Of a DNA stretch of 64,000 nt, positions 1-64,000 are shown piece after piece. A program made the position numbers and the translations under genes. The stretch lies in the IMG/VR virus record IMGVR_UViG_3300020724_000005; one strand, given 5' to 3'. The DNA comes from a virus. The notes beneath the pieces were generated by a model that had not been told where the DNA came from, did no database searches, and saw nothing but the letters and a program-made list of their open reading frames with translations. Positions within the stretch are counted from its first letter, which is position 1, and each line of letters opens with the position of its first letter.

Positions 1-172
1 AATCGAGCTGTGACCAGAGCTGTAAATTGAGCTGTGAACCGAGCTGTGAACCGAGCTGTGACCAGAGCTGTGAATTGAGCTGTGACCTGAGCTGTGACCT
101 GAGCTGTGAACCGAGCTGTGAATAGAGCTGTGAATAGAGCTGTGAATTGAGCTGTGAATCGAGCTGTGAATT
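1..172. repeat. 12-bp tandem repeat array A (GAGCTGTGAnnn), 14 full units plus a partial unit running off the window start
   Basis: Direct reading: units at 5-16, 17-28 ... 161-172. Variation is almost entirely in the last 3 nt of each unit (ACC/ATC/CCA/ATT/CCT/ATA). Confidence 0.95.
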
Positions 173-184
173 TATCTCATTCAT
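1..184 (-). CDS. possible small ORF MNEIN(SQLx)n, 3-prime end outside the window
   Basis: ATG at 184-182 directly follows the stop of ORF 186..386. The frame TCA CAG CTC nnn stays open through array A to position 1. Confidence 0.25.
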   Translation of the reverse strand, partial: MNEINSQLDSQLNSQLYSQLYSQLGSQLRSQLRSQLNSQLWSQLGSQLGSQLNLQLWSQLD

Positions 185-185
185 A

Positions 186-386
186 TTACTTACGGTTTTT
201 ATACCATGGATTCACTTGATCATTCTTCTTGACCCTGGATCCCACTTTCAAGAGATACGACCAGGTATTGAATTCGACTTGAGAATCTGGATAGTACGTT
301 CTGAATCCAGGTTGTCTATCGATGATGTTTTCTCCAGTTGCTGGAGTTCCGAAAATGATGTGTTTTATTGTGTCCATAACTTTCAT
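186..386 (-). CDS. hypothetical protein (66 aa) between repeat arrays
   Basis: ORF track. It starts with the same MKVM / TAAATGAAAGTTATG junction as the array B ORF. No recognisable motif. Confidence 0.35.
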   Translation of the reverse strand: MKVMDTIKHIIFGTPATGENIIDRQPGFRTYYPDSQVEFNTWSYLLKVGSRVKKNDQVNPWYKNRK

Positions 387-623
387 TTATGTATTTTGGA
401 GCTGTGAATCGAGCTGTGAATCGAGCTGTGACCAGAGCTGTGAACCGAGCTGTGAACCGAGCTGTGAACCGAGCTGTGAACCGAGCTGTGAATCGAGCTG
501 TGAACCGAGCTGTGAATCGAGCTGTGAATCGAGCTGTGAACCGAGCTGTGAATAGAGCTGTGAATAGAGCCGTAACCTGAGCTGTAACCTGAGCTGTGAG
601 TTTATCTGCTTCATAACTTTCAT
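387..623 (-). CDS. possible tetrapeptide-repeat ORF MKVMKQIN(SQLx)n QNT (78 aa)
   Basis: ORF track. Start and stop sit exactly at the array borders, and the variable trinucleotide of each unit is one codon in this frame. Confidence 0.3.
   Translation of the reverse strand: MKVMKQINSQLRLQLRLRLYSQLYSQLGSQLDSQLDSQLGSQLDSQLGSQLGSQLGSQLGSQLWSQLDSQLDSQLQNT
399..602. repeat. 12-bp tandem repeat array B, 17 units
   Basis: Direct reading: GAGCTGTGAnnn x17 from 399 to 602. Units 15-16 are the variants GAGCCGTAACCT and GAGCTGTAACCT. Confidence 0.95.
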
Positions 624-827
624 TTATGTATTTTGGAGCTGTGAATCGAGCTGTGAATCGAGCTGTGACCAGAGCTGTGAACCGAGCTGTGAACCGAGCT
701 GTGACCAGAGCTGTGAACCGAGCTGTGAACCGAGCTGTGACCAGAGCTGTGAATTGAGCTGTGACCAGAGCTGTGAATAGAGCCGTAACCTGAGCTGTAA
801 CCTGAGCTGTGAATTTATCTGCTTCAT
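624..827 (-). CDS. possible tetrapeptide-repeat ORF MKQIN(SQLx)n QNT (67 aa)
   Basis: ORF track. Same head (MKQINSQLRLQLRLRLYSQL) and tail (DSQLDSQLQNT) as the array B ORF. Its stop TAA abuts the ATG of the next ORF. Confidence 0.3.
   Translation of the reverse strand: MKQINSQLRLQLRLRLYSQLWSQLNSQLWSQLGSQLGSQLWSQLGSQLGSQLWSQLDSQLDSQLQNT
636..815. repeat. 12-bp tandem repeat array C, 15 units
   Basis: Direct reading: GAGCTGTGAnnn x15. The flanks (TTCATAACTTTCATTTATGTATTTTG, and GAATTTATCTGCTTCATAACTTT with one substitution) are duplicated from array B. Confidence 0.95.
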
Positions 828-943
828 AACTTTAATTTAAACAACACTTCCAGTTAGATCAATGATACGCAAATGTCTACATTGCCTTAATTATTCCGTG
901 AGACGGGCGAGTACGGAAGCTGGTTTAGTATTGTTGTGGTTTC

Positions 944-1966
944 TTAAGATCTCATGTCAAACCTATACTCATCAGCTGACAACCTGCTAAGCGAAGCTAT
1001 CGCAGCTATGGCATCTGTGTGGTGTGGCTCTACTCCCTGAAGGTACTGTGTGCCTGTGGAAGGACATACCATCTTGACCCACGCAAATGGTTGGTTGTCT
1101 ATCTCTTCGAACTTCTCTTCTGTCTTGAGCAACGTCACCTCTTCGAGATCTCCGTTGGCGTGCATTATGGTCTGCTTATCAAACTCCTTGGCGCCCAACA
1201 AGTCCATGACTCCTTTCTGACCAAGGATCTCGTACCATGCACCCTTGTAGTCTGAGTTGCGTTCTTTGACGAACTCTTCACGAGTAAGGGATTTTGCCTT
1301 GTTGAATATCTCTGTGGGAATGTGTCGACCGTTGATGTAGTAGCAGTCGTCCCAAGCTGTGCAAGGATAGGTGCTGTTCCAAGTCACTGCCTGGTAAGCT
1401 GGGTTGTGGAGAAGATTGGCCGAGTTGCGTACGATCTTGGTAGGATGCTTGCTGACGATGCAGACTTCCTCGCAGAATATGGCCGAGTATATGTTGGCCT
1501 TCCAGTTGAGAGCCTCGAGCTCGTTCAGTTCTTTGGCAGCTCCTGTGGTCTCGATCTTGAACTCGTCCTGTATGAATTTGTACCACGTGTAGTAGTAACG
1601 GGCGTAGATGCCGATGCTGAACAGAGAAGACTCTACGAACTTCATCGTGCCTTTGTTGTCCTTGATGAACTTGGCCAGGTCTTTTTCCGGGATGTTTTCG
1701 ATGCCCTGTGCTGCCCACTCTATCATGTTCTCATTCTCTACGAGGTAGTGGTACATGATCTTCGCTTCGAGAGGATTCTCTACCACGATCAGATGCTTTG
1801 GACGAGGCTTTTCTGCCGTGTCATACAGCTTATTGACAATACCAAGTGCTGCTTCCTTGTCGAAGTTCTTGTAGTTCTTACCGTCGAATACTCCGTCAAG
1901 AGCGTGGTCGATGTAATCGGGGATCTTTGCTTTGATTTCGTCCGTGAATTGTTCTAAGCTAATCAT
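944..1966 (-). CDS. hypothetical protein (340 aa)
   Basis: Longest ORF in a visibly GC-richer stretch. The overlapping ORFs in other frames are shadows. No motif I can name. Confidence 0.85.
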   Translation of the reverse strand: MISLEQFTDEIKAKIPDYIDHALDGVFDGKNYKNFDKEAALGIVNKLYDTAEKPRPKHLIVVENPLEAKIMYHYLVENENMIEWAAQGIENIPEKDLAKFIKDNKGTMKFVESSLFSIGIYARYYYTWYKFIQDEFKIETTGAAKELNELEALNWKANIYSAIFCEEVCIVSKHPTKIVRNSANLLHNPAYQAVTWNSTYPCTAWDDCYYINGRHIPTEIFNKAKSLTREEFVKERNSDYKGAWYEILGQKGVMDLLGAKEFDKQTIMHANGDLEEVTLLKTEEKFEEIDNQPFAWVKMVCPSTGTQYLQGVEPHHTDAIAAIASLSRLSADEYRFDMRS

Positions 1967-2027
1967 AAAACCTTAATTTTTGTTTGGTGTGTTATAAAAG
2001 TAATAAAAACCTTTGAGATCTTGTAAT

Positions 2028-2675
2028 TTAAGTTTTAAGTAAGATAAATTTTCCTTGTTTTTTGTATAGAGTTATAAGAGATGGTGATATTTTAAAATAT
2101 AATGCAGCTTCATTTTGAGAATTAAATATTAATCCTGTTTCCAAGTGCTGAATTTTTTTTATTTTTGCTAAACTACACTTAATTTTAGAGCTATCTTTAT
2201 GCTTTTTACCAAAAAATCCACCAATAGATCCATACATAGGATTATTTTTTCCTGATACATCATGATGATTTTGACTCACTTTTTTCTTATGATCTTCAGA
2301 TAATGGAATTCTATATTTTGGGTTTTCTTTTCCAACTGGATAGTATCTACTGGATATTTTTTCTCTTGTTTCATAAGATGGATTAAGGTTTCCATCGCCA
2401 CCATCCGTCATATTAACAAGAGATCCGGTCTTTAAGTCAACTCTTCCATAGAATCTAATCCAAAATTTCTCTTTTTCACAAGCTTCTTCCCAAGTCAACC
2501 AATCTTCTGAGATTATTTCTACTTGGTATTCTGTAAGTTTAATTAGATTATCCCAATGCTTATTTCTGTTGTCTTTAGAATAAGCCCTGCTGTATTTTCC
2601 TTTGTTATCTGACCCTATTCCTATATAAAAGATTTCATTCTTATCTAATCTTCTGTGTCTATAGACATATGCCAT
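2028..2675 (-). CDS. GIY-YIG homing endonuclease
   Basis: N-terminal YVYRH..FYIGIGS, NUMOD3-like SxxHKxK repeats, HTH-like C-terminal tail. AT-rich. Preceded by leader copy A. Confidence 0.9.
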   Translation of the reverse strand: MAYVYRHRRLDKNEIFYIGIGSDNKGKYSRAYSKDNRNKHWDNLIKLTEYQVEIISEDWLTWEEACEKEKFWIRFYGRVDLKTGSLVNMTDGGDGNLNPSYETREKISSRYYPVGKENPKYRIPLSEDHKKKVSQNHHDVSGKNNPMYGSIGGFFGKKHKDSSKIKCSLAKIKKIQHLETGLIFNSQNEAALYFKISPSLITLYKKQGKFILLKT

Positions 2676-2797
2676 AAAATAAAAGTGGCTCAGTCAAGTG
2701 AAGGAGCTAGGAACATCCAACACTCTATGAGCCAATGAGTCTATTATAGATAATTATTCCTAGTAATTTTCTATCTATAATAAATATCTGACTTTTA
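2676..2797 (-). promoter_or_regulatory. structured HE leader, copy A (P1 hairpin + P2/P2a hairpin + kissing pair)
   Basis: P1 TATTATAGATA 2742-2752 / TATCTATAATA 2772-2782. P2 TGGCTCA 2686-2692 / TGAGCCA 2728-2734. L1 TTCCTAG 2757-2763 is complementary to CTAGGAA 2707-2713. Confidence 0.6.
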
Positions 2798-3175
2798 TTA
2801 ATCTATCACTTTTTCCATAAGTCGAGTATAAGGATTATACGTTCCTTGTATCCAAACTTCATATATGCCTTCAGAGAATTGAAGTGGTTTATGATCTGCC
2901 ATAGGTAACTCCTTTGTTGAAGTCCATGCAGATTCATTGTTAAACATGCTTGACTCGTGGATATGTTGCAAAGTTGCACCATCGCCACCAACAGCTGTGA
3001 AGAATGTTCCGTCTTCTGCCATAAACAATTCAACATCCCCTGTCAAACAATGTTGGTGTCCAGAATGCTCACCATAAGCGAGCGGCTGATTCTTTACTTT
3101 CTTCAGATTCTTTGGAAGCTCTGATAGCTGGCGAAACTGTACGTCACCCTGATGACCTTTAATTAGCTTGTTCAT
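2798..3175 (-). CDS. hypothetical protein (125 aa)
   Basis: ORF track. No recognisable motif. Confidence 0.8.
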   Translation of the reverse strand: MNKLIKGHQGDVQFRQLSELPKNLKKVKNQPLAYGEHSGHQHCLTGDVELFMAEDGTFFTAVGGDGATLQHIHESSMFNNESAWTSTKELPMADHKPLQFSEGIYEVWIQGTYNPYTRLMEKVID

Positions 3176-3264
3176 GTTATTTTTTTATTTTATTGTAGTG
3201 TAAAATTAGCTAAAAGTTTTGCTTCTCCGTAATTTATCTTCTAAGTTATAAATATATTATCATC

Positions 3265-3306
3265 TAAAATAAAAGACCCACTAGATTTTTAGGCCCAGTG
3301 GGTCTT
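3265..3306 (-). terminator. intrinsic terminator-like hairpin
   Basis: Perfect 10-bp stem AAGACCCACT 3273-3282 / AGTGGGTCTT 3297-3306 with a 14-nt loop, followed on the minus strand by TTATTTTA. It lies 20 nt after the stop of ORF 3326..3604. Confidence 0.6.
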
Positions 3307-3325
3307 GGTAAATCACTGAAGAGAT

Positions 3326-3604
3326 TTAGATCATTTCAGCATTCGATTTTCTGCCCCGAGTCATGTTGAACACTCGGTTCATTACTACAGAATTTATCTC
3401 TCTTCCGGCGATCACATCGCTTACATGACCAATAGAATATCCGGTTAATTCGGATATCTTAGTAACATCTCCTTTGCGGATACGACGGTTTGCGATCACT
3501 GCCTTCTGAATGTAGGTACGGAGTGTGTAGTTTGCTGGGCGGTTTGCCAGATTTGTCATTTTCATACTTTTGAAACTTTTATTGGTTAATAATATATAAT
3601 ACAA
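3326..3604 (-). CDS. small putative DNA-binding (HTH-like) protein
   Basis: GDVTKISELTGYSIGHVSDV resembles a helix-turn-helix. The true start may be the internal MKMTNL. Confidence 0.6.
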   Translation of the reverse strand: MYYILLTNKSFKSMKMTNLANRPANYTLRTYIQKAVIANRRIRKGDVTKISELTGYSIGHVSDVIAGREINSVVMNRVFNMTRGRKSNAEMI

Positions 3605-3640
3605 ATGTAAGCTTATTTATGATCTCTATAAAATTTATCT

Positions 3641-3835
3641 TTAGAGTGGAGTATTCATTCTCCATTCTATAGGTATCATCACTTTAAACTTTATCCTATC
3701 TTCTAACTTATCGTGCAGTGATCTTTCAAGATGACTTCGTGTTAGAGATCTGACCTTAAAATTGACATCTACCATGTTGACCATAGGTGTCCAGATCAAT
3801 AGCATGAGTTTATTTGTAAAATGGATCTTTTTCAT
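3641..3835 (-). CDS. hypothetical protein (64 aa)
   Basis: ORF track. Its start overlaps the stop of the upstream gene by 4 nt. Confidence 0.45.
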   Translation of the reverse strand: MKKIHFTNKLMLLIWTPMVNMVDVNFKVRSLTRSHLERSLHDKLEDRIKFKVMIPIEWRMNTPL

Positions 3836-5163
3836 CTGTAGTCTATTAGATCTTCTAAATCTGGATGCGTCATGTCTTTTGATGTCGGCTTGGGGTGATC
3901 TTTTAATCTATCCTCCTGCGCTTTGACATTCTCAGCCATATCTTTAACTCCAAGGTGTTTAAGATGTTCCAAGTAGAATTCATCTATCTTATAAAAAGAC
4001 TCAAGTTCTTCTGTTGCATCTGGTGATTCTGGTGGTATGGCTTGGAGAATCTGTCTTTTAGACTTAGTGAAGCTGTCAAGCGACAGTAGAAAAGAGCAGT
4101 TATAACACAGCCACCTCAAGTTCTCTTCCGTCCAATCTGTTCTATCTCCATTTATGAAGTTAAGCATCAATGGGATCTTCATATCTATCGGTCTCTTTTG
4201 TGAGAACCCACATTCTTTGCAACAAAATCCGAGCCTCCCATCTTTCATCAAACGCGCTGCAAGTTCATCTATCCTCTTTGGTGTACAATGCTGTCCTTTT
4301 ATAAGCTGGTATCCTAAGATCAATGCTCTTGGGTTTGCTTGATTACGTATATTTCTGACCTTAGGAACTCCTTTGCCTCCTTTTGCTACGTGAAGATCGA
4401 ATAGAGTTCTTCCAGTTTGTTGATCAACATAGGATTTTGCGTATTTCTTCCAGGTTTTATATGACACTCTTATCCACTCTGCTGCTTCTCTGTTGCTTCT
4501 GGTGTTCTTCATCGCATTGCGGATGACTTCTTCTGACAGCTGAAGACCTTTCCATTTCCACTCCTCAGGTCTTTCGCTGTATGGGCATTCTCCTTTCTTA
4601 AACTTATTCTCTTCCCACTTGCGTTTTCTTTCTGCCAACCGCTCGAACCAACCAGATTCCTTTCTAGCCATAAACCTTTCATAGTTGACCTTTCTCCACT
4701 TCTCATGCTGAAGCTCGTACAAAGTCATCCCAGTCTCTTCATCTGTGATAGCTTTAGCGTATTTTTTATAACTCGGATAAGATACTTCTAAGACTTCAGA
4801 AGCCTCTTTATTGGAGTTTGTGATCTCCATCGCTTTGCGTATCTGCTCTTCAGTGATATCAAGCTTTGAATACTGCCCCTTTCCTTTAACTCCACGCTTC
4901 TTTGGCTTTGATCCTACCTTCTTGGATTTTTCTATCAGCAAGTTCTTTCTCTGGAGTTCTAACAGAGTAAGACCTGTCTCAGAGTCTAGGTATCTGTCTG
5001 CCCAAATCTTGAACCTATATGGGCTTACATGTATGTGCTTTGCAGCTTTGTCTATATGGTTGGAGAATTGTATTGCCTTCCTTATCTCAGATTCTGCTAT
5101 TACGTATTGCGCTGCCCAAGATTTTATGCCCTTCTTGGGATCATCAAATAATCCTGCTGCCAT
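3832..5163 (-). CDS. HNH-like nuclease-domain protein with three tandem HTH-like repeats
   Basis: Three repeats of roughly 55 aa (E.IR.AM..N..EA....VSY..YKKYAK..D..TG.TL.EL). The C-terminal CCKECG...NFINGD...ENLRWLCYNC resembles an HNH zinc-finger core with the first His not conserved. Confidence 0.8.
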   Translation of the reverse strand: MAAGLFDDPKKGIKSWAAQYVIAESEIRKAIQFSNHIDKAAKHIHVSPYRFKIWADRYLDSETGLTLLELQRKNLLIEKSKKVGSKPKKRGVKGKGQYSKLDITEEQIRKAMEITNSNKEASEVLEVSYPSYKKYAKAITDEETGMTLYELQHEKWRKVNYERFMARKESGWFERLAERKRKWEENKFKKGECPYSERPEEWKWKGLQLSEEVIRNAMKNTRSNREAAEWIRVSYKTWKKYAKSYVDQQTGRTLFDLHVAKGGKGVPKVRNIRNQANPRALILGYQLIKGQHCTPKRIDELAARLMKDGRLGFCCKECGFSQKRPIDMKIPLMLNFINGDRTDWTEENLRWLCYNCSFLLSLDSFTKSKRQILQAIPPESPDATEELESFYKIDEFYLEHLKHLGVKDMAENVKAQEDRLKDHPKPTSKDMTHPDLEDLIDYR

Positions 5164-5164
5164 C

Positions 5165-5569
5165 TTACTTAAGTTTTGGGTTGATCTTGACCATGAGATC
5201 CCATAAGTCGTACGGGCTGGTCATGTTTATCTCATTTCCTTGGGTGTCTATCAGCGACAAAGACTGTCCTGATTCGTCCATTCTTTCCCAAAGATAAAAG
5301 CTTACGAGGTCATAACATTCTGGGCCATATGTGGTTAGCAGAAGGTAGTCTATGACTGCATAGAACTTCTCTTCATACTTTGCCATGTCCATCTCTAACT
5401 CATTGTACATTATATTAGAGCGAACTATGGACTCTTCTATCATGTTTATTATCTTGACGAAAGATTCTCGCTTCTTCTCTACTCCTCCTCTCTGAGACTT
5501 CCTTTTTACAAAGGACTGTACATTCAGTATTGTATTAACTGCCCCTTGTATGTTCTTATACTCTTCCAT
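5165..5569 (-). CDS. hypothetical protein (134 aa)
   Basis: ORF track. No motif. Confidence 0.8.
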   Translation of the reverse strand: MEEYKNIQGAVNTILNVQSFVKRKSQRGGVEKKRESFVKIINMIEESIVRSNIMYNELEMDMAKYEEKFYAVIDYLLLTTYGPECYDLVSFYLWERMDESGQSLSLIDTQGNEINMTSPYDLWDLMVKINPKLK

Positions 5570-5574
5570 ACGAC

Positions 5575-5913
5575 CTATTTTTTTGCTAATCTCTTGTGCT
5601 TATCCTTTATCTCATGCATTAGAGCTGTTATCTTTCCACAAGTATCATAGTCTTCTTCTTCTACGTACATAGAAACGCATGCCTCTAGAGCATTAGGCCA
5701 GTCATTTCTATGGAGTTCTATATAGCATCCTGAATCATTGATCTCAAATAAAGTTGCAAATACGCTGTTGGATTTATGGGCTTCTGCGATCACTGCTGGC
5801 GCTTTTTCTTTTAACAACTTCTTGAAAGGTTCAGACCTTATTACGTCTTCAGACGTTAGCATATGGACTTGGTCAAATATAGCTCTTATTGGAACTTCTT
5901 TCTTTACTGCCAT
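5575..5913 (-). CDS. hypothetical protein (112 aa)
   Basis: ORF track. No motif. Confidence 0.8.
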   Translation of the reverse strand: MAVKKEVPIRAIFDQVHMLTSEDVIRSEPFKKLLKEKAPAVIAEAHKSNSVFATLFEINDSGCYIELHRNDWPNALEACVSMYVEEEDYDTCGKITALMHEIKDKHKRLAKK

Positions 5914-5946
5914 AACATTTTCTGGGTTTATTTACATATAAATAAA

Positions 5947-6264
5947 TCAATGGTGTTCTCCTTTAAGAATCTTAATTAATATATTAGCTACTGAGTTTAA
6001 AGGAACTAAAAATCCTATGACATTCTCAAATGGATTCCTGTCATCGAAGTCCACCATCACACCAGCATCACCGAATCTTTTCTGTAAAGCTGTGGATATC
6101 TTTTGAGTTAGCTCTTGTTTTATCTTAGGATCTACTTCTTCAGAATCTAATACAAACTGCATCTTGATCCCTATTTTTGTTTCGTTAGTATTTAGATCGA
6201 ACTGAAGTCCTAGTTTCTGACCATCTATTGTTACGCTAGTTCTTGGTTTTGGTATCATTGCCAT
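5947..6264 (-). CDS. hypothetical protein (105 aa)
   Basis: ORF track. TATAAATAT motif about 20 nt upstream. Confidence 0.8.
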   Translation of the reverse strand: MAMIPKPRTSVTIDGQKLGLQFDLNTNETKIGIKMQFVLDSEEVDPKIKQELTQKISTALQKRFGDAGVMVDFDDRNPFENVIGFLVPLNSVANILIKILKGEHH

Positions 6265-6302
6265 CTTTATGTCTGTTTCTTGTATATAAATATACTGTCT
6301 GG

Positions 6303-6857
6303 TTAGATGATCTCATCTATAAATCCTAGCTCTAATGCTTCATCTGGGGTTATGTACCACTCTTGGTTCTTGTCTTTGACTTCCTTTAGCTTTTTCTTAG
6401 TAGCAGTTGTACGAGACAAGATGATCTCATCATACATCTCCTGAAGTCTTTCTCCTTCTTTAGCCTCCTGCTTATGATACCTTAGCTTTTCCTGAGCTGT
6501 CTCCCAAGATATTTCGTGGTACATCAAAGTCGACCTTCCGCTCATCTTTCTCGTATGTCCAACGCAGAGTATCGGAAGAGCCATTGACATCGCGTGACCT
6601 TGAACTATAACATGAACTGGAGTCTGTGAGGACTCTATGCAGTCCACCAGACCGAAACCGTAATAGACGTGTCCTCCTGGTGAGTTGAGTATCAGCTGTA
6701 TCGGCTCTCTGCTTTCGATCGATTTCTTAGCGTCTTCTTTGTTGATCTCGTGTATAAGGCCTATGACCTCGTTCACGTTATCATCGTCTATCTCTCCTAG
6801 TGTGATTATCCTACTTAGTATTTCCTGATGTTTCTTTTGAGTACGTTTAGGTTCCAT
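6303..6857 (-). CDS. clpP: ClpP-family (S14) serine protease
   Basis: LNSPGGHVYYGFGLVD, GHAMSMALPIL and MYHEISW match the ClpP oxyanion, Ser and His core motifs. Confidence 0.8.
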   Translation of the reverse strand: MEPKRTQKKHQEILSRIITLGEIDDDNVNEVIGLIHEINKEDAKKSIESREPIQLILNSPGGHVYYGFGLVDCIESSQTPVHVIVQGHAMSMALPILCVGHTRKMSGRSTLMYHEISWETAQEKLRYHKQEAKEGERLQEMYDEIILSRTTATKKKLKEVKDKNQEWYITPDEALELGFIDEII

Positions 6858-6912
6858 GAAATGCCTTTTAAAGAATATACCGAATTAGGACGAGATTTTA
6901 AAATAGAAGTTC

Positions 6913-7698
6913 TCAGTCTATGTATTTGAGGTTACTTTCTGGATCATGTTTGATGTAAGATCCCCACTTGTATCTAGAGTACTCGTGTCCTTGTATCTCT
7001 TGCTCTCTTCTTTGGGTACCTGTTGCTATCTGCGCAAAGTGGTAGAAATGACAGTTGTAGGTTCTAGTCATCATGAGTTCCGATATGTTGCACTTGAGAA
7101 AGAAGTCCCAGTCAGCGACAACACCATTTGTGGGATAGTTCTCGTCCCAACCACCCAGTCTCAAAAAGTCTCTCTTCTCCATCATGAAAGGGAGAGTCGA
7201 TCCACAGTGTTCTTCGACTTCATCTTTTTTTATCGATGTGGAATACTGAGTAAATGTGTGAAGATCGAAATCGTCTATTGTTTTTCCTAAGTCCTTTATG
7301 TGAAACTGGTTGAATATGCTGGGGCTCTGTTCTATCTGGTTTGGGGACAACACGGATCCGGGTCTGAATGCACTCAGCAGATCTACGTCCCAGTTCATAG
7401 GAAACACGTTGTCATCATTCACTACCAAGATCAGATCATGTTTTGCGTTATAGACCCCAATATTCGTGGCTCTGCAAAGCCCATGATTCTCTTCTAAAAC
7501 GACTGTATCTATTTCGTCTTTGTACTTATCTAATACTGACTTATTTAGGTCATAAAACCCGTCTACGATAACTATTATCTGGTTGTGATTAAACTGTCCA
7601 GAAATAGCTGATTTGATGCAAAGATCAAGATATTCTGGCTCTTTATACGTTGGTATTATTACTGAGATCTTTTTACTTTTATTCATATTTTTGACCAA
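6913..7698 (-). CDS. glycosyltransferase family 2 (GT-A)
   Basis: ISVIIPTYKEPEYL, IIVIVDG and LVVNDDN (DxD-like). Confidence 0.85.
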   Translation of the reverse strand: MVKNMNKSKKISVIIPTYKEPEYLDLCIKSAISGQFNHNQIIVIVDGFYDLNKSVLDKYKDEIDTVVLEENHGLCRATNIGVYNAKHDLILVVNDDNVFPMNWDVDLLSAFRPGSVLSPNQIEQSPSIFNQFHIKDLGKTIDDFDLHTFTQYSTSIKKDEVEEHCGSTLPFMMEKRDFLRLGGWDENYPTNGVVADWDFFLKCNISELMMTRTYNCHFYHFAQIATGTQRREQEIQGHEYSRYKWGSYIKHDPESNLKYID

Positions 7699-8372
7699 TC
7701 TATTGTAGGAGATAGGAATTGATTTTCACAATGAGTTGAATATCCTGAGATACAGGAAATAAGATTGGATCCATGATTCCATAATTCTAAAAACTTAGTG
7801 TGATCATATCCATCATGAGTATATTCTGGTAAGCAGTATTTTATATGAAAATCTAACCAATGTTTTTTAAAAGTCTTCCATCGAGCTGCATATGTATTAC
7901 AAGTAGAGGGAGTTGTTCTCCAATGACATGATTGAGTATGAAGTATTTTTGATTGGAGATTATCATACATAGGTAAAAAGTATTTATCTGGGTGATCATA
8001 CAGAGTTACATAGTCTACATTAAAGGAATTAAAAGATTCCAATAGTACTCGATCCCAACCATCTTTATGTAAATAATCATCTTCTATTATGTAAACTATA
8101 TCTTCATCTTCTAAATTACAAGATTCTATATAATTAAGAGCATATAGTAAACTAGAAGCATCATTGCCCCCAATAAATTCTACTATCTTGTCTTCATAAT
8201 CAAATTTAAAATGATGATCTTCTTTTGTTCCATCTAGTAAAATAGTTAAGTCTATATCTGCTTTCTTAATAGATCTATAGCATTTTTCATAAGAAAACCA
8301 AGATGGTCTAACATCTAATTTCCGTTTATTAGCACCATTCCAATGACGAAGAAATACTTTTATTTTATTCAT
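7683..8372 (-). CDS. hypothetical protein, possible nucleotide-sugar transferase
   Basis: 229-aa ORF. IVYIIEDDYLH resembles a DxD motif. Otherwise unassigned. Confidence 0.7.
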   Translation of the reverse strand: MNKIKVFLRHWNGANKRKLDVRPSWFSYEKCYRSIKKADIDLTILLDGTKEDHHFKFDYEDKIVEFIGGNDASSLLYALNYIESCNLEDEDIVYIIEDDYLHKDGWDRVLLESFNSFNVDYVTLYDHPDKYFLPMYDNLQSKILHTQSCHWRTTPSTCNTYAARWKTFKKHWLDFHIKYCLPEYTHDGYDHTKFLELWNHGSNLISCISGYSTHCENQFLSPTIDWSKI

Positions 8373-9033
8373 GACAAATCCATTTACTAGCTATTAATGA
8401 TTTTATCGGACTTAAATCTTTATCTAAAGGTTTTCTTGGATATAAATGAAGATTTTTAGAGAGATTTAAAGATTCTATAATAAAAAATAAAGCTGTAGAA
8501 ACTGTGTAAATCTCAGTAGCTTGTTCTAATATTCCACACCAATCAAGCAAAGTATATCCATCAATATACTCTTGATAAATTATTTTTAGATTCGAATCAA
8601 TTTTTATATCAACTTTATAACTATATTCTTTAGATGCAAAATTATTATTAATGAATATAAACTTATCATTTGAATCAATATTTAATAATTTTTTAAGTTC
8701 TGATTCTTTTTTGTGATTTCTTTTAAAAGATAAAGATCTCCACATACTTAAATCAACATTAAATAATTTATATTTCGCTTCCATACAATCTTGAGATTCT
8801 GGAAATATTGAATGAGCATGTTGGAACGGGACTTCAATATAGTCTAAATATAAATTTTTGTCGAACTTAGATTGTTCAATAAAAGTTAAATTATCAATCT
8901 CTATATAATCTTTTATCCAATAATAATGATCTACTACTGGCCACACAGTATGTTCTGCATCTATTAGTTTTACTATAGGACTTATGAATAGTATGTCTCC
9001 TATTCCAAAAGGTTGATTAATTACTACTTTCAT
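8365..9033 (-). CDS. hypothetical protein in glycosylation island
   Basis: 222-aa, very AT-rich ORF. The N-terminal GIGDILFISP is only loosely glycosyltransferase-like. Confidence 0.7.
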   Translation of the reverse strand: MKVVINQPFGIGDILFISPIVKLIDAEHTVWPVVDHYYWIKDYIEIDNLTFIEQSKFDKNLYLDYIEVPFQHAHSIFPESQDCMEAKYKLFNVDLSMWRSLSFKRNHKKESELKKLLNIDSNDKFIFINNNFASKEYSYKVDIKIDSNLKIIYQEYIDGYTLLDWCGILEQATEIYTVSTALFFIIESLNLSKNLHLYPRKPLDKDLSPIKSLIASKWICHE

Positions 9034-9772
9034 AGATTTTATTTAGTCTATCTTTTACTGTATCATTAAAAAGATCAAAGTCTAGCTTTTTTGCCCCATG
9101 TCCACCAGCGTGATGTAATATTTTAATTTTTTTATTATTTAAAACTAAATCATCTCCAATAATACTAATTTGTTTCCAACTATCCCAATGAGTATTATTC
9201 CCAAATAGATTTGAAATACCGTAATATACACCTGATTCTTTTGGATCTAAAATTTTTGTTTTATAACTTAGCTGTAATTCATTTAAAACTGACTGTTCTT
9301 GGAATGGTAGATTATTTCCATAAGATATATTTCTATGAATCCATTCTTCCAATAGGGTTTTATTGGTAATAGCAACTAATCCAGCATTTAGATAATTTTG
9401 TGGATCTATATTTTGTTGAGTAATGTAGTGATCTTTTCCTGCTTTGTTATAATCATTGTTATTTCTAACTCCTATAATATCAAACTGAAGATTGCTTTCA
9501 TCTAATAATTCATCAAGCTTTCCGACAATCATAGAGTCTGCATCAAAATGAACTACAATATCGTAATCATCTATAAGTTGATATGATACTATTGGGTTTA
9601 GAGTATTCCAGTTTATATTAGGATGTATGGAAAATAGATCAGAAATTTCTTTGTCTCCAAAACAATAAAAATCTATTTCTGGATGGAAATGTTTTATAGA
9701 CTTACGTAATTTATCGGCTCCTATACTATAATACCAATTATCAGAGACATGAGTGCAAAATGCTACCTTCAT
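9017..9772 (-). CDS. GT8-like glycosyltransferase (paralog 1)
   Basis: DIVVHFDADSMIVGKLDELL (DxD) and HHAGG. Alignable by eye along its length to ORF 9772..10542. Confidence 0.7.
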   Translation of the reverse strand: MKVAFCTHVSDNWYYSIGADKLRKSIKHFHPEIDFYCFGDKEISDLFSIHPNINWNTLNPIVSYQLIDDYDIVVHFDADSMIVGKLDELLDESNLQFDIIGVRNNNDYNKAGKDHYITQQNIDPQNYLNAGLVAITNKTLLEEWIHRNISYGNNLPFQEQSVLNELQLSYKTKILDPKESGVYYGISNLFGNNTHWDSWKQISIIGDDLVLNNKKIKILHHAGGHGAKKLDFDLFNDTVKDRLNKIYESSN

Positions 9773-10542
9773 TATTTAACTATATTACTATATATGAAAT
9801 TTACAACTTCAGAAGAAAATAAACTACTAGGGTGCGCTTTATTATTTCCTCCTCCGGCAAAGTGATAAGCTTTTATAGGTTTTCCATCTAATTCTAATCT
9901 TCCATTTGACACAACTATTTGATTTTCTCTTCCTAAAGCAGAACATCCATAATAACAAGAAAAATTTGGATCTGTATACTCAAAAGCTCCCTCTAATACT
10001 TTAAATTTATAAGGAAGCATGTGACATATTATATTCAATATATCGTTTTCTTTATTTCCAAAAAGATCTGAATAATTTAATGACATATACTCATACTTAT
10101 CCCAAAAATCTTTAGATGTACTCGCTATTAAGCCACCTTGTATATATTTGTTAAATTGAATTAATTCACTACTTTTAAAAACTCCGCAAGAACTAGCAAA
10201 ACTATTTATTCCAATTCCAGAATTTAGATGTGAATTATAATTTGCAGGAGCTGATATATCATAGTCTCCTATTAATATTTCAGATAATTCCCCTAATATT
10301 AAATGATCGGCATCTATATTAACAACTAGATCATAATCATTATATAATTTTTTTGCAAAGGTTGCTTTTGAATTATAAAAATTCAATCTAGAATCTTCAG
10401 AAAAAGTATTATCTATATCTTTTTGTCCAAATATAATTAAATCTATATCTGGATGAAAATTTTTAAAAGATTTTATAAATTCATCAGTTCTGCATCCATG
10501 ATAATGACTATCGCCTATAATGATATAAAAAGCTGTTTTCAT
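9772..10542 (-). CDS. GT8-like glycosyltransferase (paralog 2)
   Basis: DLVVNIDADHLILGELSEIL and HFAGGG. Shares MK.AF, F.NFHP.ID..FG.K.I and the DAD block with the neighbour. Confidence 0.7.
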   Translation of the reverse strand: MKTAFYIIIGDSHYHGCRTDEFIKSFKNFHPDIDLIIFGQKDIDNTFSEDSRLNFYNSKATFAKKLYNDYDLVVNIDADHLILGELSEILIGDYDISAPANYNSHLNSGIGINSFASSCGVFKSSELIQFNKYIQGGLIASTSKDFWDKYEYMSLNYSDLFGNKENDILNIICHMLPYKFKVLEGAFEYTDPNFSCYYGCSALGRENQIVVSNGRLELDGKPIKAYHFAGGGNNKAHPSSLFSSEVVNFIYSNIVK

Positions 10543-10552
10543 TTTTATTTTT

Positions 10553-11245
10553 TTATAATTTTAAACAAAATAATCCATCTGGTCCGAAGTGTTTTATTTC
10601 ATATCCGTACTTAATAAAGATTTGTTCAAATATCGCTCTTTGTTCTGTATAACCAACTCCACCAACTTCGTGAAATTCAATTAAGATCTTAGAAACTATG
10701 TTACTCATAAAAGAGATTACGTCTTCATTTAAAGCTATTGTCTCTGATCCTTCAATATCCATTTTTATAAAATCGACCTTTTTTAATTTTAAAGATTGTA
10801 TAAGATCTTTTATCGAATAGCTATTAACTTCAAAACTATTTTCTCCTCTGTTAATAAGAGAATTCATTGTAGTATTTGAAAAAAAGCTATAAAAAATATC
10901 TGTTCCTGTTTTATTAGATATTGCACCTTGAATCCTATTTATATTCGAATATGATTCCGTCAATTTAGTCAATAGATTAAAATGATTAGGAGTAGGTTCA
11001 ACACAGTATATTTTTTTTGCCCATGGACTAATATGTAAAGCGAATAGACCGATATTTGCACCTAAATCTAATATAATCTTATCATTCTTATCTATAAATT
11101 TATTATAATAATCTTGATCATTAAATTGAGTTAATATCTCTTTAGTGCAATTTCTGGTATCATTAAAGTGATTTTCTAATTCTAAAGAATTTAATTCTAT
11201 AGTAATAATACTTCCATCTATTAATTTTAAATTTCTCTTATCCAT
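10553..11245 (-). CDS. FkbM-family methyltransferase
   Basis: ILDLGANIGLFAL, CVEPTP and FIKMDIEGSE. Confidence 0.85.
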   Translation of the reverse strand: MDKRNLKLIDGSIITIELNSLELENHFNDTRNCTKEILTQFNDQDYYNKFIDKNDKIILDLGANIGLFALHISPWAKKIYCVEPTPNHFNLLTKLTESYSNINRIQGAISNKTGTDIFYSFFSNTTMNSLINRGENSFEVNSYSIKDLIQSLKLKKVDFIKMDIEGSETIALNEDVISFMSNIVSKILIEFHEVGGVGYTEQRAIFEQIFIKYGYEIKHFGPDGLFCLKL

Positions 11246-11261
11246 TTTATAATTTTTTCAA

Positions 11262-11756
11262 TTAATTTTTTTGTCCCATTGCCATAAACGCATTATTCAA
11301 GTCAACTCCAGAATAAAATATATTACTATATTTTCTATCTTTCATATAATCTACTATAATCTCAGCAGTAAAGATGTTTAAGTGTTTTCTATTATTCCAT
11401 GGTCTCCAATATTCTTGAGAATAATCTGGAAGATATAAAAATAAAGTACCCCCTATTTTTAATTTAGAAGTCCAATAGTCTAGTACATCAACCCAATTTT
11501 GTAAATGTTCTAAACAATGAGATGAAAATACATAATCTAAATCTTTATGAGGAAAATTTAATGCATCATATTTGATATCAATTTCAGGATCTATAGGAAT
11601 AGCTCCAGGGAACTTCCATTCTAATCTATTACAACCTATATCTACTCCCTGTCCCTTACATACATGTTTAGCGTATGGTATTGCAAATTGTGCTGCATAT
11701 CCTTCTGATTGGAATTTTGGATATTCTTTTTCTTTATATTTTAAAGTTTCTATCAT
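11262..11756 (-). CDS. class I SAM-dependent methyltransferase
   Basis: GVDIGCN, DYVFSSHCLEHL and LKIGGTLFLYLP. Confidence 0.75.
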   Translation of the reverse strand: MIETLKYKEKEYPKFQSEGYAAQFAIPYAKHVCKGQGVDIGCNRLEWKFPGAIPIDPEIDIKYDALNFPHKDLDYVFSSHCLEHLQNWVDVLDYWTSKLKIGGTLFLYLPDYSQEYWRPWNNRKHLNIFTAEIIVDYMKDRKYSNIFYSGVDLNNAFMAMGQKN

Positions 11757-11765
11757 AAGATAATT

Positions 11766-11861
11766 TTAATAACCTTCTTTATCTCCTCCTACAATTAAAA
11801 AATAACATGACAACCCTATTAATACTAAAAATAAAAAAATTAATAGAAAAACGTATTTCAT
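11766..11861 (-). CDS. possible 31-aa hydrophobic peptide (below ORF-track cutoff)
   Basis: Hand translation: MKYVFLLIFLFLVLIGLSCYFLIVGGDKEGY then stop. It fills the 11757-11863 gap between two genes. Confidence 0.3.
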   Translation of the reverse strand: MKYVFLLIFLFLVLIGLSCYFLIVGGDKEGY

Positions 11862-11863
11862 TT

Positions 11864-12487
11864 CTATATCGTCTCGTATAATTTATTTTGTTTCTCTTGT
11901 CTTTCTATGGTTTTCGGATGCAACAAACACCAATGATCTTCTGCTGGTAAGTGAGCATACGTAGATGTTCCTATCAACCTCTCATGTACTTTACCAGTCC
12001 ACTTTATCTCAGAGACGTTTCTCATGATCCTTGATTGGTAATCTGGGAAATTCACTCTGCCTTGTTCGTCTACGTTCCATCCCCACTTGTCTATGTACTC
12101 TTGTGTCAATCCCTCTACCGTGTTTATCCTAGGTACAAGAAACATATCTACTGTTGGATTTTGCTCAAGAAGAGAGGCTATATTAGACATCAAATACTCA
12201 TTCGGCACCTCATCAGCATCTATAAAAACAATATAATCCTTTTTGCAGAAATCCTTTATGTTGTTCTTGAAAGTGGCAAAATCTTTATTCAGCGGAAATT
12301 CAATCAGAGTTTCTATGTGATTTTTAAAACCAAACACTGCCATCTTAACCTCGTCTGATGCATTGGTATCTAACTGAACCACTATCTCATCTCCTTCAGA
12401 TTTATGGTCGCATAGCTCAGTAAGTAGTCTCTTCAGCTCTTCGTGTTCATTATAGGCTGTGATAGCATATGATATTGTTGGGATCAT
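11864..12487 (-). CDS. glycosyltransferase family 2 (GT-A)
   Basis: ISYAITAYNEHEEL, IVVQLD and VFIDADE. Confidence 0.85.
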   Translation of the reverse strand: MIPTISYAITAYNEHEELKRLLTELCDHKSEGDEIVVQLDTNASDEVKMAVFGFKNHIETLIEFPLNKDFATFKNNIKDFCKKDYIVFIDADEVPNEYLMSNIASLLEQNPTVDMFLVPRINTVEGLTQEYIDKWGWNVDEQGRVNFPDYQSRIMRNVSEIKWTGKVHERLIGTSTYAHLPAEDHWCLLHPKTIERQEKQNKLYETI

Positions 12488-13008
12488 TATTTTTTTCTTT
12501 TTATATAGAGTAAATTTCTCTTTTCATCATCTTTCACTTCATACTCTGATTTGTCTATTATTTGGTTTAAAGACATTCTATACAGTCTATATCTGATCTT
12601 ATCTGTTGGGTCTAACGTAATGTAATCTATTCCAAAATGATCTTCGTAAGATTTCATTAACGGTAATATTTCTTCTATAAAGATTTTAAGATGCGTATTG
12701 AATACTCTTTCATCTGTATATGGAGGCTTATCATATTTAGGTTTACCGTCTTCTCCTACCCAAAAAAACTTTATGGTAATTTGCTTATCTTCTACTCCTG
12801 GATTATAGTTTACTTTTGTATAGTGCTTTATATCATGCTTATCAAAGAATGACCATATAGACGATCCTTCTTTTTTATAATCGTAGATATTCCCTAGATC
12901 TATATTTTCACCTATTAACGTATAAGATTCTAACAGTATCTTTTCTAGTATATTAGACAATGTAAAACTAGAATCTGATTGAAGATTATGAAGTTCTTGA
13001 GTTCTCAT
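12487..13008 (-). CDS. hypothetical protein (173 aa)
   Basis: ORF track. No motif. Confidence 0.8.
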   Translation of the reverse strand: MRTQELHNLQSDSSFTLSNILEKILLESYTLIGENIDLGNIYDYKKEGSSIWSFFDKHDIKHYTKVNYNPGVEDKQITIKFFWVGEDGKPKYDKPPYTDERVFNTHLKIFIEEILPLMKSYEDHFGIDYITLDPTDKIRYRLYRMSLNQIIDKSEYEVKDDEKRNLLYIKRKK

Positions 13009-13466
13009 GCTTCTGTGTTTTCTAGTTCGAACAATCCCAGCTCGTCACACGCATCATAGAATCCGTCTTGACCGTGATTCTGTAAACTTTTAGGATCGCT
13101 CTTATGACTCTGCCCTTTAAATCGAGGCATCTTCATCTCCTTCTTCGTGAGCGGCATTGATTTGATGCTAGCCCATTGCCAGTCGTCTTTGGAAGTTCCT
13201 GTGACGAATACCACGCCCCTCTCTGGAGTGTTGATCACATTTGGATACCACACTCTCTTCTGCTCGTCTGTGTACTTTATGTCTTTATAAAGCTCTGGCA
13301 TCGTCTCCTCAAACGCCACAAGATCGAACTCTCCTTCTATCATCATATCATTTGCAAAGAATCCGCAGTTGAAACAGTTGTACGCCTTCTTGGTCTCGTT
13401 TATGTCTTGGGTATAACATGACTCTGGAGCTTTACACTTTGGGCATGTCGTTAAGTTCTCTATCAT
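13005..13466 (-). CDS. hypothetical zinc-ribbon protein (153 aa)
   Basis: N-terminal CPKC...CFNCG. Confidence 0.8.
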   Translation of the reverse strand: MIENLTTCPKCKAPESCYTQDINETKKAYNCFNCGFFANDMMIEGEFDLVAFEETMPELYKDIKYTDEQKRVWYPNVINTPERGVVFVTGTSKDDWQWASIKSMPLTKKEMKMPRFKGQSHKSDPKSLQNHGQDGFYDACDELGLFELENTEA

Positions 13467-13467
13467 T

Positions 13468-14250
13468 TTAGTTTATTTTATTTAGTTTACAATTATCAAA
13501 GTGGTATCTTTTCATATTTTGAATACTTCCTATTTTATCGCAGTAGGGGCATTCTATCTTTTTTTTAGGAATGCCTTTTGTAGCAGAACTAACAGCATCT
13601 TTAAATTCCTGAGAATGCTTTTTTCCTGTATGAGATAATCTTATTTTTTCTTTATGATCTTCTGTTAATTTTTTACCTAAACAATAAGAATTCCCCTTAT
13701 TAATAGATCTCATTAATTCAATCCACTCTTTAGATTTTTTTTCTCCCTTTTTAGAAATTCTATTAGCAAATCCAATTTTTTTCTTAGTTTCTTCAGATAT
13801 AGGATGACCTTTATGTTTATTTTTTCCAGTAATTATTTTACAATTATCAAAATGGTATCTTCTCATTGCTATATATCCTCCGACTTTATTACAATGAGGA
13901 CATTCAATTTTTCTTGTATTTTTTTCTACCATATTTTTAATTGATTCTATTGATTGTTTCAAACCTATTCCACCCTCTCCACCATCAGTTAAATTACATA
14001 AAGTACCCTCATTCAGATCTTTACGACCATATAGCTTTATGAATTCAACTTCTTTAGCACAAGCCTCTTCCCAAGTAAGATTATCAAGTATTATTTCTAC
14101 TTCATAGCCAAATTTAGATATATTACGCCAATGTTTAGTCCTATTATGAATAGAATATGCTCTTTTATACAAACCTTCAGTATCTGATCCTATTCCAATA
14201 TAAAAAGGTTCATTTTTGTCTAATCTTATATGTCTATAGAGATATGCCAT
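13468..14250 (-). CDS. GIY-YIG homing endonuclease with two CPxC..HFDNC zinc-finger modules
   Basis: YLYRH..FYIGIGS, CPHCNKVGG..YHFDNCK and CPYCDKIGS..YHFDNCK, plus NUMOD3-like repeats. Confidence 0.9.
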   Translation of the reverse strand: MAYLYRHIRLDKNEPFYIGIGSDTEGLYKRAYSIHNRTKHWRNISKFGYEVEIILDNLTWEEACAKEVEFIKLYGRKDLNEGTLCNLTDGGEGGIGLKQSIESIKNMVEKNTRKIECPHCNKVGGYIAMRRYHFDNCKIITGKNKHKGHPISEETKKKIGFANRISKKGEKKSKEWIELMRSINKGNSYCLGKKLTEDHKEKIRLSHTGKKHSQEFKDAVSSATKGIPKKKIECPYCDKIGSIQNMKRYHFDNCKLNKIN

Positions 14251-14286
14251 ATCTTTTTATTATAAATATCAGCATTTCTTTGTAGA

Positions 14287-15600
14287 TTAAGAATCACTGA
14301 CTTTGGTTAATTTTGGAAGATTTATTTTAGTTAATTTGGGCAGCTTCAGGGCCACTGGCTTTGGAACTGCTTCGAGATACGTACCGAGCTTGGTCTTCAT
14401 CGCCTCAAATGAGAAGTTGGTCTTCACGAAGTATGACTGCCTCTTTGCCGTGTCAACGTATTTGTTGTAGTTCTCAAACATGTCCTTCATCTTGTCTGCT
14501 GCGTACTTCATGTTTGCGCTGAACCACTTGGATCCCTGTATCAGCATGTTCTGTGCTTGGGCGGATGGGTGTATGTCTGTGAGTTCTCCCTGCACTAATA
14601 CAGCATACTCTGGACTGCAGAAGTCCATGTGACCTGACCATGCAGATACCAACGCAGGCTTCTTGCTCATGTAGTACTCTGCCAGTGGTCTTCCGAATCC
14701 TTCTCCCTTTGTCAGGTATAGCATCGCTTTGACCTTGTAGTGGTTGTACAGGTTGTTCATGTCATCGTCGTCAAGGTCTCCATGGAGCAGGTAGATGTTT
14801 GGAAGCTCTTTGGCCTTCACAGTCTTGCGTATCGCATCTATCTTCTCAAGGATCTCGTCTCTGTCCATGATGCTGTTGGTCCCTTTTGCCGTCTTGAGTA
14901 TCAGTGCTGGTTTCTTGCTCTGGTCTTTGAACGTCTCTAAGAACGTCTTTATCGTGAGTCCTAAGTTCTTTCTGTCCTCTCCCAGGTCTCCTTGCAGCCA
15001 GTGTCCTACGAAAAGGAAACAGAAGCTCTCTGGTATCTCATCTAGCGTAGTTACAAGATCAGTCTCTGACATATCTTCATCATCGACATAGTGATATTTA
15101 GTAAGGTCAATTCCCTCAAAGAGCACATCAACGGGGCGCTCCAGTTTGATCGTCCTCCTGACCTGTCCAGTTCTCTGGTCCTGCTCGTTGAACACTGACT
15201 CTTGGAACACCTTCTTTGCGTGCTCTGAGGACACTAGAGTGATGTTCATCCTGTTGCATCCGTCTATCCAGCCTGGATCGCACACCGTGGTCTCTATGCC
15301 GGCAGTCAATAAAACGTTATATTTTCCAATAGGCTGAGCTTCATTGGGTACAGTCACTTGACACCAAAAATCAGGTTGTTGAGTAAGTTGTTGAACATAC
15401 AGTGGTTTCATCCATCCATACTTATGCTCATGCTGATCTATGTACCCCCAAGGCGTGTTGCCCCAGCGTTGAGGAATTATCTTGATGTCCCACTCCTCTT
15501 TCTTGAGTTCATAGAGCGCTGTGACGAAATCTCTTGATCTTGCACCGTACCCACTGAACGTGTCGATCGGGCAACTTATTACTGCTAATGGTTTTATCAT
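14287..15600 (-). CDS. GT-B fold (GT4-like) glycosyltransferase
   Basis: 437 aa. The C-terminal GEGFGRPLAEYYMSKKPALVS resembles the E-x7-E region of retaining GT-B enzymes. Confidence 0.75.
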   Translation of the reverse strand: MIKPLAVISCPIDTFSGYGARSRDFVTALYELKKEEWDIKIIPQRWGNTPWGYIDQHEHKYGWMKPLYVQQLTQQPDFWCQVTVPNEAQPIGKYNVLLTAGIETTVCDPGWIDGCNRMNITLVSSEHAKKVFQESVFNEQDQRTGQVRRTIKLERPVDVLFEGIDLTKYHYVDDEDMSETDLVTTLDEIPESFCFLFVGHWLQGDLGEDRKNLGLTIKTFLETFKDQSKKPALILKTAKGTNSIMDRDEILEKIDAIRKTVKAKELPNIYLLHGDLDDDDMNNLYNHYKVKAMLYLTKGEGFGRPLAEYYMSKKPALVSAWSGHMDFCSPEYAVLVQGELTDIHPSAQAQNMLIQGSKWFSANMKYAADKMKDMFENYNKYVDTAKRQSYFVKTNFSFEAMKTKLGTYLEAVPKPVALKLPKLTKINLPKLTKVSDS

Positions 15601-15609
15601 AATGTTTGA

Positions 15610-16548
15610 TTAATAAACAAGGGGATGAGTGATTTTTTTACGTGGTAGTTCTGTTATCTTGATCAACTCGAATTGCTTACGGGGCTTGAAAGTGTCTATC
15701 GCCTTCTGAAGAGTCTCTGCTACTCCGTCTGCCATTGCCTGAGCTGTCATCTTTGATTCTGCGGACGTGACCCATTCTCTTCCTGCCATTCCACGTGTCA
15801 TCCTCTCTTCTGCGGTCATCTCGTATACCTGCTGTATGGCTTTGGCCACGTCTCTGAAGTCACATCTGTCGTCCAGTATGTATGGAGTCGGTATAGATCC
15901 TACTATGCTGAGGTTGCTTGGGAATACTGGCACTGCCCATTTTCCATGATCTTTGAAAGTTCCATAGTGATTTGATGGGATATCCTTGCTTGGAGTAAAC
16001 CATTTACCAGTCTTGTCTGTGAACCTCATCTGGTCTTGCATGCCGCCTGTGACATTGCCTATGATCATCCTTCCACACATCATAGACTCTGTTAAGCTCA
16101 GTCCCCAACCTTCATTTGATGATATGAGAGCTGTTGCGTCTGCCATGTTGTAGAGCAAGTTCATCTGCTGCGGCGTATATCTGTCTTCTGCAAAGTAGAC
16201 TTTCTGGTACGAAGGGTCGCAGAGAAGATCTACGACTTTTGTGAGGTCTGTGCCGTGTTCGTCTGCTCTCTGGGTGTGGAGCAGCAATGCACACTTCTTA
16301 GCTTTGTCTTTGCCTATGCTGTCGGTGAAAACGTTCCATGCTGCGATGAGATCTGAAGTCGATTTGCGTCTGATGTTTCTTGCATTGTATAGGATTACAA
16401 ACTCAGGCTCAAAGCTTCCGAATATGCTCTTCTTCATGTCCTTGAGAGCAGCTGTCGCATCTGTCATGAACTCTGTTATTGGGAAGAACATCTTGTGGTC
16501 TATGCCATGTGGAACATATTTTGTTAAAATATCTCTTTTATTACTCAT
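15610..16548 (-). CDS. glycosyltransferase, C-terminal Rossmann half of a split GT4-type gene
   Basis: VPHGIDHKMFFP at the N-terminus and ISSNEGWGLSLTESMMCGRMIIGNVTGG. It lacks an N-terminal acceptor domain. Confidence 0.8.
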   Translation of the reverse strand: MSNKRDILTKYVPHGIDHKMFFPITEFMTDATAALKDMKKSIFGSFEPEFVILYNARNIRRKSTSDLIAAWNVFTDSIGKDKAKKCALLLHTQRADEHGTDLTKVVDLLCDPSYQKVYFAEDRYTPQQMNLLYNMADATALISSNEGWGLSLTESMMCGRMIIGNVTGGMQDQMRFTDKTGKWFTPSKDIPSNHYGTFKDHGKWAVPVFPSNLSIVGSIPTPYILDDRCDFRDVAKAIQQVYEMTAEERMTRGMAGREWVTSAESKMTAQAMADGVAETLQKAIDTFKPRKQFELIKITELPRKKITHPLVY

Positions 16549-16665
16549 ATTCCTTATCTTGTTTTATAATGTTTACAATTTGTTGTGTAACCCATTTTGA
16601 TATCTTTAGAGATTTTTTATCACAATATTTTTTTATAATATCATAGTCTATTATATCAATATTAA

Positions 16666-17373
16666 TTACTCTATATTCTTGTTTGACTTTAGTATGTTTT
16701 CTAACCACGGTATATATCTTAAATTTTTAATATTTCCTATTTCTTCAGCTGGGATATTATTAGTAAATCCTAAACTTATTGGGTATATATGATCTAAGTG
16801 ATATCCATCATTTTTACTATTCCCTCTTTTATCATAATCTTTTAAAGTTTTTAAAGGTTGTGATCTTGTTATAGATCTTACTTTTAGATAATAAAGTCTT
16901 TTTTCTGTAGTCATAGCGTACCAATCTTCTAAACTGATACCATAATATCTCATTGCATTTATCTCTCTTCTCTTATTTTTATATTCCCCAGAATTCATCC
17001 AATCTTTATAGACCTTAGAGTTTTTCCTACTTTCACTCATATTCTTTTTCCACTCGCCGCTAAATTCTTGTCTTTTTTTACCTAATAGAGATTTACTTTT
17101 CTTTAAAGCTACCTCTTTAGCTTTTTCTTCTCCATATAGTTCTATTTCTGTTTTTCCTTTTCTGTATCTACTTACTCCAGCTGCTCTTTTTTTTATATGA
17201 TCTTCTGACTGTTTTTTCCCTTTTAGTGGAGATATTCTTCCACTATATGCGCACGATCTACAGTGACTATTATCATTTATTGCTCTATTTAATTTACTTG
17301 AATTAAAATATTTTATTTCTTTATTACATTTTGGGCATTTTCTAATATACTCCATAGTATCTATCTTTATCAT
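16666..17373 (-). CDS. HNH homing endonuclease inserted between the two glycosyltransferase halves
   Basis: CPKC...CRSC, NUMOD3-like KKQSEDHIKK, and C-terminal GYHLDHIYPIS...N..NLRYIPWLEN. Confidence 0.85.
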   Translation of the reverse strand: MIKIDTMEYIRKCPKCNKEIKYFNSSKLNRAINDNSHCRSCAYSGRISPLKGKKQSEDHIKKRAAGVSRYRKGKTEIELYGEEKAKEVALKKSKSLLGKKRQEFSGEWKKNMSESRKNSKVYKDWMNSGEYKNKRREINAMRYYGISLEDWYAMTTEKRLYYLKVRSITRSQPLKTLKDYDKRGNSKNDGYHLDHIYPISLGFTNNIPAEEIGNIKNLRYIPWLENILKSNKNIE

Positions 17374-17407
17374 AAATATATGAAAAAGTAATAGAAAATA
17401 ATATAAT

Positions 17408-17968
17408 TTAATTATTTTTATCTAAATCTACTATATTAATATTATCTTTTAAATAACTTGATTCTAATACTAATTTAGAAACTAATTTAGATTGTTTAGA
17501 TATTCCCATCAATGCATCGCATGATTCATAAAAACTAGAGTTGTATAATGGCGCTGGAAAATTATCCCAAATTTGTAAATAGCAAATCGGAACTTTCTTT
17601 CTGATCTCTGCCTCCATGTCAAACAGCCAAACGTAGTACCTCGGGTCTGTGAAAAGCATGATAGCGTCTGGCTTCTCTATCTCGATTAGCTGTCGCACCA
17701 TGTCTGGGTTTCCGTATCCGTCAGTCGGGTATAAGATCACCGATGCGTCTGGTATCTGAAGAAGATTGTTCGTGTCTTGTGAAAGGTCCAGTCTTTTGCC
17801 TTTCTCTGGATGGCTTATGCCTCCAGCTAATTGTACCCAGTTGAATCTATGGGCTGAGTTCAAGACTATCTCTCTTGACATCGTAGCTACTCCGCTATGA
17901 GTTCGCAAATCATCGCCCAAAAATAATATCTTTTTGCGATCTTCTTTTTTTATATAACCTTCTTTCAT
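17408..17968 (-). CDS. glycosyltransferase, N-terminal Rossmann half of a split GT4-type gene
   Basis: KKILFLGDDLRTHSGVATMSREI is typical of a GT4 N-terminus. The ORF stops where the C-terminal domain would begin. Confidence 0.7.
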   Translation of the reverse strand: MKEGYIKKEDRKKILFLGDDLRTHSGVATMSREIVLNSAHRFNWVQLAGGISHPEKGKRLDLSQDTNNLLQIPDASVILYPTDGYGNPDMVRQLIEIEKPDAIMLFTDPRYYVWLFDMEAEIRKKVPICYLQIWDNFPAPLYNSSFYESCDALMGISKQSKLVSKLVLESSYLKDNINIVDLDKNN

Positions 17969-17973
17969 ATACC

Positions 17974-18204
17974 TTATCTTGTTACTGTCTGTTTAACTTG
18001 ATCGACGAATGCACTACCTGTGTAGTATGTATTGTATGTGCTGTGTATCTTATGTCTAAATTCAGAATCTGTGATGTAGAGGAATAGTGCTCTTTCAGTT
18101 AATTCTTGCAAATACATCTTATTCATTTTGGTTAGCACTCTGAAGTCCTCGTATATCCCCTTAGGTACTTTGATCGAGGTCAGTGTTCTTTCTTGTAAAT
18201 CCAT
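17974..18204 (-). CDS. hypothetical protein (76 aa), possibly ribbon-helix-helix
   Basis: IKVPKGIYEDFRVL followed by helical-looking segments. Weak call. Confidence 0.6.
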   Translation of the reverse strand: MDLQERTLTSIKVPKGIYEDFRVLTKMNKMYLQELTERALFLYITDSEFRHKIHSTYNTYYTGSAFVDQVKQTVTR

Positions 18205-18249
18205 GCCTTTTATCTATAAATATACATAAAATGTTTACGTTGTATATTT

Positions 18250-19155
18250 TTAAGATATTTTTTTATCACAAAGCTCTTTATTATCTTTGAATGGACACCA
18301 CTTGCATCCGTCTAGGTTCTTGGGATACTGCTTGTCTACATACTTCCCATCTGGGGTGAACACCTCTTTGACAAACGCCTTGAGGTCTTCGACTGCCTGT
18401 TTCATCTTGATCTTGCCTTGTGCCGGTTGGAATATCTGGATCCTCTTTATGGGGAACTCAGCGTCAGCATATATCTTGCGACGAACTATGAAGAACTCAA
18501 CGTCTACCATCTCAGGATCGATTCCCAGCTTCTTTGAGTAAAAGTGCTTGTAAAAAAGTACCTGGTTGATCTTGGTCTGATCCTTCTTGTCCTTGTCTTT
18601 CCAACCTGACGTGCTTGTCTTGATGTCGTATACCTTGTACTTTCCAGTAGTCTTGCTTCTCATGATCAGATCTATGCTTCCTATCATCAGAACGTTGGGG
18701 ATCTCGTCTACCACGGGATCTGTTATCTGGATCTCTATGCCGACCAGCTCTTCGTTCTTGAGGCTGAAGTGCTCTGACCTCTTCTTCTTGATGTATTCTA
18801 GTATAGCTATGCCGTCTTCGATGAACTCTTTGAAAACCTCAGGCTTCACAAAATGTTCTCCTTTGTTCTGCTCTAACGCCTCTTTGTAGTTCTCTATCAT
18901 GCGAGTCTTGAAGAAATCAACGAGGTCCATCGAATCGGCCGCTTTGCCTGATACAGTGTACATGATATTAATGTACTCTTGGAATGCCTCGTGTAGAGAA
19001 GTTCCAAATGTTAGATGAATTGAGTTCTCAAATTTCTTATGCTTCTTTACATACTGTAGATACCATGAATATTGACAAGATTTATATAATGAATATTGAG
19101 AATAAGATATTGATTTCTGATAAGAATAATCTACTGGATAATTTTGTTTAGGCAT
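18250..19155 (-). CDS. PD-(D/E)XK nuclease, RecB/Cas4-like with C-terminal Cys cluster
   Basis: GSIDLI...YDIKTS core, an N-terminal Cys, and C-terminal CKWCPF....LC. Confidence 0.8.
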   Translation of the reverse strand: MPKQNYPVDYSYQKSISYSQYSLYKSCQYSWYLQYVKKHKKFENSIHLTFGTSLHEAFQEYINIMYTVSGKAADSMDLVDFFKTRMIENYKEALEQNKGEHFVKPEVFKEFIEDGIAILEYIKKKRSEHFSLKNEELVGIEIQITDPVVDEIPNVLMIGSIDLIMRSKTTGKYKVYDIKTSTSGWKDKDKKDQTKINQVLFYKHFYSKKLGIDPEMVDVEFFIVRRKIYADAEFPIKRIQIFQPAQGKIKMKQAVEDLKAFVKEVFTPDGKYVDKQYPKNLDGCKWCPFKDNKELCDKKIS

Positions 19156-19158
19156 AAC

Positions 19159-19878
19159 TTAATAATATTTAAATCTTATTCCTTTTTTAATTAATAAATT
19201 CATTGTAGATTTGTGTATATGATTTATTATAGATGCAAGTTTAACAGAATCATATATTTCTCCGGTTTCTAAATTTATTACTTTTCTTCTATTATGCGCG
19301 GGTTTTCCAAAGTTATAATTTTTTTCTCCTTTTTTTAGATCACTCATTTTTTTTCTTGATTCTTCAGAATAATGTTTTCCTCTTTGAGCGTCACTTAATT
19401 TTTTCTTAGTCTCTTTAGATCGTTTTTTTCCTGTTAATGCTATACTTCTTTTTTTCTTAGTTTTTTCAGAACATGGTCCATTAGAAATTCCTTTATGAGA
19501 GATGCTAATTTTTCTTTTGTGATCTTCTGTTAATTTTTTTCCTTTATGAGTTTTACTTATAAGTCTTTTTCTTTCTTCTGTAAGTATAGACCCAAGCGCT
19601 CCATCTCCTCCATCTGTCATATTAACTAATGTCCCTTTTTTTAAATCTGCTCTGCCATAAAATATAATCCAAAATTTTTCTTTTTCACAAGATTCTTCCC
19701 AAGTTAACCATTCTTCTGAGATTATTTCTACTCTATAATCAGTAAGATTTACTATATTATGCCAGTATTTATTTCTATTCTTTTTTGTATGCGCTCTTTT
19801 ATAATTTTTATCTGATCCTATCCCGATATAGAAAACTTCATTCTTATCTAGTCTAATATGTCTATATATGTATGCCAT
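19159..19878 (-). CDS. GIY-YIG homing endonuclease
   Basis: Start moved to MAYIYRH, which sits in the CTTTTATTTTATG context shared by the six leader-bearing HE genes. YIYRH..FYIGIGS plus NUMOD3 repeats. Confidence 0.9.
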   Translation of the reverse strand: MAYIYRHIRLDKNEVFYIGIGSDKNYKRAHTKKNRNKYWHNIVNLTDYRVEIISEEWLTWEESCEKEKFWIIFYGRADLKKGTLVNMTDGGDGALGSILTEERKRLISKTHKGKKLTEDHKRKISISHKGISNGPCSEKTKKKRSIALTGKKRSKETKKKLSDAQRGKHYSEESRKKMSDLKKGEKNYNFGKPAHNRRKVINLETGEIYDSVKLASIINHIHKSTMNLLIKKGIRFKYY

Positions 19879-19997
19879 AAAATAAAAGTGGTCCAAAAAA
19901 TCTTCAGAGCTACGACCTTCTGAGATTGAATGGACCAATAAGTTTATTATAGATTACGTGTCGTAGTCGTAATATAATCTATAATAAATATCCAGCT
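19879..19997 (-). promoter_or_regulatory. structured HE leader, copy B
   Basis: P1 14 bp, 19943-19956 / 19975-19988. P2 TGGTCCA 19889-19895 / TGGACCA 19931-19937. L1 GTCGTAG 19960-19966 is complementary to CTACGAC 19910-19916. Confidence 0.6.
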
Positions 19998-20249
19998 TTA
20001 GGCATCTTTCTGAGTCTGTAGCTCTTTAGGAAGGAAATCTTGGTTCACATGTCCACACTTTGCACAAACGAAGGTGGGAATTGGAACTATGGCGTCTTGA
20101 GGTGTGCCAGTCAAGAATTTTGACGCCTTACGGATCATGATCCCTTCTGTGAAGATCTGTCCTTGGCACTCATCGCATGTGATCGCGGTCGTCTTGTCTA
20201 GAGTAACATTGAGTTGTGGAGCTTGCTGTCCACCTAGTGGTTTTTGCAT
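19998..20249 (-). CDS. hypothetical zinc-ribbon protein (83 aa)
   Basis: CDEC...CAKCG. Confidence 0.7.
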   Translation of the reverse strand: MQKPLGGQQAPQLNVTLDKTTAITCDECQGQIFTEGIMIRKASKFLTGTPQDAIVPIPTFVCAKCGHVNQDFLPKELQTQKDA

Positions 20250-20301
20250 GTTCTGTGTTTAGATGAAAGTAATGAAATAGTTTGAGAGTGTAAAGCTTAT
20301 C

Positions 20302-20559
20302 TTACGAGTATTGCTTTATTTTGTTGATCAGCATCGCCTTTGGCATTGCTCCTATCGTCTTGCCTACTTGCTGTCCGTTCTTTAGGAATATCAAAGTCGG
20401 CACCGAAGTCACTCCGTAAGAAGCGGCCATTGTAGCGTTGTCTTGGGCGTCTATGTAACTGATGTTTGCGCCTGTCTCTGAGGCCGCTTGCTGTGCCACT
20501 GGCTTGAACGTTGCACAGGGTTGACATGTCTTTGTTGAAAAGTAGAGGATGTTTATCAT
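20302..20559 (-). CDS. thioredoxin
   Basis: CQPC active site in STKTCQPCATFKP and the VTSVPTLIFLKNG loop. Start set at the internal MINILYF to avoid overlap with ORF 20574..20813. Confidence 0.8.
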   Translation of the reverse strand: MINILYFSTKTCQPCATFKPVAQQAASETGANISYIDAQDNATMAASYGVTSVPTLIFLKNGQQVGKTIGAMPKAMLINKIKQYS

Positions 20560-20573
20560 TTTGCTTTGTGTTT

Positions 20574-20813
20574 TTAAAGTCTTGATACACGTTTTTGCGT
20601 GTCTGGAGCTTCGAGTAAACTTGCCCACGATGGAGCGCCTTCTTTTTCTGGTTCTTCATTATAATTTTCTAGATCATCTATAGAATCACTTAAAGTTTTA
20701 TAAAACCACTCAGGTAGATCAGATAAGTGATTATTTCCAAATGGAGTTTCTTGTAACCAACTTTTTAATCCTCTGAGATTTATAGCAGTATTTTTTAGTA
20801 TATTATTTTTCAT
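20574..20813 (-). CDS. hypothetical protein (79 aa)
   Basis: ORF track. It ends 15 nt before the proposed thioredoxin start. Confidence 0.45.
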   Translation of the reverse strand: MKNNILKNTAINLRGLKSWLQETPFGNNHLSDLPEWFYKTLSDSIDDLENYNEEPEKEGAPSWASLLEAPDTQKRVSRL

Positions 20814-21753
20814 GACTTACTCTTCTTTTTTCCCAAGCTTTTTTATTTGAAATACTCATCTTTTCTCTAGTCTCTTTAGAATGTTTTTTCCCAATTCGAC
20901 TTAATCTCCTTTTTTCTCTTGATTCACTACTATTATTAACTTTCTTTTTTTTCCCTTTTGTAGCTTTACTTATTTTATCTCTAACATCTTGTCTTTTTGA
21001 TGGATTATTTATTTTCATTGCTAATGAAACTCCTGGTTTTTTTATTCCAATTTGACAAGTACTTAGAATTTTTAATAATTCTGCTTTAGTAATTTCTCTA
21101 TAGTTTATATTATTTTTTTCTAAATACCACTTTAATAATCCTGTTGACTTAAGAGTTTTATCTATATTTAATCTATTATCTGCACACCACTCTAAAGCTG
21201 ATTTAACTTCATTAAAAATAACTAATTTTTTAGTATGATTATAAAAATTCCCCTTTAAATAATCTTTATAATAAAGTACGTGCTTATTTTTAACTAAATC
21301 ATATAATTCCTCTAAGTTAAAAAATTTAAGTAGTTGATTTAATCTATAAGGTTCATCTCTAAAAAAAACTATTGAATTTAATGGAATTTTATTTTTTCTA
21401 CTTATAGAAGATGGATTTTTATTTCCAGTAGGCCACCCACCATTTGTACTAGATGTATAATTTTTATTTTTTTCGTCTTTTATATATTTAAGTATATAAG
21501 ACATTTCTATACTAGATGCATATTCTTGTGTAACTTGATTTAATACTCGTAAAATTTCTTTATTAAAAATCAGTGATTTTTCTTTTTGAGATAAATTTTT
21601 GATTTCTTTCCAACCCTGTTGAGATCCAAAATAAAAATCTTTTTCTATCCAATCTAAATCTAATAACAAATCTTTAATTCTAGATCTTAGTCCTATATAA
21701 TATTCATTAGTAATCTTGTGAGTAACTTTGTAAATATAATAATCATTTATCAT
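20803..21753 (-). CDS. GIY-YIG-like homing endonuclease
   Basis: YYIYKVTHKITNEYYIGLRS and C-terminal NUMOD3-like KKHSKETREKMS. AT-rich. TATAATAAATAT lies upstream. Confidence 0.8.
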   Translation of the reverse strand: MINDYYIYKVTHKITNEYYIGLRSRIKDLLLDLDWIEKDFYFGSQQGWKEIKNLSQKEKSLIFNKEILRVLNQVTQEYASSIEMSYILKYIKDEKNKNYTSSTNGGWPTGNKNPSSISRKNKIPLNSIVFFRDEPYRLNQLLKFFNLEELYDLVKNKHVLYYKDYLKGNFYNHTKKLVIFNEVKSALEWCADNRLNIDKTLKSTGLLKWYLEKNNINYREITKAELLKILSTCQIGIKKPGVSLAMKINNPSKRQDVRDKISKATKGKKKKVNNSSESREKRRLSRIGKKHSKETREKMSISNKKAWEKRRVSHEK

Positions 21754-21809
21754 AAAGTATTTTATAATAAATATGCATAGATTTTAGATTTGGTTATAGT
21801 AATCATAAA

Positions 21810-22451
21810 TTATTTTGAAAACATATTATAATGTCTTGGATATATATGGAAGTTTGTAATAAACCAATGCATTTCTCCAATTTGTAAATTTAATTCTATA
21901 CTAACTTTTTCCATTAATTTTGCAAAAATATATTGATCATTACACCAACCCCAAATACAATCAATGCTTCTTGCGAACACTGTAAGATGTAGTTTTCCAT
22001 CGATTATAGTGAAGTTAAGCACGACGTTGCAGGGAGTGTCTGAGTCATACCTCTCTAACTCGTTTATGTCGTAATGAACTACTACTGCTCTTCTTGAATT
22101 GGGGTTCCTCTTGAGCTCTAGAATTGCACGATCTAACTGTCCGTTCTTATTCCAGAAGTATCCGTAGTTCGAATTGACCTCTGTTGTACCTGGGACGATC
22201 ATATTCTTCCATATCTTGGCACGCTCGGATATCTCTGTGGCGTCTCTGTTACCGGTCAGATACCAATGCCACTCGTACTCTGCATAGTCTTGATTGAACT
22301 TTCTCTCTGGCTCTGTGATGATCATCTGCATCGGATTCTCTAAAGTGAATGATGCATTGAACATCGTCTTTGTGCCTGAGAAGTCTTTGCCTGTAGACAT
22401 GATCTGTAGGTAAAGTTGCTTGAAGGCCTCATTTGCGTTTTTAAATCTCAT
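21810..22451 (-). CDS. ThyA-family pyrimidine C5 methyl/hydroxymethyl-transferase (short form, Asp at specificity position)
   Basis: EYEWHWYLTG, NPNSRRAVVV, TPCN (catalytic Cys), ARSIDCIWGWCND and FHIY. Only 213 aa and lacks the ThyA C-terminal segment. Confidence 0.85.
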   Translation of the reverse strand: MRFKNANEAFKQLYLQIMSTGKDFSGTKTMFNASFTLENPMQMIITEPERKFNQDYAEYEWHWYLTGNRDATEISERAKIWKNMIVPGTTEVNSNYGYFWNKNGQLDRAILELKRNPNSRRAVVVHYDINELERYDSDTPCNVVLNFTIIDGKLHLTVFARSIDCIWGWCNDQYIFAKLMEKVSIELNLQIGEMHWFITNFHIYPRHYNMFSK

Positions 22452-22854
22452 CGTGTTGGGAAATTTCTATGAATTGTTTTATGAAGTCTATACCGTCTGT
22501 CTTCCTGTATTGCTCTAGGTAAAGTACGCGTTTTATACCGGACTGTAGTAGTAGTTTTGCACAGTCGACACATGGGCTGAGAGTAAGATACAATGTAGAT
22601 CCATCAACTGCATAACCAGATCTTGCCGCTTTAAGTATTGCTCCCATTTCAGCATGTACAACTTCAAGAACTGTTAATCCATTTCTTTCACAGCAGTTAT
22701 TCATTCCAGCTGGGGTGCCATTATATGACATACTAATAATATTACCATCTTTTACCAAAATAGCGCCGACTTTAGCTCTTTCGCACTTAGAAAGAGTTGA
22801 TATTTCTTTTGCTATATTAATGTATACCTGATCTAGTTGTTTTTGTGTGGGCAT
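22441..22854 (-). CDS. dCMP deaminase
   Basis: VHAEMGAI and LSPCVDCAKLL (HAE and PCxxC zinc motifs). Confidence 0.9.
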   Translation of the reverse strand: MPTQKQLDQVYINIAKEISTLSKCERAKVGAILVKDGNIISMSYNGTPAGMNNCCERNGLTVLEVVHAEMGAILKAARSGYAVDGSTLYLTLSPCVDCAKLLLQSGIKRVLYLEQYRKTDGIDFIKQFIEISQHDEI

Positions 22855-23393
22855 TTTCTACCTTTTATATAACCATCTGGAATTGGATCTCCATCTTTTA
22901 TTAATATACTACTATTTTCATTATAATACCACTGTTTTTTGGTATATTTTCTTGGTAATTTTGAAATTCTTTGAAGGTGTCCAGATTCAGCATTTTTTTT
23001 ACCTTGAACATGTCCTCCTTTTTTTCTAACTTCTTTTAATATTTCTGGATCAAAGAATGAATTAATCTTATTTTTTCTGCAAAATTCAGCTGATTTTTTG
23101 CCGGTTTCTTTTGGATTCATCAACAATCTAATTTTTAACATCCATCCAGATTGAGCGTTTTTCTCACCTTGCTTTTTGCCATTAATGGAACGAATTTTAT
23201 TTATTGCCTCTTCTACTGGTATTTGTCCGCATAAACACTTCCACGCAATATAATCATATTGATTTTTATTTTTTTCCCACAATAATCTATGTTCTTCAGC
23301 GTGCTCTGACAATGTAACTAATTTTATATTGCTTAGATCATCTGTACTTCCAGAGTGTCTTGGGACGATATGGTGTTTATATAATTTTTCCAT
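22833..23393 (-). CDS. HNH homing endonuclease
   Basis: HHIVPRHSG..DDLSNIKLVTLSEHAEEH. Preceded by leader copy C. Confidence 0.85.
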   Translation of the reverse strand: MEKLYKHHIVPRHSGSTDDLSNIKLVTLSEHAEEHRLLWEKNKNQYDYIAWKCLCGQIPVEEAINKIRSINGKKQGEKNAQSGWMLKIRLLMNPKETGKKSAEFCRKNKINSFFDPEILKEVRKKGGHVQGKKNAESGHLQRISKLPRKYTKKQWYYNENSSILIKDGDPIPDGYIKGRKCPHKNN

Positions 23394-23509
23394 AAAATAA
23401 AAAGACCTAAAAAACTAAAGGATATCCGACATCACAATAGATTAATAGGTCAATAAGTTTATTATAGATAGTCGAGTCGGATTCGATTATTATCTATAAT
23501 AAATATAAT
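23394..23509 (-). promoter_or_regulatory. structured HE leader, copy C
   Basis: P1 23458-23470 / 23491-23503. P2 GACCTA 23404-23409 / TAGGTC 23446-23451. L1 GTCGGAT 23476-23482 is complementary to ATCCGAC 23424-23430. Confidence 0.6.
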
Positions 23510-23737
23510 CTACTGGTGTTTTATCGTGTCTCCTACGTTGTACTTTTCGCAGCTGTCTATGAAGGAGCTCTGTCCTCTGTTCCAGTAGTACGCGCATCCA
23601 CCTGGCTCTATCTCGACCTTATCTACTACAGTCCATATACAGAACTTGTAATCCTTTGTCTTGATCTTATTGAACTTCTGTGTTGCACAAGATGATAGCA
23701 GAGACACGCTCAATGCTAAGAGTAGTATTCTTTTCAT
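23510..23737 (-). CDS. putative lipoprotein (75 aa)
   Basis: Start moved to the internal Met after the dUTPase stop. MKRILLLALSVSLLSSC is a lipobox-like signal. Confidence 0.6.
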   Translation of the reverse strand: MKRILLLALSVSLLSSCATQKFNKIKTKDYKFCIWTVVDKVEIEPGGCAYYWNRGQSSFIDSCEKYNVGDTIKHQ

Positions 23738-23747
23738 GACTTTTATT

Positions 23748-24179
23748 TTAGTGAGTTCCTGTTGATCCGAATCCTCCAGCTCCACGCTCTGTCTCTTTCT
23801 CATCGAGCTGATCTACCACTTCTACGTCTTCATAGCTAACCGGTACGAGGATGAATTGGATCAGCTTCTTGCCTGGTTCTAGTATGGTGTTTATCTTTCC
23901 AACGTTGATGACATGGATGTGTATCTCTCCTGTGTAGTCTTCGTCCACTATCTCAGCACCTTTGATGAGTTTGTTCTTTGTCGCTACTCCGCTCTTGTTC
24001 CCAGCCATGAGCATGTACCCAGCCGGAACGTTTGCTTTGATTCCAGAAGGTATCAAGACGTCTTCTCCAGGACTAAGTATAGTGTACTTGAAGTCTTCTG
24101 GGATGAAGAAATCTATGCCTGCGCTTTTTCCTGTGCCTCGAGCTGGCGTTTTGACATTACGAATTTTTGTGATCTTCAT
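23748..24179 (-). CDS. dut: dUTPase (trimeric type)
   Basis: AGIDFF, GNKSGVA, DYTGEIHIH and RGAGGFGSTG. Confidence 0.9.
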   Translation of the reverse strand: MKITKIRNVKTPARGTGKSAGIDFFIPEDFKYTILSPGEDVLIPSGIKANVPAGYMLMAGNKSGVATKNKLIKGAEIVDEDYTGEIHIHVINVGKINTILEPGKKLIQFILVPVSYEDVEVVDQLDEKETERGAGGFGSTGTH

Positions 24180-24438
24180 TTTTCTGTGATTTGTTTTTTT
24201 CTCTGAGTACTGTTACATATGTTCCTAAGAAACTGCCTATGATCGCAGCGATGAGCAGGGTTCTGTCTCCTACATAATTTATAGTTGTGAAAGCTCCAAA
24301 GAGCATGATCATAGACCCCCGTGTCGCTGACTTAATAGGATCATGCTTTCCTACGTATATGAAGTACTTTGCCCAACATACATCTACTAAGAACATAGAG
24401 ATGATGACTCCTAAAAATTTTAACGCGTAAATTACCAT
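24157..24438 (-). CDS. small membrane protein (93 aa)
   Basis: Three hydrophobic segments. No other motif. Confidence 0.7.
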   Translation of the reverse strand: MVIYALKFLGVIISMFLVDVCWAKYFIYVGKHDPIKSATRGSMIMLFGAFTTINYVGDRTLLIAAIIGSFLGTYVTVLREKNKSQKNEDHKNS

Positions 24439-24441
24439 GAC

Positions 24442-24720
24442 CTATTTTGTTTTATCGTAATCCTCTTTGTAGTGTTCTACCATCGCCGTGAGGTATGCTA
24501 TGGCGTCTAAAATATTATCGTATTTCTTTGAATAGGATTCCCTTGAAAGTTTAAGAGCTACCATGTAGAGGTACATGTCCTTTGCTGATATGTCTTTGCC
24601 TGTCATGTTAGATGCCAATGATGCGGCTATCTCCATGCTCTCTTTCATCGGACCATACTTACGAGATGTCTCTTCGCCTCTTCTGTATACGATGTCCTGT
24701 GCATGTTCAAGTATGTTCAT
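24442..24720 (-). CDS. hypothetical protein (92 aa)
   Basis: ORF track. No confident motif. Confidence 0.75.
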   Translation of the reverse strand: MNILEHAQDIVYRRGEETSRKYGPMKESMEIAASLASNMTGKDISAKDMYLYMVALKLSRESYSKKYDNILDAIAYLTAMVEHYKEDYDKTK

Positions 24721-24768
24721 GTTAGAGTATAACGATGTTCTGTGAATTAAGAAAGTGTATCTTTTTGG

Positions 24769-25770
24769 TTATTTATTCTTTAATACCCAAAGACAATTTC
24801 TCGCCTGCTCAGGGAAGAATGGAGCCATTATATTTGCAACAAGATTAGAATCATAGTATTCTCTAAGAGCATCGAACATCTTTTGCTGCCAGTCATTTAA
24901 CAAGGGCTTATAGTGCGTCTGAGATGCAAATGTTCCATACTTCTTTTCTATGGTAAAGTACTTCTCGATGTGCGCTTGGAGTTCTTTATGCTCAAATTCA
25001 TGGACAGCTATTCCACGACCATCGCCTGAGTCGTATGTGTGATTTCCTGCAGCTCCTACTTTCTCATCGTAGTTAGGAGTAGAAAGGTAGTAGGTCGCGT
25101 TATCATTTCCACATGCTTTAAAGTGTTGGAGGTACACGTCTATGTTTTGCTTTCCCACATGCTCAGCAACCTCAAAGCTGATGACTTTGTCTGCTTGGAT
25201 CTGATCATATGGAAATGGATCAAGTATGAGATCTACTGCATGAAACTCTGCCCACGGCACCATGTTGTACTTTTCTTTTGCTTCTTCTATTGTCTTCTTC
25301 CTGATGTCCATCCCTACATACTTCTTGCACTTAAACTTGTTTCGGTAAAACACCTCAAGCAGGCTTCCTTTACCACAACCGAAGTCAGCTATAGTCTCAC
25401 CTATTGTTGCTTGGTTTAGAACGTGAGTCCAACGAAGGTAGTGAGCAAACTGGTCTCTATGGTACACATGCCTCTCAAAGGTGTGTTCAGGATCCAAGTC
25501 TGTTGTGTTGTACTTGCTTTTTTTCTTTGAGACTACTTCTGCATTTTCTGTTGTAACTTCCATGTTTGGTTTTTTTAGTTTTGATAATTCTTCTACCACT
25601 GCTTTATTGAAAGATCGAACAAAGTCTCTCTCAAGGTGTAGTAGCAATGCTTGTTCAGCGTCTAATCCTTCACCTTCTGATGCCAATTGTTCGATCTCTT
25701 CGTCTGTTATGTTTTGGAATTTAGTGAGATGCTTTAAGAGTTCAGCATCAAATTTTATCTGTATATTCAT
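24769..25770 (-). CDS. class I SAM-dependent methyltransferase with acidic N-terminal extension
   Basis: IADFGCGKGSLL, YVGMDI and DKVISFEVAEHV. Confidence 0.8.
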   Translation of the reverse strand: MNIQIKFDAELLKHLTKFQNITDEEIEQLASEGEGLDAEQALLLHLERDFVRSFNKAVVEELSKLKKPNMEVTTENAEVVSKKKSKYNTTDLDPEHTFERHVYHRDQFAHYLRWTHVLNQATIGETIADFGCGKGSLLEVFYRNKFKCKKYVGMDIRKKTIEEAKEKYNMVPWAEFHAVDLILDPFPYDQIQADKVISFEVAEHVGKQNIDVYLQHFKACGNDNATYYLSTPNYDEKVGAAGNHTYDSGDGRGIAVHEFEHKELQAHIEKYFTIEKKYGTFASQTHYKPLLNDWQQKMFDALREYYDSNLVANIMAPFFPEQARNCLWVLKNK

Positions 25771-25780
25771 ATGTATAAAC

Positions 25781-26650
25781 TTACATCATTCCTCCCATAC
25801 CTTGAAGTCCATCTCCTGAGTTCTCTTCTTTTTTTGTATATTTCCAAATATATCCATAACAACTTTTTCTCTTATTAGAACAGACTGACGATATATGACT
25901 ATTATTTATTTTATAATATCTACGAATATCAGCAATACTATCCCAATTTTTAATAAACTCTCCATTTAATTTATATTGAGAAATTGGCCTTGATCTAGCT
26001 GATAATTTCCCTATTCTCCCAAACATAGGATTATTCTCTGCTATTCTTTTAGATGATGGATGATCTGCTCCTCTTTTACCAAACATGCCGTTTTTTTCCC
26101 CACTCTGCCCCTTTCCAAAATTTCCATGTTTACCATCCTTTATTAACTTAGCCATTTTATCTTTTCTCTCTTGTGTCCAAGAATCTTTAATTTTCTGTTT
26201 ACCTACATCAGACATCTTAGAGCCTTTAATAATTTTACTAACGTGATCTTTTCTTTCTTGAGTCCATGATAATTTTAAAATCTCTCTATTTTTTATAGAT
26301 TTATTTGGATGATTATCACCAGAAAACATCTTAATAAAAAGATCTCTTCTTTCTTGAGTCCATGGACTCCCTCCTCCATCACCACTCTCTAATTTAAGAT
26401 TAGCCCACTCTTTAGATTCTACAATATTAAATAATATAGAATAATATTCTCCTATCTTTTTAAGATCTTCTTTATCTTCAGTTTTGTGTAATATCCAAGT
26501 CTCAATATCTTTATTTGTAAAATTATGAAATTTAATATGATTTAACCACCTACTACCTGACCCTTTATATTTATATGGATCTTTTATAGTTTTTCCTAAA
26601 TATAGTAAACCAAGGGGGCTTCTTTTAACATAAATGTATATTAGTTTCAT
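25781..26650 (-). CDS. GIY-YIG-like homing endonuclease
   Basis: Start moved to MKLIYIYV (conserved ATG context). IYIYVKRSPLGLLYLGKT, three WTQER.D repeats, and an HTH-like C-terminus. Confidence 0.85.
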   Translation of the reverse strand: MKLIYIYVKRSPLGLLYLGKTIKDPYKYKGSGSRWLNHIKFHNFTNKDIETWILHKTEDKEDLKKIGEYYSILFNIVESKEWANLKLESGDGGGSPWTQERRDLFIKMFSGDNHPNKSIKNREILKLSWTQERKDHVSKIIKGSKMSDVGKQKIKDSWTQERKDKMAKLIKDGKHGNFGKGQSGEKNGMFGKRGADHPSSKRIAENNPMFGRIGKLSARSRPISQYKLNGEFIKNWDSIADIRRYYKINNSHISSVCSNKRKSCYGYIWKYTKKEENSGDGLQGMGGMM

Positions 26651-26770
26651 AAAATAAAAAGGTCCTATAAAAATACCAGCTCCGTAATAGCTAATAATTC
26701 TATGGACCAATAAGTTTTATTATAGATAAATGATTACGGCACTTTTCTATCTATAATAAATATCTATATT
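26651..26770 (-). promoter_or_regulatory. structured HE leader, copy D
   Basis: P1 26716-26728 / 26748-26760. P2 GGTCC 26661-26665 / GGACC 26704-26708. P2a AGCT/AGCT. L1 ATTACGG 26733-26739 is complementary to CCGTAAT 26692-26698. Confidence 0.6.
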
Positions 26771-28432
26771 TTACATTCCTAAATTCATTCCACCCAAAGA
26801 ATTTTCTGAGTCTTCTTGTTCCTTTTTAGATTTAATAGATAAAACCACCGATTCAACAGTCAAAACTGTACCGGCGACTCCGCTAGCATTCTTGATCGAA
26901 GACGTTACCACCTTTGTAGGATCCAAAAGCCCTGCTGCTATGCCATTGACTATGCACTTGTTCTTCGCATCATACGCAGTGAACTGGTCGTCTTTCTGGT
27001 TTATGCTGTGCAAGATCTCATACCAGTTGTCCATGCCTGCGTTTGAGAGTATCCTCTTGAAAGGCTCATGGCACGCCTCTTTGACTATCTTGAACCCGAT
27101 CTTCTCGTTCTCTTTCCAGTCCAGAGTCTTGCTGTTCATCGCTATGATCGCCTTGATCAAAGCCACACCGCCACCAGGAAGTATGCCATCTGCCAGTGCC
27201 GCCTTTGTTGCAAGCAATGCGTCTTCTACCCTGTCTTTCTTCTCCCTCATTTCGATCTCAGAGTTGCCTCCTACGTTGATGATGGCCACTCCGCCTATGA
27301 GCTTTCCAAGTCGTTCTTGCAGCTTCTCCTTCTCGAAGAAAGACTGAGCTTTGTCTATCTGATCTTTGATCTCCAGAGACCTTGCTTGTATCGTCTCTGC
27401 GTCTCCTTTGCCATCTACCATCGTCGTGTCTTCCTTGCTTATTGTAGCCAACCTTGATTTTCCTAAGAACTTATCCATGTCTTGGGGCGTTATCTTTTCA
27501 AGTTTGTGCCCTTTGCTCTTTGACATTACCGTTCCGCCAGTCAGTATCGCCATGTCCTCAAGAAGCAGCGTACGGCGATCACCGAAGTCTGGGGCTTTCA
27601 CCGCACACACCTTTACTACGCCTCTCATCTTGTTGACGATCATCAACGCAAGCGCCTCGTCTCCGTAGTCTTCTGCTATGATCAGTATGGACTTGTTCTC
27701 TGAGTTTGCTTTTTGCAAGAACGGTATGATCTCTGCTGCTGAATTTATCCTGCCGTCGAACAGCATGATGTAGCAGTCTTCGAGGATAGCGGTCATAGTA
27801 GTGTTGTTTGTCACGAAGTACGGGCTCTTGTATCCCCTGTCGAACTGCATGCCTTCTACCACTTCTAGCGTAGTCTCTCCTGTCTTTGATTCTTCTATCG
27901 TGATCAGACCTTCGCGACCTACTTTGTCTATTGCTGCAGAGATCAGCTCTCCTACCTCAGTGTCATTGTTGCCTGATATGGTCGCAACCTGCTTGATCTG
28001 CTCTTCTGTGCTCACGTCTACCGAGAACTTCTTCAGCTCTTCGATGACCATTGCTACTGCCTTGTCTATGCCAGCCTTGACCTCTACCGCATTGGTGCCT
28101 TGGCGGATCTCTCTCATTCCCTCTTGGATCATCTTTGTCGCGAGAAGAGTCGAAGTTGTTGTGCCGTCTCCAGCTTCGTTCGCTGATTTAATTGATACCT
28201 GCTTTACTAATTGAGCGCCGATATTCTCAATTTCATCTTCTAATTTATGGAAATTTTTTGCGACGGAAACTCCATCTTTAGAAATTTTAATTTCTCCAGT
28301 AGTAGAATCTACCAGTATTACATTTCTTCCGCCGGGTCCTAATGTTGAAGATACAGTCATATTTAGTTTTTCAATACCAACAAGAAGTTTTTCTTTTAGT
28401 TCTTGACCTGAAAGACTTTGTGTTTTACTCAT
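26771..28432 (-). CDS. groL: GroEL-type chaperonin (Cpn60)
   Basis: 553 aa. GPGGRNV, AGDGTTTSTLLA, GGGVALI and a C-terminal GGMNLGM tail. Confidence 0.95.
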   Translation of the reverse strand: MSKTQSLSGQELKEKLLVGIEKLNMTVSSTLGPGGRNVILVDSTTGEIKISKDGVSVAKNFHKLEDEIENIGAQLVKQVSIKSANEAGDGTTTSTLLATKMIQEGMREIRQGTNAVEVKAGIDKAVAMVIEELKKFSVDVSTEEQIKQVATISGNNDTEVGELISAAIDKVGREGLITIEESKTGETTLEVVEGMQFDRGYKSPYFVTNNTTMTAILEDCYIMLFDGRINSAAEIIPFLQKANSENKSILIIAEDYGDEALALMIVNKMRGVVKVCAVKAPDFGDRRTLLLEDMAILTGGTVMSKSKGHKLEKITPQDMDKFLGKSRLATISKEDTTMVDGKGDAETIQARSLEIKDQIDKAQSFFEKEKLQERLGKLIGGVAIINVGGNSEIEMREKKDRVEDALLATKAALADGILPGGGVALIKAIIAMNSKTLDWKENEKIGFKIVKEACHEPFKRILSNAGMDNWYEILHSINQKDDQFTAYDAKNKCIVNGIAAGLLDPTKVVTSSIKNASGVAGTVLTVESVVLSIKSKKEQEDSENSLGGMNLGM

Positions 28433-28440
28433 AATTTATT

Positions 28441-28585
28441 TTAGTTTAAAATTTTAAATTTACTTTCTTTAATCCACTTAGTTATTGTACTTGGCGATAC
28501 TTTAAAGTATTCTGCAGCCTTTCCAGCATAATCGAAAACTAATCCACTTTCTATGTGCTACTTTTGCAATGTCTTGTTTAGTCAT
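28441..28585 (-). pseudogene. frameshifted small HTH ORF, likely remnant of an HE DNA-binding tail
   Basis: Hand translation: MTKQDIAKVAH.. in one frame, then ESGLVFDYAGKAAEYFKVSPSTITKWIKESKFKILN in the next. The span is 145 nt, not a multiple of 3. Confidence 0.4.
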
Positions 28586-28586
28586 A

Positions 28587-28796
28587 TTATTGTGTAATGT
28601 GTGATTTTAAAAAATTATCTATATCTTGACCTGATACTGATGATCCAAGATGACTAAAGTTTTCAATATACAAATCCTTAAGATGTTCTGGAATGTATTT
28701 ATGTTTAAGCTGCATATCTACTACTTCTACGTCATTCTCATCTTTAGAAGATTTTGTTTCTGTATAAAATGCCATGTAATGTGTTGGATTGCTCAT
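28587..28796 (-). CDS. hypothetical protein (69 aa)
   Basis: ORF track. Sits between groES and groEL. Confidence 0.6.
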   Translation of the reverse strand: MSNPTHYMAFYTETKSSKDENDVEVVDMQLKHKYIPEHLKDLYIENFSHLGSSVSGQDIDNFLKSHITQ

Positions 28797-28797
28797 A

Positions 28798-29088
28798 TTA
28801 TCCTAATATTGCTAAGACTTCTGTCTCTTTTGTAATGAAATAATCCTCTCCTGCAAGGCTGATCTTTGTTGTGCCCATCTTTGGTATAAGAACTACATCT
28901 CCTACTTTTAGGTTTGATGGGATCGTAGTGTCAGAGTTGTAGTTGTACGTACCCGAAGTCTCGATGACCTCTCCTGTCTCTGGGCGTTCTTTTCCCATGT
29001 CTGGTAGTATGATGTTGCCGACCATCTCCTCTGATGTCTCTACCGGCTTGAGTACTAAGTACCCATTTAGTGGTGTGATTTTGCTCAT
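28798..29088 (-). CDS. groS: GroES-type co-chaperonin (Cpn10)
   Basis: 96 aa. Shows the pattern ITPLNGYLVLKP..(loop)..IILPD....RPETGEVIE..G......VGDVVL. Confidence 0.85.
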   Translation of the reverse strand: MSKITPLNGYLVLKPVETSEEMVGNIILPDMGKERPETGEVIETSGTYNYNSDTTIPSNLKVGDVVLIPKMGTTKISLAGEDYFITKETEVLAILG

Positions 29089-29171
29089 GATATAATATAA
29101 TCTTTATTTTCGTAAACTTGTAATCTTTCTTTTCAGTAGGTTAAAGAAACACCCATAACCTATTTAAGATC

Positions 29172-29972
29172 CTATAACTTTTCTCCGCAGTTTGGGCAGA
29201 ACTTCCAGTTTGATTTCTTGATCCTTACTCCACACTCTCCGCAGTAGTTCCTGATCTCGTTTGCCTCTATGGCTCTCAGTGACTCTGGAAGCAAGTGCAT
29301 CTCGTAGCGGTAGTATGGTGTTGTGTAGAAGTCTCCTGTCGTGCTTGTGAACTTCTGGCTTGACTTCTCTCCTTGAGCTACTCGGCCCGTCTCTACTGAA
29401 TCTGGCTTTGCTTCGTTGAGCTGCTGCTTTCCTAGCCCAGTGGTTCTGATGTTTGGCCCAGCAAATGTGTTAGAAGAGTTTGCAAATGATGTTGATGAGT
29501 AGTAGCTTGTAGAGCTGTATCCTACGATGTTTCCGCTTGGGCTAGTATATACTTGGCTGTCATAGAATACAGGAGGCGTGATCGTTGTGAGCGTGCCAGT
29601 ATTGAATTTGAAGACCTCTGGATAGAACTCGACCTTGACCAGTCCGTTCTTCTCTCTAGCCTCGACTGTCTCTTCTACGTTGTCGACCTCGAAAGTCTTG
29701 AATAGGAACTTTGCGTTCTCATCGATGAACCTCTCGATGTATACTCGTTGTCCTGCTGGGATTACGATGCCAGACGTGGAAACCAACTTGCCGTTGATCC
29801 AGATCTTTGCCATGTATCTTGTCGATGTGGGGTTGTGTAATTCTATCTCGAAATTTGTTCCGTCTTTGAGGTAGATGTTCTTGCTGTCGTAGACTTTGAG
29901 CCTAGACTTCTTTGATGTGATGTGTGCTTCTGGCTTTGCAAATGTGCCATAGCCTAAGTCTGTGATGTACAT
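29172..29972 (-). CDS. hypothetical protein with C-terminal double zinc ribbon
   Basis: CGECG...CPNCG at the C-terminus. One of the few genes with a clear AAGGAG about 8 nt upstream of the ATG. Confidence 0.85.
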   Translation of the reverse strand: MYITDLGYGTFAKPEAHITSKKSRLKVYDSKNIYLKDGTNFEIELHNPTSTRYMAKIWINGKLVSTSGIVIPAGQRVYIERFIDENAKFLFKTFEVDNVEETVEAREKNGLVKVEFYPEVFKFNTGTLTTITPPVFYDSQVYTSPSGNIVGYSSTSYYSSTSFANSSNTFAGPNIRTTGLGKQQLNEAKPDSVETGRVAQGEKSSQKFTSTTGDFYTTPYYRYEMHLLPESLRAIEANEIRNYCGECGVRIKKSNWKFCPNCGEKL

Positions 29973-30111
29973 TTTGATTCTCCTTTTTTATGTGTTAACA
30001 ATGTTGCCGGTCTTATCGTGGCCTGTGACCACTCGAGGGATATCGCTTCCCAAGATCGACAAAGTTATGGGTGTTTCATCTATAAATATATGCGTTTTAT
30101 ATTTCGTTCGG

Positions 30112-30357
30112 CTAGTTATACCAAGTTATTTTATAGAGTAGAGTTTCATTTGGCTGCTTATATAATCCGTATCCCAAAGATTCTAATAGGGTTTTGTGTT
30201 CTGAAAATCCTATAATGCAATCTACTCCATGATCCCCTCTCTGTATAGCTTTGGAGATTTTTTTCTCTATGTTTGCTATGTCTGAGTCTCTGAGCTCTTT
30301 TTCTAAGCTAGATCTAACTTGGTTTGATTCTTCACTTGCTTGTTTTGCGCTTGTCAT
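30112..30357 (-). CDS. hypothetical protein (81 aa)
   Basis: ORF track. 4-nt overlap with the upstream gene. Confidence 0.6.
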   Translation of the reverse strand: MTSAKQASEESNQVRSSLEKELRDSDIANIEKKISKAIQRGDHGVDCIIGFSEHKTLLESLGYGLYKQPNETLLYKITWYN

Positions 30358-30581
30358 TTTAGCATGTTTTTTACTTCTTTTATCGTATCTGGATCTACTA
30401 TCTCTACTGCATCATGTGGATCATCACAGTCCCATTCCCAACGAAATGTTTGAGCACACTCGTCTATTGCCTGTTCTGCGTATAGTATTAATGCCTCTAT
30501 CATCGCCTGTTTGGAGTTCTCTGGCGTGTTTAACGTCCACTTTGCTTTGCATTCTTCTAAAAACTGTTCTGCTGTTTTCAT
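30354..30581 (-). CDS. hypothetical protein (75 aa)
   Basis: ORF track. Overlapping start/stop chain with its neighbours. Confidence 0.6.
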   Translation of the reverse strand: MKTAEQFLEECKAKWTLNTPENSKQAMIEALILYAEQAIDECAQTFRWEWDCDDPHDAVEIVDPDTIKEVKNMLK

Positions 30582-30811
30582 ATTCTTGTTATTAATTCAT
30601 GTCTATCAACTTTTTCATTGTATCGTAGAGTTGGCCATAAGCTGCTCATCATTTCATCATCACACATTATCTCCGAAGCAACTTCTCTGTCTATCCAAAT
30701 TCTATCGATAGCATATCCACAAGTATTACTGAGAACTAAACTTATACCATATTTTCTCCAGTAAGATTCTGTTATGATGAGTATTGTATATTTTCCTATT
30801 TTCTTAATCAT
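30578..30811 (-). CDS. hypothetical protein (77 aa)
   Basis: ORF track. Overlapping start/stop chain with its neighbours. Confidence 0.55.
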   Translation of the reverse strand: MIKKIGKYTILIITESYWRKYGISLVLSNTCGYAIDRIWIDREVASEIMCDDEMMSSLWPTLRYNEKVDRHELITRI

Positions 30812-31782
30812 TGTGGTTTGTGTTTATAGTTATTGTATTTCCATGTATATCCGCCAGCTTTTTTTCTTTTACCAATACAACATTTTTGAATATTGGTAGA
30901 ACATATATTTAGACTTTTTGCGGCTGTTGCCATGCATGTCCAAAGTTTTATATAATTTCCTTCTAAGTCAGATTGAATTATCTTAATCGCATTATGATTA
31001 TTATCACCAGTAGATCTTAATCGTAATTTTTCACGTTTTTCTGGGCTCTTATTCGGATTTTTATCTCCTATAAAATTTAGTCTACTTTTAAAAGTATTAT
31101 CTTCTTTTTTTATATATGATTCTTGATCGAAGTATTTCCATCTATAATTTCCAGAAATAGATCCATTCTTGATAGCAGCACATATATTAGAATTTTTAAG
31201 ATTTACAAATAAAGCAGCTTGTTTTAAAGAATCAAAATTTCTTATTTCATCTAAAGTGCTTTTATCTAGCATTATCACTTTTCTAGTATAATACTTTTTA
31301 TTTTTATTAGTCTCCTTTATTTTATCTAAACCCTCTTTTGTAATTATATGCTTTTTTCTCATCTTTAATTTCTGCTCTTCAGTTCTTTTTTTGCCTCTTA
31401 AGGCTAATCCAACTTTTGCAGAATGCTCTAGTGATTTTTTTACGCCACTTAAAGCTTTAGATATTGCTTTAGAGTGAGCTAATCTCGCTTCTTCATAACA
31501 TCTAGAAGATATTACTATCCAATGACACTTAGGAGTAGATCCTCTTCCTCTACACATTCTCCAAAAAGAAAATGCTCTAGCTGGTATTGATGGATTAATT
31601 CTATAAAGTAACCAATGAGCGATAAAATGTTCTCTGGCTGTTAGTTTAACTAAATTAGAATTATCATCTAATCCACCTTCTGATTTAGGTATAATATGAT
31701 GTTGTTCATAATATGGTAATATTTTACTATCTCTATTCTTTCCTTTTTCTATTAATAAATTATAATGTTTTTGATAATTCAT
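30808..31782 (-). CDS. HNH homing endonuclease
   Basis: EQHHIIPKSEGGLDDNSNLVKLTAREHFIAHW, NUMOD3-like repeats, and an HTH-like C-terminus. Confidence 0.85.
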   Translation of the reverse strand: MNYQKHYNLLIEKGKNRDSKILPYYEQHHIIPKSEGGLDDNSNLVKLTAREHFIAHWLLYRINPSIPARAFSFWRMCRGRGSTPKCHWIVISSRCYEEARLAHSKAISKALSGVKKSLEHSAKVGLALRGKKRTEEQKLKMRKKHIITKEGLDKIKETNKNKKYYTRKVIMLDKSTLDEIRNFDSLKQAALFVNLKNSNICAAIKNGSISGNYRWKYFDQESYIKKEDNTFKSRLNFIGDKNPNKSPEKREKLRLRSTGDNNHNAIKIIQSDLEGNYIKLWTCMATAAKSLNICSTNIQKCCIGKRKKAGGYTWKYNNYKHKPQ

Positions 31783-31839
31783 AAGTATTTTATTATAAAT
31801 ATACTTAGTTGGATATTTTATACATTATTATTCCCATTA

Positions 31840-34182
31840 CTAATGCCCCTCTTTCCAATTTTTACATAATGTTGGAGGAGCTTTTAAGTCTATGCTTATC
31901 TTTGTAGTATTTTCCATACAATCTTTTACTATTTGCATTGCCTCTTGAGCTCTGGAAGACTCTACTTCAGTAATCGTCTGGTCATGAATTTGAGCTATAA
32001 CTAATCCATCAATCCCAACAGATTTTAGTCGTCTATTTATTTGTATAGCTGCTCTATTTACTATTGAGGCAGCTAATGACTGTATACAATAATTGCGAGA
32101 GTTATTGATGCCATTGACGTAGTCCCTGTATATCTTGGTGACTTTCTCCTTACCATATTGTTTAGATAGCATGTTTCTGATTTGCCAATCTGTGATGCCG
32201 TCTCCGAGAGAATCGTATATCTTCTTGACTTTGTCCAAGTGTCTGATGCGACCTACTTGGGTCTTGACGTATCCTAAGGTCTGGGCTTGAAGTTTTGAGT
32301 CTGCCATCCACTGCTTCAATGCTGGAAAGCCGTTGAGGTATCCATCGACCAAGACTTGTGCCTTCTTCTGTGGTATGTCAAGGTTCATTCCTAGCGCGTA
32401 AGCTCCCATGCCGTAAGGGATGCCTAGCGCGTATGCTTTGGCTTTGTTCCTGAGCTGCGGTGCATGCTTTCTGAGGAAGTTCTCTGCCTTTTTATCTGGG
32501 GAATATTGGCTGAGATGCTCTGTCTTTATCGCGATCGTAGAATAAAAATCCCAGTTATTTCTGAAGATATCCTTGAGTCCTTCGTCGCCTGAGACATGGG
32601 CGAACACGTGAGGCTCCAAAGACTCATAATCGCAATCCACAAAGTCATTGCCCGTGTCGGATATAAAGAACGCTCTCACCAGGTTCGTGTACTCTACTAC
32701 TATCGGATCGTCTTCTCCTTCCTCTTTCGGCCTTGGAAGCTGTTGCGCGTCTGAACCATATCTGCCTGATACAGTCCCGTGCTGTTTATAATAAAAGAAA
32801 TATCTGCCGTCCTCTTGTGCATCCAAAAAGCGATCCATGTATGTAGACTTGATCTTTAGCAGCTTGCCATATATCCTGAGCTTAGACGCCCAAGAGTGTT
32901 TGTCAGCGATGCTCTGGATCAGATCATCATCGAATTGGGGTTTGCCCTTCTTGGTCTGAGACAGGGGTTTTATCCCAAGCGCATTGAATGCTATGTCACC
33001 CATCTGGTCTTTGGACTGTATGTTGAAGAACGTGCCATCGTTGTCTTTCTTCCACAACTTCATGCTTATCTTCTGCAGGTCTATATCGTCTAAAAGAAAG
33101 TCGTGTCCTTCTGACAGAAATCTTTTAACTTGTGAATCTGGCAGTTTGGAGACAGTGGATTTAGTGATGCTGTATTTCCCTGAAGCCTCTGACTTTGGCA
33201 GGTCTAGTTTAAAGTGCTCTACAGCGGCCTGAGCAAATGATCCCTTGTTGCTCGGAGGATATGCCTCTATCGCCTTGCATACTATCCAGTCTTTGATTTC
33301 CTGTCTGCCCACGAGGTCCTCTACCACAAGATCGTAGTACCGTTTCATGTCAAGATCTATCCTCTCTCTCGATGACTTGATGGTATCGATGTCCAGCTTC
33401 ACGCCTTTGTCTTCCATTGGTATGGTGACTTCTCTGTAAAGGGGCATGACCTCGTCCACAAAGAAGAAGCCCTCTAGCCCCTCGTCCTTTATCTTCTGCA
33501 GGTAGTATTTGTATATCCTTAGAGCAAGATCGGTGTCTGCACATGCGTATTTAGAGAGGATGTCTATGTCCGCCTTCCATATCTCGTAGTTCTCCTTCGA
33601 TGTAGATCCGCCGTTTGCGTGTATCGACTCCTTGAGCTCTATCTGCTCCTTGTTCGCCTCAGTCTCGATATCAATACCGATCTCTGTCTGTATGCTCTTG
33701 GCGATCTCCTTCAACGCAAAGGTACCTGCTCCGTACTCAGCGTTTGCACCTTCCTCTTGGACTGTGTGTACCATGAGTATCGTGTCTGCATGTATCGAGT
33801 CTATGAGATCTACGCCGTAGAAGTTCTTGACAAATCTGGTGTCGAAAGAGAGGTTGTGTCCGATGAGCTTTTTTCCTACAAGCAGTGCAATGGCACGTTT
33901 GGCTATGTCATGGCATAAAATACCATCAATAGACGCATTCTGGAGCTCATCGTTGACAAATAACATCGTCGGCATATAGAAACCTAGACCAACTTCTCCT
34001 GAGACAGAGAAGCCTATTATCTTGCCTTTTCTGGGGTTTAGCGAGTTTGTCTCTGTGTCAAAGGATATGAGATCATGGCTCTGTATGTGAGCTATCATTT
34101 CCTTGACTTTCTGAGAAGTATCTACTTTCAAATATGTCCTTTGTGTCATAAACTTTATTCTTCTTGTATGGGAATAGCTCAT
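31840..34182 (-). CDS. polA: family A DNA polymerase with 3-prime-5-prime exonuclease domain
   Basis: Exo motifs FDTETNSL, HNLSFD, YACADTD. Pol motifs A DYESLEPHV, B RNKAKAYALGIPYG, C AQIHDQ. The start may instead be the internal MTQRTYL. Confidence 0.95.
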   Translation of the reverse strand: MSYSHTRRIKFMTQRTYLKVDTSQKVKEMIAHIQSHDLISFDTETNSLNPRKGKIIGFSVSGEVGLGFYMPTMLFVNDELQNASIDGILCHDIAKRAIALLVGKKLIGHNLSFDTRFVKNFYGVDLIDSIHADTILMVHTVQEEGANAEYGAGTFALKEIAKSIQTEIGIDIETEANKEQIELKESIHANGGSTSKENYEIWKADIDILSKYACADTDLALRIYKYYLQKIKDEGLEGFFFVDEVMPLYREVTIPMEDKGVKLDIDTIKSSRERIDLDMKRYYDLVVEDLVGRQEIKDWIVCKAIEAYPPSNKGSFAQAAVEHFKLDLPKSEASGKYSITKSTVSKLPDSQVKRFLSEGHDFLLDDIDLQKISMKLWKKDNDGTFFNIQSKDQMGDIAFNALGIKPLSQTKKGKPQFDDDLIQSIADKHSWASKLRIYGKLLKIKSTYMDRFLDAQEDGRYFFYYKQHGTVSGRYGSDAQQLPRPKEEGEDDPIVVEYTNLVRAFFISDTGNDFVDCDYESLEPHVFAHVSGDEGLKDIFRNNWDFYSTIAIKTEHLSQYSPDKKAENFLRKHAPQLRNKAKAYALGIPYGMGAYALGMNLDIPQKKAQVLVDGYLNGFPALKQWMADSKLQAQTLGYVKTQVGRIRHLDKVKKIYDSLGDGITDWQIRNMLSKQYGKEKVTKIYRDYVNGINNSRNYCIQSLAASIVNRAAIQINRRLKSVGIDGLVIAQIHDQTITEVESSRAQEAMQIVKDCMENTTKISIDLKAPPTLCKNWKEGH

Positions 34183-34330
34183 TGAGTCTGCTCTGACGCC
34201 TTTCGCATCCGCAGTCTTCTTTTCCTAAGACTTTGGTAGCAAACCACATAGACAAACGATCCAGTCCAAAGAAATGGGTGAATCGTGCTATCGTGTCTCC
34301 AAGACCTCTACTCCTTATCTTGTTTGCCAT
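34073..34330 (-). CDS. hypothetical small protein (85 aa)
   Basis: GLGDTIARFTHFFG...CGCERRQSRLNELFP. Its 3-prime end overlaps the polA ORF in another frame. Confidence 0.5.
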   Translation of the reverse strand: MANKIRSRGLGDTIARFTHFFGLDRLSMWFATKVLGKEDCGCERRQSRLNELFPYKKNKVYDTKDIFESRYFSESQGNDSSHTEP

Positions 34331-34514
34331 CTATCTTCTTTTCTATTTGGGTTATTGCCCCGGCGACGTTGAGTATCACGTTTTGAACTTGGAGCCAAAG
34401 AGCGTTGTGGTCCTGTCTGAGCTTATATATTAATCGGAACTGGTATACTTGTAATACCATGAGTACAAATATCACAATGAGGTAAAACGTCTGTGTAGTA
34501 ACTGTGAATGTCAT
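34308..34514 (-). CDS. small membrane protein (68 aa)
   Basis: N-terminal hydrophobic helix FYLIVIFVLMVLQVY. Confidence 0.55.
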   Translation of the reverse strand: MTFTVTTQTFYLIVIFVLMVLQVYQFRLIYKLRQDHNALWLQVQNVILNVAGAITQIEKKIDGKQDKE

Positions 34515-34565
34515 AAGTCAAATGTATGACATCTTTTAGAACTTTTGCAGTGTAAGTTCTAAGTG

Positions 34566-35381
34566 CTAAAGCTCTGTGCTCAGCCTTCTGAGGAACCTCC
34601 TGTATAGCCCCTCGTCAGTTGACCATGCTTTGATCTTGACCAGCTCAGAGTAAAAACTGTCTCTTGCAGACTCAAGCCTGTCTTTTATCCAAGGTCCTCT
34701 TAGAAAGAGGAAAGGAACTGCCGTGTTCTTGTACTCGTTGTATACCTCATCGTAGCTCTTGGTCTTTATGTCAGAGAGTGCCCTAAACAGCTGGCTTTTG
34801 ACCGCAGCCATAAGCTTCTTGTCCTTGTCTTTCTTTGCAAGCCCAGAGGCTATTGTGTTTATCAGCGTAGAGGTGTGTGCATCGAACTCAGCTGGTGAAT
34901 TTAGATGTGATATGAGGTCCTTTTCGTACTGCTCTATGTCTTCTGGGCTTGCATTCTTGCCTGGCGCTTTCGGTGCTCCAACTCCCAGCTTTGCATCTAG
35001 ATCTGGATCGAACGCTTTAGGATCTATTGCATGTATGAGCTCATGCTCTATGTTCACCGTAAAATCATGCTCGTCTGTAAGCTTTGCAAGGTTTGCCATG
35101 ACAGCCATGTTCTGCTGGTCCATCCTAGCGTATGCTCCATCCTTTGGATCGTTATACAGACCTAAGCTGATCGATGTCAGGTTGCCTCTGCGGTCTTTCA
35201 TGTTGAACATGTTCTTGAAGCTCATAGGAACATATGGATCTTGCTTGTAGCTTTTAGGCGACTTCTTCTTGAGAGAGTCTAGGTTGTTCTCTATGTAGGA
35301 GAACGCAGAACTAGCCTTTGACAGCTGGTCCTGCGGTATCTTTACTATCTTCTCTGTAAGCAGATCTATGAGCTTTATCAT
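34566..35381 (-). CDS. hypothetical protein with HExxH metallopeptidase-like motif
   Basis: TVNIEHELIHAIDP. Confidence 0.8.
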   Translation of the reverse strand: MIKLIDLLTEKIVKIPQDQLSKASSAFSYIENNLDSLKKKSPKSYKQDPYVPMSFKNMFNMKDRRGNLTSISLGLYNDPKDGAYARMDQQNMAVMANLAKLTDEHDFTVNIEHELIHAIDPKAFDPDLDAKLGVGAPKAPGKNASPEDIEQYEKDLISHLNSPAEFDAHTSTLINTIASGLAKKDKDKKLMAAVKSQLFRALSDIKTKSYDEVYNEYKNTAVPFLFLRGPWIKDRLESARDSFYSELVKIKAWSTDEGLYRRFLRRLSTEL

Positions 35382-35396
35382 ATGTTATAAATATCA

Positions 35397-36143
35397 TTAA
35401 ACCTTGCTTATTATTATTTTAAAACCTTCATAATTTGACTTTTCTATTTTAGAAGATGTCAATATTATCTCTCTTATTCCAGATCTGATTTTATTCATAT
35501 CTCCAAAATTAATCTTTAACTCTTTCTTTGCTGTTGTTATTTTATCAAATTTCTTTATTAGATCTCCATCTTGATTATATAAATATGCAAATCCTAACCA
35601 TTTATAATTCTTATCTCCTTTTTTACATTCACTCCATTTTTTCCTATATTCTGGATTACTAAGTATATCTTTCATTTTATCTGAGAATTTTTTTAGATTC
35701 TCTTCATTTTTCCAATATGCATCCACTCCATTTTTTACGCTAGTTCTATACTCATCGTCTTTCCATAAATTTTTAGAAATATCAACAAATTTATGTCGTA
35801 AAATATCTTTATTAGTATTTGATGCATTTCGTAATTTTTCTCTATGCTCTTCTTTATTTGGATGATTTGTAAAATTATCTCCACCATCCCCTCCTGTAGA
35901 AATATTATAACCAATTTCTGGATTTGTAGAATTATAATAGCTGATCCAATATTGCTCTTTTATATTTAATTCCTCAATAGAAGAGCTATGATCTAATACG
36001 CCCTTTTTGAACTTATCTCGACCATAGCTCTTTATAGCATCTTTTATTTTTACTCCAGATCCAAGATAGCTTGGATCATTTTTTGTGTCTTTACCTATAT
36101 AAATTTTTCCTGATTCTAAATTTGTAGTCTTATAAATTATCAT
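35397..36143 (-). CDS. GIY-YIG homing endonuclease
   Basis: IIYKTTNLESGKIYIGKD. AT-rich. Lies directly downstream of the RNR C-terminal fragment. Confidence 0.85.
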   Translation of the reverse strand: MIIYKTTNLESGKIYIGKDTKNDPSYLGSGVKIKDAIKSYGRDKFKKGVLDHSSSIEELNIKEQYWISYYNSTNPEIGYNISTGGDGGDNFTNHPNKEEHREKLRNASNTNKDILRHKFVDISKNLWKDDEYRTSVKNGVDAYWKNEENLKKFSDKMKDILSNPEYRKKWSECKKGDKNYKWLGFAYLYNQDGDLIKKFDKITTAKKELKINFGDMNKIRSGIREIILTSSKIEKSNYEGFKIIISKV

Positions 36144-36172
36144 AAGGTCTTTATAATAAATATGCGGACCTT
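36144..36172 (-). promoter_or_regulatory. hairpin enclosing the ATATTTAT motif and abutting the start codon
   Basis: Stem AAGGTC 36144-36149 / GACCTT 36167-36172. The loop contains TTTATAATAAATATG. The ATG at 36143 follows immediately. Confidence 0.45.
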
Positions 36173-36188
36173 GTGTAATTCAGTTAAT

Positions 36189-36872
36189 TTATATATTAAT
36201 TTCACAACTATTTCCAGCACACGCAACTTGGTCCTTAAGGTCTGTGTTGTCTTCTGCCTCTACCACCAAGCTCAGATCTATGTTAGAAAGCGACTCCATC
36301 ATTTTTTCGTAAGTCTCTTTATCGCAGTCTTGGAAAGGTGCCTGAACGTAGGTGTGGTCTGAGAATGGCAGCACTGAAAGCCCGTTGTAGCAAGTCCTGT
36401 TCTCCCACATCCACTCTCCTACAGTGTCCCACTCTCCGTCCTTTATAGAGATCGTGGCCGAGATGTTGTGTGTGTTCTGTCCTGTCTTGTGTCCTGGTTT
36501 GATCCAGTTGTTGTAGAAGTATTTTACCCTCTCGAGCAGATCTATCGCTGACTCTGTCCTCAGTATCGAACCCTCTGGCGCTTTCTGTGGGACCGAGATG
36601 ACTGCCGTGCTGTGGGGCTTGAAGTACTCGTCCTGTATCAGCTCTGGGTGGTATATGCTCAGGTACGTGTATATGGCCTCGTTCTTGCCAACTCTTATGT
36701 TTCTGATGTAGTACTCGCTGTGCCACGCATGTATGCCAGAAGATGTGCCCAGGACTAGAGAGGAGGTATTATGAACCACAGATTTATTTTTTAGTTGATA
36801 TGAATGAGTATTATCTACTTCTATGTCAACAGTAAATTTATTTCCAGACTTTGTTATTTTTTTAATTTTCAT
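36189..36872 (-). CDS. nrdJ: class II ribonucleotide reductase, C-terminal fragment fused to a C-intein
   Basis: The first 35 aa (MKIKKITKSGNKFTVDIEVDNTHSYQLKNKSVVHN) look like intein blocks F and G. The extein resumes at TSSLVLGTSSG. Confidence 0.9.
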   Translation of the reverse strand: MKIKKITKSGNKFTVDIEVDNTHSYQLKNKSVVHNTSSLVLGTSSGIHAWHSEYYIRNIRVGKNEAIYTYLSIYHPELIQDEYFKPHSTAVISVPQKAPEGSILRTESAIDLLERVKYFYNNWIKPGHKTGQNTHNISATISIKDGEWDTVGEWMWENRTCYNGLSVLPFSDHTYVQAPFQDCDKETYEKMMESLSNIDLSLVVEAEDNTDLKDQVACAGNSCEINI

Positions 36873-38007
36873 AATATTTAATTAATTCTATTATATTTTC
36901 TAATACTAATTGCTTATTTTTTAAATAATTTGATTCTTTAACTCTAATTAAATTTAATCCCATATTAGCATATATCTTATCCTTTAATCTATCTCTCTCT
37001 ATATTATTAGGTAAAGAATGCCAATAATCTCCATCAAATTCAATTACAGTATTTCCTATTTTAATGTCTGGTACTATACACTTTATTTGATAATCATTCT
37101 GGTTTAGATTTATAAAATAGGGTTTTGTTATTGGGTAACCAAAAAATACCTCTTTTTGTTTATTGTTTAATAAATCATATAGTGATAAATTAAAATCTTT
37201 TTCTATATTTGAACTAAAATCTGGAAAATAACTAATTTTCTTTTTTATCATATCAGAATATAAATTCCGACCCTCTACTTCTCCAAATTTATCTATATAA
37301 TATTCTAATCTTCCAGATTTTCCTTTACTATAACATAATTCTTTATATCTATTTAAGCCTTCAATTTTTCCAAATTTAGAGATATAATAGTCTTTAGTCT
37401 GTGAATATGCTATTTTTTTATTAGCCTCATCATATTTTTCCTTTCCTATATTATCACCATACTTTTTTATATAATAATCTAACCCTCTTGATTGATTCTT
37501 ATTAACAAACTGTTTAGCTTCTAATTCACTTACTCCATAATATTTCATTACAGATTTATAATCTCTACAAGAATACCCACTGTCTATTTTCTTTTTATAT
37601 CTTAATCTACCCTCTTTTTCTCCATATTTTTTTATCATGCTTTCCAAGTCAGTCTTTGAATTAATAGAGTGTTTTGCTTTAATGTCTTTTATTTCATCAT
37701 CACTATATCCATTTAATTTTAAAGCATTTATACTAACTGAAAGTTTACTATTTTTTTCTAAATATTCCTCTCTACCTAACTCCTCCCCGTATCTTTTAAT
37801 GAATCCATTTAGGGTATTTTTAAACTTATCATTTTCTATTTTTTGTTTATATTTAAATAAGCCTAACTCTTTTCCGTATTTAAACTGTAATACTTTTAAA
37901 GAAGACCCTCGCATTAAATTTGCACATCTCTTGTTGCCCCCCTCTTCTCCAAGTAGATGAATCAGTAGTCGTCTCAGTCTATTAATCTTTTTTATATCTT
38001 TTTTCAC
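36862..38007 (-). CDS. free-standing homing endonuclease, Vsr/DUF559-like PD-(D/E)XK domain
   Basis: Six K(Y/F)G.E.G...Y repeats. C-terminal VIEFDGDYWH...RD..KD. GTG start at 38007. AT-rich. Confidence 0.8.
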   Translation of the reverse strand: MKKDIKKINRLRRLLIHLLGEEGGNKRCANLMRGSSLKVLQFKYGKELGLFKYKQKIENDKFKNTLNGFIKRYGEELGREEYLEKNSKLSVSINALKLNGYSDDEIKDIKAKHSINSKTDLESMIKKYGEKEGRLRYKKKIDSGYSCRDYKSVMKYYGVSELEAKQFVNKNQSRGLDYYIKKYGDNIGKEKYDEANKKIAYSQTKDYYISKFGKIEGLNRYKELCYSKGKSGRLEYYIDKFGEVEGRNLYSDMIKKKISYFPDFSSNIEKDFNLSLYDLLNNKQKEVFFGYPITKPYFINLNQNDYQIKCIVPDIKIGNTVIEFDGDYWHSLPNNIERDRLKDKIYANMGLNLIRVKESNYLKNKQLVLENIIELIKYYEN

Positions 38008-38008
38008 A

Positions 38009-38058
38009 ATTAAGCCTTTTATTATAAATATCTGATTAATTACAATAATAGGCTTAAT
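38009..38058 (-). promoter_or_regulatory. hairpin enclosing the ATATTTAT motif just upstream of the GTG start
   Basis: Stem ATTAAGCC 38009-38016 / GGCTTAAT 38051-38058. The loop contains TTTTATTATAAATATCTG. Confidence 0.45.
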
Positions 38059-38071
38059 AGTAAAAATTAAT

Positions 38072-39682
38072 CTAATAATTTATAATATCATCATCATCCT
38101 TCAATTCGTCTGCTCTAACCCACCCCCTATTTTTAGTTAAAAACCTATGATTTGCTGTAACTGTAACTACCAAACCATCTTCAAACTCCACATCAAACGT
38201 TTCTTCTACTCCATTAATGTATAATTTATTAATTTGTTGCCATTCATCATTTAAATCTTTGACTTTTATATCCTCTGTTACTTCTAAAAATAGCTTTTCG
38301 TTATTTTTAAAATCAGATAAGTCATATCCATTGATTTTAAAAATATCCTCTAATGAGAGAATACCTTTATTTGTTATTATTTCAGTTTCTGGTATCATGC
38401 ACCCACTCGGTTTTATTGTAGTGCAACGGGCTGCTGCGTTTATCCCTACCGCTTTCGCTACTGCTGCGTTCGTCTCTTTCACTATGAGAGCGGCCTTTTT
38501 AAGATCCAGCTTCTGAGCAACTCCTGACCCTATTCCAGTCATTCCTACTCCTATTAGTGCTTCTTTCTCTGTAGTCTTCTGCCATATTGGTCTGAGATAG
38601 TGAAAGTTAGTGTATCCTGCTTGTAAAGTCCCTATTATCGCTGCTGCATTTACTCTGTCATTAAGATCTTCTTGGTCTACTACGTCTGAAACATTTACCT
38701 CGCAAAGGTTGCAAAATTGATATGGTCTTAGTGCAATTTCCATACAAGGATTACTTCCTAAATCTTTATCATTACTAAGAAATATACCCGGTTCTCCTGA
38801 TCCCGAGTTCTCAATCTTCTTCCAGAGATCCATAAAGAATTCCTTTGTAAGTCTATTCCTTAAAAGTACAGCCGAGTTATTCGCTCTACCCCTTTGCGGA
38901 TTTAATTCCCACCATTGACCAGTCTTACAAGAGATCATATCCTCATCGTCAGCTGAGAATAGTGATACTAATGCCGCTCTCCTTATACCCCCAGCAAGTA
39001 CTGCATCAGCTATGTGGCAGACCATGTCGTGAACCTCTATCGAGCTGAGTTTATCTCCATCCTCTTTCTGGCTGAGTATTCCATCTAACATTAGTAAGCA
39101 CTCTTTCAGTGGTTGAGGACCTGGAGCTTTACCGCCAGAAGTAACTAGCATTGCTCCTTTTGGACGTATGTCAGAGAAGTCAAAGTTAATCGATGATCCA
39201 CCTCTGAAATAGGACTTGATCAGGGCTTTGACTGCGTCTGCCCAACCCTCTATCGAGTCTCCTATCAGGAACCTTGTGTGCTTCTTTGGGTTCGGTTTCC
39301 TTATCTCTGGCAGCTTCTCAACGTGGTGCTTCTGTACAGAGAAACCTACTCCCGTGCCACCAAGCAGCAGGAACATCGTCTCAGAGAAAGCGTGTATGTC
39401 GTCTATAGGAAGGTACGCGCAGTTATACACTCTGTTAGGAGATATCTCTATCGACTTTCCACCGAACTGCAGGCTCCTCATAGAAGGAAGCACCTTTTTA
39501 TCATATACGAATTCATAAGCCCAGTCTATCTCAGCTTGCATATTGGGATATTTCTTGAGATGCATTGCCTTGTTTCTGTCTACCAATTCTTCCCAAGACT
39601 CTCTCTTCTGTAGTTCTGGGAGGTATTTGGAATATTTTAAGTGTACTGTAATATCTGATAATATTTCCTGTGAGATATTCAT
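38072..39682 (-). CDS. nrdJ: class II ribonucleotide reductase, N-terminal fragment fused to an N-intein
   Basis: GGTGVGFS, GGIRRAA, SNPCMEI and TTIKPSG, followed by the 109-aa intein N-half (Cys1, TxxH block B) and a stop. Confidence 0.9.
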   Translation of the reverse strand: MNISQEILSDITVHLKYSKYLPELQKRESWEELVDRNKAMHLKKYPNMQAEIDWAYEFVYDKKVLPSMRSLQFGGKSIEISPNRVYNCAYLPIDDIHAFSETMFLLLGGTGVGFSVQKHHVEKLPEIRKPNPKKHTRFLIGDSIEGWADAVKALIKSYFRGGSSINFDFSDIRPKGAMLVTSGGKAPGPQPLKECLLMLDGILSQKEDGDKLSSIEVHDMVCHIADAVLAGGIRRAALVSLFSADDEDMISCKTGQWWELNPQRGRANNSAVLLRNRLTKEFFMDLWKKIENSGSGEPGIFLSNDKDLGSNPCMEIALRPYQFCNLCEVNVSDVVDQEDLNDRVNAAAIIGTLQAGYTNFHYLRPIWQKTTEKEALIGVGMTGIGSGVAQKLDLKKAALIVKETNAAVAKAVGINAAARCTTIKPSGCMIPETEIITNKGILSLEDIFKINGYDLSDFKNNEKLFLEVTEDIKVKDLNDEWQQINKLYINGVEETFDVEFEDGLVVTVTANHRFLTKNRGWVRADELKDDDDIINY

Positions 39683-39761
39683 TTCTGTTAAAGTTTTGAG
39701 AATAGTTTATAACTTGGGCCCTGAGATGGGTCCATCAGTTTGATCTTAGTGGTGTGTGATG

Positions 39762-39962
39762 TTACTTACCTGGGATGGTAGTGTTGCCTGAAGCAGCTGG
39801 AGTTGTACTCTGCATGCTCTTCAGCTTTATTGTGTTTGTTCCCTTTTGGTTAGTAGAGTTGAGAGCTGCGATGCTATCGTTGTACTTGTCAAGAGATTGA
39901 GTGGTTCTGTAACCGTCTCCCTTTATCGCTTTATTGAACAAGTCTATTAGAAAGTTTGCCAT
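39762..39962 (-). CDS. hypothetical protein (66 aa)
   Basis: ORF track. AATAAATAT motif upstream. Confidence 0.55.
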   Translation of the reverse strand: MANFLIDLFNKAIKGDGYRTTQSLDKYNDSIAALNSTNQKGTNTIKLKSMQSTTPAASGNTTIPGK

Positions 39963-40014
39963 GTGTATTGTTATGTTTTCTTCGTATCAATAAATATCTG
40001 AGTCGAGAGAGAAA

Positions 40015-41400
40015 TTACTTGGAAAGTTCAAAGAATTTCTTACTCAGTATGGATTTCTCTTCAAAAGTCAGACTAGAGCTGTTAGAGGTTTTGAAAGCGT
40101 TGTTCGTAGCTGCCTGCATTGCGTGTATCTCTTCTTCTGTTAGCTCTGTCTCATCTATCTTTATCGTACCGTTGTCCGTGTCGATCATCGCATTGTACGT
40201 CATACCGTCTTGTCCATATCGATTTTTCATGATGTGCACTCTACCTGTCTTGTTGAGTTTGTCTGCTCTCTTTCTGGACAGAGACAGTATGAAGTCTGCG
40301 ATCATGATCTTGTTGTACGATCCTGCTGCCTTGTCACCTTCTACGATGTCATCCTTTGCCCCAGCCCTGTTCACCTGAGACACAGACCATACGGGAATGT
40401 TCAGCTCTCTTGCCATGCCTTTCACCGCGGTGTACACGTCATCTATCTCGTCCTTTACTTCTCCTCCGACCCTTTTTGACTTCAATAGGTCTATGTAGTC
40501 GATGATGATCAGATCAGGTTTGTGTCCCATGTCGGTGCACTTCCTTATGTGAGACTCTATCTTGTTGACTGTGGTCTTGCCCATTGGGAACTCAGCTATC
40601 GTCAGTCTGCCTGGTAAGTTTGCTACTGTCTCTTCTACCTTGCTACGATGCAGGTGGACTTCCTTGAAACCTATGCCGGTGAACACAGAATCGTACCTCT
40701 TGCCTGTGTAGATGTCTGAGAGCTCTAGCGTGTAGTGGTTGACAGTGAGCGCCTGCTTGACTGCCTCAGCTCCTATGTTGACCAGAAACCAAGACTTGCC
40801 TGAGCCTGGTCCTCCGAATATTATGCCAAGGTCTCCTCTTCCAAGTCCTCCCATGAGATGATCGCTTATCTTTGGCCATGGAGTAGGCACTGCCCTTCTG
40901 TCGTCTTCTCTGTACCTCTGCTCTATGTCTTGCAAATACTCGTGTCCTACGTTCTTGTCTGCACCGGCTTTTAACGCAGAATCTATCATGATCCTTATGT
41001 CTTCAAACTGGCCTTTGGAAAGCAGATCTACGGAATTGAGTAGCGCCTTCTTTAATTGCTGGTTCTTGCAGAAGCTTGAGAACTCCAGTTCTATGTACTC
41101 CTTGTCTTCGTTCGCCGTCTTTAACGCCTCTTTCAACTGCTCTGCTACCGAGACCCTGAGGACCTCGTTGTCTATCTTTTTGACTTCTATCTGAAGATAT
41201 TCTAGTGACGGTGTGGTATGATATTTGTAATAATACTTTAGAATGTCTTTGACTATCCACTGTGACGCCGGCGAATCGAACATCTCTGGCTCTACAACGT
41301 CGTGTATCGTCTGTAGGAACTCTTTATGACGTAAAAGTGAAGCAAGAACTTTTATTTGAAATCCACTTCCATACGCGTTGAGCGTGTTTAATTGTGCCAT
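40015..41400 (-). CDS. dnaB: DnaB-family replicative helicase
   Basis: GGPGSGKSWFLVN (Walker A), DLIIIDYIDLL (Walker B) and SQVNRAG. Start set at MAQLN (41400), just after the upstream HE stop. The track ORF extends to 41442. Confidence 0.9.
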   Translation of the reverse strand: MAQLNTLNAYGSGFQIKVLASLLRHKEFLQTIHDVVEPEMFDSPASQWIVKDILKYYYKYHTTPSLEYLQIEVKKIDNEVLRVSVAEQLKEALKTANEDKEYIELEFSSFCKNQQLKKALLNSVDLLSKGQFEDIRIMIDSALKAGADKNVGHEYLQDIEQRYREDDRRAVPTPWPKISDHLMGGLGRGDLGIIFGGPGSGKSWFLVNIGAEAVKQALTVNHYTLELSDIYTGKRYDSVFTGIGFKEVHLHRSKVEETVANLPGRLTIAEFPMGKTTVNKIESHIRKCTDMGHKPDLIIIDYIDLLKSKRVGGEVKDEIDDVYTAVKGMARELNIPVWSVSQVNRAGAKDDIVEGDKAAGSYNKIMIADFILSLSRKRADKLNKTGRVHIMKNRYGQDGMTYNAMIDTDNGTIKIDETELTEEEIHAMQAATNNAFKTSNSSSLTFEEKSILSKKFFELSK

Positions 41401-41407
41401 AACTTTA

Positions 41408-42127
41408 TTATATATTTGGTTTTTTATATTTGCACTTATCAAAATGCCACTGAGTCATTCCGTTATTTCCTCCAATTTTATTACAATGCGGACATTGTAT
41501 TTTTGGATTTTTTATTCCTAATCTATTAGTATTTCCTATTTTAGATATGCTCAATTTTCTTTTATGTTCTTCTGATTTAGATTTTCCCTTAAGAGCTCTG
41601 CTAATATTTGCCTTCTCTAATTCTGATTTTACTCTATTTTTTTGACCTTTAGAAATTGATTCTCTATGTTGTAAAGATAAACATATCCCTAATTTAGATT
41701 TTCTTATATTTAATTTAGTTTCTTCTGATCTTACTTTTCCCGTATTCGATTCTTTCATCTTTTTTTTAGTATCATCAGAAACTAAATGGCCTTTTCTGGA
41801 TAATCTATATAATCGTTTTGTTTCTTCAGAATGTTTAAAACCAAATTGACCTTGTCCACCATCTGTCATATTAACTAAAGGTCCCAATTTAAGATCTGCT
41901 CTTCCATAGAATATAATCCAAAATTTTTCTTTTTCACAGGCTTCTTCCCAAGTTAACCATTCTTCTGACATAATTTCTACTTTATATTCTGTAAGATTAA
42001 TCACATTATTCCAATGAATATTTCTGTTCTTTTTTGAATAAGATCTTTTATAGTTTTTATCTGATCCTATTCCTATATAAAAAACCTCATTCTTGTCTAG
42101 TCTTATATGACGATACACATATGCCAT
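41408..42127 (-). CDS. GIY-YIG homing endonuclease with CPHC..HFDKC zinc-finger tail
   Basis: Start moved to MAYVYRH. FYIGIGS, NUMOD3 repeats, and C-terminal CPHCNKIGG..WHFDKCK. Confidence 0.9.
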   Translation of the reverse strand: MAYVYRHIRLDKNEVFYIGIGSDKNYKRSYSKKNRNIHWNNVINLTEYKVEIMSEEWLTWEEACEKEKFWIIFYGRADLKLGPLVNMTDGGQGQFGFKHSEETKRLYRLSRKGHLVSDDTKKKMKESNTGKVRSEETKLNIRKSKLGICLSLQHRESISKGQKNRVKSELEKANISRALKGKSKSEEHKRKLSISKIGNTNRLGIKNPKIQCPHCNKIGGNNGMTQWHFDKCKYKKPNI

Positions 42128-42236
42128 AAAATAAAAATGGTCCAAAGTGACAAAGAGCCTGCATGCTCTCTATCTCAAAGGACCAATAAGTTCTATTATA
42201 GATAACTCATGCAGGAGCTTCTATCTATAATAAATA
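42128..42236 (-). promoter_or_regulatory. structured HE leader, copy E
   Basis: P1 42194-42204 / 42222-42232. P2 TGGTCC 42138-42143 / GGACCA 42180-42185. P2a AGAG/CTCT. L1 CATGCAGG 42208-42215 is complementary to CCTGCATG 42158-42165. Confidence 0.6.
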
Positions 42237-43133
42237 TCAGGAAATACTTGCTAAATACTTAAAGTTTGTGTATAGCCACGAAGGTAGGTTTGTGATGCTC
42301 TGTCCCAGTTGATCTTCGTTATACATCTCTGTAAACTCTGTTGGATAGTAGTCCTTCTTTGGGTTGCCCATCATCTGGTCTATCTCCTCTTGTGCCTCTG
42401 CTGGTATGTTAGGCTCGTCTAGGTCCATGAGCTTCTTGTTGATCTCTAGCTGGCTTCTGAAGTCGTAGATCTTTTTGAGCATTGCAACATCGCCGTCCTT
42501 GCACTTCTCTATGACATGCTCTAGACTGATAGTAGCACTTTTTCCTAACTCTGGAAAGTGTTTAAGCAAAGTCTTGATGCCTAATCCCTTTACCCCAGGA
42601 ACGTTGTCTCCTTTGTCGCCAAGCAGCACCTTCTGGGTTAGAAAGTTGTGAGACGTCACTTCGTACTCGCTCAAGACGTCTTTTGGAGAATAGAACTTCT
42701 TCTTTGTAGGTGAGTATATGCTGATCCTGTCCGATGCAAGCTGAAGGTAATCTCGGTCCGAAGACATGATGGTCACCTCTTTTCCTATGCGCTTTGCTAT
42801 GTATCCTATGACATCGTCTGCCTCTATCTTGTCTATCGATAGCAGATCTATGGGAAGACATTTGAGGTAGTCCACGAGCCTCAGAAGCTGGTTCTTGATG
42901 GCATCAGACTCCTCTTCTTGGGAATCGAACATGTCCCAGTTTGTGATTCTCTTTATACCCCTATTTGCTTTGTACTCAGGATAGAGGTAACGCTTATTTG
43001 TTGAGCTACCGCGGCCATCAAATACTACTATGACACGTGTTGGTCTTATCAGTCTCATCCCATATGCCATCGACTTGAGAAACCCAGTTAGAGCTCCTAT
43101 GTGCTGTCCAGCTGGGTTCACGTGCTGGATCAT
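42237..43133 (-). CDS. 5-prime-3-prime exonuclease / flap endonuclease (T4 RNase H-like)
   Basis: YPEYKANR, ADDVIGYIA, SSDRDYLQL and LGDKGDNVPGVKGLGIKT. Confidence 0.9.
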   Translation of the reverse strand: MIQHVNPAGQHIGALTGFLKSMAYGMRLIRPTRVIVVFDGRGSSTNKRYLYPEYKANRGIKRITNWDMFDSQEEESDAIKNQLLRLVDYLKCLPIDLLSIDKIEADDVIGYIAKRIGKEVTIMSSDRDYLQLASDRISIYSPTKKKFYSPKDVLSEYEVTSHNFLTQKVLLGDKGDNVPGVKGLGIKTLLKHFPELGKSATISLEHVIEKCKDGDVAMLKKIYDFRSQLEINKKLMDLDEPNIPAEAQEEIDQMMGNPKKDYYPTEFTEMYNEDQLGQSITNLPSWLYTNFKYLASIS

Positions 43134-43164
43134 CGCGAAGGATCGGAGAAAGTTGTTGAGTTAA

Positions 43165-43213
43165 AGACCGTCGACTATGAAAACCTTTGAATTCAGGCTT
43201 AAGTCGACGGTCT
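43165..43213 (-). other. perfect 12-bp inverted repeat (hairpin) between the HNH gene and the FEN gene
   Basis: AGACCGTCGACT 43165-43176 / AGTCGACGGTCT 43202-43213 with a 25-nt loop. There is no clear U-tract on the transcribed strand. Confidence 0.4.
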
Positions 43214-43279
43214 GTGTATTATTTTGTGAAAGATCATTTATCATTTCTGCATATCTACTATTCATATTCTACTATAGAT

Positions 43280-43843
43280 TTAATTTTTATATTTACAATT
43301 ATCAAAATGCCACTGGATCATATTACTCTTATTTGCTATTTTTTTACAATGCGGACATTGGGCCAAAGGCCTATTTTTAGCAGATTCACTTTGTGCAATT
43401 TTAGTTTTTTCTGATGTTTTTAATTCTTTATTCCACGTATTCATTCCAATGAAAAATGATCCTGAATTTACTTTATGTGGAAATTTTTTATCTTTATTCC
43501 ATGGAATTCTATTTTTAATACTTTCAATATAGCATTGTTTAGCTTCTACTGATATTCTTATACTATGTCTACCTGTATTTTTATCTTTAATGCACATTAA
43601 ATGAAAAGCATATGTTAATTTTTTATTTTCAGGAAAACTTCTATGTAATAACCAGTGCGCTAATATATGCTCTCTAATAGTTAATAAAACTATATTTTTA
43701 TTGTTTGTATTTCTTCTATCACCAATTCCTCCCAAACATATTGGCACTATGTGATGAGACTCGTAATAAACCTCTTTATTTTTTGTTCTTTTCTCCAATT
43801 TACATTTGCAGACTAATCTATTATATATTTTTAAGTAATCCAT
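43280..43843 (-). CDS. HNH homing endonuclease with CPHC..HFDNC zinc-finger tail
   Basis: Start moved to MDYLKIY. ESHHIVPICLGG....N..NIVLLTIREHILAHW. C-terminal CPHCKKIAN..WHFDNCK. Confidence 0.85.
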   Translation of the reverse strand: MDYLKIYNRLVCKCKLEKRTKNKEVYYESHHIVPICLGGIGDRRNTNNKNIVLLTIREHILAHWLLHRSFPENKKLTYAFHLMCIKDKNTGRHSIRISVEAKQCYIESIKNRIPWNKDKKFPHKVNSGSFFIGMNTWNKELKTSEKTKIAQSESAKNRPLAQCPHCKKIANKSNMIQWHFDNCKYKN

Positions 43844-43963
43844 AAAATAAAATGGACTCATTGAAGTCAAAGGTCGGGCAATGACCAATGATTCTAGAGT
43901 CCAATAAGTTTATTATAGATAGTTAATTGCCCTAACTTTCTATCTATAATAAATACTTGATTT
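43844..43963 (-). promoter_or_regulatory. structured HE leader, copy F
   Basis: P1 14 bp, 43909-43922 / 43940-43953. P2 TGGACTC 43853-43859 / GAGTCCA 43897-43903. P2a GGTC/GACC. L1 ATTGCCC 43926-43932 is complementary to GGGCAAT 43876-43882. Confidence 0.6.
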
Positions 43964-45046
43964 TTAAGAATCTTCAATATCAAATATATCATTTTTTGAT
44001 GGATCCTCTTCTTCTACAATATCAAATATCTCAGAACCTAGCGCCTTTATCCACTCATGCGAATATTCATTTTTATATTTACTTATCGCTGATGGAGAAT
44101 CATCAATAAAACCATGCACTGTCATTATAACTTTGCCTACAGCTGTAACTCCAGTTATGTGATTTTTATCGCATGAAATTCTAGTTCTCTTAGCAAATTC
44201 CACGTCTTTTCCATTTTTTGTAGCTTTTATTTTATTAGTCCCCGCCTTTGAAATATTCCCGAAAGTGATTACAAGAGTAGAGTCAAACCACATAGTATTA
44301 CCTCCTTTATTTTGTAAAGTTGGTTGTCCCATTGGATTATCTGGTTTTGCTACCCAAACTTTATTTATTGCTACAAGTGTATTGGTGTAGGGTTGGCTCT
44401 CCTTTCTCGACATAATGATACGTTGATTGATGAAGTTGCCAAATTGAGTCGACATAGCACCTGCAGCCCACTCATTATTATTAGTGGATTTTTCTATGCT
44501 CAGACGACAAGGTATAGACCCCACCGAGTCCCACAGAAAGCATATGTCATACGGTAGATTGCCTTTCTTCTGCTCGTCTAAGATGTCTGCCATAAATCCC
44601 GCCACGTCCTCTACGCACTGCATCTTTTCCCTGTCTACGTATATGAAGAAGCCACTGTAATCTACCACTTCTCCTGTTGACTTATCGACGACCTCATCAA
44701 ATTGTAAACCCATTGACCTTGCGTGCTCCCAAGACCATTTCATCTCGGTAACTATAAACACTGGGAGTATGCCCATCTTTTGAGCTTGCACTGCTGCTTC
44801 TAATAGCGCAGTAGTCTTGCCAGTATCTGAGTGTCCTCGTAGTAGAGTGATGTGTCCTATCGGTATGCCAGGGATCTGAAGTGTATCACTGAAAGCCTTG
44901 GAGAGAGGTATCCACCTCGTCTCCTTGAACTTTACAGATGTGCTTGATAGGTTCTTGGACTTCTTGAATTTGTCCAGATTGAATTCGCCTTTGATGGCTG
45001 TAGAGAGAGCCCCATTGAGGCTCTCTTTCTTTTCTGATTTTGCCAT
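43964..45046 (-). CDS. RecA-superfamily recombinase-like ATPase (UvsX/RecA-like)
   Basis: GHSDTGKTTALLEAA (Walker A) and ICFLWDSVGS (Walker B-like). Lies next to the SSB gene. Confidence 0.65.
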   Translation of the reverse strand: MAKSEKKESLNGALSTAIKGEFNLDKFKKSKNLSSTSVKFKETRWIPLSKAFSDTLQIPGIPIGHITLLRGHSDTGKTTALLEAAVQAQKMGILPVFIVTEMKWSWEHARSMGLQFDEVVDKSTGEVVDYSGFFIYVDREKMQCVEDVAGFMADILDEQKKGNLPYDICFLWDSVGSIPCRLSIEKSTNNNEWAAGAMSTQFGNFINQRIIMSRKESQPYTNTLVAINKVWVAKPDNPMGQPTLQNKGGNTMWFDSTLVITFGNISKAGTNKIKATKNGKDVEFAKRTRISCDKNHITGVTAVGKVIMTVHGFIDDSPSAISKYKNEYSHEWIKALGSEIFDIVEEEDPSKNDIFDIEDS

Positions 45047-45064
45047 GTAACCTTTTTAATTGGA

Positions 45065-45922
45065 TTAGATATTGAAGAGATCATCAATTTTTGCATCGAT
45101 ATCACTCTTCTTTGTGCTCAGTGAAAACGACTTGGTCTCTGCCTTAGTCTCTTTCTTCTTAGGCTTTTCTTCCTGCGTTTCCCAAGAAAGATCTCCGCCT
45201 GGGATCTCTGGAGCGTTGTCTGGTGCGATGACTACCTCTGGCTTGTCTGTCTCCTCTTCTGGGTTCAGGTGTGCTTGTAGCGCTGCCTTCATCTCATCGT
45301 AAGAGTAATGCTTGTACGTATCCAGTGGATTTGGCTGTTCTGTGAGCCACTTCTTGATCTCTGATTCCTTCTCAGACAGAGGAGTCACCTTGCCTCTCAC
45401 CCTTACTTTTGACTGGTTGAAGTTTGTGCCGTTCTGCTCTGGAGATGTCGTCTCGATCGTGATATCGCGTCCAGAGATGGGATCTGTGTAGTCGCCAACG
45501 TCTTCGTCTTCCATGATCGCCAAAAGCTCCATGAAAACCTGCTTGCCGAATTCCCAAAGCATGACGCCTTTGTCTTCTTCGCCACGCACTATCACTGGCA
45601 CCATGACCCTCATCTTTGGTTCCATCTTCCTGGCCAGCTGCCAATCCTCCTTGTTAGAAGACTTACGTAGCTTCTGAGTGAACTCTGCGATCGGATCTTT
45701 CTCTCCATGACACGCTGGAGACATCATCGTCTTGTTGTTGATCCCGTAGTAGATGTAGATCTCCTTGAACGGGTTTGTCTTGTCGAAAACAGACGGGAGT
45801 ATTCTCACCGAGTGTTTGCCTACTGCTGATCTCCATAGAGTCTTGGGTTGATCAGATTTGGAACCCTTTGGGTTCTGAAGTGACGCTAGTCTACTTCTCA
45901 ATGCTGCAACGTCTATTGCCAT
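45065..45922 (-). CDS. single-stranded DNA-binding protein, gp32-like
   Basis: VRILPS...NPFKEIYIYYG, ...SPACHGEKDPI, and an acidic C-terminal tail DIDAKIDDLFNI. Called by pattern and position only. Confidence 0.55.
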   Translation of the reverse strand: MAIDVAALRSRLASLQNPKGSKSDQPKTLWRSAVGKHSVRILPSVFDKTNPFKEIYIYYGINNKTMMSPACHGEKDPIAEFTQKLRKSSNKEDWQLARKMEPKMRVMVPVIVRGEEDKGVMLWEFGKQVFMELLAIMEDEDVGDYTDPISGRDITIETTSPEQNGTNFNQSKVRVRGKVTPLSEKESEIKKWLTEQPNPLDTYKHYSYDEMKAALQAHLNPEEETDKPEVVIAPDNAPEIPGGDLSWETQEEKPKKKETKAETKSFSLSTKKSDIDAKIDDLFNI

Positions 45923-45982
45923 ATTTGAAACTATTTGTTTATAAAAGAATGTAATGATTAATATCGATCCAGAAAAATAGAT

Positions 45983-46405
45983 CTATGAAGTCGCCACTAT
46001 CTTGTGTACGAGGGTGTTTAATTTTCGAAATGCGCTGCCTTGCGTCAGGAGCATTGAGTTTCTGTACTCTTGCCAGTTTATAGGGAACTTGTTGTCCATC
46101 ATGCCGTTGTTCAGGCTCATGATCAAGGTATTCAGCGCGTTTATCGTGTAGAGCGTGTTGCTCTCTTTCTTTCTGTGTAGAAGGATCGTGTTGTTCAGCA
46201 TCCGTGTCTCATGTCCTTCGACCTCGATGTTGTATGTGCACATGTACTCGTCAGACTCTGGAGACGTCAACACGAAGATCTTGCTGTATAGGATCTTGTA
46301 TTGGCCGTTTATCTCTGCCAATCTTTCTTCGAGTCTTTCTTTGGGTGTGAAGCTGCAAAAGAGCCTATTCATTAATGAGTCTTGCGTTAACGTGATCGTT
46401 GTCAT
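45983..46405 (-). CDS. hypothetical protein (140 aa)
   Basis: ORF track. TATAAATAT motif upstream. Confidence 0.8.
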   Translation of the reverse strand: MTTITLTQDSLMNRLFCSFTPKERLEERLAEINGQYKILYSKIFVLTSPESDEYMCTYNIEVEGHETRMLNNTILLHRKKESNTLYTINALNTLIMSLNNGMMDNKFPINWQEYRNSMLLTQGSAFRKLNTLVHKIVATS

Positions 46406-46434
46406 AACCTGATTGTTTTTATAAATATCGGGTT

Positions 46435-47739
46435 TTAGTCGAAAAAATAGTCTTTTGAGTGCTTGTGTTTTACCCTGAATCCGTCTTCTTCGAGTATCTG
46501 CTTGACTCTGATGAGGAACTCCTTGCCTTCCTGTACCGAGTAGTCAAACAGGAAGGCGTCGTAGGTTATCAGCACCAGCTGGCTTGTCTTTCCTGACATG
46601 TACTCCCTAAGCCTCTCTATCTTCTGTACATTGTTTTTGGTCTCTAGATTCTGCACCCAATAGTTAAATAGCTTGAGCTTGTTCATCTCTGGATTCTTTC
46701 TGAGCAATGTCCCTGTTGGAAGTATCAATGAACCGTCTCTCTTGTACCTCTTCCAGATCTCGTCTATGAAGTCTCCAAGCTTTGAGAAGAAGGGGAACTC
46801 CTTGTACTGGTCATCTATCCCTCCGTACAACTGCTTAAATGTGATCTCCTTTGATTTATGATACTCCTCTTCTGTCAGCTCTTCCTTGCCAAAGTATATC
46901 TTGCCTAGCTGCATGTGTATCGACTGGTCTTGATCTTCAAACTCGTGTCCTATCTGCCGTGCTATGAGTCTCAAATGATACGAGTCAAAATCGAACTCAA
47001 CCAAATAATCATGTCTTGGAACGAAACACCGTCTGAACTCTCTGGTCTTTGGTACTGCTACGAAGTTTATGCCGTTGAAAGAGTTGGTAGGTCTGCCTGT
47101 GGTGTTGTACATGTTGTAGTACGAGTATACCAGCCCACCTTTTACGAAGCTCCTTTTTGACTGCACTGCGTACGTGTCGTCTAGTGCCTCTTCATCTATG
47201 GCGACGCCCTGCCTCTCTACCCATCCGTATGCCTCACAGGCTCTGTCTAATATACTGTGATCATTCTCAAGGTCAAACAGGGACTGGACTTTGTTATAGA
47301 GACACTGGCACCTCTCGTAGTGCTTCGTTATCGGCAGGATCTCGTTTAGGTTTGGAAGAGCGCCCATCCTCATGTAGAAGTCGCTGTGTATCATCGTATC
47401 GCACTCTAGCTTTGATCCGTCTATACCCTGGTCCATCCTCGTGAAGTTCAGATCTACTGCGTTATCGATCTGGAGAAAGTACGAGTGGAACTTCCTATCG
47501 AGCAAGTAGACTTTCTTGTGCGAGTTTATGAAAGATTGAATCTGGGCTATTTCTAGGCTGAATCCTTCGCTATGGTTTACGGGGAATATGTAACCTTTGG
47601 CTCCATCATTATAGTAGACCAGTGAGCATCTGGATAGCCTAGGATGATACCTGTCTGAAGATGATACTACTTGAATGAAGCACGATTCGCTTGGAGAGAG
47701 CTTTGAGAGCTGCTCTGATGTTTCTATGATAAAGTACAT
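46435..47739 (-). CDS. divergent family-A DNA polymerase-like protein (compact, 434 aa)
   Basis: TTGRPTNSF..NFVAVPK, FDFDSYHLRLIA (motif A-like), KSKEITFKQLYGG (motif B-like), NYWVQNLE and LITYDAFLF (motif C-like). The N-terminal exonuclease motifs are degenerate. Confidence 0.7.
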   Translation of the reverse strand: MYFIIETSEQLSKLSPSESCFIQVVSSSDRYHPRLSRCSLVYYNDGAKGYIFPVNHSEGFSLEIAQIQSFINSHKKVYLLDRKFHSYFLQIDNAVDLNFTRMDQGIDGSKLECDTMIHSDFYMRMGALPNLNEILPITKHYERCQCLYNKVQSLFDLENDHSILDRACEAYGWVERQGVAIDEEALDDTYAVQSKRSFVKGGLVYSYYNMYNTTGRPTNSFNGINFVAVPKTREFRRCFVPRHDYLVEFDFDSYHLRLIARQIGHEFEDQDQSIHMQLGKIYFGKEELTEEEYHKSKEITFKQLYGGIDDQYKEFPFFSKLGDFIDEIWKRYKRDGSLILPTGTLLRKNPEMNKLKLFNYWVQNLETKNNVQKIERLREYMSGKTSQLVLITYDAFLFDYSVQEGKEFLIRVKQILEEDGFRVKHKHSKDYFFD

Positions 47740-47799
47740 TTGTCAAAACCTGATTAGTAGGAATGTAAGTTATCTTTTGGAACTTTTGTAGTCTATGTT

Positions 47800-48471
47800 T
47801 TAAGTCGTAGGTCTTGCCCATTTGCTGTATTGTCCTCCTATGAAGTCTGTCATCCCTATCATAGTCTTGTTGAGCTCTTCAGTCAGCCGTTTGTTGGTGT
47901 CGATTATTCCAGCTCGAGTATCGTATTGGGATATCCTCACGGCGTTTAGTGAACCTGTCAACTTCCACATCATCTGCCCTGTCATATACATAGATATGTC
48001 ATACGGAGCAGTTCCGTTCTGTATGTTCGTGTATTCTTCTGGAGATATCTCTATCACGTACCCTCTGTCGTTCGTCTTCTTTGCAAAGTATCTTATCAGG
48101 TATCCTCTGCCGTAGTCGTCTGATATAGGAGACGGGTAGTAGGGCACAGGTCCTCCTCCCAAGTTGATGGGACTGTTTTGCTGCTGAGTTGATTTCTTTG
48201 AAGACACAGAACTCCTGTCTAGAGTTGCTGCTATCAACGCCTGTTGCAGAGATTGTGGAAGCGCTGGGTTAGAAAGCACAGAAGATGCCTTGGTGTCTAG
48301 AACGGGTTTCAACGGCTCACTTGGACCTTGTAGCGGATCTGGTCCTGTGAAAGCAGTGCCATCATACGCCACATAGTACTTTCCTACATAAGGAGCGCCA
48401 TTCAGCGTGAAGTCTCCTCCAGCTGTGTTCTGGTTTGTCTGTATCCTAGAAGATGGGTAGTATCTCAGCAT
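47800..48471 (-). CDS. hypothetical protein, last gene of the tail/baseplate block
   Basis: ORF track. Starts 4 nt after the 1434-aa gene. Confidence 0.75.
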   Translation of the reverse strand: MLRYYPSSRIQTNQNTAGGDFTLNGAPYVGKYYVAYDGTAFTGPDPLQGPSEPLKPVLDTKASSVLSNPALPQSLQQALIAATLDRSSVSSKKSTQQQNSPINLGGGPVPYYPSPISDDYGRGYLIRYFAKKTNDRGYVIEISPEEYTNIQNGTAPYDISMYMTGQMMWKLTGSLNAVRISQYDTRAGIIDTNKRLTEELNKTMIGMTDFIGGQYSKWARPTT

Positions 48472-48474
48472 GGG

Positions 48475-51400
48475 TTAAAATTTTCCGAATTCTCCTTTAT
48501 CTATCCTGTTCAAAATGTCTTTAGAGTATGCAAGCCTTATTTCTGGATCTTGTACAGACGAGTTTTGAAATTCATAGAATCCCATGGCATTGATAGCTGT
48601 CATGAGGTCAGTTGTAGTCTTTAGAATTTTACACTCTTCTACAAATGGAGTATTAGACATCTCAATGTCTATGAACGCAAGTTGCACATCAATACTGTTG
48701 TAGTCATGCTTAGTTTTTAGCTGAGCTAATCTTGATCCAAGCCATTGGGCTATCCCATATGCGCCACTGCCCCGTTTGTTCGATACAGTGGTGATCAACC
48801 CAGACTCTTGGAGAAGATTGCCTACTACCACAGCGGTGCCTACTTTTCCATAGCCTCTGCCTTTAAAGAAAGTTATAGCTTTTTGTATCTTTGCCTTATC
48901 AAAGCCAGTAGTGTCTCCATTGACCGGGCCTGGGTTAGCTGTAGCATTCAAAGTCTTTACAGCGGGTGGTGGTGCGTTGAATACACTTTGATCTTCGTAG
49001 TCTTCTTGGTTCTTAAGCAGAGTCATGAACCCGTCTACTGCAGTCGTCCACTGGTTGTTCTCGAAGCTATGCACCAGCTTGGATATGGAGAATGCTACTT
49101 TGCGGTCATTGAGATTCTTCTGGTTGTACCTGTACGGAAGCACTTGTTCTGAAAGAGTGTAGAGCTGGAACGGGTACAGGCTCGATATGCCATCCATGGT
49201 CACGCTTGACTTCAGAGGTATTATAGCAGAATGCACTGATCCTTTGCTGATGTTTCTGACGTAAGACATCCTTTCTATGTAGTAGTTTATCGCCCTGTTG
49301 ATGCTGTCTTCGCTCAAAGCTTCAATTTTAGGTGTCACCTCTCCACTGTAGTATCCGTTTATCCTCTGCATGACAGAATCAAAGTTAGCAGCTATGCTGA
49401 ACATGGAGTTGTTGTCAGCAGCTATAAATTTGTCTTTTCCAGTGCCAGAGTTGTCTACAGTATACGGCTTGTATCTGTCTATGAAGTTGTAGTTGTATAT
49501 CCCAAAGTCAGAGTTGTCTCTGCTCATCCCCACTTGGTTTTGAGTTCCTCCAGGGTTTGCAGATATCGCAAGCATGCTAGACACCCTGCTGCTTATGTCA
49601 GTTCTTATGTCAAAAGCTCTCGCTACTGACCCTTTACCGAACACTGGTATCTCACACGATGTTCCTATAGTACTGCTTTTGGCTGTGTTAGGATCTGCTG
49701 GTATCAGTTGGTCATCGACTATGGAGTAGCAGTTTGCATTATCGTTGTAGGCGACCCTCAATGCGTTGTATCCACCCATGCACTTGTTGATGTCTTGGAC
49801 TATAGTCTTCATGATCCCTTGAAAGTACGTCTCGTAGGTGTCACTCTGCCTTGACAGGTCCTTTATAATCTTTAGGAGATACTGCACATTCACCATGATC
49901 TCCATAGTTCTTCCGATGTATGGATTAGACTTTCCTTGTACGTCTGCATGTGGGTTTGGAAGCAGGCTTGATAGACCGTTCTTCTCTCCGTCTTCTGGGT
50001 TCCAAAGAGAGCTAGAGACTGCAGTGCTTTTGTTGTGTACAGGGTTTGTTGAGCTTCCTTTGTCTGCAGGCGCTTGGTACTGGAGGTAGTCTCCTTTTAT
50101 CAAGCTGGAATCGAACAGCTTTTTGTAGTCTGTCTTCCTTCCTTTGTAAGCGACCAAGAATTTGTTAGGATCAAGAGATATCTGGTTCACACTGCTCTGG
50201 TAGAAGTTGGTAGACTGGTTGAAGTCTATGTATGCCATTGGAGACAGCGTTGCATTCGGATTGTCTGCGCTCGGGTTGTCTTGTGAGTTGTACAGTATAG
50301 CAGTGTGGTTGAGCATCATCATGAACAGACCAAGCGGTATGTAGACGAACTCTTTCACTGCGATCTGGTGTGAGCTGTCTTCTATCACCGTCATGCTATT
50401 TCCAAAACTGAATGTACGAGGAGTGAACAGCTTTTCAAAGTCAACTTGCGGGATCTTTGAAGACTGAAATATGTTATCATCTCCAAGGTTCTCTCCAGAC
50501 ATGATGTAGGAGTTGTTACCGTATCTCAAGTTTATCTCTAGCCTTTTTGCAGCGTCCAAAGATCCGTCATAGTAGCTTTTGTAGTATCCGCTGAGATCTA
50601 CAGGCTTTAAAGACTGGTCAAGTATGTTTGCCAGCGCTTTGCTGTATGCTCCGTCTTGAAACAGGTTCTTGAAAAAATCTATGCTTACGTTCGGGTTTAC
50701 TCTTCCAAGAGCTGCAGTGTGATTATCTGCGTATATTATCATAGACTTCAGCATCATCTCCAACGCAGACTCTGAATCCAATGAGGCTTTGAACTGGTCG
50801 AAGTCGTAAGTTTGTGATGCGTTGTTTATAGCATTGTTATATTGATCTTTCGCCTGTTGTACTTGCGCATTGTACTCTACTGTGAGCTTGTCCTTCGTCA
50901 GGTTTTTTTCATCTGGGACTAGGGGTGGCTTTGTGCTATTCACATCTATGCTTGTTATCAGAGACAGATCTGGGAGGTAATACCTACCTTCGTAATCAAG
51001 ACCTGCTGCTGCTTTATCTGAACCTCCGTTCCCCACGTCAGAATCTTCACCTGGTGCCAGTCCAAGCTCTATATAGATCTTATCATTTGACTTTGTAGTA
51101 GAACTCAGCTTCACATAGACTCCATAGCGAGAATCTTTAACAGGGTCTACTTGTAAAATCTCAACTTTATATTTTGTAGCTGGATCTTCAAAAGCGCTTA
51201 TTGCTTCTGAAGTTGCGCTTTTTTTAGAAGCATCTACTAGAAACGTTGTTCTGACTGAAAAATACGCTTCTTCTACAACACCAGCGCTTCCTGAGATCAG
51301 ATCAGTTACAGAGCTGTTCTTTGATCCGTAGGTGATGAATTTACCTGGGTTGTCAACTTGCGTAGTAAAAAAATAATCGCTGACGCTCTTCTTTGCTGTA

Positions 51401-52779
51401 GGATCGTTCGGTAATTTTCCAAACTTGTCGTAAAAATCATTCTCAAGCTTTGCAAAGTTTAAAGTCACAAGCATGTCCTGACCGTGGTTTATGTACTCTT
51501 TTACGTTATCGAACCACAGTACACCGTTTGCATATCCTGTAACAGGCGCAGTAGTGGTAAAAGATGCATTGTAGAACTTGTCGTTACTTTGCATAGTAGA
51601 TCCAGTCTCTACGTACTGCATGTACGATATGTCAGCTTTAGTGTCTTTGTAGTTTGATGCTGCCTGCATCAGCTTTTCTTTCGCGCCTATCGTGTCTCCA
51701 ACAGCTTGGTTAATTGGATCTATGCTTATGTTACCTGTGTTGTAAAGCAGAGTAGTGAACGGATCATCTATCTTCAATTTAGAAAAGAAGGCAGAAGAGT
51801 CTTTCTTGTCAAGTTCTGCTTGAGCTTGTGCGTCTGCAGCTCCCAAAGTCTTTAACGCCACATCTTGCAGCTCTTTATATTTCCTGTTAAAGTAAACTTT
51901 AAGCTCCTGCTCATACGCTCTTGCCATCTTTGTGGGGTGGTTGAGCTTGAGGTCTCCCATCACAGCTCCCATGGCAAGCGCTTTCACTGTGCAGTCGAAC
52001 CCTCCGTCTTGCGTCATCGTAAAGTTGAACTGAGTTATCAATCCAAGCATCCCTCCGTAGTTTCCATGAGACTTTTGAGCGCCAGAGTTTATCCTGATAG
52101 CTATCTCTTCTTTGGTCATCTTCTTCGTAAAAGGATCTATCATGAACTGCTCTGACGATTCTAGATTTCCGCTGTTCGTGTAATACTTTGTGTGTCCCCA
52201 CTCAAGCAAGATAGAGTATCCTGGTCTGAAGTACAAAGCGTCTATTATATCAAGCTGCTGTTTGTTCCAGACCTTAAAGTTTATCGTAGCCTGTCGAAGA
52301 GATCCCATCTTTCCGGTAGTCTCTACTGTAGCTGACGTTATACCGGGCATTGGCTTATACCCATACGTGTGAACCTCTGACGATCCTAGCATGCCGTAAG
52401 CTCCATTTGGGTCTATGCCTGACCTGAGCCCTCCGCCTGGCTGAGCATATGCAGAAACTCCACCAAAGAGTATGTAGTTCTTTGCAAGGTCACTCATGCT
52501 CTTTATCATCACGTTCTCTGGTGTTATCTGCTGGAAGTCTCTTATTATCTGAGACGGTTGCGCGTATAACACTCCTTTAGAAGAGTCCAAAGGAAAAAGG
52601 TCTATAGACGAAACTGCTCTGAACCAAGATCCACGGTTTGCGAGGTAGAGCAAGTCGCTGTCGCTTCTTGACTCGTTCTGCAATATCTCACTTCTCTTTT
52701 GTATCTGAGCCGCTGTCCATCGATACATGGGGTAACCGGCAATGTTACATATCTTGTCGAATTCGTTGTTCGTGAGCAT
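48475..52779 (-). CDS. large baseplate/tail-associated protein with C-terminal tail-lysozyme-like domain (1434 aa)
   Basis: C-terminal GNLLQESGL....GAYGIAQWLGSRLAQL resembles the phage tail lysozyme domain. Position follows the tape measure and LysM-like genes. Confidence 0.85.
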   Translation of the reverse strand: MLTNNEFDKICNIAGYPMYRWTAAQIQKRSEILQNESRSDSDLLYLANRGSWFRAVSSIDLFPLDSSKGVLYAQPSQIIRDFQQITPENVMIKSMSDLAKNYILFGGVSAYAQPGGGLRSGIDPNGAYGMLGSSEVHTYGYKPMPGITSATVETTGKMGSLRQATINFKVWNKQQLDIIDALYFRPGYSILLEWGHTKYYTNSGNLESSEQFMIDPFTKKMTKEEIAIRINSGAQKSHGNYGGMLGLITQFNFTMTQDGGFDCTVKALAMGAVMGDLKLNHPTKMARAYEQELKVYFNRKYKELQDVALKTLGAADAQAQAELDKKDSSAFFSKLKIDDPFTTLLYNTGNISIDPINQAVGDTIGAKEKLMQAASNYKDTKADISYMQYVETGSTMQSNDKFYNASFTTTAPVTGYANGVLWFDNVKEYINHGQDMLVTLNFAKLENDFYDKFGKLPNDPTAKKSVSDYFFTTQVDNPGKFITYGSKNSSVTDLISGSAGVVEEAYFSVRTTFLVDASKKSATSEAISAFEDPATKYKVEILQVDPVKDSRYGVYVKLSSTTKSNDKIYIELGLAPGEDSDVGNGGSDKAAAGLDYEGRYYLPDLSLITSIDVNSTKPPLVPDEKNLTKDKLTVEYNAQVQQAKDQYNNAINNASQTYDFDQFKASLDSESALEMMLKSMIIYADNHTAALGRVNPNVSIDFFKNLFQDGAYSKALANILDQSLKPVDLSGYYKSYYDGSLDAAKRLEINLRYGNNSYIMSGENLGDDNIFQSSKIPQVDFEKLFTPRTFSFGNSMTVIEDSSHQIAVKEFVYIPLGLFMMMLNHTAILYNSQDNPSADNPNATLSPMAYIDFNQSTNFYQSSVNQISLDPNKFLVAYKGRKTDYKKLFDSSLIKGDYLQYQAPADKGSSTNPVHNKSTAVSSSLWNPEDGEKNGLSSLLPNPHADVQGKSNPYIGRTMEIMVNVQYLLKIIKDLSRQSDTYETYFQGIMKTIVQDINKCMGGYNALRVAYNDNANCYSIVDDQLIPADPNTAKSSTIGTSCEIPVFGKGSVARAFDIRTDISSRVSSMLAISANPGGTQNQVGMSRDNSDFGIYNYNFIDRYKPYTVDNSGTGKDKFIAADNNSMFSIAANFDSVMQRINGYYSGEVTPKIEALSEDSINRAINYYIERMSYVRNISKGSVHSAIIPLKSSVTMDGISSLYPFQLYTLSEQVLPYRYNQKNLNDRKVAFSISKLVHSFENNQWTTAVDGFMTLLKNQEDYEDQSVFNAPPPAVKTLNATANPGPVNGDTTGFDKAKIQKAITFFKGRGYGKVGTAVVVGNLLQESGLITTVSNKRGSGAYGIAQWLGSRLAQLKTKHDYNSIDVQLAFIDIEMSNTPFVEECKILKTTTDLMTAINAMGFYEFQNSSVQDPEIRLAYSKDILNRIDKGEFGKF

Positions 52780-52781
52780 AA

Positions 52782-53087
52782 CTATCTTATGGTATTTATC
52801 TGGTTGTAATCATTTATGATCGACTGTATGTTAGCAGGTATCCTCAGCTGCATCCCTATAGGGGGGAATAGGCTGTCTCCTGTCAAAGAGTTTGCAGATG
52901 CTATTATCCACCAGAGGTCTACATCTCCATAGAACTTCTGCGCCATGATGTCCATCCTGTCTCCTCTTGTAGATATCAAATAGCTATCAGAGTCTGAGAG
53001 TGGTATGTCAGGATACACAGCATTCACATAGAATGGTATCCCTCTTGGAGAATTCTTTGTAGTAGGTATGTTCTGGTATCTGTTCAT
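52782..53087 (-). CDS. LysM-like tail protein (gpX-like)
   Basis: MDIMAQKFYGDVDLWWIIASAN....L..G..L.IP. Confidence 0.65.
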   Translation of the reverse strand: MNRYQNIPTTKNSPRGIPFYVNAVYPDIPLSDSDSYLISTRGDRMDIMAQKFYGDVDLWWIIASANSLTGDSLFPPIGMQLRIPANIQSIINDYNQINTIR

Positions 53088-53093
53088 CTTTGT

Positions 53094-55061
53094 TTATTTT
53101 CCTGGAACTGTTCCTGGTGCGCTCTTTGTAAAGTCTAAAGAAGTCCCTGTAATGTCTAATCCATTTCCAGGCTGATAAGGATTTGGCGACGTTGGTATTG
53201 GTGTTGCAAAAGTATTTAGCGGAGCTAGACTCAATGGGTCTACTTTTAGAGTTTTTACTGGATCTATAAATCCGCTTCTGCCTACTAAAACAGGAACGCT
53301 GCCTGATGCGGCATTGTCTTGCTTTTCCGTCTGTCTCTTTGGCAGTATAGAGTGTATCGGCTTAAATGATACTGATACCTCTACTACATGTGGAAGCTGC
53401 AATACATCTGTTCCAGGATCTCCTTCAAGATTTATCTCCCATGGAGTTGCGTTGTCTGCTGTCACATTCACGCTTTCCAAGAATCCAGGTACACGGTACA
53501 AATAGTCTCCTATGGTCACCTTCACTAATGGAGCTCTCATGATGCCTCCATCAGAATAATCTGGGTACACTTGTGATATCAGGTTGTTTAGCTTGTTGTA
53601 CAACGGCCTCAATTCGCTTCTTGAAAAAGCTGCGATCTTGAAGCTGAATCCTATCGTCCTTGAAAACCCCTGATATGTAAAGAAGTCCTCTCCACGTCCC
53701 ATGTACTTGAAGGCGGTCAGGTTTGCTGCATTGCTGTCTGTGAATCCGTTTGTTAAAAAGGCTCTGAAGAAAAGCGCAGTAGACACGTTTTGATCGTTGC
53801 TCATGCACTCAAATCCGAACTTTATGATGTCTGTGGCTTTTACTCCTCCTAACTTAGCAAGCATGTCATTATTTTCGTAAGGGTCTCCTCCTAAATTATT
53901 AAAAACCACAGGATACATGGCATTCAAAGCGTCAGTGGCGCCTGGTATTTTGACAGTGTAGTTCAGCGGTTTGTTCTGCTGACCAAAGTTGCCTGTGCCT
54001 ATCCTGTATTCTAGGCTGTTATTTGCATAGTCCCAAGCAGGTTGAACTGCTTGTGTGTTTGCTCTGAAGTCCTGTATGTTCGTAGCATTTATAGGAGCTC
54101 CCTTTATAGAAGTCTGCTTTGCGATCTCGTTGTAGTTCATCACCATAGGAGAGTAGACGTACGTGGTGTCTGTGTACCTTCCTACTATGGTGTCTCCACG
54201 GTCTCCAAGAGAGTTAGGCCCTCCTGAGTAGTTGAATATCAAATTCGGGTCTAAAGACACTCCAAGGCTCTTTGCAAAAGAAACGTCTATGGATCCGTTT
54301 ATAAACCCGTTGACCCCGTTAGAGAACATGTTGCCAAGCACTCCACCTCTCATCTTCAACCTGTTCAGAAGAAGAAGCCTGTTTGTTGACGCGTTGTTGT
54401 ACACGTTTTGCAGCCCCACTGTCTCTGCGTAGAACATGTCTGTGGTCGAGTATGCTGCGTCTCCCAGTCTGGATAGATGAGCTCCTGTGCCTTGCATTCC
54501 TGCTTGCCTCACTGTGTTATTCTTTGAGTACGCTCTCGTGTTTTCCAAGATTACTCCAGACAAGTTGCTTTTTCCTGTCTCCATCCTTGGATTCGTAAGC
54601 CCCAGCAGCTTTTGCTTTTGGACAAAGTTTACTCCTGCTGTAGTGTTCATGAAAGACAGTATCCTAGACTCATCTACTCTTCTGCGGTAGTCTCCTTCTA
54701 GTCCAGGGTTGTTTGGCGATGGGAAGAAGTCTCCCGTGTCAGAATTTGTGCTTCCGGATGCGTCAGACGTTATGAACGGTGGTTTGCCAAAAGAAAGATC
54801 TAGCATGCTGGTCTTTAGATACCCGAGCCCGCTTCCTTGCTTTCCATCGACTATCTTTACAGACTCTATCTGATCTAAGCCTTTGTTCTTAAGGTTGTTG
54901 TTATAGAACTGGTACTGGTTGGACGATGGTATCAGGTTGAATTTTGCTTGCGCTGATTCTGGCGTGTTGTTCGCAGAATAGTCAGTGTGCGGAACTCCGC
55001 CGTCTGTAGCAGGGTCCCACTTTAAAGTAGCGTATTGTGTTGTTAGGTTTACTAGTGCCAT
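53094..55061 (-). CDS. tail/baseplate structural protein (655 aa), function unassigned
   Basis: Large ORF immediately downstream of the tape measure gene. No nameable motif. Confidence 0.85.
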   Translation of the reverse strand: MALVNLTTQYATLKWDPATDGGVPHTDYSANNTPESAQAKFNLIPSSNQYQFYNNNLKNKGLDQIESVKIVDGKQGSGLGYLKTSMLDLSFGKPPFITSDASGSTNSDTGDFFPSPNNPGLEGDYRRRVDESRILSFMNTTAGVNFVQKQKLLGLTNPRMETGKSNLSGVILENTRAYSKNNTVRQAGMQGTGAHLSRLGDAAYSTTDMFYAETVGLQNVYNNASTNRLLLLNRLKMRGGVLGNMFSNGVNGFINGSIDVSFAKSLGVSLDPNLIFNYSGGPNSLGDRGDTIVGRYTDTTYVYSPMVMNYNEIAKQTSIKGAPINATNIQDFRANTQAVQPAWDYANNSLEYRIGTGNFGQQNKPLNYTVKIPGATDALNAMYPVVFNNLGGDPYENNDMLAKLGGVKATDIIKFGFECMSNDQNVSTALFFRAFLTNGFTDSNAANLTAFKYMGRGEDFFTYQGFSRTIGFSFKIAAFSRSELRPLYNKLNNLISQVYPDYSDGGIMRAPLVKVTIGDYLYRVPGFLESVNVTADNATPWEINLEGDPGTDVLQLPHVVEVSVSFKPIHSILPKRQTEKQDNAASGSVPVLVGRSGFIDPVKTLKVDPLSLAPLNTFATPIPTSPNPYQPGNGLDITGTSLDFTKSAPGTVPGK

Positions 55062-55062
55062 T

Positions 55063-57474
55063 CTATCCTGTTGTTAGTGTTCTTGAGTACCTGCTAGTGT
55101 TGATGTTGTCTGCTGACTGTTGGTCACTCAGCCCTCTTATCGTGCTTCTTGTTGTAGCTCCGTCTTCTTGCTTCTGTATTATGGTCAACTCATTCTGTAC
55201 TACTACAGGTCCTCCTGCTGAAGCTGCAGCTGATGGAGATGTTGTCATAGCTGTTGATCCTGCTGCGTTAGCTGCGCTCATCGATGATATTCCAGATGTT
55301 GGAGTAGACAGTCCTCCAAGAGAAACTCCTTTGAGCTGAGCTCCTGCTCCTTCTACCATATTTATCATCCCCTCGTCTATGTTTATCCCTGGGAAGTAGT
55401 TCAAAAACCTCATGATGCCTCCAAGTATAGCTCCTGTCACGTCAAGCACCTTAACAAAGAAGTCTTGTATTCCTCCTACTATCTTTTTGAGGCTGTCTGG
55501 CTGTGATAAGAAGTTTATCGCTTTATCTATGAAAGCTCCAACTCCTGAGCTGGATACCAAGTCTGCAAAGCTCTGCTTTATCTTGTCTATGAACGCGGCT
55601 ATCTTTTCGTTGGCTGCTCCAGAGATCACTGCGTTCGCCGCCTCATCTCCCATAGCTGCTGCCATGGCTTCTTGAGTCTTATACTTCTTTATTGCAAGGT
55701 TGTACTGCTCTCTGTAGTCGTCTGTCTGCTTTGCTCCTATGATCCTCATGTACTCCTGCTTCTTCAGCATGTCTGCCATTTGGTCTCTTGTCATGCCGAA
55801 CGCTTTGGATATAGACTCTGCCTGTATCCTGTTGAGCTTCATGAAGTCTGTAGAAGATCCGACCTGCTTGTTTATCTCTTGGGCTGCACCAGCAAGATCA
55901 TTGTTCAAAAAGAGGTTTCTTGCAGTCTCAAGGTTTAGATCTCTGCCTGTAAGAAGCTGCGCCTCAAACTGGCTAGAGATGCTAGATTCAAAATCCAAGA
56001 AAGAGTCTGCGATGCTATCCATCTCTTTGAGGCTGGTGCCTAGAGACTTTGCTGTTACAAGCGCTTTTGTGAGCTTCTCTGGGTACTTTGCAAACGAAAG
56101 CCCGAGATAGCCTCCGTACGTAGAAGCTTCTTTGAGCACTCCTTTCTGGTCAAGCTGTATTCCCTTTGCCAAGCGAAGCGCTGCGACTTGGGTGAATACG
56201 CCTTTGATTATCTCTTTCTGATTCCTGTTCTGTAGCACTGACGCCTCTACAAGCCCTGTCCTCTCTGTGAGTTCAAGCCCTGCGACGTTCTTCAGCATTA
56301 TGTCTGTTTCGAGTCTGTCATTTGAAAGACCGTTCATCACCCCAAGCTGCTTTCCGAGCTCTATCTGAGTCTCAAACATCTTTCTGCTTGTGACAAAGAC
56401 GTTGTTGCTGTTGGTTGCAAAATCAGAGTAGTACTTGTTGAGCTTTAATGCTTCATCTGCGCTCAGACCCATCTCTCTGCCCATCTTCTGGACTTGGCTT
56501 ACTGAGTTGACTACTATGTCAAGGAACATGGAGAAAGTGTCAACAAGGCCACCCAGAACTCCACCGATGAGTGGTATAGTCTTCAGAACGTTAGAGAAAC
56601 CAGACGTTAGGTCTGATATGGGGCTTCCTCCTTCTGGAGTCAGTGCTTTCATTCCATTCTTAAGCTCAGATGCTATCGCTGACCCTGTCTTCTTTACAGC
56701 AGAGAACAGCTTAGCAAGTCCGACTGCCCAAACTGCGGGGTCTCCAAAGCTCTTTAAGAACTCGCTTCCTATAGATCTAAGACCAACTAATGCTACTTTC
56801 CATTTACCAGGATTCGTGACTTCGTTTTGGTTCTTTACGAGATCACGAGACTTTTGGACCATCTTACCATAAGCTTCATCTCCGACTCCAAGCTTCTTAG
56901 CAAGTATTCCTACAAGATTTCCTGAGACACCCATCTGCTTTACGACCATGTTCTCAGTCTTCAAAAGACCTTGCAACACAGCAGCCTGCTCGTTCATATT
57001 GTCTGTAACCTTCTTAGACGCAATGTACTCTGCTTCTTGTGCAGTAACACTTCTCCTGTGAAAATCAAGCTCTGCTGTGAGGTCCGCTAATTTTTTTAAT
57101 CTTGTGGCAGTGGCATTTTTAGCAATTTGGCTTTCTTTTTTCTCTATCTTTTGCAGTAGATCATCTTCTTTCTTCAGTTTCTCATCAGCAGACTTCTGTA
57201 TAGCTTCATTTATTGTAGCAAGCCTATTTTGTGCAACAGCTCTTCTTCCCAACGCCCTCTCTATATCAGCTTCAAGCTTCTTGGAGTTTATCTGAGTATC
57301 TGATATCGCTTCATACTTTGCATTGATGTCTTCAATGAAATTGGCTACCTTCTTGAGTTCATCAATAGTCCTTTTGGTGTTAGTAGTAAGATCTCCTGAG
57401 AACTGTACTATGTCTTTGTAGAGGTCGTATGCTTCTCTGAGTTTTTTGGGATCTAAGCCTTGTGCATCTGCCAT
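55063..57474 (-). CDS. tail tape measure protein
   Basis: 803 aa. Coiled-coil-like N-terminal third and Gly/Ala-rich hydrophobic segments. Canonical position after the tube and the chaperone-slot ORFs. Confidence 0.75.
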   Translation of the reverse strand: MADAQGLDPKKLREAYDLYKDIVQFSGDLTTNTKRTIDELKKVANFIEDINAKYEAISDTQINSKKLEADIERALGRRAVAQNRLATINEAIQKSADEKLKKEDDLLQKIEKKESQIAKNATATRLKKLADLTAELDFHRRSVTAQEAEYIASKKVTDNMNEQAAVLQGLLKTENMVVKQMGVSGNLVGILAKKLGVGDEAYGKMVQKSRDLVKNQNEVTNPGKWKVALVGLRSIGSEFLKSFGDPAVWAVGLAKLFSAVKKTGSAIASELKNGMKALTPEGGSPISDLTSGFSNVLKTIPLIGGVLGGLVDTFSMFLDIVVNSVSQVQKMGREMGLSADEALKLNKYYSDFATNSNNVFVTSRKMFETQIELGKQLGVMNGLSNDRLETDIMLKNVAGLELTERTGLVEASVLQNRNQKEIIKGVFTQVAALRLAKGIQLDQKGVLKEASTYGGYLGLSFAKYPEKLTKALVTAKSLGTSLKEMDSIADSFLDFESSISSQFEAQLLTGRDLNLETARNLFLNNDLAGAAQEINKQVGSSTDFMKLNRIQAESISKAFGMTRDQMADMLKKQEYMRIIGAKQTDDYREQYNLAIKKYKTQEAMAAAMGDEAANAVISGAANEKIAAFIDKIKQSFADLVSSSGVGAFIDKAINFLSQPDSLKKIVGGIQDFFVKVLDVTGAILGGIMRFLNYFPGINIDEGMINMVEGAGAQLKGVSLGGLSTPTSGISSMSAANAAGSTAMTTSPSAAASAGGPVVVQNELTIIQKQEDGATTRSTIRGLSDQQSADNINTSRYSRTLTTG

Positions 57475-57496
57475 ATGAAATAAATATCAAGCAAAG

Positions 57497-57757
57497 TTAG
57501 TTTTTGCTCTTTGCTTTAGAAACAAAAGTAGGTCCTTTTTCCATCGCTTTTTTTACAGCATCTGGCATCTGGAACTTGCTCATGTTCGTGTTCTCAGTGA
57601 CTACCTGCTTGGATTCATTACGCTTCTCTTCTACTTTGTTCAAGAACTCCTCTATCTTCTTTAAGCTGAACTTACGATGCGGCACAGGCATGTTCCAGAC
57701 TTCTGAATACGTGAATCCTCCTCCACCGTGGTAGGTCAGTTCGAACACCTCAGTCAT
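57497..57757 (-). CDS. hypothetical protein in tail-assembly-chaperone slot (86 aa)
   Basis: Called by position only. Confidence 0.55.
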   Translation of the reverse strand: MTEVFELTYHGGGGFTYSEVWNMPVPHRKFSLKKIEEFLNKVEEKRNESKQVVTENTNMSKFQMPDAVKKAMEKGPTFVSKAKSKN

Positions 57758-57767
57758 GAAGACGACT

Positions 57768-58529
57768 CTATATTCCGCTCCCGGGAAAAAAGAAATCTCC
57801 AGTTATCGGGAGATCTAGGGTTGCCTCCTCCCCATCGCTGAAAGTGACCTTCACCTTTGTGTCTATGTCTGGCGTTATCTGGGCCATGTACTGTCTTAGG
57901 GCGTTTGCATCTTTTGCCATCAATGCTTGGTCTACAAAGTCTCTTATGGTCTTTGTTGAGTAGTCTCCATTGACAGACGTTATCTGATACTTCAGTCTAA
58001 GGCTAGCGCCTGAATCTTGCCCAAGAGCCTTCTTAAGGCCTTTAGATTCTTCGTCTACTTTCTTTTCGTCTGCAAGAGTCATCAGCTTGAAAGTCACTTT
58101 GTTCTTGGAGAATGGAAGCTCAAAGTCGAACTCGTTCTTTCCTTTGAATATGCTTTCGTCTATCTTCTTGTACTCCATAGACTGGAGGTCTACTGTAACG
58201 ACCTCTTCTTCTCCTGTCCTTGGGTGAGGATACTTGAACTGGTAGTCTTTGCCATAACCCAAGATCCTTGCAGCTATGAGAAGTCCGTTACGGTCTCCCA
58301 GTATGAGATCTTCGTACACAACGTCTGAGGCTATGAGAGCTCTCAAGGTCTTCTCTATAGCGGTGCCTGCTCTGAGATTGTTGATGTTTGTTAGGATGTC
58401 TTCATCCTTTGCTGTCATGTAACGCATCTCTATCTTCCCTTTAGAGAGTGGGCTTTCTGGTGAGTATACCAGCCCTTTGCTAGGTAGGTCTACCATTTCG
58501 GTAGGGATCGCAAACTTTTGTTCTGCCAT
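57768..58529 (-). CDS. hypothetical protein in tail-assembly-chaperone slot (253 aa)
   Basis: Called by position between the tube and tape measure genes. No nameable motif. Confidence 0.7.
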   Translation of the reverse strand: MAEQKFAIPTEMVDLPSKGLVYSPESPLSKGKIEMRYMTAKDEDILTNINNLRAGTAIEKTLRALIASDVVYEDLILGDRNGLLIAARILGYGKDYQFKYPHPRTGEEEVVTVDLQSMEYKKIDESIFKGKNEFDFELPFSKNKVTFKLMTLADEKKVDEESKGLKKALGQDSGASLRLKYQITSVNGDYSTKTIRDFVDQALMAKDANALRQYMAQITPDIDTKVKVTFSDGEEATLDLPITGDFFFPGSGI

Positions 58530-58600
58530 GTGTAACTGTGTTTATTATATATATTGAGGTTCTAAGTTTTCCCCTCTATAGAATATAATGAAATTTATCT

Positions 58601-58641
58601 AAAAAGAAAAAAGCTCCTTTTGAGTGGAGCTTCTTTTTTTA
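58601..58641 (-). terminator. intrinsic (bidirectional-type) terminator after the tail tube gene
   Basis: Stem AAGCTCC 58611-58617 / GGAGCTT 58626-58632 with an 8-nt loop. It has an A-run on one side and a T-run on the other, so the minus-strand RNA ends in a stem plus UUUUUCUUUUU. Confidence 0.7.
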
Positions 58642-58696
58642 TCTATTGTTGGTATTGCCTAATAGTTTAGAATAAAAATATTCTAATAATTAAGAA

Positions 58697-59185
58697 TCAG
58701 TAGTTGAGTATACAAAAATCACAACCGAGTGTCAATGTCAACTCTGTAGGATCAGATGTAGACCAGTCGTAGTTGCCAGCTGAGAAAGTCTTGATAAATG
58801 CGCCCTTTACGATCCATTCACTTACAATATCTCCCACTGGTCCTACTATATCCAAAGTAACATCTTTCTTATAAAAGTCAGAGTATCCATCTCTACCGGT
58901 CACTGATTCGTGGTGAAGACGAACCCACTCCATGCAAGCCTGCTGTCCTGAAGGAGATATCGGGTTGTAGAGAGATAGCTCGATGTCTTTCCACTCAGCC
59001 TTACCTTTTATCTTAAAGTAGGTGTTGATGTGGTCCAGCTTGATCTCACCCATTTCAACACTAGGAGCTGACGCCTTTTTAATCATGTATGAGGGAATAC
59101 CGTCGATGTACATGATGAACCTGTTGCTTACCGTAGGTTCAAACGCCGTATAAAAGATTTCTGCGGGATCCAAAATTCCTGCCAT
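58697..59185 (-). CDS. tail tube protein (T4 gp19-like)
   Basis: 162 aa, located after the sheath gene. The pattern FIMYIDGIPSYMIKKASAP...W.DIELSLYN is typical of contractile-tail tube proteins. Confidence 0.75.
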   Translation of the reverse strand: MAGILDPAEIFYTAFEPTVSNRFIMYIDGIPSYMIKKASAPSVEMGEIKLDHINTYFKIKGKAEWKDIELSLYNPISPSGQQACMEWVRLHHESVTGRDGYSDFYKKDVTLDIVGPVGDIVSEWIVKGAFIKTFSAGNYDWSTSDPTELTLTLGCDFCILNY

Positions 59186-59226
59186 ATTATTTTAGTTTTA
59201 TTCTTGTTGTTCGTTTATAAATATCG

Positions 59227-59709
59227 TTACTTTGCTTTTTTCTTTGCAGCCTGTCCTTTCCACATAGCCGCTGCTGCTACCTTCTGGCCTCTTTCTTTTG
59301 AGCCGTACTCTTTGGCTGCTTTCGTTGCGACCTTCTCGAATCCTTTGCCTTTCTTGCCTATGTCCTTGCCAGACTTTGCCTTTTTGACTACAGCTGATTT
59401 CTCCTTTTTGGTGAGACCTGCTGATGGTTTCTTTTTGGCTTCATCTAGATCTTCTTCTCCTTCTAGATCATCTCCAATGAACTCCTCGTAAGCATATCTC
59501 ATAGCCTCTTCAGCTTCAGACCCATTCATCGCATTACCAAGAACGTATTCTAAGATCTTGGTGTCTGATACTCCAAAATCTCTTAAAGACTCTAGTGTAT
59601 CAAAAGCTTCTGCTCTTGGGTTTTTAAATGCCTCTTTTATCACTTTGCCTTTGAGAGACTCATACAGTGCAGCTGGCACTTTTACTCGTACTATTGTGTT
59701 TTTGTTCAT
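59227..59709 (-). CDS. hypothetical protein with acidic middle and Lys-rich C-terminal half (160 aa)
   Basis: ORF track. C-terminus KKKPSAGLTKKEKSAVVKKAKSGKDIGKKGKGFEKVATKAAKEYG...AAKKKAK. Confidence 0.8.
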   Translation of the reverse strand: MNKNTIVRVKVPAALYESLKGKVIKEAFKNPRAEAFDTLESLRDFGVSDTKILEYVLGNAMNGSEAEEAMRYAYEEFIGDDLEGEEDLDEAKKKPSAGLTKKEKSAVVKKAKSGKDIGKKGKGFEKVATKAAKEYGSKERGQKVAAAAMWKGQAAKKKAK

Positions 59710-59710
59710 G

Positions 59711-61468
59711 TTATCCGAATGTTACGCCTGTAGGCAGTATGTTGAATGTTAAGTAGATGAATTCTGCTGTGCGGGTTGGCTGTAAGTATATAGAACCTAT
59801 AAGCTCGTTTCTGTCTATCACAGCCGGAGTGTTGTTCGTATCGTCCATCACAACTGAGAAGCTGTAAAGACCTTGTCTCTGCTGTACGCTTGCGAGGTAT
59901 GGGTTCACTGCGTTCAGGAACTTGTTTCTTGTCACCTGAGTGTTTGGTTCGAATACCAGGTTGTCTGCGATCTGACCTATGTAAGACTTCAGAGATATCA
60001 ACAGTCTTCTAACGTTGACTCTGTCGAGAGCTGATGATTTCTGCTGCAGCGTCTTCTGACCGTATATCACTGTACCAACTCCTGGGAATATAGATATCGG
60101 ATTGACCTTAGACGCATACAGAGTGTTTCTGTCGTCGATCGAAAGCTTTCTTTCTGGCTGTAGAACTGCGCTCATTCCACCTCTTGTGAAGCCTGCTGGA
60201 GCGAACCACTCTGCGCCGATCTTGTCGTTGTATTCGTACACTGCTGGCACCATCGTAGAAGCTGGAACGAAGTTTGTTCTTCCTGTCTCTACTGATCTTA
60301 TCTGTACCCACGGCCAGTACGTAGCTCCGTATGAGTTATCGAACGACTTAGCGAGTGTAGTTATAGTTCCTATGTTCTGAGCGTATCCACCCATATCTAC
60401 GACTGCGATGTTGTCTCCTCTATTCTGTGCAAGAGTCAAAAGAGCGTTGATCTCAGTAACAGCGTTCTGTGCTGTTATGCCTGGAGCGTATATCGAGTTG
60501 AACTGGTAAGAGTCTTTGTTTCCAAGCAGGTTTATCGCCAGATCGTAGTCTGATGCGTGTAGGCCTTGGATGTTAGTTCCAGGAGTATCGTTTACTGATG
60601 CCACTGTTGGGATTGCTTCGAACATGTTCAGCGCTTCTATTCCAAAAGAGCCGTATAGTCCTCCTGTTGCTCCGCCGAATGCTCCGTTAACAGACCCTGA
60701 TCCTACCAAAGGAAGAGAGCTTGTGTATTGATTTTGTGGCTGGCCGTATGAATTGAAGTAGTTAGGAGTAGGTAGATTCACCGATTTAACTCTAACGTAC
60801 TTGCTTATGTTGATGTAAGATCCAGTAACTTGCAAGTAGTAGTTTCCTGTGGTAGGATCTGCTATAGCATTTTGAACTTGGTCTCCTATCACGTAAGAGA
60901 TGTAGTTGTTCTGGTTCGGATCTAAAGAGAGGTTGTTCCAAGACTCAAGCACAGTTTTGCTGTTCTCGTAGTCGTCTCCTCTGCGGATCACCAAGCTGAA
61001 CAGTCCTGAGCCTGAATCAGAGCTCACTATCTCCCATCTTACGTTTGCTGAAGATCCTGAAGGAAGAGCTCCGTTAACTGCAGTACCGCCTGTGTTGTTC
61101 ATCACTGTACCTGCAGACAGAGTCTCAAGAACGAATGCTGTGACGCTGCCAGAAGCCGCTAAGCTAGCAGTCGCTGGAGTATAAGATCCAGATACTACCC
61201 TAGTGACAAGCAAAGAAGTACCGCCTTGCTGGAAGTATCCGTTTGCCGCCATGCTCGTAAGGTATTCATAAGAAGTACCTCCAGAGACAAAAGCTGCCCC
61301 AAAGACTGCCTTGTATTGTGAGTAAGAAGTTACTACCGTTGGGATGTTAACTGGTCCTAGAACTGTAGGTCCTATTAATGCTGCACCAGCTATGATCGGT
61401 CCTTGTGTTATCTGACTCTGGTCGTTCTCTATCGAAAATACGCCAGGGCTTATGAGTGTTTCAGCCAT
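59711..61468 (-). CDS. tail sheath protein
   Basis: 585 aa. The N-terminal ISPGVFSIENDQS is typical of sheath proteins. Lies directly upstream of the tube gene. Confidence 0.9.
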   Translation of the reverse strand: MAETLISPGVFSIENDQSQITQGPIIAGAALIGPTVLGPVNIPTVVTSYSQYKAVFGAAFVSGGTSYEYLTSMAANGYFQQGGTSLLVTRVVSGSYTPATASLAASGSVTAFVLETLSAGTVMNNTGGTAVNGALPSGSSANVRWEIVSSDSGSGLFSLVIRRGDDYENSKTVLESWNNLSLDPNQNNYISYVIGDQVQNAIADPTTGNYYLQVTGSYINISKYVRVKSVNLPTPNYFNSYGQPQNQYTSSLPLVGSGSVNGAFGGATGGLYGSFGIEALNMFEAIPTVASVNDTPGTNIQGLHASDYDLAINLLGNKDSYQFNSIYAPGITAQNAVTEINALLTLAQNRGDNIAVVDMGGYAQNIGTITTLAKSFDNSYGATYWPWVQIRSVETGRTNFVPASTMVPAVYEYNDKIGAEWFAPAGFTRGGMSAVLQPERKLSIDDRNTLYASKVNPISIFPGVGTVIYGQKTLQQKSSALDRVNVRRLLISLKSYIGQIADNLVFEPNTQVTRNKFLNAVNPYLASVQQRQGLYSFSVVMDDTNNTPAVIDRNELIGSIYLQPTRTAEFIYLTFNILPTGVTFG

Positions 61469-61509
61469 TTATGTTATTGTTTTTTCTACTAATAAATATC
61501 GGCCATTTC

Positions 61510-61746
61510 TTACGAAATATCTCCGGTTTCTATATTTATCGTAACGTTTCCGTACTTGGACTTTATCTCTTCAAAGATCGATTCTTCTCTCTGTTTCAAC
61601 GCTGCTATCTCCTTTCTTTGCTCATCTATCTTAAGCTCTATAGATATCTTTTGAAACTCTAATTCGCCTAGTGCTGAAGCTATGTCTAAAGCGTCTTGTC
61701 TTATGAGGTTGATCTTACTGAGTTCGTCTTCTGTCAGTCTTGCCAT
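61510..61746 (-). CDS. hypothetical coiled-coil protein (78 aa)
   Basis: ORF track. Heptad-like charged sequence. TATAAATAT motif upstream. Confidence 0.65.
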   Translation of the reverse strand: MARLTEDELSKINLIRQDALDIASALGELEFQKISIELKIDEQRKEIAALKQREESIFEEIKSKYGNVTINIETGDIS

Positions 61747-61772
61747 AACGTGATTTGATTATAAATATGTGA

Positions 61773-62006
61773 TTATTTAGACGAGATCTTCTTTATGTCT
61801 TCTAACATTTTATTAGAGTTCTCTTGCACTCTATTCACAGTCTCTTTTACTTTAGGATCTTCAGTCATCTTCTTGAAAGCGTCCTCTGCGAACTCCGCGC
61901 CTTCTTTTACTTCTTGGACAAACTCCTCTATCTTGCTGGCTTTTACAAGTAGTATGATCACCAGAGTTATTGCGATAGCTACGAGTGCTGTTATCAGTAT
62001 AGGCAT
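61773..62006 (-). CDS. small membrane-anchored protein (77 aa)
   Basis: N-terminal helix ILITALVAIAITLVIILLV. TATAAATAT motif upstream. Confidence 0.65.
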   Translation of the reverse strand: MPILITALVAIAITLVIILLVKASKIEEFVQEVKEGAEFAEDAFKKMTEDPKVKETVNRVQENSNKMLEDIKKISSK

Positions 62007-62033
62007 AGTTGATGGATTTGTTATAAATATTGT

Positions 62034-64000
62034 TTAATCTACAAAAGCATATGATATTGTTGCAGGAGCTAATAAAGAGTTCCAGTTGGTCGTTCTTGTT
62101 AAAGTAGGTTTATAGTCCCATATAGGTTGTCCTCCTGAGCTATTGATATCGGTTGCTGTCACAAAAGATACGTTTTGGGTAGCTCCTGGCTGTAGATTAA
62201 ATAATGTTGCAGTTGATGGAGTACTTGCTACTAGTGATATATTAGATGCTGCTGTTCCTCTTAAAATTAAACCACTATTTACAGTATATGTTTTATTAGA
62301 AACTAGAGAATGGGTTGCTCCTGCTGTTGTAGATATTAGATTATATGTACTAAAAGCCGCTGATCCTGTAATGTTAGTAGAAGTATTTAGAGACATTGTA
62401 CCATAACATGTTAAACTTGAAGTATTAATTGTAAATACTGAAGTAGAACCAGTTGTTGTAATACTATATAAACTTAATGAAGAAGAGTTAGCCAATGTTA
62501 AACTACCAGAAACTACTAAATTACTTGTACCATATGAGATACTACCCGTTGTATAAGTTAGTGTTCCTGTTTTAGCTATCGATCCTGATAGTGTTAATGA
62601 ACCTGTAGTATTGATTGTTAAAGCACTAGTTATATTACCTGTTCCACTCCATGTACCTGTACCGGTTAAAGACAATGGAGTAGTTCCTGCAAGAACAGCG
62701 CCTACTGTAAGATTACCTGATATAGTAGATGCAAAGTTACCATTTATGGTTAAGTTCTGAGTAGCTACCGTAAGATTAGTGAAATTGATAGCACTTGGTA
62801 TAGTTAACGTAGTTGCTGTACCTGCTCCAGTATTAGTGATAGTACCAGTGGGATTAAAGAACGTAGACCCACCAAAAGTTGTATTACCTCCTATAGCGAG
62901 GGTTAAAGTACCTGAAATATTTAAGTTTGAAGATAGAGTAAAAGTACCAGCAACAGAAATAGTTAGATTATTTAAAGTTACTGAATTGGTCAGGTTGATG
63001 GTAGATCCCCCAGAAATTATATTTACAGTAGATCCTGTGGTAACTACAGTACCAGCTGTATATGTCAAAGTTCCCGCACCCCAATAAACTGTACCAGAAA
63101 TAGTTAGTGTGCCTGACGTGTTAATGGTTGTATTCAAAAGCACCGCCCCGGTCGTAGTGTGACTCCATGTACCAGTACCGGTAAATATCAAACCAACACC
63201 ATTTGACGAATAAAGTCCAACTGTACTGTTTATAGTTAAATTTCTACCCACATTTATATTAAAACCCGCCCCATTAACAGTGGTGTAATTTGATCCGTTG
63301 GAAGTTAAATCGGTTACATTTATTGTATTAGGTATTGTCAAGATGCCTGATCCTAACACCATGTTTCCAATAGGCTTAAAATTCCCAGCGCCGTTTACCG
63401 AACAGTTATTTCCACCTTGCATAACGGTAAACGTTCCTGCGATCGTAAAAGTAGAAGAACATGTTATAGTTAAAGCACCTGCTCCTGTTTGAGAAGTAAC
63501 ATTATTCCAACTGACGGCACTGGTTGTATTCATTGTACAACTAGAATATAATTTTAAAGTTGATCCTGTTGTAATAACTGTACCAGCAGTATAAATCAAA
63601 GAAGGAGCATAACCAACTGTTCCAAATCCTACAGTACCAGATATAGTTATTGTTCCTGAAGTATTAATAGTAATATTTCCTCCGGCAAAGCCAAAATCAC
63701 CAGTCCAAGTACCGGTTCCTATTAAATTCATATTTGCTGCTAAAAAAACCACCCCTCCTATATTAAGATCACCGGTTAGATTTAAAGTACCAGTTCCACC
63801 TGTAGTTAAACTAGTAGTAGTAATAAGACTTTTTATAGTTGTATTTGCACTTAAATTGACTCCTACTCCAGCAACATTGAATGTCCAATCACCCCAACTC
63901 ATAGAAGCATTTGTAGTATTAATCGTTGATGAGGTGCCTACAAAATTTAATATAGAACCAGTTGTAACTATTGTCCCCGCAGTATAAGTTAAAGTTCTTG
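62034..64000 (-). CDS. Thr/Gly/Ser/Asn-rich repeat protein, probable tail fibre or adhesin (5-prime end outside the window)
   Basis: The frame stays open from 63902 to 64000 (..LTYTAGTIVTTGSILNF..). Recurring blocks are GTGTWS, TINTSGTLTISGT and LTYTAGTVVTTGST. Confidence 0.8.
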   Translation of the reverse strand, partial: RTLTYTAGTIVTTGSILNFVGTSSTINTTNASMSWGDWTFNVAGVGVNLSANTTIKSLITTTSLTTGGTGTLNLTGDLNIGGVVFLAANMNLIGTGTWTGDFGFAGGNITINTSGTITISGTVGFGTVGYAPSLIYTAGTVITTGSTLKLYSSCTMNTTSAVSWNNVTSQTGAGALTITCSSTFTIAGTFTVMQGGNNCSVNGAGNFKPIGNMVLGSGILTIPNTINVTDLTSNGSNYTTVNGAGFNINVGRNLTINSTVGLYSSNGVGLIFTGTGTWSHTTTGAVLLNTTINTSGTLTISGTVYWGAGTLTYTAGTVVTTGSTVNIISGGSTINLTNSVTLNNLTISVAGTFTLSSNLNISGTLTLAIGGNTTFGGSTFFNPTGTITNTGAGTATTLTIPSAINFTNLTVATQNLTINGNFASTISGNLTVGAVLAGTTPLSLTGTGTWSGTGNITSALTINTTGSLTLSGSIAKTGTLTYTTGSISYGTSNLVVSGSLTLANSSSLSLYSITTTGSTSVFTINTSSLTCYGTMSLNTSTNITGSAAFSTYNLISTTAGATHSLVSNKTYTVNSGLILRGTAASNISLVASTPSTATLFNLQPGATQNVSFVTATDINSSGGQPIWDYKPTLTRTTNWNSLLAPATISYAFVD

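What the first reader, a model, noticed from the sequence alone, without database searches (positions are those of the whole stretch)
1..827. Three arrays of a 12-bp tandem repeat whose variation is confined to one codon, with phased small ORFs encoding (Ser-Gln-Leu-X)n
Seen: 46 units of GAGCTGTGAnnn lie in three arrays (5-172, 399-602, 636-815). Arrays B and C carry duplicated flanks. Nearly all variation sits in the last 3 nt, which take only six values (ACC, ATC, CCA, ATT, CCT, ATA). On the minus strand these three nt are exactly one codon of the frame TCA CAG CTC nnn, giving SQL followed by G, D, W, N, R or Y. In that frame each array is bounded by an ATG (MKQIN.. or MNEIN..) and a stop (..QNT TAA), and the stop abuts the next ATG (TAAATG). 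The ATA units are stop codons (TAG) in one plus-strand frame but Tyr in the minus frame. Inference: either the arrays encode a family of tetrapeptide-repeat peptides, or they are a DNA-level element (iterons, centromere-like site or packaging site) at the end of the long unidirectional gene block, and the phasing is a by-product. I know of no described family matching (SQLx)n.
Basis: partly seen in the sequence, partly recalled or inferred. Interest (0 to 1): 0.7.

Follow-up and report, generated by a model that had tools for sequence, protein, structure and literature searches.

The report
Repeat-only (Ser-Gln-Leu-X)n phage mini-genes
The three 12-bp arrays most likely form three tiny phage genes made almost entirely of a Ser-Gln-Leu-X repeat, the same repeat that forms a variable-length linker in hundreds of uncharacterised phage proteins, so they are not a DNA site such as an origin or packaging signal.

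Summary
There are 46 units of GAGCTGTGAnnn in three arrays. On the minus strand they read as three tightly packed small ORFs of the form M-K/N-Q/E-I-N-(S-Q-L-X)n.

The coding reading is supported and the DNA-element reading is not.
- The same tetrapeptide repeat lies in frame between an N-terminal domain and a DUF6745 domain in hundreds of phage proteins.
- Among 80 viral loci found without regard to codons, Ser-Gln-Leu is written in at least 30 different 9-nt forms. Each single array uses almost only one form. The peptide is conserved between lineages, and the DNA is homogenised within each array.
- The gene just upstream in the window (340 aa) belongs to this family but has no repeats.
- Six related viral contigs keep the same gene order, with a different number of mini-ORFs and different X strings. 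Three other relatives have no mini-ORFs, so the arrays are dispensable.
- Genes continue in the same direction beyond window position 1, so the arrays do not end a gene block.

AlphaFold draws the 78-aa product as a single helix. Function is unknown. The closest precedent is the tetrapeptide-repeat counter-defence protein gp54 of mycobacteriophage Tweety, which is an analogue and not a homologue. Repeat-only genes of this kind appear undescribed. Selection on the standalone ORFs themselves is not proven.

The parts
624..827 (-). Mini-gene C, 67 aa: MKQIN + 15 units of (S/L)(Q/R)L-X + tail QNT. Its stop codon TAA abuts the ATG of gene B.
   Evidence: The identical ORF is present in L008 and L046. 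A version 36 nt shorter is in L048, and a chimeric in-frame version is in L047.
636..815 (.). Array C: 15 units of GAGCTGTGAnnn, which reads TCACAGCTCnnn on the coding strand.
387..623 (-). Mini-gene B, 78 aa: MKVMKQIN + 17 units + tail QNT. It is a tandem paralogue of C, and its stop abuts the ATG of the 66-aa gene.
   Evidence: B and C are 88% identical over 252 nt. The gene caller of the source collection called a 78-aa gene at this position in L046 (4344-4580). AlphaFold2 draws a single helix over residues 2-76.
399..602 (.). Array B: 17 units.
186..386 (-). Conserved non-repeat 66-aa gene (MKVMDTIKH...PWYKNRK) lying between the mini-genes. Function unknown.
   Evidence: Orthologues are 74-83% identical in 7 further viral contigs, with or without flanking arrays. 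The exact protein occurs on 7 contigs. No Pfam, PHROG, NCBIfam or PADLOC match.
1..184 (-). Mini-gene A, cut by the window edge. ATG at 184-182, MNEIN + (SQLX)n. The full length is 69 aa, ending QNIKA*, and its stop overlaps the ATG of the next gene (ATGA).
   Evidence: The complete ORF is seen in L008 1953-2162 and L046 4783-4992.
5..172 (.). Array A: 14 units inside the window, with about 2 more beyond position 1.
   Evidence: L008 shows the continuation.
944..1966 (-). 340-aa gene, a repeat-less member of the family built as N-domain + (xQLx)n + DUF6745. It lies immediately upstream of the mini-genes.
   Evidence: Pfam DUF6745 scores only E=4.9e-4, below the curated cut-off. The profile-profile comparison with the family gives probability 100%, E=3e-47 over 336 columns, and the family's repeat block falls in a gap of the window protein. 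Orthologues are 89-93% identical. Subfamily members P0009, P0110 and P0008 carry the repeats in frame.
828..943 (-). Intergenic spacer between the 340-aa gene and mini-gene C. It contains a block (ggaataattaaggcaatgtagac...gcgtatcattgatctaac) that is conserved among relatives, including those without arrays.

Best explanation
The arrays are the bodies of three small protein-coding genes on the minus strand. This is the same strand as all 50-odd large ORFs of the window.

Shown:
- Each gene is Met, a degenerate first unit (KQIN or NEIN), 14-17 tetrapeptide units S-Q-L-X and a tail of 3-5 residues.
- The genes are packed stop-to-start with the conserved neighbouring genes.
- The tetrapeptide is the same motif that forms the central region of very variable length (about 5 to more than 60 units) between the N-terminal domain and the DUF6745 domain in hundreds of phage and prophage proteins.
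- A repeat-less member of that family sits directly upstream of the mini-genes.
- Each array uses essentially one 9-nt spelling of Ser-Gln-Leu, and lineages differ in that spelling.
- The X codon stays diverse and is drawn from a restricted alphabet: D, Y, R, G, W, N, A, S, H. These are mostly N-R-Y codons plus TGG. Aliphatic residues, K, T and P are almost absent.
- The mini-genes are accessory. Close relatives have 0 to 5 copies at this locus, and the same phage lineage carries further copies at other intergenic sites.

Inferred:
- Arrays evolve by gain and loss of 12-nt units through slippage or unequal recombination.
- The products are amphipathic alpha-helical rods of about 11 nm with Leu at every fourth residue, and their length and X pattern are easily changed.
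- By analogy with Tweety gp54 and with the TAEL repeats of type IC HsdS subunits, the repeat is a length-tunable helical module.
- In this phage it is expressed on its own as a fast-evolving accessory protein, most likely in phage-host or phage-phage conflict.
- As a side effect, the dispersed arrays give homology for recombination between loci.
For: The repeat as a protein motif:
- A search with ORF B finds N-domain + (SQLX)n fragments.
- A search with a full-length member finds 728 proteins, nearly all of the 120 listed carrying PF20530. All 23 retrieved show the repeat (SQLX or a xQLx variant), and all but one the full N-domain + (SQLX)n + K-x-I-N-x-x-W + DUF6745 layout.
- An exhaustive phmmer search gives 622 representatives at E<=1e-3, mostly 300-530 aa long.

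Codons:
- 80 loci found without regard to codons show at least 30 different 9-nt spellings of SQL between arrays and near-uniform spelling within each array, for example 57/60, 37/37 and 38/41 (first seen).
- Across 399 units, wobble positions vary most. Non-consensus counts for S1..L3 are 1, 19, 39, 1, 8, 4, 11, 3, 42, giving 79 synonymous against 42 non-synonymous changes. About 33 of the synonymous counts are fixed codon differences of two whole arrays (L019, L022); in the standalone ORFs alone the count is 14:25.

Frame:
- Only the SQLX frame has an ATG at the head of the array (20 of 27). Antisense frames carry stops in 23-26 of 27 arrays.
- In 25 standalone arrays (345 units), stops occur only within the last 2 units or fewer.
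- 30 distinct mini-ORFs in five or more upstream contexts all start MK[QE]I.
- Stop/start abutment or ATGA overlap with conserved neighbours.
- Other genes of the window also lack Shine-Dalgarno sequences, so its absence here says nothing.

Synteny and turnover:
- The order 340-aa gene, then 1-4 mini-ORFs, then the 66-aa gene, then 1 mini-ORF holds in L003, L004/L014, L006, L008 and L016, with different unit numbers and X strings, while the 340-aa protein is 89-93% identical.
- The arrays are absent in L028-L030.
- L011 has gained a cassette of about 225 nt.
- There is a 36-nt length variant (L048) and an in-frame crossover between two arrays (L047) among contigs that carry the identical 340-aa gene.

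Neighbour homology: hhalign E=3e-47.

Structure: ORF B is drawn as a single helix with pLDDT 88. The embedded repeat is drawn helical but with pLDDT below 50.

Precedents: Tweety gp54 (PMC2884959 and PMC9262239) and TAEL in EcoR124I/II (PMC3874165).
Against: - There is no direct evidence of transcription or translation.
- Within the standalone ORFs alone, variant units split 14 synonymous, 25 non-synonymous and 0 stop. This does not differ from the neutral expectation of 7/27 synonymous (p=0.11). Protein-level selection is therefore shown for the repeat family, not for these mini-genes themselves.
- Sense frames are nearly stop-free by construction, and 12-nt indels keep the frame by construction.
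- Standalone ORFs were found only in one phage lineage, the one that uses TCACAGCTC units.
- The exact B, C and A products are not in the 15-billion-protein collection.
- A long helix from AlphaFold run on a single sequence is weak evidence.
- The functional analogy to gp54 rests on architecture only. There is no homology, and gp54's tuning model needs two flanking domains, which the mini-genes lack.
- The length variant and the crossover come from short-read assemblies, which can collapse or chimerise repeats.
Confidence: 0.7

Rival explanations
1. The standalone arrays are a non-functional or selfish minisatellite. They descend from the coding repeat of a DUF6745-type gene and spread and expand by recombination within this phage lineage. 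The ORFs are incidental, because the unit cannot easily make stops. The only real consequence is recombination between dispersed copies.
For: - The synonymous to non-synonymous split in the standalone ORFs is not distinguishable from neutral.
- Two of the three sense frames are stop-free by construction.
- Copies are present or absent among close relatives.
- L011 gained a cassette flanked by a duplicated intergenic element.
- A crossover inside an array joins two loci.
- The standalone form is restricted to one lineage.
- The exact products are absent from the protein collection.
Against: - An ATG with the conserved first unit MK[QE]IN sits at the head of 20 of 27 arrays, and only in the SQLX frame.
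- No mid-array stops occur in 345 units, although about 29% of X codons (TGG, TAY) are one step from a stop.
- The ORFs are joined stop-to-start with conserved genes.
- The X alphabet is the same restricted set as in the embedded arrays, which are clearly protein-coding.
- Relatives without arrays have a small non-repetitive ORF at the position of gene A that starts MKNI and has Leu or Ile at roughly every fourth residue.
Confidence: 0.2
2. The arrays are a functional DNA element: iterons of an origin, a centromere-like partition site or a packaging site that binds a phage protein. The codon phasing is a by-product.
For: - Phased 12-bp direct repeats in clusters resemble iteron or parS arrays.
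- The 9-mer is invariant within this lineage.
- Many viral contigs end inside such arrays, which could be mistaken for genome termini.
Against: - Between lineages the 9-mer changes freely at synonymous positions, even AGC for TCA and TTG for CTC, while the peptide stays the same.
- Most arrays lie inside large ORFs (67 of 80).
- Close relatives with 89% identity in the flanking 340-aa protein have no arrays, so the arrays cannot be an essential origin or packaging site.
- The neighbouring genes are not replication, partition or terminase genes, and the gene block continues past the arrays.
- The same genome lineage has arrays at five or more scattered sites.
- One contig has an array at both ends (L060 and L062), which points to an assembly break in a circular map.
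Confidence: 0.05
3. The arrays are silent or semi-silent cassettes that donate repeat units by recombination to DUF6745-type genes, in this phage or in co-infecting phages, and so diversify their linkers.
For: - They lie next to a DUF6745-family gene.
- Recombination within arrays is observed.
- A DUF6745 protein with the same TCACAGCTC-type units exists in another phage (L018).
Against: - The adjacent 340-aa gene has no repeats to receive units, and it is 89-93% conserved.
- Each cassette has its own ATG and stop.
- No donor-acceptor pair was seen.
Confidence: 0.04
4. The plus strand is the coding strand, giving (SCEx)n or MYFG(AVNR)n peptides.
For: ATG- or TTG-initiated plus-strand ORFs exist in the window at 322..555, 389..580 and 626..757.
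Against: - All neighbouring genes are on the minus strand.
- Antisense frames carry stops in 23-26 of 27 related arrays, and an ATG in at most 1.
- The homologous proteins read SQLX.
Confidence: 0.01

Closest known systems
DUF6745 (PF20530) family proteins of phages and prophages with a central (xQLx)n array. Examples: P0018, P0023, and Mycobacterium phage prophiGD102-1 gp38.
   Same: The tetrapeptide is identical (S-Q-L-X; G/D-Q-L-W/R/G in high-GC hosts). The 12-nt unit is the same, codons are uniform within each array, and the X alphabet is the same (D, Y, R, G and others). Unit number varies strongly between near-identical proteins (P0018 with 370 aa against P0019 with 330 aa; P0024 with 424 against P0054 with 316)..
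   Different: In the family the array links an N-terminal domain of about 75 aa to a DUF6745 domain of about 200 aa. The window arrays are whole genes with neither domain, and the neighbouring family member has no array. The family itself is uncharacterised: no papers, no PDB match by sequence and none by fold.
Mycobacteriophage Tweety gp54 (also Che8 gp57 and PMC gp51), a tetrapeptide-repeat counter-defence protein.
   Same: It has a 12-bp unit encoding a tetrapeptide with invariant and variable residues. Variation is concentrated in first and second codon positions of the variable codons. Copy number differs between relatives (15, 26 and 48), and the gene is dispensable. Mutants with more or fewer repeats tune escape from the Phrann gp29/gp30 defence (PMC2884959 and PMC9262239).
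   Different: The repeat is AA[GWQ][SY], not SQLX. The flanking domains are unrelated: no DUF6745, and a different PHROG. gp54 has two flanking domains, and the proposed mechanism depends on how they are placed relative to each other. The window genes have none.
TAEL tetrapeptide repeats in the central conserved region of type IC HsdS subunits (EcoR124I, EcoR124II, EcoDXXI).
   Same: A 12-bp repeat encodes polar-small-E/Q-Leu, just over one helical turn. Copy number acts as a helical ruler, turning N6 into N7 in the recognition site (PMC3874165). ORF B gives a weak match to a PADLOC HsdS model (E=1.2e-3).
   Different: HsdS has only 2-3 copies, inside a coiled coil between two DNA-recognition domains. 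There is no homology and no hypervariable position.
VR2 repeats of gene bbp36 in Bordetella phage BPP-1/BMP-1.
   Same: A tandem in-gene repeat whose copy number differs between isolates of a phage, in a non-essential gene. The Tweety paper cites it as a parallel.
   Different: The unit is 24 bp, the protein is unrelated, and it was not examined here.

Membership tests
(xQLx)n tetrapeptide array of the DUF6745 protein family | Tandem in-frame units x-Q-L-x (S-Q-L-X in low-GC phages), 5 or more copies, 12-nt period. | tested here: met
   46 units in the window. phmmer of ORF B against family members gives E down to 8e-55.
(xQLx)n tetrapeptide array of the DUF6745 protein family | The array lies between the N-terminal KLTxEQExKIPxYIxKW...SP domain and the C-terminal DUF6745 domain of a single polypeptide. 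| tested here: not met
   The window ORFs are 67, 78 and 69 aa and consist of Met + repeats + a short tail. The mini-genes are relatives of the repeat module, not DUF6745 proteins.
(xQLx)n tetrapeptide array of the DUF6745 protein family | The peptide is conserved while codons differ between lineages, which shows protein-level constraint. | tested here: met
   At least 30 spellings of SQL among 80 arrays. For the standalone subset alone the test is inconclusive.
DUF6745 family (applied to the neighbouring gene 944..1966) | Homology to PF20530 and to the N-terminal domain. | tested here: met
   Pfam alone is below its cut-off (19.9 bits against 27). hhalign against a 64-sequence family alignment gives probability 100%, E=3e-47, 336 columns.
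Tweety gp54-like tetrapeptide-repeat counter-defence proteins | A 12-bp unit encoding a tetrapeptide with invariant and variable residues, with variable copy number. | tested here: met
   compared with PMC2884959.
Tweety gp54-like tetrapeptide-repeat counter-defence proteins | Sequence homology to gp54 (phrog_3416) or to its N- and C-terminal regions. | tested here: not met
   gp54 matches phrog_3416 and has no DUF6745. The window ORFs and P0018 do not match phrog_3416.
Tweety gp54-like tetrapeptide-repeat counter-defence proteins | Inactivates a host or prophage defence, with activity tuned by the number of repeats. | not testable with these tools
   This needs plaque assays on hosts that carry defence systems.
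Iterons, centromere-like sites or packaging sites | The DNA sequence of the repeat is conserved as such and lies in or next to replication, partition or terminase genes, usually in non-coding DNA. | tested here: not met
   The DNA is not conserved between lineages. 67 of 80 arrays lie inside large ORFs. The neighbours are a DUF6745-like gene, a 66-aa gene and small genes.
Iterons, centromere-like sites or packaging sites | Needed by the replicon, so present in close relatives. | tested here: not met
   L028-L030 keep the 340-aa and 66-aa genes but have no arrays.
Diversity-generating retroelement variable repeats | A template repeat/variable repeat pair with adenine-specific differences and a nearby reverse transcriptase. 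| not tested
   The X codons (N-R-Y plus TGG) only superficially recall the NNY outcomes of such elements. No template copy is evident and no search for a reverse transcriptase was made.

The most novel reading that the evidence does not exclude
The repeat-only helices are a new kind of free-standing, programmable module. The string of X residues would form a recognition code along one face of a Leu-striped helix. It would let each mini-protein pair in register with a matching (xQLx)n array, for example the linker of a DUF6745 protein of a competing phage or prophage, or a host sensor, or with the repeat-less 340-aa neighbour in trans. The phage would then carry a rapidly re-writable set of decoys or adaptors. 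The dispersed arrays would also drive modular genome rearrangement.
Probability: 0.1. Interest if true: 0.8.

Novelty: new variant of a known kind. Interest (0 to 1): 0.55.

Why it matters
Phage proteins with a hypervariable tetrapeptide array are known from essentially one studied case, Tweety gp54, where repeat number tunes a counter-defence.

This work shows that a different tetrapeptide, S-Q-L-X, defines a much larger and unstudied family. It has hundreds of 50%-identity representatives and carries DUF6745, whose predicted fold has no match in the PDB. One lineage of large freshwater-type myoviruses expresses the repeat as free-standing multicopy mini-genes.

If these turn out to be functional, they offer a very small and easily engineered system for asking what such arrays do: ruler, decoy or pairing code. 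They would also flag DUF6745 proteins as candidates in phage-host conflict.

There is a practical side too. The arrays break and may chimerise metagenomic assemblies, gene callers handle them inconsistently, and they can be mistaken for origins or genome termini.

Tried and rejected
- **Cultured phages.** Megablast and tblastn of the region and of the 340-aa ORF against 50,697 phage records found no match. With P0018, only prophiGD102-1 gp38 and weak Microcystis phage hits appeared.
- **RNA and signals.** There are no tRNAs and no Rfam family. There are no terminator-like sites, and promoter-like matches are at chance level.
- **Protein libraries.** Pfam, PHROGs, NCBIfam and PADLOC give nothing meaningful for the mini-ORFs or the 66-aa ORF, only low-complexity noise such as DUF826 and a weak HsdS match.
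- **Solved structures.** The family profile finds only a low-complexity hit by sequence. Foldseek of the P0018 model against the PDB finds nothing (best E=0.6), so the fold gives no clue to function.
- **Bacterial and archaeal genomes.** The exact DNA pattern returned mostly unrelated triple repeats. The single true family member is on a short MAG contig, so no host was identified.
- **Literature.** Nothing for DUF6745 or for SQLxSQL strings.
- **Indel test.** The test for 3-nt indels that are not multiples of 12 had too few events to be useful. There were two in-frame codon insertions, and one frameshift inside an embedded array in L022.
- **Selection test.** The synonymous/non-synonymous test restricted to standalone ORFs was inconclusive.
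- **Plus-strand coding.** Rejected.
Full report
**1. The observation**

The sequence at 1-827 holds 46 head-to-tail units of GAGCTGTGAnnn: 14 at 5-172, 17 at 399-602 and 15 at 636-815. The 9-mer with up to one mismatch occurs 55 times in the window against 14.1 +/- 3.4 in shuffles, and 44 of the 55 lie in these arrays.

On the minus strand the units read TCA CAG CTC nnn, which is S-Q-L-X. The ORFs are 624..827 (67 aa, MKQIN...QNT*), 387..623 (78 aa, MKVMKQIN...QNT*), a non-repetitive ORF at 186..386 (66 aa), and an ORF starting at 184 (MNEIN...) that runs off the window.

- There is a seventh triplet, GTT.
- Five units are altered inside the 9-mer, and all these changes are non-synonymous.
- Array A is cut by the window edge.

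Two of the three sense frames cannot contain a stop codon whatever nnn is, so openness alone means little. What counts is that across 27 related arrays only the SQLX frame has an ATG at its head (20 of 27, against 1 and 0), and that the antisense frames carry stops in 23-26 of 27.

**2. Setting**

All ORFs of 150 aa or more that look like genes are on the minus strand. The element is a large myovirus. It has a tail sheath, a tape measure protein, a family A DNA polymerase, ribonucleotide reductase and GroEL, and its nearest cultured relative is Flavobacterium phage immuto at 48% sheath identity. Its genes lack Shine-Dalgarno sequences in general.

The viral contig L008 is 100% identical to window 2136..1 and runs 3.6 kb further, with genes continuing in the same direction. 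So the arrays are not at the end of the gene block. ORF A is 69 aa in full, and its stop overlaps the next ATG.

**3. The repeat is a protein motif**

A search with ORF B returns fragments made of a conserved N-terminal domain (KLTxEQExKIPxYIxKW...SP) followed by (SQLX)n. A search with a full-length example (L018, 395 aa) returns 728 proteins of about 300-650 aa, nearly all of the 120 listed carrying PF20530 (DUF6745). All 23 that were retrieved show the repeat (SQLX or a xQLx variant), and all but one the full layout: N-domain, then 5 to more than 60 SQLX units, then K-x-I-N-x-x-W, then DUF6745. An exhaustive phmmer search of 1.84 billion representatives gives 622 hits at E<=1e-3, almost all large proteins.

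In a high-GC Mycobacterium abscessus prophage the same family carries GDQL/WGQL/RGQL units, so Q-L is the core of the repeat.

The decisive test was a scan that ignores codon choice. In 80 viral loci, Ser-Gln-Leu is written in at least 30 different 9-nt ways between arrays (AGCCAGCTC, TCACAGCTT, TCGCAGTTG, AGTCAACTT and others). Each array uses virtually one spelling, for example 57/60 or 37/37 (first seen). The peptide is therefore what is conserved, and the DNA uniformity inside an array reflects concerted evolution. Across 399 non-redundant units, variation within the nine SQL nucleotides is concentrated at wobble positions. The counts are 1, 19, 39, 1, 8, 4, 11, 3, 42, giving 79 synonymous against 42 non-synonymous changes. 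Part of that excess comes from two whole arrays written with other codons (L019, L022; about 33 of the 79 synonymous counts).

**4. The neighbouring gene**

ORF 944..1966 (340 aa) scores below the Pfam threshold for DUF6745. A profile-profile comparison with a 64-sequence family alignment gives probability 100%, E=3e-47 over 336 columns, covering both domains. The family's repeat block falls in a gap of the window protein. Members of the same subfamily (P0009, P0110, P0008) do have the repeats in frame. So in this phage the family protein lacks the array, and arrays sit just downstream as separate genes.

**5. Comparative anatomy of the mini-genes**

Six related viral contigs (five distinct phages) keep the same order: the 340-aa gene, then 1-4 mini-ORFs, then the 66-aa gene, then one mini-ORF, then a 101-106-aa membrane/coiled-coil ORF, then a 78-aa four-cysteine zinc-finger-like ORF. 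The 340-aa protein is 89-93% identical among them, while the number of mini-ORFs, the number of units and the X strings all differ.

Three other relatives, found through the 66-aa gene, have no arrays at all. At the place of gene A they carry a 54-56-aa non-repetitive ORF that starts MKNI and has Leu or Ile at about every fourth residue.

The same phage lineage carries further mini-ORFs at other intergenic sites. They have different upstream sequences, yet all start MK[QE]I. One of them (L011) is an insertion of about 225 nt relative to two relatives, flanked by a duplicated intergenic element.

MKQIN is simply Met plus a degenerate first unit (K-Q-I-N fits x-Q-L/I-x). The same kind of degenerate unit (K-D/E-I-N) closes the array in the large proteins.

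In 25 standalone arrays (345 units), stops in the SQLX frame occur only within the last two units.

**6. Population variation**

The exact 340-aa protein occurs on 23 contigs that were read. Of these, 18 look like the window (L046). Three (the L048 type) have gene C shorter by exactly three units. One (L047) is 99.95% identical to the window type up to a point inside array C, and from there is 98.9% identical to a different locus (the L013 type). The result is an intact chimeric mini-ORF. Arrays therefore change in 12-nt steps and can serve as crossover points between dispersed copies. The caveat is that these are short-read assemblies, and many viral contigs break inside such arrays.

**7. 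Limits of the coding case for the standalone genes**

Restricted to the 33 distinct mini-ORFs, variant units split 14 synonymous, 25 non-synonymous and 0 stop. This is not distinguishable from the neutral expectation (p=0.11). The exact products are not in the large protein collection, although a gene caller did call the 78-aa and 69-aa ORFs in L046. A minisatellite that is derived from coding sequence but no longer selected remains a live rival, at about 0.2.

**8. Structure and mechanism**

AlphaFold2 with a family alignment models the N-domain and DUF6745 confidently (pLDDT about 90). It draws the repeat as helix with pLDDT below 50. The fold has no PDB match. ORF B alone is drawn as one helix over residues 2-76 with pLDDT 88. 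This is weak evidence, because single-sequence runs favour long helices.

X is drawn from a narrow alphabet:
- In embedded arrays: D 29.5%, Y 20%, R 17%, G 16%.
- In standalone arrays: R, D, Y, W, G, A and N.

These are mostly N-R-Y codons plus TGG, and aliphatic residues, K, T and P are almost absent.

My reading is as follows. The unit is a helical module with a Leu stripe, and its copy number is easily changed by slippage. In the large proteins it would set the distance and rotation between the two domains. Here it is expressed alone. What the free helices do is inferred, not shown.

**9. Comparison with what is known**

- **Tweety gp54.** This is the closest published case. [quoted passage not shown] Mutants with more or fewer repeats tune escape from the Phrann gp29/gp30 defence (PMC9262239). 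gp54 shares no domain or PHROG with this family, so it is an analogue and not a relative.
- **TAEL repeats of type IC HsdS subunits.** These show that a 12-bp, four-residue unit can act as a helical ruler (PMC3874165).
- **Literature on this family.** No paper in the library mentions DUF6745 or SQLxSQL strings.

**10. Verdict**

The coding alternative is supported, strongly for the repeat family and moderately for these mini-genes. The DNA-site alternative is rejected as a primary function. The standalone, multicopy, repeat-only genes are a new variant of the tetrapeptide-repeat phage protein theme. Their function is open.

Noticed in passing
L047 4146-4247 (compared with L046 and L013): A contig with the identical 340-aa gene switches, inside array C, from the window-type sequence (99.95% identity) to a different locus of the L013 type (98.9% identity). 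The result is an in-frame chimeric mini-ORF. This is either a real recombination between dispersed arrays or an assembly chimera.
   Followed up: partly
L028 about 2241-2405; L029 and L030 at the equivalent position: Relatives without arrays carry a 54-56-aa non-repetitive ORF at the position of mini-gene A (MKNITPRFKLSINLNHKLSGTLEDKISLELNDQLNSLLW...). It has Leu or Ile at about every fourth residue and a weak BLASTP similarity to a mini-ORF (E=2e-4). It may be the non-repetitive ancestor or a counterpart.
   Followed up: partly
L011 3370-3653 (compared with L013 3982-4041 and the reverse complement of L001 at 9545-9603): A mini-ORF is present as an insertion of about 225 nt flanked by two copies of an intergenic element (aaaaagaYgtacattta) that also precedes other genes. 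This looks like cassette-style gain through promoter-like repeats.
   Followed up: partly
L022 6001-6820: A DUF6745 gene is split into two called genes by a +1 frameshift inside its TCTCAGCTT array. This could be a pseudogene, a phase variant or a sequencing error.
   Followed up: no
L021 6001-6524: A family member (P0009) ends right after its AGCCAGTTG array. The array is followed by degenerate, decayed units up to the contig end.
   Followed up: no
window 2028-2675 and 3832-5163 (minus strand): Two endonuclease-like ORFs lie close to the locus. One is 215 aa with a GIY-YIG-like N-terminus (by eye) and weak, sub-threshold NUMOD3 and I-TevI DNA-binding matches, suggesting a homing endonuclease. 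The other is 443 aa with an HNH endonuclease match at its C-terminus.
   Followed up: no
window, upstream of the genes whose high coordinates are 14250, 21753, 31782, 35381, 36143 and 57474: A motif close to ATATTTATAATAAAA recurs just upstream of several start codons. It may be a phage-specific promoter.
   Followed up: no
window 8001-12000: G+C content drops to 26-27%, against about 40-46% in most of the window. This may be a horizontally acquired gene cluster.
   Followed up: no
L060 and L062 (one contig), and many of L049-L128: A large share of viral contigs end inside (SQLX)n arrays, and one contig has an array at both ends. The arrays break short-read assemblies and could be misread as genome termini.
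   Followed up: partly
L008 2160-2309 (= L046 4989-5138), just beyond window position 1: A 49-aa hydrophobic ORF (MKKINKLNVIRIISFVLFTF...) starts in an ATGA overlap with the stop of mini-gene A. The start sequence is conserved downstream of the last mini-ORF in all relatives.
   Followed up: no

Follow-up and report, generated by a model that had tools for sequence, protein, structure and literature searches.

Structured RNAs lie directly upstream of the homing-endonuclease ORFs I-TevI, I-TevII, I-TevIII and segB of the T4 family, mobE of phage Aeh1 and seg43 of phage 25, in cassettes embedded in phage operons, and a promoter in the 5' half of the hairpin makes read-through and promoter-initiated RNAs fold differently (PMC2988022). 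The Shine-Dalgarno sequence is hidden in one hairpin in T4. In phage 25 seg43 a stable hairpin lies just upstream of a ribosome-binding site that is not sequestered (PMC2988022). The leader described here, which occurs six times in a 64,000-nucleotide viral sequence (IMG/VR record IMGVR_UViG_3300020724_000005; the whole stretch is referred to as the window), resembles these leaders in its place before homing-endonuclease ORFs, in the position of its putative promoter, in the two folds predicted for its transcripts and in its operon setting. It differs from T4 in lacking a Shine-Dalgarno sequence, in a start region predicted to be free of pairing, in two hairpins that are joined by a 7-bp kiss and followed by a U-run, and in that one leader serves several endonuclease families while a sister version serves non-endonuclease genes.

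The P4 CI RNA is likewise a leader-encoded sense RNA with a loop complementary to another leader segment; its pairing is tied to premature termination and short covarying complements set its specificity (PMC4825925). The present leader shares these features, the tie to termination being one that we infer, but it has no sequence or covariance-model similarity to P4 CI or to the c4 immunity RNAs of P1 and P7, its two pairing partners are both loops of hairpins, in a stretch of about 60 nt, and its hosts are Bacteroidota phages. The c4 RNAs of P1 and P7 share the leader logic of P4 CI. In the ColE1 RNA I/RNA II pair, 7-nt loops are fully paired in the kissing helix and the loop sequence is the specificity determinant, and in pT181-type plasmids a kiss controls a leader terminator, with pT181 and pIP501 as examples of antisense-driven attenuation. 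Whereas these plasmid kisses are intermolecular contacts between sense and antisense RNAs that grow to a longer duplex, both loops here lie on one sense RNA. Adjacent hairpins joined by about six Watson-Crick loop-loop pairs, with hinges in the stems, are found in the L2-L3 contact of the lysine riboswitch and the X-Y contact of the enterovirus 3'UTR. Unlike these, the present leader has no conserved ligand-binding core, its kiss sequence is free to vary, and its context is a promoter-proximal leader of a phage. PeSLs are composite terminator/promoter motifs that act through DNA homology, and to our knowledge neither a tertiary RNA contact nor covariation is part of their description. As in the PeSLs of T4-like phages, short intergenic promoter/stem-loop modules are repeated, flank variable ORFs and shuffle (PMC2839356, PMC4122927), but the extensive compensatory change seen here is a difference. 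By layout, homology to T4 PeSLs not being expected, the window has an organization of this type, with six repeats in 42 kb and ORF swapping at the repeats.

An earlier note on this DNA had not recognized the leader as a described RNA family, and no credible match was found in Rfam. The whole window gave no matches to Rfam 15 at the gathering threshold, and eight loci of the sister version gave nothing except tRNAs at that threshold. At E <= 10, copy A returned only sub-threshold junk and the sister-version locus L349 only sub-threshold sRNA and snoRNA noise. A prior description of the leader was not found in full-text literature searches. A known small ribozyme or riboswitch was rejected as an identity, there being no Rfam match and no conserved core beyond AU-rich stems, with a variable hairpin 2 interior. 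The phage is of Flavobacterium type, and in its DNA polymerase it comes closest, among sequenced phages, to Flavobacterium phage vB_FspM_immuto, with 53% amino-acid identity; a search of 50,697 phage records with 5 kb of the window (megablast) and with leader D (blastn) gave no match, and blastn with leader D found nothing in vB_FspM_immuto either. The genome is about 30% GC.

All six leaders reported in that note are intergenic and on the minus strand, and a scan with a covariance model built from the family, a check of a kind proposed there, gives these six as its only matches in the window. They share one layout of a promoter motif, two hairpins and a U-rich tail followed by ATG. From 5' to 3', the P1 5' arm contains the motif ATATTTAT and is followed by an AGAA bulge, the 5-bp stem P1b and the 7-nt loop L1; then come the AU-rich P1 3' arm and a linker, hairpin 2 of about 49 nt with the 7-nt loop L2, the U-run and the ATG. 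Copy A, counted from the promoter motif to the base before the ATG, spans 2676..2788 (108.9 bits with the covariance model). Its motif ATATTTAT (2780..2787) falls within the P1 5' arm, and the lower part of that arm, TTTATTATAGAT (2773..2784), is drawn from the single-sequence fold and covariation. L1, CTAGGAA (2757..2763), is closed by P1b (AATTA/TAATT), and the lower P1 3' arm, ATCTATAATAGA (2740..2751), is predicted to be single-stranded in a promoter-initiated transcript. The linker and hairpin 2 (2686..2739) comprise P2 (TGGCTCA/TGAGCCA), inner stems and L2, TTCCTAG (2707..2713), the complement of L1; the U-rich tail CTTTTATTTT and the ATG start codon occupy 2673..2685. Copies B to F, all on the same strand, repeat this arrangement. 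In copy B (19879..19992) the motif is at 19984-19991, L1 is CTACGAC (19960-19966) and L2 is GTCGTAG (19910-19916); in copy C (23394..23507) the motif is at 23499-23506, L1 is ATCCGAC (23476-23482) and L2 is GTCGGAT (23424-23430); and in copy D (26651..26764) the motif is at 26756-26763, L1 is CCGTAAT (26733-26739) and L2 is ATTACGG (26682-26688). Copy E (42128..42238) has the motif at 42230-42237 and an 8-bp kiss between L1 CCTGCATG (42208-42215) and L2 CATGCAGG (42158-42165), while copy F (43844..43957) has the variant motif GTATTTAT (43949-43956) with L1 GGGCAAT (43926-43932) and L2 ATTGCCC (43876-43882).

Single-sequence folds of the six copies contain P1, P2 and an inner hairpin with a predicted loop of 6-7 nt, at z-scores of -3.6 to -5.3. 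Hairpin 1 consists of an invariant 12-bp lower P1, the conserved 4-nt bulge AGAA on the 5' side and a covarying 5-bp P1b. L1 had been described as a loop of 17-20 nt; it is instead 7 nt (8 in copy E, 9 in copy B), and as P1b closes it at about this size, L1 and L2 are similar in length and would be fully paired together. The hairpin 2 interior varies freely in this family (family 1), and the stems that flank L1 and L2 are not mutually complementary. The sense transcript is thus modelled as hairpin 1 and hairpin 2 joined by a 7-bp Watson-Crick L1-L2 kissing helix.

The case for this contact comes from comparison with metagenomic relatives, which together with the window copies give 40 distinct family-1 leaders. 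Each of the six L1/L2 pairs listed in the earlier note is present, that of copy E included, and every full-length family-1 leader has a perfect 7-8 nt complement between L1 and L2, in about 15 different sequences. Perfect cognate complementarity of at least 7 nt was found in 31/31 distinct leaders from the window and the metagenomes, compared with 29/868 non-cognate L1/P2 combinations (3%) and 354/6200 shuffled L1s, so that the complementarity is not due to chance, as had been argued. Among the window copies the cognate match extends over 7-8 nt and the non-cognate match over at most 4 nt, which makes the six codes mutually orthogonal. Because hairpin 2 was misregistered in a MAFFT alignment (A2), structural modules of equal length were extracted by script to give alignment A3. 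All kiss pairs in A3 (100%) are Watson-Crick and 6/7 are changed on both sides, but the 100% is partly circular because the L1/L2 columns were picked by complementarity; P1b, P2 and P2a covary too, and slide controls are 31-37% paired against 95.7%. The independent tests of the kiss are the cognate/non-cognate comparison and a structure-blind alignment of the sister version (family 2, below). The four central kiss positions have an entropy of 0.76-1.58 bits, against 0 in hairpin-1 stem columns, 0.11 in P2 and 0.46 in the spacer, and in sequence pairs that are at least 97% identical elsewhere 18% of L1 positions differ. Judged by this covariation, L1 and L2 are a kissing-loop complex, two stem-closed loops whose Watson-Crick match is kept by compensatory change.

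Family 2 has the same two-hairpin kiss design with a conserved AGUA/GAA core, which is an internal loop of the loop-E type like that in P2 of the lysine riboswitch, and a host-type promoter. It was found in other contigs with a Bacteroidota-type promoter consensus, mostly before non-endonuclease phage genes, so the design is not restricted to homing endonucleases. In its MAFFT alignment, which was blind to structure, the kiss is 97.3% paired, with 6/7 pairs doubly changed and no one-sided changes, and its invariant U.G wobbles are compatible only with the sense strand. The cognate controls and both alignments thus uphold the earlier proposal of a folded sense-strand RNA in which a loop-loop contact and P2 both covary. 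A scan of bacterial genomes with the family-2 core gave a single match, in Xylanibacter ruminicola, and no evidence of bacterial or prophage copies; the match was rejected, as it has no two-hairpin fold and no U-run and does not match the family-2 covariance model R2. A possible third variant (L398, 1225-1391, and similar sequences) has the family-2 promoter and hairpin 1 and no clear kiss. On comparative sequence evidence, the leader is a well-supported structured RNA family of Bacteroidota phages, with about 80 distinct sequences in two sub-families.

The six leaders are followed on the minus strand by ORFs that all match homing-endonuclease families of PHROGs. The earlier count of four GIY-YIG and two HNH enzymes stands to this extent, with Pfam catalytic domains below threshold and the 4 + 2 split resting on visible N-terminal motifs. 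ORF A (2028..2675, 215 aa, MAYVYRH..FYIGIG) matches phrog_314 at E = 1.6e-22, with weak NUMOD3, I-TevI DNA-binding and GIY-YIG matches; ORF B (19159..19878, 239 aa) matches phrog_314 at E = 1.3e-24 and NUMOD3 at E = 1.9e-14; and ORF E (41408..42127, 239 aa) matches phrog_314 at E = 2.1e-27. ORF C (22833..23393, 186 aa, HHIVPRH..N..H) matches phrog_655 and Pfam HNH (E = 0.003), and ORF F (43280..43843, 187 aa, HNH type) matches phrog_655 at E = 6.3e-34. ORF D (25781..26650, 289 aa, MKLIYIYVK..LYLGKT) has a weak C-terminal match to phrog_20162 ('HNH endonuclease') and weak NUMOD1 and NUMOD3 matches, and its N-terminal type also follows leaders in L009, L048, L054, L056 and L089. Endonuclease-type ORFs with at least seven N-terminal types follow 38/40 distinct homologues of the leader; of the other two, one has lost its ATG and one precedes an unclassified Cys-rich ORF.

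The cassettes sit mid-operon, directly after upstream stop codons, in packed arrays of replication genes (recA-like, 5'-3' exonuclease, DnaB, dCMP deaminase and PD-(D/E)XK nuclease). Cassettes E and F are missing from three relatives (L184, L185 and L188), in which 11-25 nt separate the recA-like gene, the exonuclease gene and dnaB at the sites occupied by leader and ORF in the window. By this comparison the inserted cassette is the whole leader plus the endonuclease gene, with boundaries that coincide with the leader, and the cassettes are freestanding homing endonucleases by position, as they lie between conserved genes and are missing from close relatives. A split-gene or intron reading was rejected, since the flanking ORFs, which include a chaperonin and a methyltransferase, are complete and distinct. 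The leader is present at only 3/80 exonuclease loci and most relatives of ORF B elsewhere have none. At least three further endonuclease genes in the window have the promoter motif and lack the structured leader. Together with a natural variant that has lost hairpin 1 (L052), the three leaderless window genes and the leaderless ORF B relatives indicate that the module is dispensable.

A leader identical in type stands before unrelated ORFs, even at one genomic site (L089 versus L030), and one ORF type is found behind different leaders. This shuffling among homologues bears out the earlier view that the leader, not the ORF, is the conserved portable unit. It also raises the thought that the element works as DNA, with the P1 palindrome and the tail as PeSL-like recombination or landing sites for ORF swapping and with the loop complementarity either a by-product or active in single-stranded DNA. 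PeSL cassettes do mediate such shuffling in T4-like phages (PMC2839356, PMC4122927), and the hairpin-1 deletion in L052 fits loss between the P1 arms. Recombination, however, depends on sequence identity rather than on compensatory change restricted to two loops and three stems. Read from the opposite strand, the invariant U.G wobbles would become A.C mismatches, and the element is always sense-oriented between promoter and start codon. The shuffling is more likely a consequence of conserved flanks than a selected function, and we consider a DNA-level role very unlikely.

The promoter motif is strand-specific. On the minus strand ATATTTAT occurs 24 times, 23 of them intergenic and 15 of these 5-31 nt upstream of start codons, while its 3 occurrences on the plus strand are all in coding sequence. 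The earlier statement that the P1 5' arm coincides with a recurrent promoter-like motif is therefore sound. The arm carries ATATTTAT in five of the six copies and GTATTTAT in copy F, and a promoter motif is also found in the P1 5' arm of the endonuclease-associated family-2 members L346 and L378. By its distribution ATATTTAT behaves as a phage promoter, and the putative transcription start was set 6 nt after it because two genes have their ATG exactly there. A promoter inside the P1 5' arm would yield two RNA isoforms. Read-through RNA is predicted to form the full hairpin 1 of 17-19 bp, followed by a 5-nt linker, and promoter-initiated RNA would begin with the top of hairpin 1 and nothing more of it, followed by a free AU-rich spacer of 16-18 nt.

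The base of hairpin 2 is GC-rich, its predicted free energy averages -19.4 kcal/mol, and at least 6 U are found in the 9 nt after it in 38/38 family-1 and 42/42 family-2 sequences. In all 80 sequences the hairpin and U-run have the sequence form of an intrinsic terminator and may act as one. A simple terminator scanner of the window did not list the hairpin-2 sites of the leaders, presumably because it looks for a continuous stem capped by 3-8 nt, which imperfect hairpins of about 49 nt do not provide. A similar tail, TTATTTTAGA, is found on two genuine terminators of the window. U-runs are frequent in this AU-rich genome, with its roughly 30% GC. Positions -13 to -1 are 68% U and 14% A before the six leader ORFs, compared with 28% U and 49% A before 68 other genes. 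Upstream of the three endonuclease genes without a leader the sequence is A-rich in the ordinary way, so it is hairpin 2, not the ORF, that the U-run accompanies. In family 1 the distance from the stem to the ATG is nearly fixed at 7-12 nt, which would fit a role in translation initiation equally well, while in family 2 the U-run lies from about 9 to at least 45 nt before the ATG and the unit of hairpin and U-run is constant.

The leader probably controls whether the downstream gene is expressed. The likeliest role, which we put forward tentatively from the modelled structure, is that of a promoter-proximal expression gate acting on the terminator-like hairpin 2, and with the same reserve each copy may be regarded as the 5' module of a mobile cassette made up of promoter, structured RNA leader and homing-endonuclease ORF. 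Hairpin 2 and its U-run would be a promoter-proximal intrinsic terminator or attenuator, the ORF would be expressed only from transcripts that read through it, and the L1-L2 kiss would set the frequency of read-through. Since the kiss and the terminator stem are not alternative pairings, the proposed effect, which is speculative, is steric or topological; the lower stem might, for example, close less readily if the kiss is already in place when the 3' strand of hairpin 2 emerges. Read-through and promoter-initiated isoforms could be gated differently, and the loop sequences would serve as a copy-specific code that prevents cross-pairing among the six leaders and those of co-infecting relatives. 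No ATATTTAT was found in the window between the leaders and the downstream genes, and relatives without the endonuclease have no terminator at those sites. In arrays as packed as these, with no motif before the downstream genes, an efficient terminator would be polar on essential genes and must therefore be weak or relieved.

An earlier model was a translational gate in the manner of T4, in which the two-hairpin kissing structure of read-through RNA abuts the initiation region and blocks 30S loading, and promoter-initiated RNA without the lower P1 exposes an AU-rich platform beside P2 and is translated. The promoter motif in the P1 5' arm of all six copies and of the two family-2 members noted above, the fixed spacing from P2 to ATG and the conserved tail all favor it, as does the fact that initiation in Bacteroidota uses no Shine-Dalgarno sequence and relies on unstructured leaders. 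T4 I-TevI, I-TevII, I-TevIII, segB and Aeh1 mobE are precedents (PMC2988022). However, the start codon and the 12-13 nt before it are in no conserved helix, either in the folds or in the alignment, and partition-function folding of 35 leaders, at full length and cut at the predicted start, gave no systematic change in accessibility from -12 to +3. The only candidate partner of the tail is the P1 3' arm, in a duplex of -3.1 kcal/mol. Occlusion of the start codon was rejected on the lack of a consistent accessibility difference and this weak duplex, and the specific T4 analogy of the earlier note, a hairpin that hides the initiation region, is not supported. P2 abuts the tail in both isoforms, and most family-2 members have the whole of hairpin 1 downstream of the promoter and a variable distance to the ATG, which argues that the core function shared by the families is not isoform-specific translation. 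The translational gate appears unlikely.

A role in trans was also considered. A short RNA ending at the U-run might accumulate and pair through L1 or L2 with nascent leaders of the same code, at its own locus or in a co-infecting relative, with autoregulation or exclusion as the outcome, as a sense-strand counterpart of the P4 CI and P1 c4 immunity RNAs or of plasmid copy-control RNAs. The kiss code is hypervariable, always compensated and faster-evolving than the unpaired spacer; the codes are orthogonal within one genome; and a promoter, an RNA of about 100 nt and a terminator-like end are the layout of an sRNA gene. P4 CI RNA, processed from the leader that it controls, terminates transcription by the pairing of complementary segments (PMC4825925). 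Against this, an intramolecular kiss should beat intermolecular pairing, Rfam C4 and other families are not matched, folding in cis on polycistronic RNAs with several leaders would also call for orthogonal codes, and the window phage looks lytic, so that an immunity role is not obvious. A trans-acting RNA is rather improbable. A bolder reading, in our view doubtful, is that L1/L2 are an addressable code under diversifying selection, so that the leader would be a self-recognizing switch in which the co-transcriptional kiss decides terminator closure, and leader RNAs would use the code to tell self from non-self among paralogous cassettes and co-infecting phages.

Finally, the leader might be a structural insulator or stability element, protecting the 5' end of the endonuclease mRNA, offering an RNase III-type processing site by which the cassette is uncoupled from the upstream message, or stopping ribosomes or Rho at the junction, without switch-like gating. 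Promoter-initiated RNA of either family is predicted to start directly with a hairpin, stacking of P1, P1b, the kiss and hairpin 2 would make a long quasi-continuous helix, and the cassettes stand mid-operon right behind upstream stop codons. Such an element would leave the conserved U-run and the hypervariable code unexplained, and leaderless endonuclease cassettes occupy equivalent positions in the same genome; it seems quite unlikely.

Expression signals of Bacteroidota phages are poorly known, having no Shine-Dalgarno sequence and unusual promoters, and this leader family adds to them, with ATATTTAT as a candidate promoter consensus for an uncultured phage group. Mobile endonuclease cassettes here travel with a portable, probably regulatory RNA that is exchanged independently of the enzyme. 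The reprogrammable 7-bp kiss with its orthogonal variants is a natural set of RNA-RNA pairs that may be of use in synthetic biology. If the code reading is true, selfish endonuclease cassettes and early genes of Bacteroidota phages would carry a sense-RNA counterpart of plasmid incompatibility or of immunity as in P4. Should the kiss govern termination or work in trans, this would represent a new viral mechanism of RNA-based control or self-recognition.

The six minus-strand structured leaders of the window (leaders A to F) are each predicted to fold into a stem P1, a stem P2, and an inner hairpin, with z-scores ranging from -3.6 to -5.3, and their alignment agrees with the shared layout that the earlier note had described. 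R1, a covariance model of this leader type (family 1) of the kind proposed in that note, matches exactly these six leaders in 64 kb, and beyond them only their palindromic shadows on the opposite strand. Hairpin 1 is made up of a sequence-invariant 12-bp lower P1, a conserved 5' AGAA bulge, and a 5-bp P1b that closes loop L1. P1b covaries through A-U to U-A and G-C to A-U changes, as well as G.U pairs, and this covariation defines L1 as a 7-nt loop; the earlier proposal that L1 pairs with hairpin 2 stands, but the larger loop size given for it does not. Hairpin 2, about 49 nt long, contains a GC-rich P2 of 6 to 7 bp, one or two internal loops, a P2a of about 4 bp, and the 7-nt loop L2. Every L1/L2 pair listed previously is present. 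ColE1 RNA I and RNA II form a 7-bp loop-loop helix, and as in that system both leader loops are paired along their full length.

In alignment A3, built from equal-length structural modules extracted from the leaders, 95.7% of cells are paired, versus 31-37% with the partners slid. The L1-L2 pairing (the kiss) is 100% Watson-Crick in A3 with zero G.U, a figure that is partly circular because L1 and L2 were picked by complementarity. Six of its seven pairs are changed on both sides, the sole invariant one being A at L1 position 6 with U at L2 position 2. Independent tests of the kiss come from a cross-pairing control in family 1 and a structure-blind alignment in family 2. A search of IMG/VR and metagenome contigs with a P1 pattern, followed by R1, gave 55 matches representing 40 distinct leader sequences, with about 15 different 7-mers as L1/L2 codes. 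A perfect complement of L1 of at least 7 nt lies in the leader's own hairpin 2 in 31/31 leaders, versus 29/868 non-cognate combinations and 354/6200 shuffles, and this cross-pairing control is the cleanest test of loop complementarity.

Two relatives of ORF B, the endonuclease gene behind leader B (L272, identical to L378, and L293, identical to L346), have the same layout built from other sequences. Their hairpin 1 carries ATATTTAT in its 5' arm and their 8-nt loops have a 7-8-nt complement, while hairpin 2 contains the conserved core GGUGAGUAGAG-[L2]-CUCGAAAGCC, followed by a U-run and the ATG. Within the core is a loop-E-type internal loop, AGUA/GAA. Scanning for this core returned 56 loci, or 44 distinct sequences, of this sister version (family 2), on viral contigs L344 to L399 (for example L349 5917-6046) with a run of U6 to U8. 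The 7-8-nt L1/L2 complement is found in 43 of the 44, with about 14 codes; the exception, L385, is cut off upstream, so that hairpin 1 falls outside the stored sequence. Most family-2 leaders have a textbook Bacteroidota promoter (TTTG-N19-TAtaTTTG) 5-8 nt upstream and front non-endonuclease genes, whose products start MAKNFPYFKF.., MRKAINFF.. or MERTKIIFCS...; five precede endonucleases.

A4, a MAFFT alignment of family 2 made without reference to structure, has the kiss 97.3% paired, with six of seven pairs doubly changed and zero changed on one side. Conserved U.G wobbles in P2, one in 27/27 sequences and another in 20/27, fit the sense strand only. Entropy reaches 0.76-1.58 bits at the four central kiss positions, compared with 0.11 bits in P2, 0.46 bits in the unpaired spacer, and 0 in the hairpin-1 stem columns; the loop-E and P2a columns do not vary either, but the search pattern had fixed them. 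In pairs of family-2 sequences with at least 97% identity elsewhere, 18% of the L1 positions are different, versus 1.6% elsewhere. Together with the high kiss entropy, this shows that the loop code evolves faster than its surroundings, with complementarity always kept. A trans-acting, code-specific RNA is a live option for such a leader by analogy with the P4 CI RNA (PMC4825925).

R2, the family-2 covariance model, has no match in the window, so the two families are equivalent by architecture and not by demonstrated homology; L346, L378, L365, and L381 are intermediates between them. Rfam, which the earlier note had named as a place to look, contains neither family. The sole match of a bacterial-genome scan, in Xylanibacter ruminicola, lacks the two-hairpin layout, is not matched by R2, and was rejected. 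The phage genomes that carry family 2 also contain a third variant (L398 1225-1391, L389 2735-2902, L348 3610-3777, and L391 4794-4961), with the family-2 promoter, a similar hairpin 1, and a longer branched hairpin 2 followed by a U-run. It shows no convincing complement of L1.

The leader belongs to a mobile cassette. Only 3 of 80 loci around 5'-3' exonuclease homologues contain it, and in L184, L185, and L188 a recA-like gene, the exonuclease gene, and dnaB are spaced by 11-25 nt, the same gaps that are filled in the window by leader F with ORF F and leader E with ORF E. Among the six copies, conservation begins at the promoter motif. The GIY-YIG and HNH enzymes behind the 40 distinct leaders fall into at least seven N-terminal types. 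Near-identical leaders (e.g., those with the GGGCAAT code) front ORFs that are unrelated, even at the same site in the genome (L089 versus L030), and a single ORF type is found behind several leaders. A purely DNA-level, PeSL-like role (PMC2839356, PMC4122927) accounts for this shuffling, but leaves the compensatory changes in the stems and loops unexplained. Decayed leaders occur as well, with L052 lacking hairpin 1 and L047 lacking the ATG.

All six window ORFs are homing endonucleases by PHROGs, with Pfam giving NUMOD and I-TevI DNA-binding matches and only sub-threshold catalytic ones. At least three further minus-strand endonuclease genes (13468-14250, 30808-31782, and 35397-36143), matching phrog_314 and phrog_655, have ATATTTAT 11-12 nt upstream of the ATG within an ordinary A-rich region, and no structured insert was found upstream of them; the 64 kb thus holds at least nine endonuclease genes. 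Most ORF B relatives elsewhere also lack a structured leader. A C-terminal motif, ..QWHFD.CKYK.., is common to endonuclease E, of the GIY-YIG type, and endonuclease F, of the HNH type (minus strand, 41408-41480 and 43280-43330), which points to a DNA-binding or zinc-finger module swapped across catalytic families. Directly upstream of leader D is a GroEL/Cpn60-type chaperonin gene (26771-28432, minus strand; Pfam Cpn60_TCP1, E = 2.4e-57). A GIY-YIG endonuclease gene adjoins a ribonucleotide reductase that is in pieces (36189-39682, minus strand): a 536-aa N-terminal piece ending in an intein-splicing domain, a 381-aa ORF with a REase_MTES_1575 nuclease domain, and a 227-aa ORF matching the C-terminus. 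The order of these pieces is reminiscent of the split-intein, or "fractured gene", arrangement of PMC2677866.

The long ORFs of the window are all on the minus strand. Its DNA polymerase shares 53% identity with the enzyme of Flavobacterium phage vB_FspM_immuto and is remote from everything else, and no DNA-level match to the window was found among sequenced phages. The window is thus derived from an uncultured relative of the large Flavobacterium myoviruses, whose hosts are Bacteroidota. Such hosts bear on how expression signals are read, as Bacteroidota are not known to use a Shine-Dalgarno sequence and have promoters of the form -33 TTTG / -7 TAnnTTTG. A 12-nt unit, GAGCTGTGAACC, is repeated in long tandem arrays at 1-172 (about 14 copies) and 399-813 (about 34 copies) with 79-87% matches. 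Small minus-strand ORFs overlap the arrays, which may be iterons or may encode a repeat of four residues.

The minus strand carries ATATTTAT at 24 sites (e.g., 14262-14269, 21767-21774, 35387-35394, 57480-57487, and 61761-61768). Of these, 23 are within the non-coding 5.7% of the window, and 15 lie 5-31 nt upstream of start codons. Replication genes and structural genes alike have the motif in front of them. Its three plus-strand occurrences are all in coding sequence. The extended motif (G/C)ATATTTAT(A/T)A, strand-specific and intergenic, is probably a phage-specific promoter. In the genes ending at 35381 and 57474 the ATG comes exactly 5 nt after ATATTTAT. This spacing points to leaderless mRNAs whose transcription would start 6 nt beyond the motif. 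Leader transcripts would then begin at the A of AGATAG. Such RNA would be without lower P1, retaining a flush 5'-terminal hairpin (top of P1, P1b, and L1) and freeing the P1 3' arm as an AU-rich spacer. Two clear intrinsic terminators are present on the minus strand (3273-3306 and 58607-58636), with 11-13-bp stems and a U-rich tail. Behind the first comes a ATATTTAT promoter at 3248-3255, the usual terminator-then-promoter order and the reverse of that inside the leaders.

The earlier note had favored a T4-type model, described for I-TevI and others (PMC2988022). The leaders share with it the idea of a promoter within a hairpin, but the defining feature of the model is lacking, as the predicted folds leave the start region unsequestered. 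The predicted free energy of hairpin 2 averages -19.4 kcal/mol, and a U-run always comes directly behind it, with at least 6 U in the next 9 nt in 38/38 family-1 and 42/42 family-2 sequences, the same kind of tail as on the two terminators. Positions -13 to -1 are 68% U and 14% A in leader ORFs versus 28% U and 49% A in 68 other genes; in family 2 the distance to the ATG varies and the hairpin-plus-U-run unit is constant. The most economical reading, which we put forward tentatively, is that the leader acts as a terminator or attenuator close to the promoter, modulated by the kiss, and that the loop sequence serves as a specificity code. Against this, the cassettes sit inside operons of essential genes with no promoter further on, which requires termination to be incomplete or relieved, and the kiss does not compete with the stem by base pairing. 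It may be speculated that a co-transcriptional kiss would close a ring of hairpin 1, the spacer, and the 5' strand of hairpin 2, hindering the winding of the 3' strand still tethered to polymerase. A role as a stability or processing element is also a live option.

The original observation is confirmed and extended, from the six copies to their relatives and family 2, and the structural interpretation of two hairpins joined by a kiss is strongly supported. The kinds already known that embrace these leaders are cis-regulatory leaders, kissing-loop RNAs, and regulated endonuclease cassettes. The leaders themselves make up a new RNA family, not described before, whose hypervariable, self-complementary loop code is unusual.

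Follow-up and report, generated by a model that had tools for sequence, protein, structure and literature searches.

Results

A predicted class II RNR gene divided by an endonuclease gene, with three ORFs in three reading frames

On the minus strand of the window, by which we mean the whole 64-kb stretch of viral DNA analysed here (IMG/VR record IMGVR_UViG_3300020724_000005), the nrdJ gene for a predicted class II ribonucleotide reductase (RNR) is divided between two open reading frames (ORFs) that flank a homing endonuclease gene. The first ORF (38072..39682, 536 aa) encodes the N-extein, residues 1-427 (38402..39682), which matches PF02867 and PF21995 and ends in TTIKPSG, followed by a 109-aa N-intein half running from Cys1 to DDDDIINY (38075..38401; CMIPETEIIT...TANHRFLTKNRGWVRADELKDDDDIINY) and a stop codon at 38072-38074. 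The second (36862..38007, 381 aa, GC 0.25) starts with GTG and encodes the endonuclease. The third (36189..36872, 227 aa) opens with MKIKK, the start of a 35-aa C-intein half (MKIKKITKSGNKFTVDIEVDNTHSYQLKNKSVVHN; 36768..36872) that contains D125 of block F and closes on SVVHN with the terminal H143-N144; it then resumes the RNR at a +1 Thr (TSSLVLGTSSG), supplying residues 428-619 of the predicted spliced protein (36189..36767), with a CAGNSC Cys pair at their end. An earlier, sequence-only reading had named these three ORFs, and the minus-strand ORF list matches its coordinates exactly.

The N-extein, endonuclease and C-intein ORFs are co-oriented and each lies in a different reading frame; the endonuclease ORF shares the 11 nt at its 3' end (36862..36872) with the C-intein ORF, whose ATG lies in this overlap, and a 64-nt AT-rich spacer upstream of the endonuclease gene is filled with stop codons. 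Given three different frames and a stop-filled spacer, a single base error cannot account for the interruption of nrdJ; the same features contradict a contiguous intein with an erroneous stop after its N-terminal half, the case that the sequence-only reading had set against its own proposal. GC content is 0.21-0.29 over 36701-38400, as compared to 0.45-0.49 in the flanking exteins. We found no group I intron, and no Rfam family match anywhere in the 64-kb window. The closest cultured relative of this phage is Flavobacterium phage immuto.

The intein lies in a conserved KPxG/T motif

Aligned to the PHROG RNR profile phrog_367, residues 4-428 of the first ORF cover profile positions 30-520 and residues 36-226 of the third cover positions 520-697: the two extein parts thus meet at position 520. 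Joining them in silico gives a product of 619 aa, the size anticipated from the letters alone. This product matches TIGR02505 (RTPR) at E=2.4e-84, with 283.8 bits, below the cut-off of 340, and PF21995 with 29.4 bits (cut-off 27); it contains both the NPCME thiyl motif and the C-terminal CAGNSC Cys pair, and we predict it to be a monomeric-type class II RNR (RTPR type). The thiyl-radical motif SNPCMEIAL is intact and uninterrupted in the N-extein, and the intein sits ~115 residues beyond it at PSG/TSS, within a KPxG/T motif. Related IMG/VR loci mostly run through this site uninterrupted as TT[VI]KP[AS]G-T[TS]SL (76/80), and the C-extein is collinear with these 76 alleles; in three more the gene is fractured at this bond, and one contig stops short of the site. 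The intein-less nrdJ sequence across the insertion site, ...ACTACAATAAAACCGAGTGGG/ACCTCCTCTCTAGTCCTGGGC..., is the putative target of the endonuclease.

The split intein halves

The sequence-only reading had proposed that the intein blocks be checked, and the check turned out in its favour: the N-intein scores 34 bits against TIGR01445 (intein_Nterm; cut-off 24.5), and the class 1 residues (Cys1, TxxH, block F Asp, His-Asn and Thr+1) are all present. For the window protein alone, Pfam PF14890 (Intein_splicing) gives 23.9 bits, under its gathering cut-off of 35.8. Across 11 split and contiguous relatives C1, T82-x-x-H85, D125 and H143-N144 are invariant, and the +1 residue is Thr in 7/7 alleles. 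Fused in silico, the halves align collinearly with contiguous mini-inteins of the same site, the split point falling in a variable linker; their net charges are -13 (N-intein) and +4 (C-intein). A family profile run against the PDB returned 32 chains at E<=1e-3, every one an intein or one bacterial intein-like domain, with Npu DnaE at the top (E=1e-9). AF2 modelling of the fused intein from a single sequence gave an uninformative result (pLDDT 40.8). No Shine-Dalgarno sequence was found for the C-intein ORF, as for most genes in the window.

Against the related locus L084, dN/dS is 0.02 for the N-extein, 0.03 for the C-extein, 0.10 for the N-intein and 0.05 for the C-intein, and the endonuclease gives 0.16-0.17 (0.16 against L084). 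Intein halves and endonuclease are under purifying selection. The AT-rich cassette has diverged little at synonymous sites, for which compositional constraint could be part of the cause. Together with the conserved catalytic residues, the purifying selection suggests that the two RNR fragments are joined by trans-splicing.

Relation to NrdJ-1

The likeness to NrdJ-1 suspected in the sequence-only reading proved partial: the tail TKNRGWVRADELKDDDD matches NrdJ-1, but overall identity is only 35% (N-half) and 42% (C-half), measured against a reference sequence that was checked against the PDB alignment and the published text. Identity to IMPDH-1 is 38%/41%, near the NrdJ-1 figures. NrdJ-1 (8ubs) is the best single-sequence PDB match (E=1.6e-6); with the family profile it comes at 8.6e-6, ranked under Npu DnaE (1e-9) and the DnaB, RecA and gp41-1 inteins. 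The insertion point of NrdJ-1 is NPC/SEI, adjoining the thiyl-radical Cys. We rejected the assignment of the window intein as a NrdJ-1 or NrdJ-2 allele: SNPCMEIAL is uninterrupted with the intein at PSG/TSS, and identity is 35%/42%, whereas allelic inteins are very similar. A truly NrdJ-1-like intein, at NP/C, does occur in the related loci L081-L083, though not in the window.

The endonuclease joins a helical repeat region to a Vsr-like nuclease

The K[YF]G repeats, IEFDGDYWH motif and GTG start noted by eye are all present in the 381-aa ORF. Its N-terminal region (residues ~33-260; 37228..37911) consists of ~8 tandem helix-pair repeats of ~29 aa each (motif ..YYIKKYGxxxGxxxY.., spaced 26-29 aa by regular expression), which are all helical in an AF2 model of the protein (pLDDT 90). 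This region has no Pfam match and its Foldseek search yielded no significant PDB fold match; we presume that it forms a DNA-binding array. One repeat copy, KYYGVSELEAKQF, resembles EKYGVSDVAIQRW of I-Bth0305I, in an alignment that is not significant and with no Pfam NUMOD match.

The C-terminal domain (36865..37140) carries D314, E323, D325, H330 and D339, and both the EDxHD residues and a Vsr-like fold, by profile and by model, bear out its earlier description as a Vsr-type nuclease. The top PDB match of the endonuclease family profile is 3r3p (I-Bth0305I; E=3.2e-6), to which the nuclease model aligns in Foldseek with probability 1.00 and a TM score of 0.76 (normalised to the target); in BFVD it is a putative VSR endonuclease of Aeromonas phage Aes123 that matches best (E=1.8e-10). 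D314, E323, H330 and D339 align with VDF, IEV, WHS and NKDK of I-Bth0305I; among 37 homologues E323, H330 and D339 never vary, and conservation of D314 is at least 90%. PF18741 (MTES_1575) scores 35.8 bits on the endonuclease, under the gathering cut-off of 38.2, and many of 154 endonuclease homologues carry PF18741 or PF04480 (DUF559). The window as a whole is saturated with endonuclease genes.

A hairpin covers the endonuclease start

In the spacer preceding the endonuclease gene lies an RNA hairpin (37996..38071) with a minimum free energy of -23.6 kcal/mol (z=-5.9; 0/200 shuffles fold as well); the endonuclease's AAAGG ribosome-binding site and its GTG start codon are base-paired in the 3' arm. 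Two related loci, L081 and L084, preserve the structure, differing in it by wobble substitutions and a single compensatory change (three sequences in all). Within the loop and 3' arm lies the promoter-like motif ATATTTATAATAAA (38018..38031), which has 33 matches with <=2 mismatches in the window, as compared to 2.5 expected, and copies of which stand upstream of most homing-endonuclease genes there; we regard it as a candidate promoter. It differs from TATAAATA, the element that Dassa et al. (2009) described; in their fractured genes a hairpin before the endonuclease start often holds a late-promoter element, and the endonuclease overlaps the downstream ORF by 6-69 bp in 15 loci.

Related alleles form a series at one site

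Seven alleles (the window, L001, L081, L084, L085, L002 and L003) all keep the 109/35 split point as well as C1, T[AP]NH, DIEV, HN and the +1 Thr, at identities of 40-97%, with the N-half as low as 40%. As compared to L081, the window is 90.2% identical in the N-intein, 91.0% in the spacer, 91.1% in the endonuclease gene and 97.1% in the C-intein, and 71.9% identical over 570 nt of C-extein; the 30 nt nearest the junction on each side are 90-97% identical, falling to ~60-80% farther out. A cassette ~90-97% identical within flanking nrdJ of ~70% identity indicates recent homing. The same intact arrangement recurs in at least eight independent assemblies, including a 309-kb contig of a very different genome, and identical architecture was found in independent JGI, ENA and NCBI assemblies. 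Intein relatives at the KPxG site are abundant, an N-half standing at the end of 120 among the 150 top-ranked cluster representatives. Across related contigs the KPxG/T site is seen empty, with a contiguous mini-intein, fractured, with a decaying endonuclease, split but endonuclease-free (both intein halves being still intact) and with an endonuclease of a different family.

Discussion

The earlier proposal, in which a class II RNR gene is fractured, its intein halves stand on two ORFs and a free-standing gene for a Vsr-like endonuclease separates them, holds on every testable feature: the exact extein junction, the intein catalytic blocks, the EDxHD residues and modelled Vsr-like fold, the 11-nt ORF overlap, the hairpin upstream of the endonuclease start and the intein-less alleles in relatives. 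We consider it highly probable that the locus belongs to the fractured genes defined by Dassa et al. (2009). Its anatomy and exact junction, its conserved catalytic residues, purifying selection, the intein-less alleles and the mosaic pattern of identity are observed; its splicing, DNA cleavage and expression timing are inferred.

The locus probably arose from an ancestral phage nrdJ that, judging by related alleles, carried a mini-intein in its KPxG/T motif. A free-standing Vsr-like (EDxHD) homing endonuclease gene would then have inserted in the linker that connects blocks B and F of the intein, splitting nrdJ and the intein into two ORFs. All three ORFs would lie on one transcript, with the RNR fragments made separately; the acidic 109-aa N-intein would then pair with the basic 35-aa C-intein, and class 1 trans-splicing (Cys1, TxxH, block F Asp, terminal His-Asn, Thr+1) would link Gly427 to Thr428 to yield the 619-aa enzyme. 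On read-through transcripts the hairpin would lock the endonuclease's GTG start and its ribosome-binding site, and a shorter transcript from the promoter-like motif inside the hairpin would leave that start free. In a mixed infection the endonuclease would cut intein-less nrdJ at or near the insertion site, and repair of the cut allele would copy into it the N-intein, the endonuclease gene and the C-intein along with ~30 nt of flanking sequence.

The RNR fragments might instead assemble non-covalently, with no peptide bond formed and the intein halves serving as affinity domains only. A fragmented phage RNR active without splicing is documented (Crona et al., 2011; PMC3045599), and opposite net charges of -13 and +4 would favour plain association; the Aeh1 fragments of that precedent, however, have no intein, and the break here falls inside the conserved KPxG/T motif. 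Since association alone needs no splicing residues, their invariance, down to 40% N-half identity and also among contiguous relatives, which must splice, counts against this explanation, which we judge improbable. We hold it more improbable still that the insertion inactivated nrdJ and left decaying pseudogenes: mobile-element-disrupted, apparently degenerating phage RNR genes have been reported, for example in Campylobacter phages, and endonuclease genes saturate the window, but the fragments are free of internal stops and frameshifts, dN/dS is 0.02-0.03 for the exteins and 0.05-0.10 for the intein halves, the arrangement stays intact in at least eight independent assemblies (the 309-kb contig among them), and both halves persist even in endonuclease-free split alleles. 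Contiguous inteins are known at the KPxG/T site, so that a sequencing or assembly artefact could in principle disguise a bifunctional intein that is contiguous and includes the endonuclease as an in-frame domain; the three frames, the stop-filled 64-nt AT-rich spacer, the separate ribosome-binding site, start codon and hairpin of the endonuclease, and the same architecture in independent JGI, ENA and NCBI assemblies make this the least credible account, with a negligible chance of being right.

As a fractured gene, the locus most closely recalls the NrdJ-1/NrdJ-2 loci of Lake Gatun (Dassa et al., 2009, NAR 37:2560), which likewise involve a class II RNR (predicted here) in a phage context, the same three-ORF order, an overlap of endonuclease and downstream ORF, a hairpin before the endonuclease start, an acidic N-half and a basic C-half. 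They differ in insertion site (NPC/SEI there, PSG/TSS of KPxG here), +1 residue (Ser there, Thr here) and hairpin motif (TATAAATA there, ATATTTATAATAAA here), and the window adds 64 kb of genomic context and a full allele series. The NrdJ-1 split intein (PDB 8UBS/9OMB), which serves as a tool for fast trans-splicing, is also class 1 with the canonical split site (105/40 vs 109/35 here) and has the tail motif TKNRG(Y/W)VRADEL.DDD in common with the window intein; host site and junction residues differ. The cyanobacterial DnaE split intein (Npu/Ssp) has an equivalent split (102/36) and a similar C-half pattern (MIKIATRK..DIGV..HNF.LKNG..SN), but its halves lie at distant chromosomal loci of a cellular host with no endonuclease between them, and its +1 residue is Cys.

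The endonuclease shares with I-Bth0305I of the EDxHD family (Taylor et al., 2011, NAR 39:9705) an N-terminal DNA-binding region (presumed here), a C-terminal Vsr-like nuclease and the same Asp/Glu/His/Asp set, 3r3p being its top PDB match by profile and fold. Full-length BLASTP between the two, by contrast, is not significant (E=0.32); I-Bth0305I is described as having two NUMOD-like HTH motifs, in place of ~8 29-aa K[YF]G helix-pair repeats, and is intron-encoded rather than free-standing inside a split intein. In Aeromonas phage Aeh1 (Gibb and Edgell, 2007; Crona et al., 2011), a free-standing endonuclease gene, mobE, likewise splits nrdA (the gene for the large subunit of RNR), has a hairpin-sequestered start with a late-promoter element and overlaps the downstream ORF; there, however, the inserted endonuclease is of HNH type, no intein is present and the fragments assemble non-covalently.

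It was from short marine and lake reads that Dassa et al. (2009) defined the layout of fractured genes together with their endonuclease family, and a 2025 survey still cites that paper as the sole report of Vsr-like endonucleases with inteins. The KPxG/T site is absent from the nrdJ/nrdA sites in Dassa et al. (2009) and from the sites tabulated in the supplement of Pinto (2020); it is a second nrdJ insertion site, very common in metagenomes and much commoner than the published one. A Cys1/Thr+1 split intein would leave a Gly-Thr junction, and the hundreds of diverged intein relatives are candidate orthogonal trans-splicing tools. A broader picture, unlikely to be right in all its parts at once, would add that these inteins form a very large KPxG/T RNR split-intein lineage that is, to our knowledge, uncatalogued, that the endonuclease targets DNA through a new and possibly modular array of ~29-aa K[YF]G helical repeats, that the split state outlasted endonuclease loss in several lineages, and that close relatives add a second, NrdJ-1-like split intein, making one RNR from three polypeptides. 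If true, natural orthogonal split-intein pairs exist ready-made. The window gives a complete fractured-nrdJ locus in a 64-kb phage context, and the natural allele series at one site makes the proposed cycle of gene breaking and homing directly testable.

A fractured nrdJ gene and its empty site

The three minus-strand ORFs described by the sequence-only reading recur in our ORF list with exactly its coordinates and sequences. ORF1 (38072..39682, 536 aa) carries ribonucleotide reductase (RNR) motifs up to TTIKPSG and then runs on as CMIPETEIIT...TANHRFLTKNRGWVRADELKDDDDIINY to a stop; the middle ORF (36862..38007, 381 aa, GTG start) combines K[YF]G repeats with the motif IEFDGDYWH; and ORF3 (36189..36872, 227 aa) opens with MKIKKITKSGNKFTVDIEVDNTHSYQLKNKSVVHN and then continues with TSSLVLGTSSG. 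The PHROG profile for RNR, phrog_367, aligns ORF1 residues 4-428 to its positions 30-520 and ORF3 residues 36-226 to positions 520-697, so the two extein parts abut at one profile position. With the cassette (N-intein, spacer, endonuclease gene and C-intein) left out, the reconstituted insertion site reads GCACTACAATAAAACCGAGTGGG|ACCTCCTCTCTAGTCCTGGGC. The cassette is compositionally foreign, with a GC content of 0.21-0.29 across 36701-38400 as compared to 0.45-0.49 in the exteins.

Scanning IMG/VR with ORF1 yielded 80 related viral loci (L numbers below), which we then searched by tblastn, with the extein, the intein and the endonuclease each as a query of its own. An uninterrupted TT[VI]KP[AS]G-T[TS]SL.LGTSSG was found in 76 of the 80 (the intein-less nrdJ sites of L010 and L004 are examples), which fixes the insertion point to the residue; in three loci (L001, L002 and L003) the fracture falls at this same Gly|Thr bond, and in one the contig stops short of the site. 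Given these empty sites in relatives, the architecture in the window reflects an insertion and is not peculiar to its lineage. A nucleotide search of isolate phages returned only ~65% matches to the extein parts, so the locus is present in no cultured phage, and when the endonuclease and the N-intein were used as protein queries, only distant relatives (25-41% identity) were found. Vibrio phage vB_VpaM_VPs20 (22036-23020) and Oceanospirillum phage PD0307 carry nrdJ homologues labelled 'recombinase' in public records, as is phrog_18112, which matches the C-intein (ORF3 residues 1-39); these labels are probably annotation errors.

The split intein is distinct from NrdJ-1

We built an intein profile from 11 sequences (split alleles fused in silico, and contiguous relatives). 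All of its PDB matches were inteins or intein-like domains, with Npu DnaE as the best (1e-9) and NrdJ-1 lower in the list (8.6e-6), and the NCBIfam intein_Nterm match exceeds its cut-off; an AF2 model of the fused intein, made with no alignment, was unusable (pLDDT 40.8). Among seven alleles from four diverged lineages (the window, L001, L081, L084, L085, L002 and L003), identity to the window is 40-91% for the N-half and up to 97% for the C-half, and all seven keep the 109/35 split point, C1, T[AP]NH, DIEV, the terminal HN and the +1 Thr. Inteins with Thr at +1 are often slow.

A close resemblance to NrdJ-1, suggested earlier from the tail TKNRG.VRADEL.DDD, holds for that tail and not for the intein as a whole. 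NrdJ-1 and NrdJ-2 are inserted at NPC/SEI, one residue past the thiyl-radical Cys (Dassa 2009; Pinto 2020 supplement). In the window SNPCMEIAL is unbroken, and the intein lies ~115 residues further downstream, at PSG/TSS. Aligned globally, its N-half is 35% and its C-half 42% identical to NrdJ-1, as compared to 38% and 41% for IMPDH-1; by sequence, the overall likeness to NrdJ-1 is no better than that to IMPDH-1. With the NPC/SEI-site motif intact and identity low, we rule out that the window intein is NrdJ-1. The tail is the only part closely common to both, and it is the reason why NrdJ-1 (PDB 8ubs) is the best single-sequence match of the intein (E=1.6e-6). Also common to both is an acidic N-half/basic C-half polarity (net charge -13 and +4 in the window), noted for NrdJ-1 by Dassa et al. 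(2009).

A Vsr-like endonuclease between the intein halves

The Vsr-like nuclease that the sequence-only reading had placed between the halves was borne out by both profile and fold. The middle-ORF protein alone scores just under the Pfam PF18741 cut-off; many of its 154 homologues carry PF18741 or PF04480 (DUF559). Against the PDB, a 37-sequence family profile matched I-Bth0305I (3r3p) best (E=3.2e-6), followed by a DUF559 protein and then, weakly, Vsr. In an AF2 model (pLDDT 90) the C-terminal alpha/beta domain superposes on 3r3p (Foldseek probability 1.00, TM 0.76 normalised to target), and among viral structure models a putative VSR endonuclease from Aeromonas phage Aes123 matched best. 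D314, E323, H330 and D339 line up with I-Bth0305I residues; the last three are invariant in the family, in which conservation of D314 is 90% or more. Together, these alignments and the model identify the middle ORF as a predicted EDxHD (Vsr-like) homing endonuclease.

The N-terminal 260 residues comprise ~8 helix-pair repeats with a period of 26-29 aa, which match no Pfam model and have no significant structural neighbour; going by the architecture known for other members of the family, they would be the DNA-binding part. A phmmer search of the PDB with the whole endonuclease returned only designed PPR repeat proteins, through summed weak matches, which we read as repeat-composition artefacts. 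The homologues at the same site in L002 and L003 are 27-32% identical. The same nrdJ arrangement also holds a distant homologue on a 309-kb NCBI contig (41% identical) and another (57% identical) beside a 1222-aa N-part that has a LAGLIDADG intein too.

The 64-kb window contains at least ten free-standing homing-endonuclease genes (HEGs), each in an island of GC 0.23-0.30 amid genes of normal GC. They include, all on the minus strand, GIY-YIG genes (phrog_314) at 2028..2675, 13468..14250, 19159..19938, 35397..36143 and 41408..42145, phrog_655 genes at 22833..23393, 30808..31782 and 43280..43888, and an HNH gene at 25781..26710. The close relatives L081-L083 are without the two HEGs that flank the nrdJ/helicase block, and the neighbouring genes abut instead. 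A separate low-GC island (7683..11756, GC 0.25-0.29) has six ORFs, among them FkbM-type and other methyltransferases and a weak glycosyltransferase match, and no endonuclease genes.

The spacer hairpin and the host context

The spacer folds into a long hairpin (MFE -23.6 kcal/mol, z=-5.9; none of 200 shuffles was as stable), in whose 3' arm the AAAGG ribosome-binding site of the endonuclease gene and its GTG start are base-paired. L081 and L084 retain the hairpin with wobble changes and one compensatory change, and the last 11 nt of the endonuclease ORF are also the first of the C-intein ORF. Both features, the hairpin where the endonuclease starts and the overlap with the ORF that follows, are known from fractured genes and from Aeh1 mobE (Dassa 2009). 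The motif ATATTTATAATAAA inside the hairpin has 33 copies across the window when up to 2 mismatches are allowed, as compared to 2.5 expected, and lies 5-25 nt upstream of most endonuclease genes and some ordinary genes (motif search; minus-strand examples at 14256, 21761, 31789, 36150, 38018, 42224, 43909, 58541 and 62017). It looks like a candidate phage promoter and is comparable to the T4/Aeh1 late element TATAAATA; a scan for sigma-70 promoters and terminators was uninformative, its counts being no better than in shuffled sequence. We infer a timing in which the endonuclease would be silent on read-through transcripts and would be translated from a transcript starting within the hairpin.

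A Shine-Dalgarno sequence is absent before most window genes, including the C-intein ORF, in which its absence is unremarkable because most window genes are without one and the closest relative is immuto. By DNA polymerase, this closest cultured relative is Flavobacterium phage vB_FspM_immuto (53% aa identity; PolA, 31840..34182), with which PolA-GroES-GroEL synteny is conserved (window 31840..34182 for PolA; 26771..28432). These similarities suggest that the phage is a large myovirus infecting Bacteroidota.

Selection, homing and alternative explanations

Every part of the locus is under purifying selection: dN/dS against L084 is 0.02 and 0.03 in the N- and C-extein, 0.10 and 0.05 in the N- and C-intein, and 0.16 in the endonuclease. 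Between the window and L081, nucleotide identity is 90.2% in the N-intein, 91.0% in the spacer, 91.1% in the endonuclease gene and 97.1% in the C-intein, as compared to 71.9% in the C-extein (570 nt), a contrast that AT-rich composition may somewhat exaggerate. The first 30 nt either side of the junction are 90-97% identical, and the extein past them ~60-80%. A cassette so much more alike than its flanks, with short co-converted margins, would be the footprint expected of homing.

An artefact, or an intein that is in reality contiguous, is contradicted by recurrence across JGI, ENA and NCBI assemblies and by the ORFs themselves, which occupy three different frames; with these frames and a 64-nt spacer packed with stops, a single base miscall cannot have caused the fracture. 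Pseudogenisation of nrdJ is likewise contradicted, by the dN/dS values and by many intact independent copies. A group I intron was rejected, as an Rfam search of the window gave no match and the intein halves are in frame. Assembly of the RNR fragments without splicing, held together non-covalently as in Aeh1, is possible, but leaves the invariant splicing residues unexplained. The finding is real, and the interpretation as a class II RNR fractured by split intein halves with a Vsr-like gene between them is supported, except for its equation with NrdJ-1.

An allele series at one site

A word-indexed protein search with the N-intein alone gave one weak match; exhaustive HMMER with it found 729 cluster representatives at E<=1e-3, 102 of them at <=1e-10. 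Among the best 150 of these 729, the N-half stands at the protein C-terminus in 120, which are therefore split, and is preceded by [KA]PxG|C in 91; others show sequences such as PTAS|C and APTG|C, seemingly the equivalent motif of other RNRs. N-intein-like matches also cross an annotation boundary in cultured S16-like Salmonella phages (S16 and STP4-a, ~105361-105600; H20-H27), between 'DNA helicase (uvsW_1)' and 'hypothetical protein', and may be unannotated fractured genes. In LR756500.1, a 462-kb uncultured phage, an N-intein match directly adjoins an endonuclease-family match (257675-259033).

In a second IMG/VR scan every stage was represented at one site. Many KPxG|T loci have a full Vsr-like endonuclease gene. 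In L001/L089 (the same contig) the gene is cut to its last 68 codons (L001 7608-7846) by a deletion of ~940 nt between AGATATT copies, one in the promoter-like motif and one at codons 313-315; the intein halves of L001 are 100% identical to those of L081. The L003 endonuclease (7645-8709) reads NYHGDFWH, with Glu and Asp substituted, and is probably inactive. L092, L093/L127, L098, L105 and L116/L117 have the split intein without an endonuclease, with spacers of only ~30-90 nt and with the N-half stop and C-half start in different frames. In L113 (~3830-4770) the gene that separates the same intein halves encodes an HNH endonuclease. Contiguous mini-inteins of ~150 aa also occur at this site; in that of L103 the linker reads ...TEDDDI-MKIVKK..., and its Met falls where, in the alignment, the split C-halves have their start Met.

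In the close relatives L081 (5552-9819), L082 and L083 (JGI 3300025401, 3300025413 and 3300006103) nrdJ is broken into three. Besides the split intein at KPSG|T with its endonuclease, these loci have a second one at NP|C, just ahead of the thiyl Cys; it has a NrdJ-1-like C-half (..SNEDVYDISMKKNHNFFANGLLVHN; 23/40 identical to NrdJ-1) and an unannotated 99-aa ORF between its halves. One RNR would then need two trans-splicing events.

Fractured genes, split inteins and EDxHD endonucleases are a kind already known. In the literature searched, no RNR intein was mentioned at KPxG|T or PSG/T; InBase or the Pietrokovski intein database may list the site, most likely for contiguous inteins. New are an insertion site other than that of the published NrdJ and NrdA fractured loci, the +1 Thr, the long K[YF]G repeat array on the endonuclease, the locus in full genomic context and the complete allele series at one site. 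Their value lies not in a new principle but in material with which to test the homing/gene-breaking cycle and to mine orthogonal split inteins.
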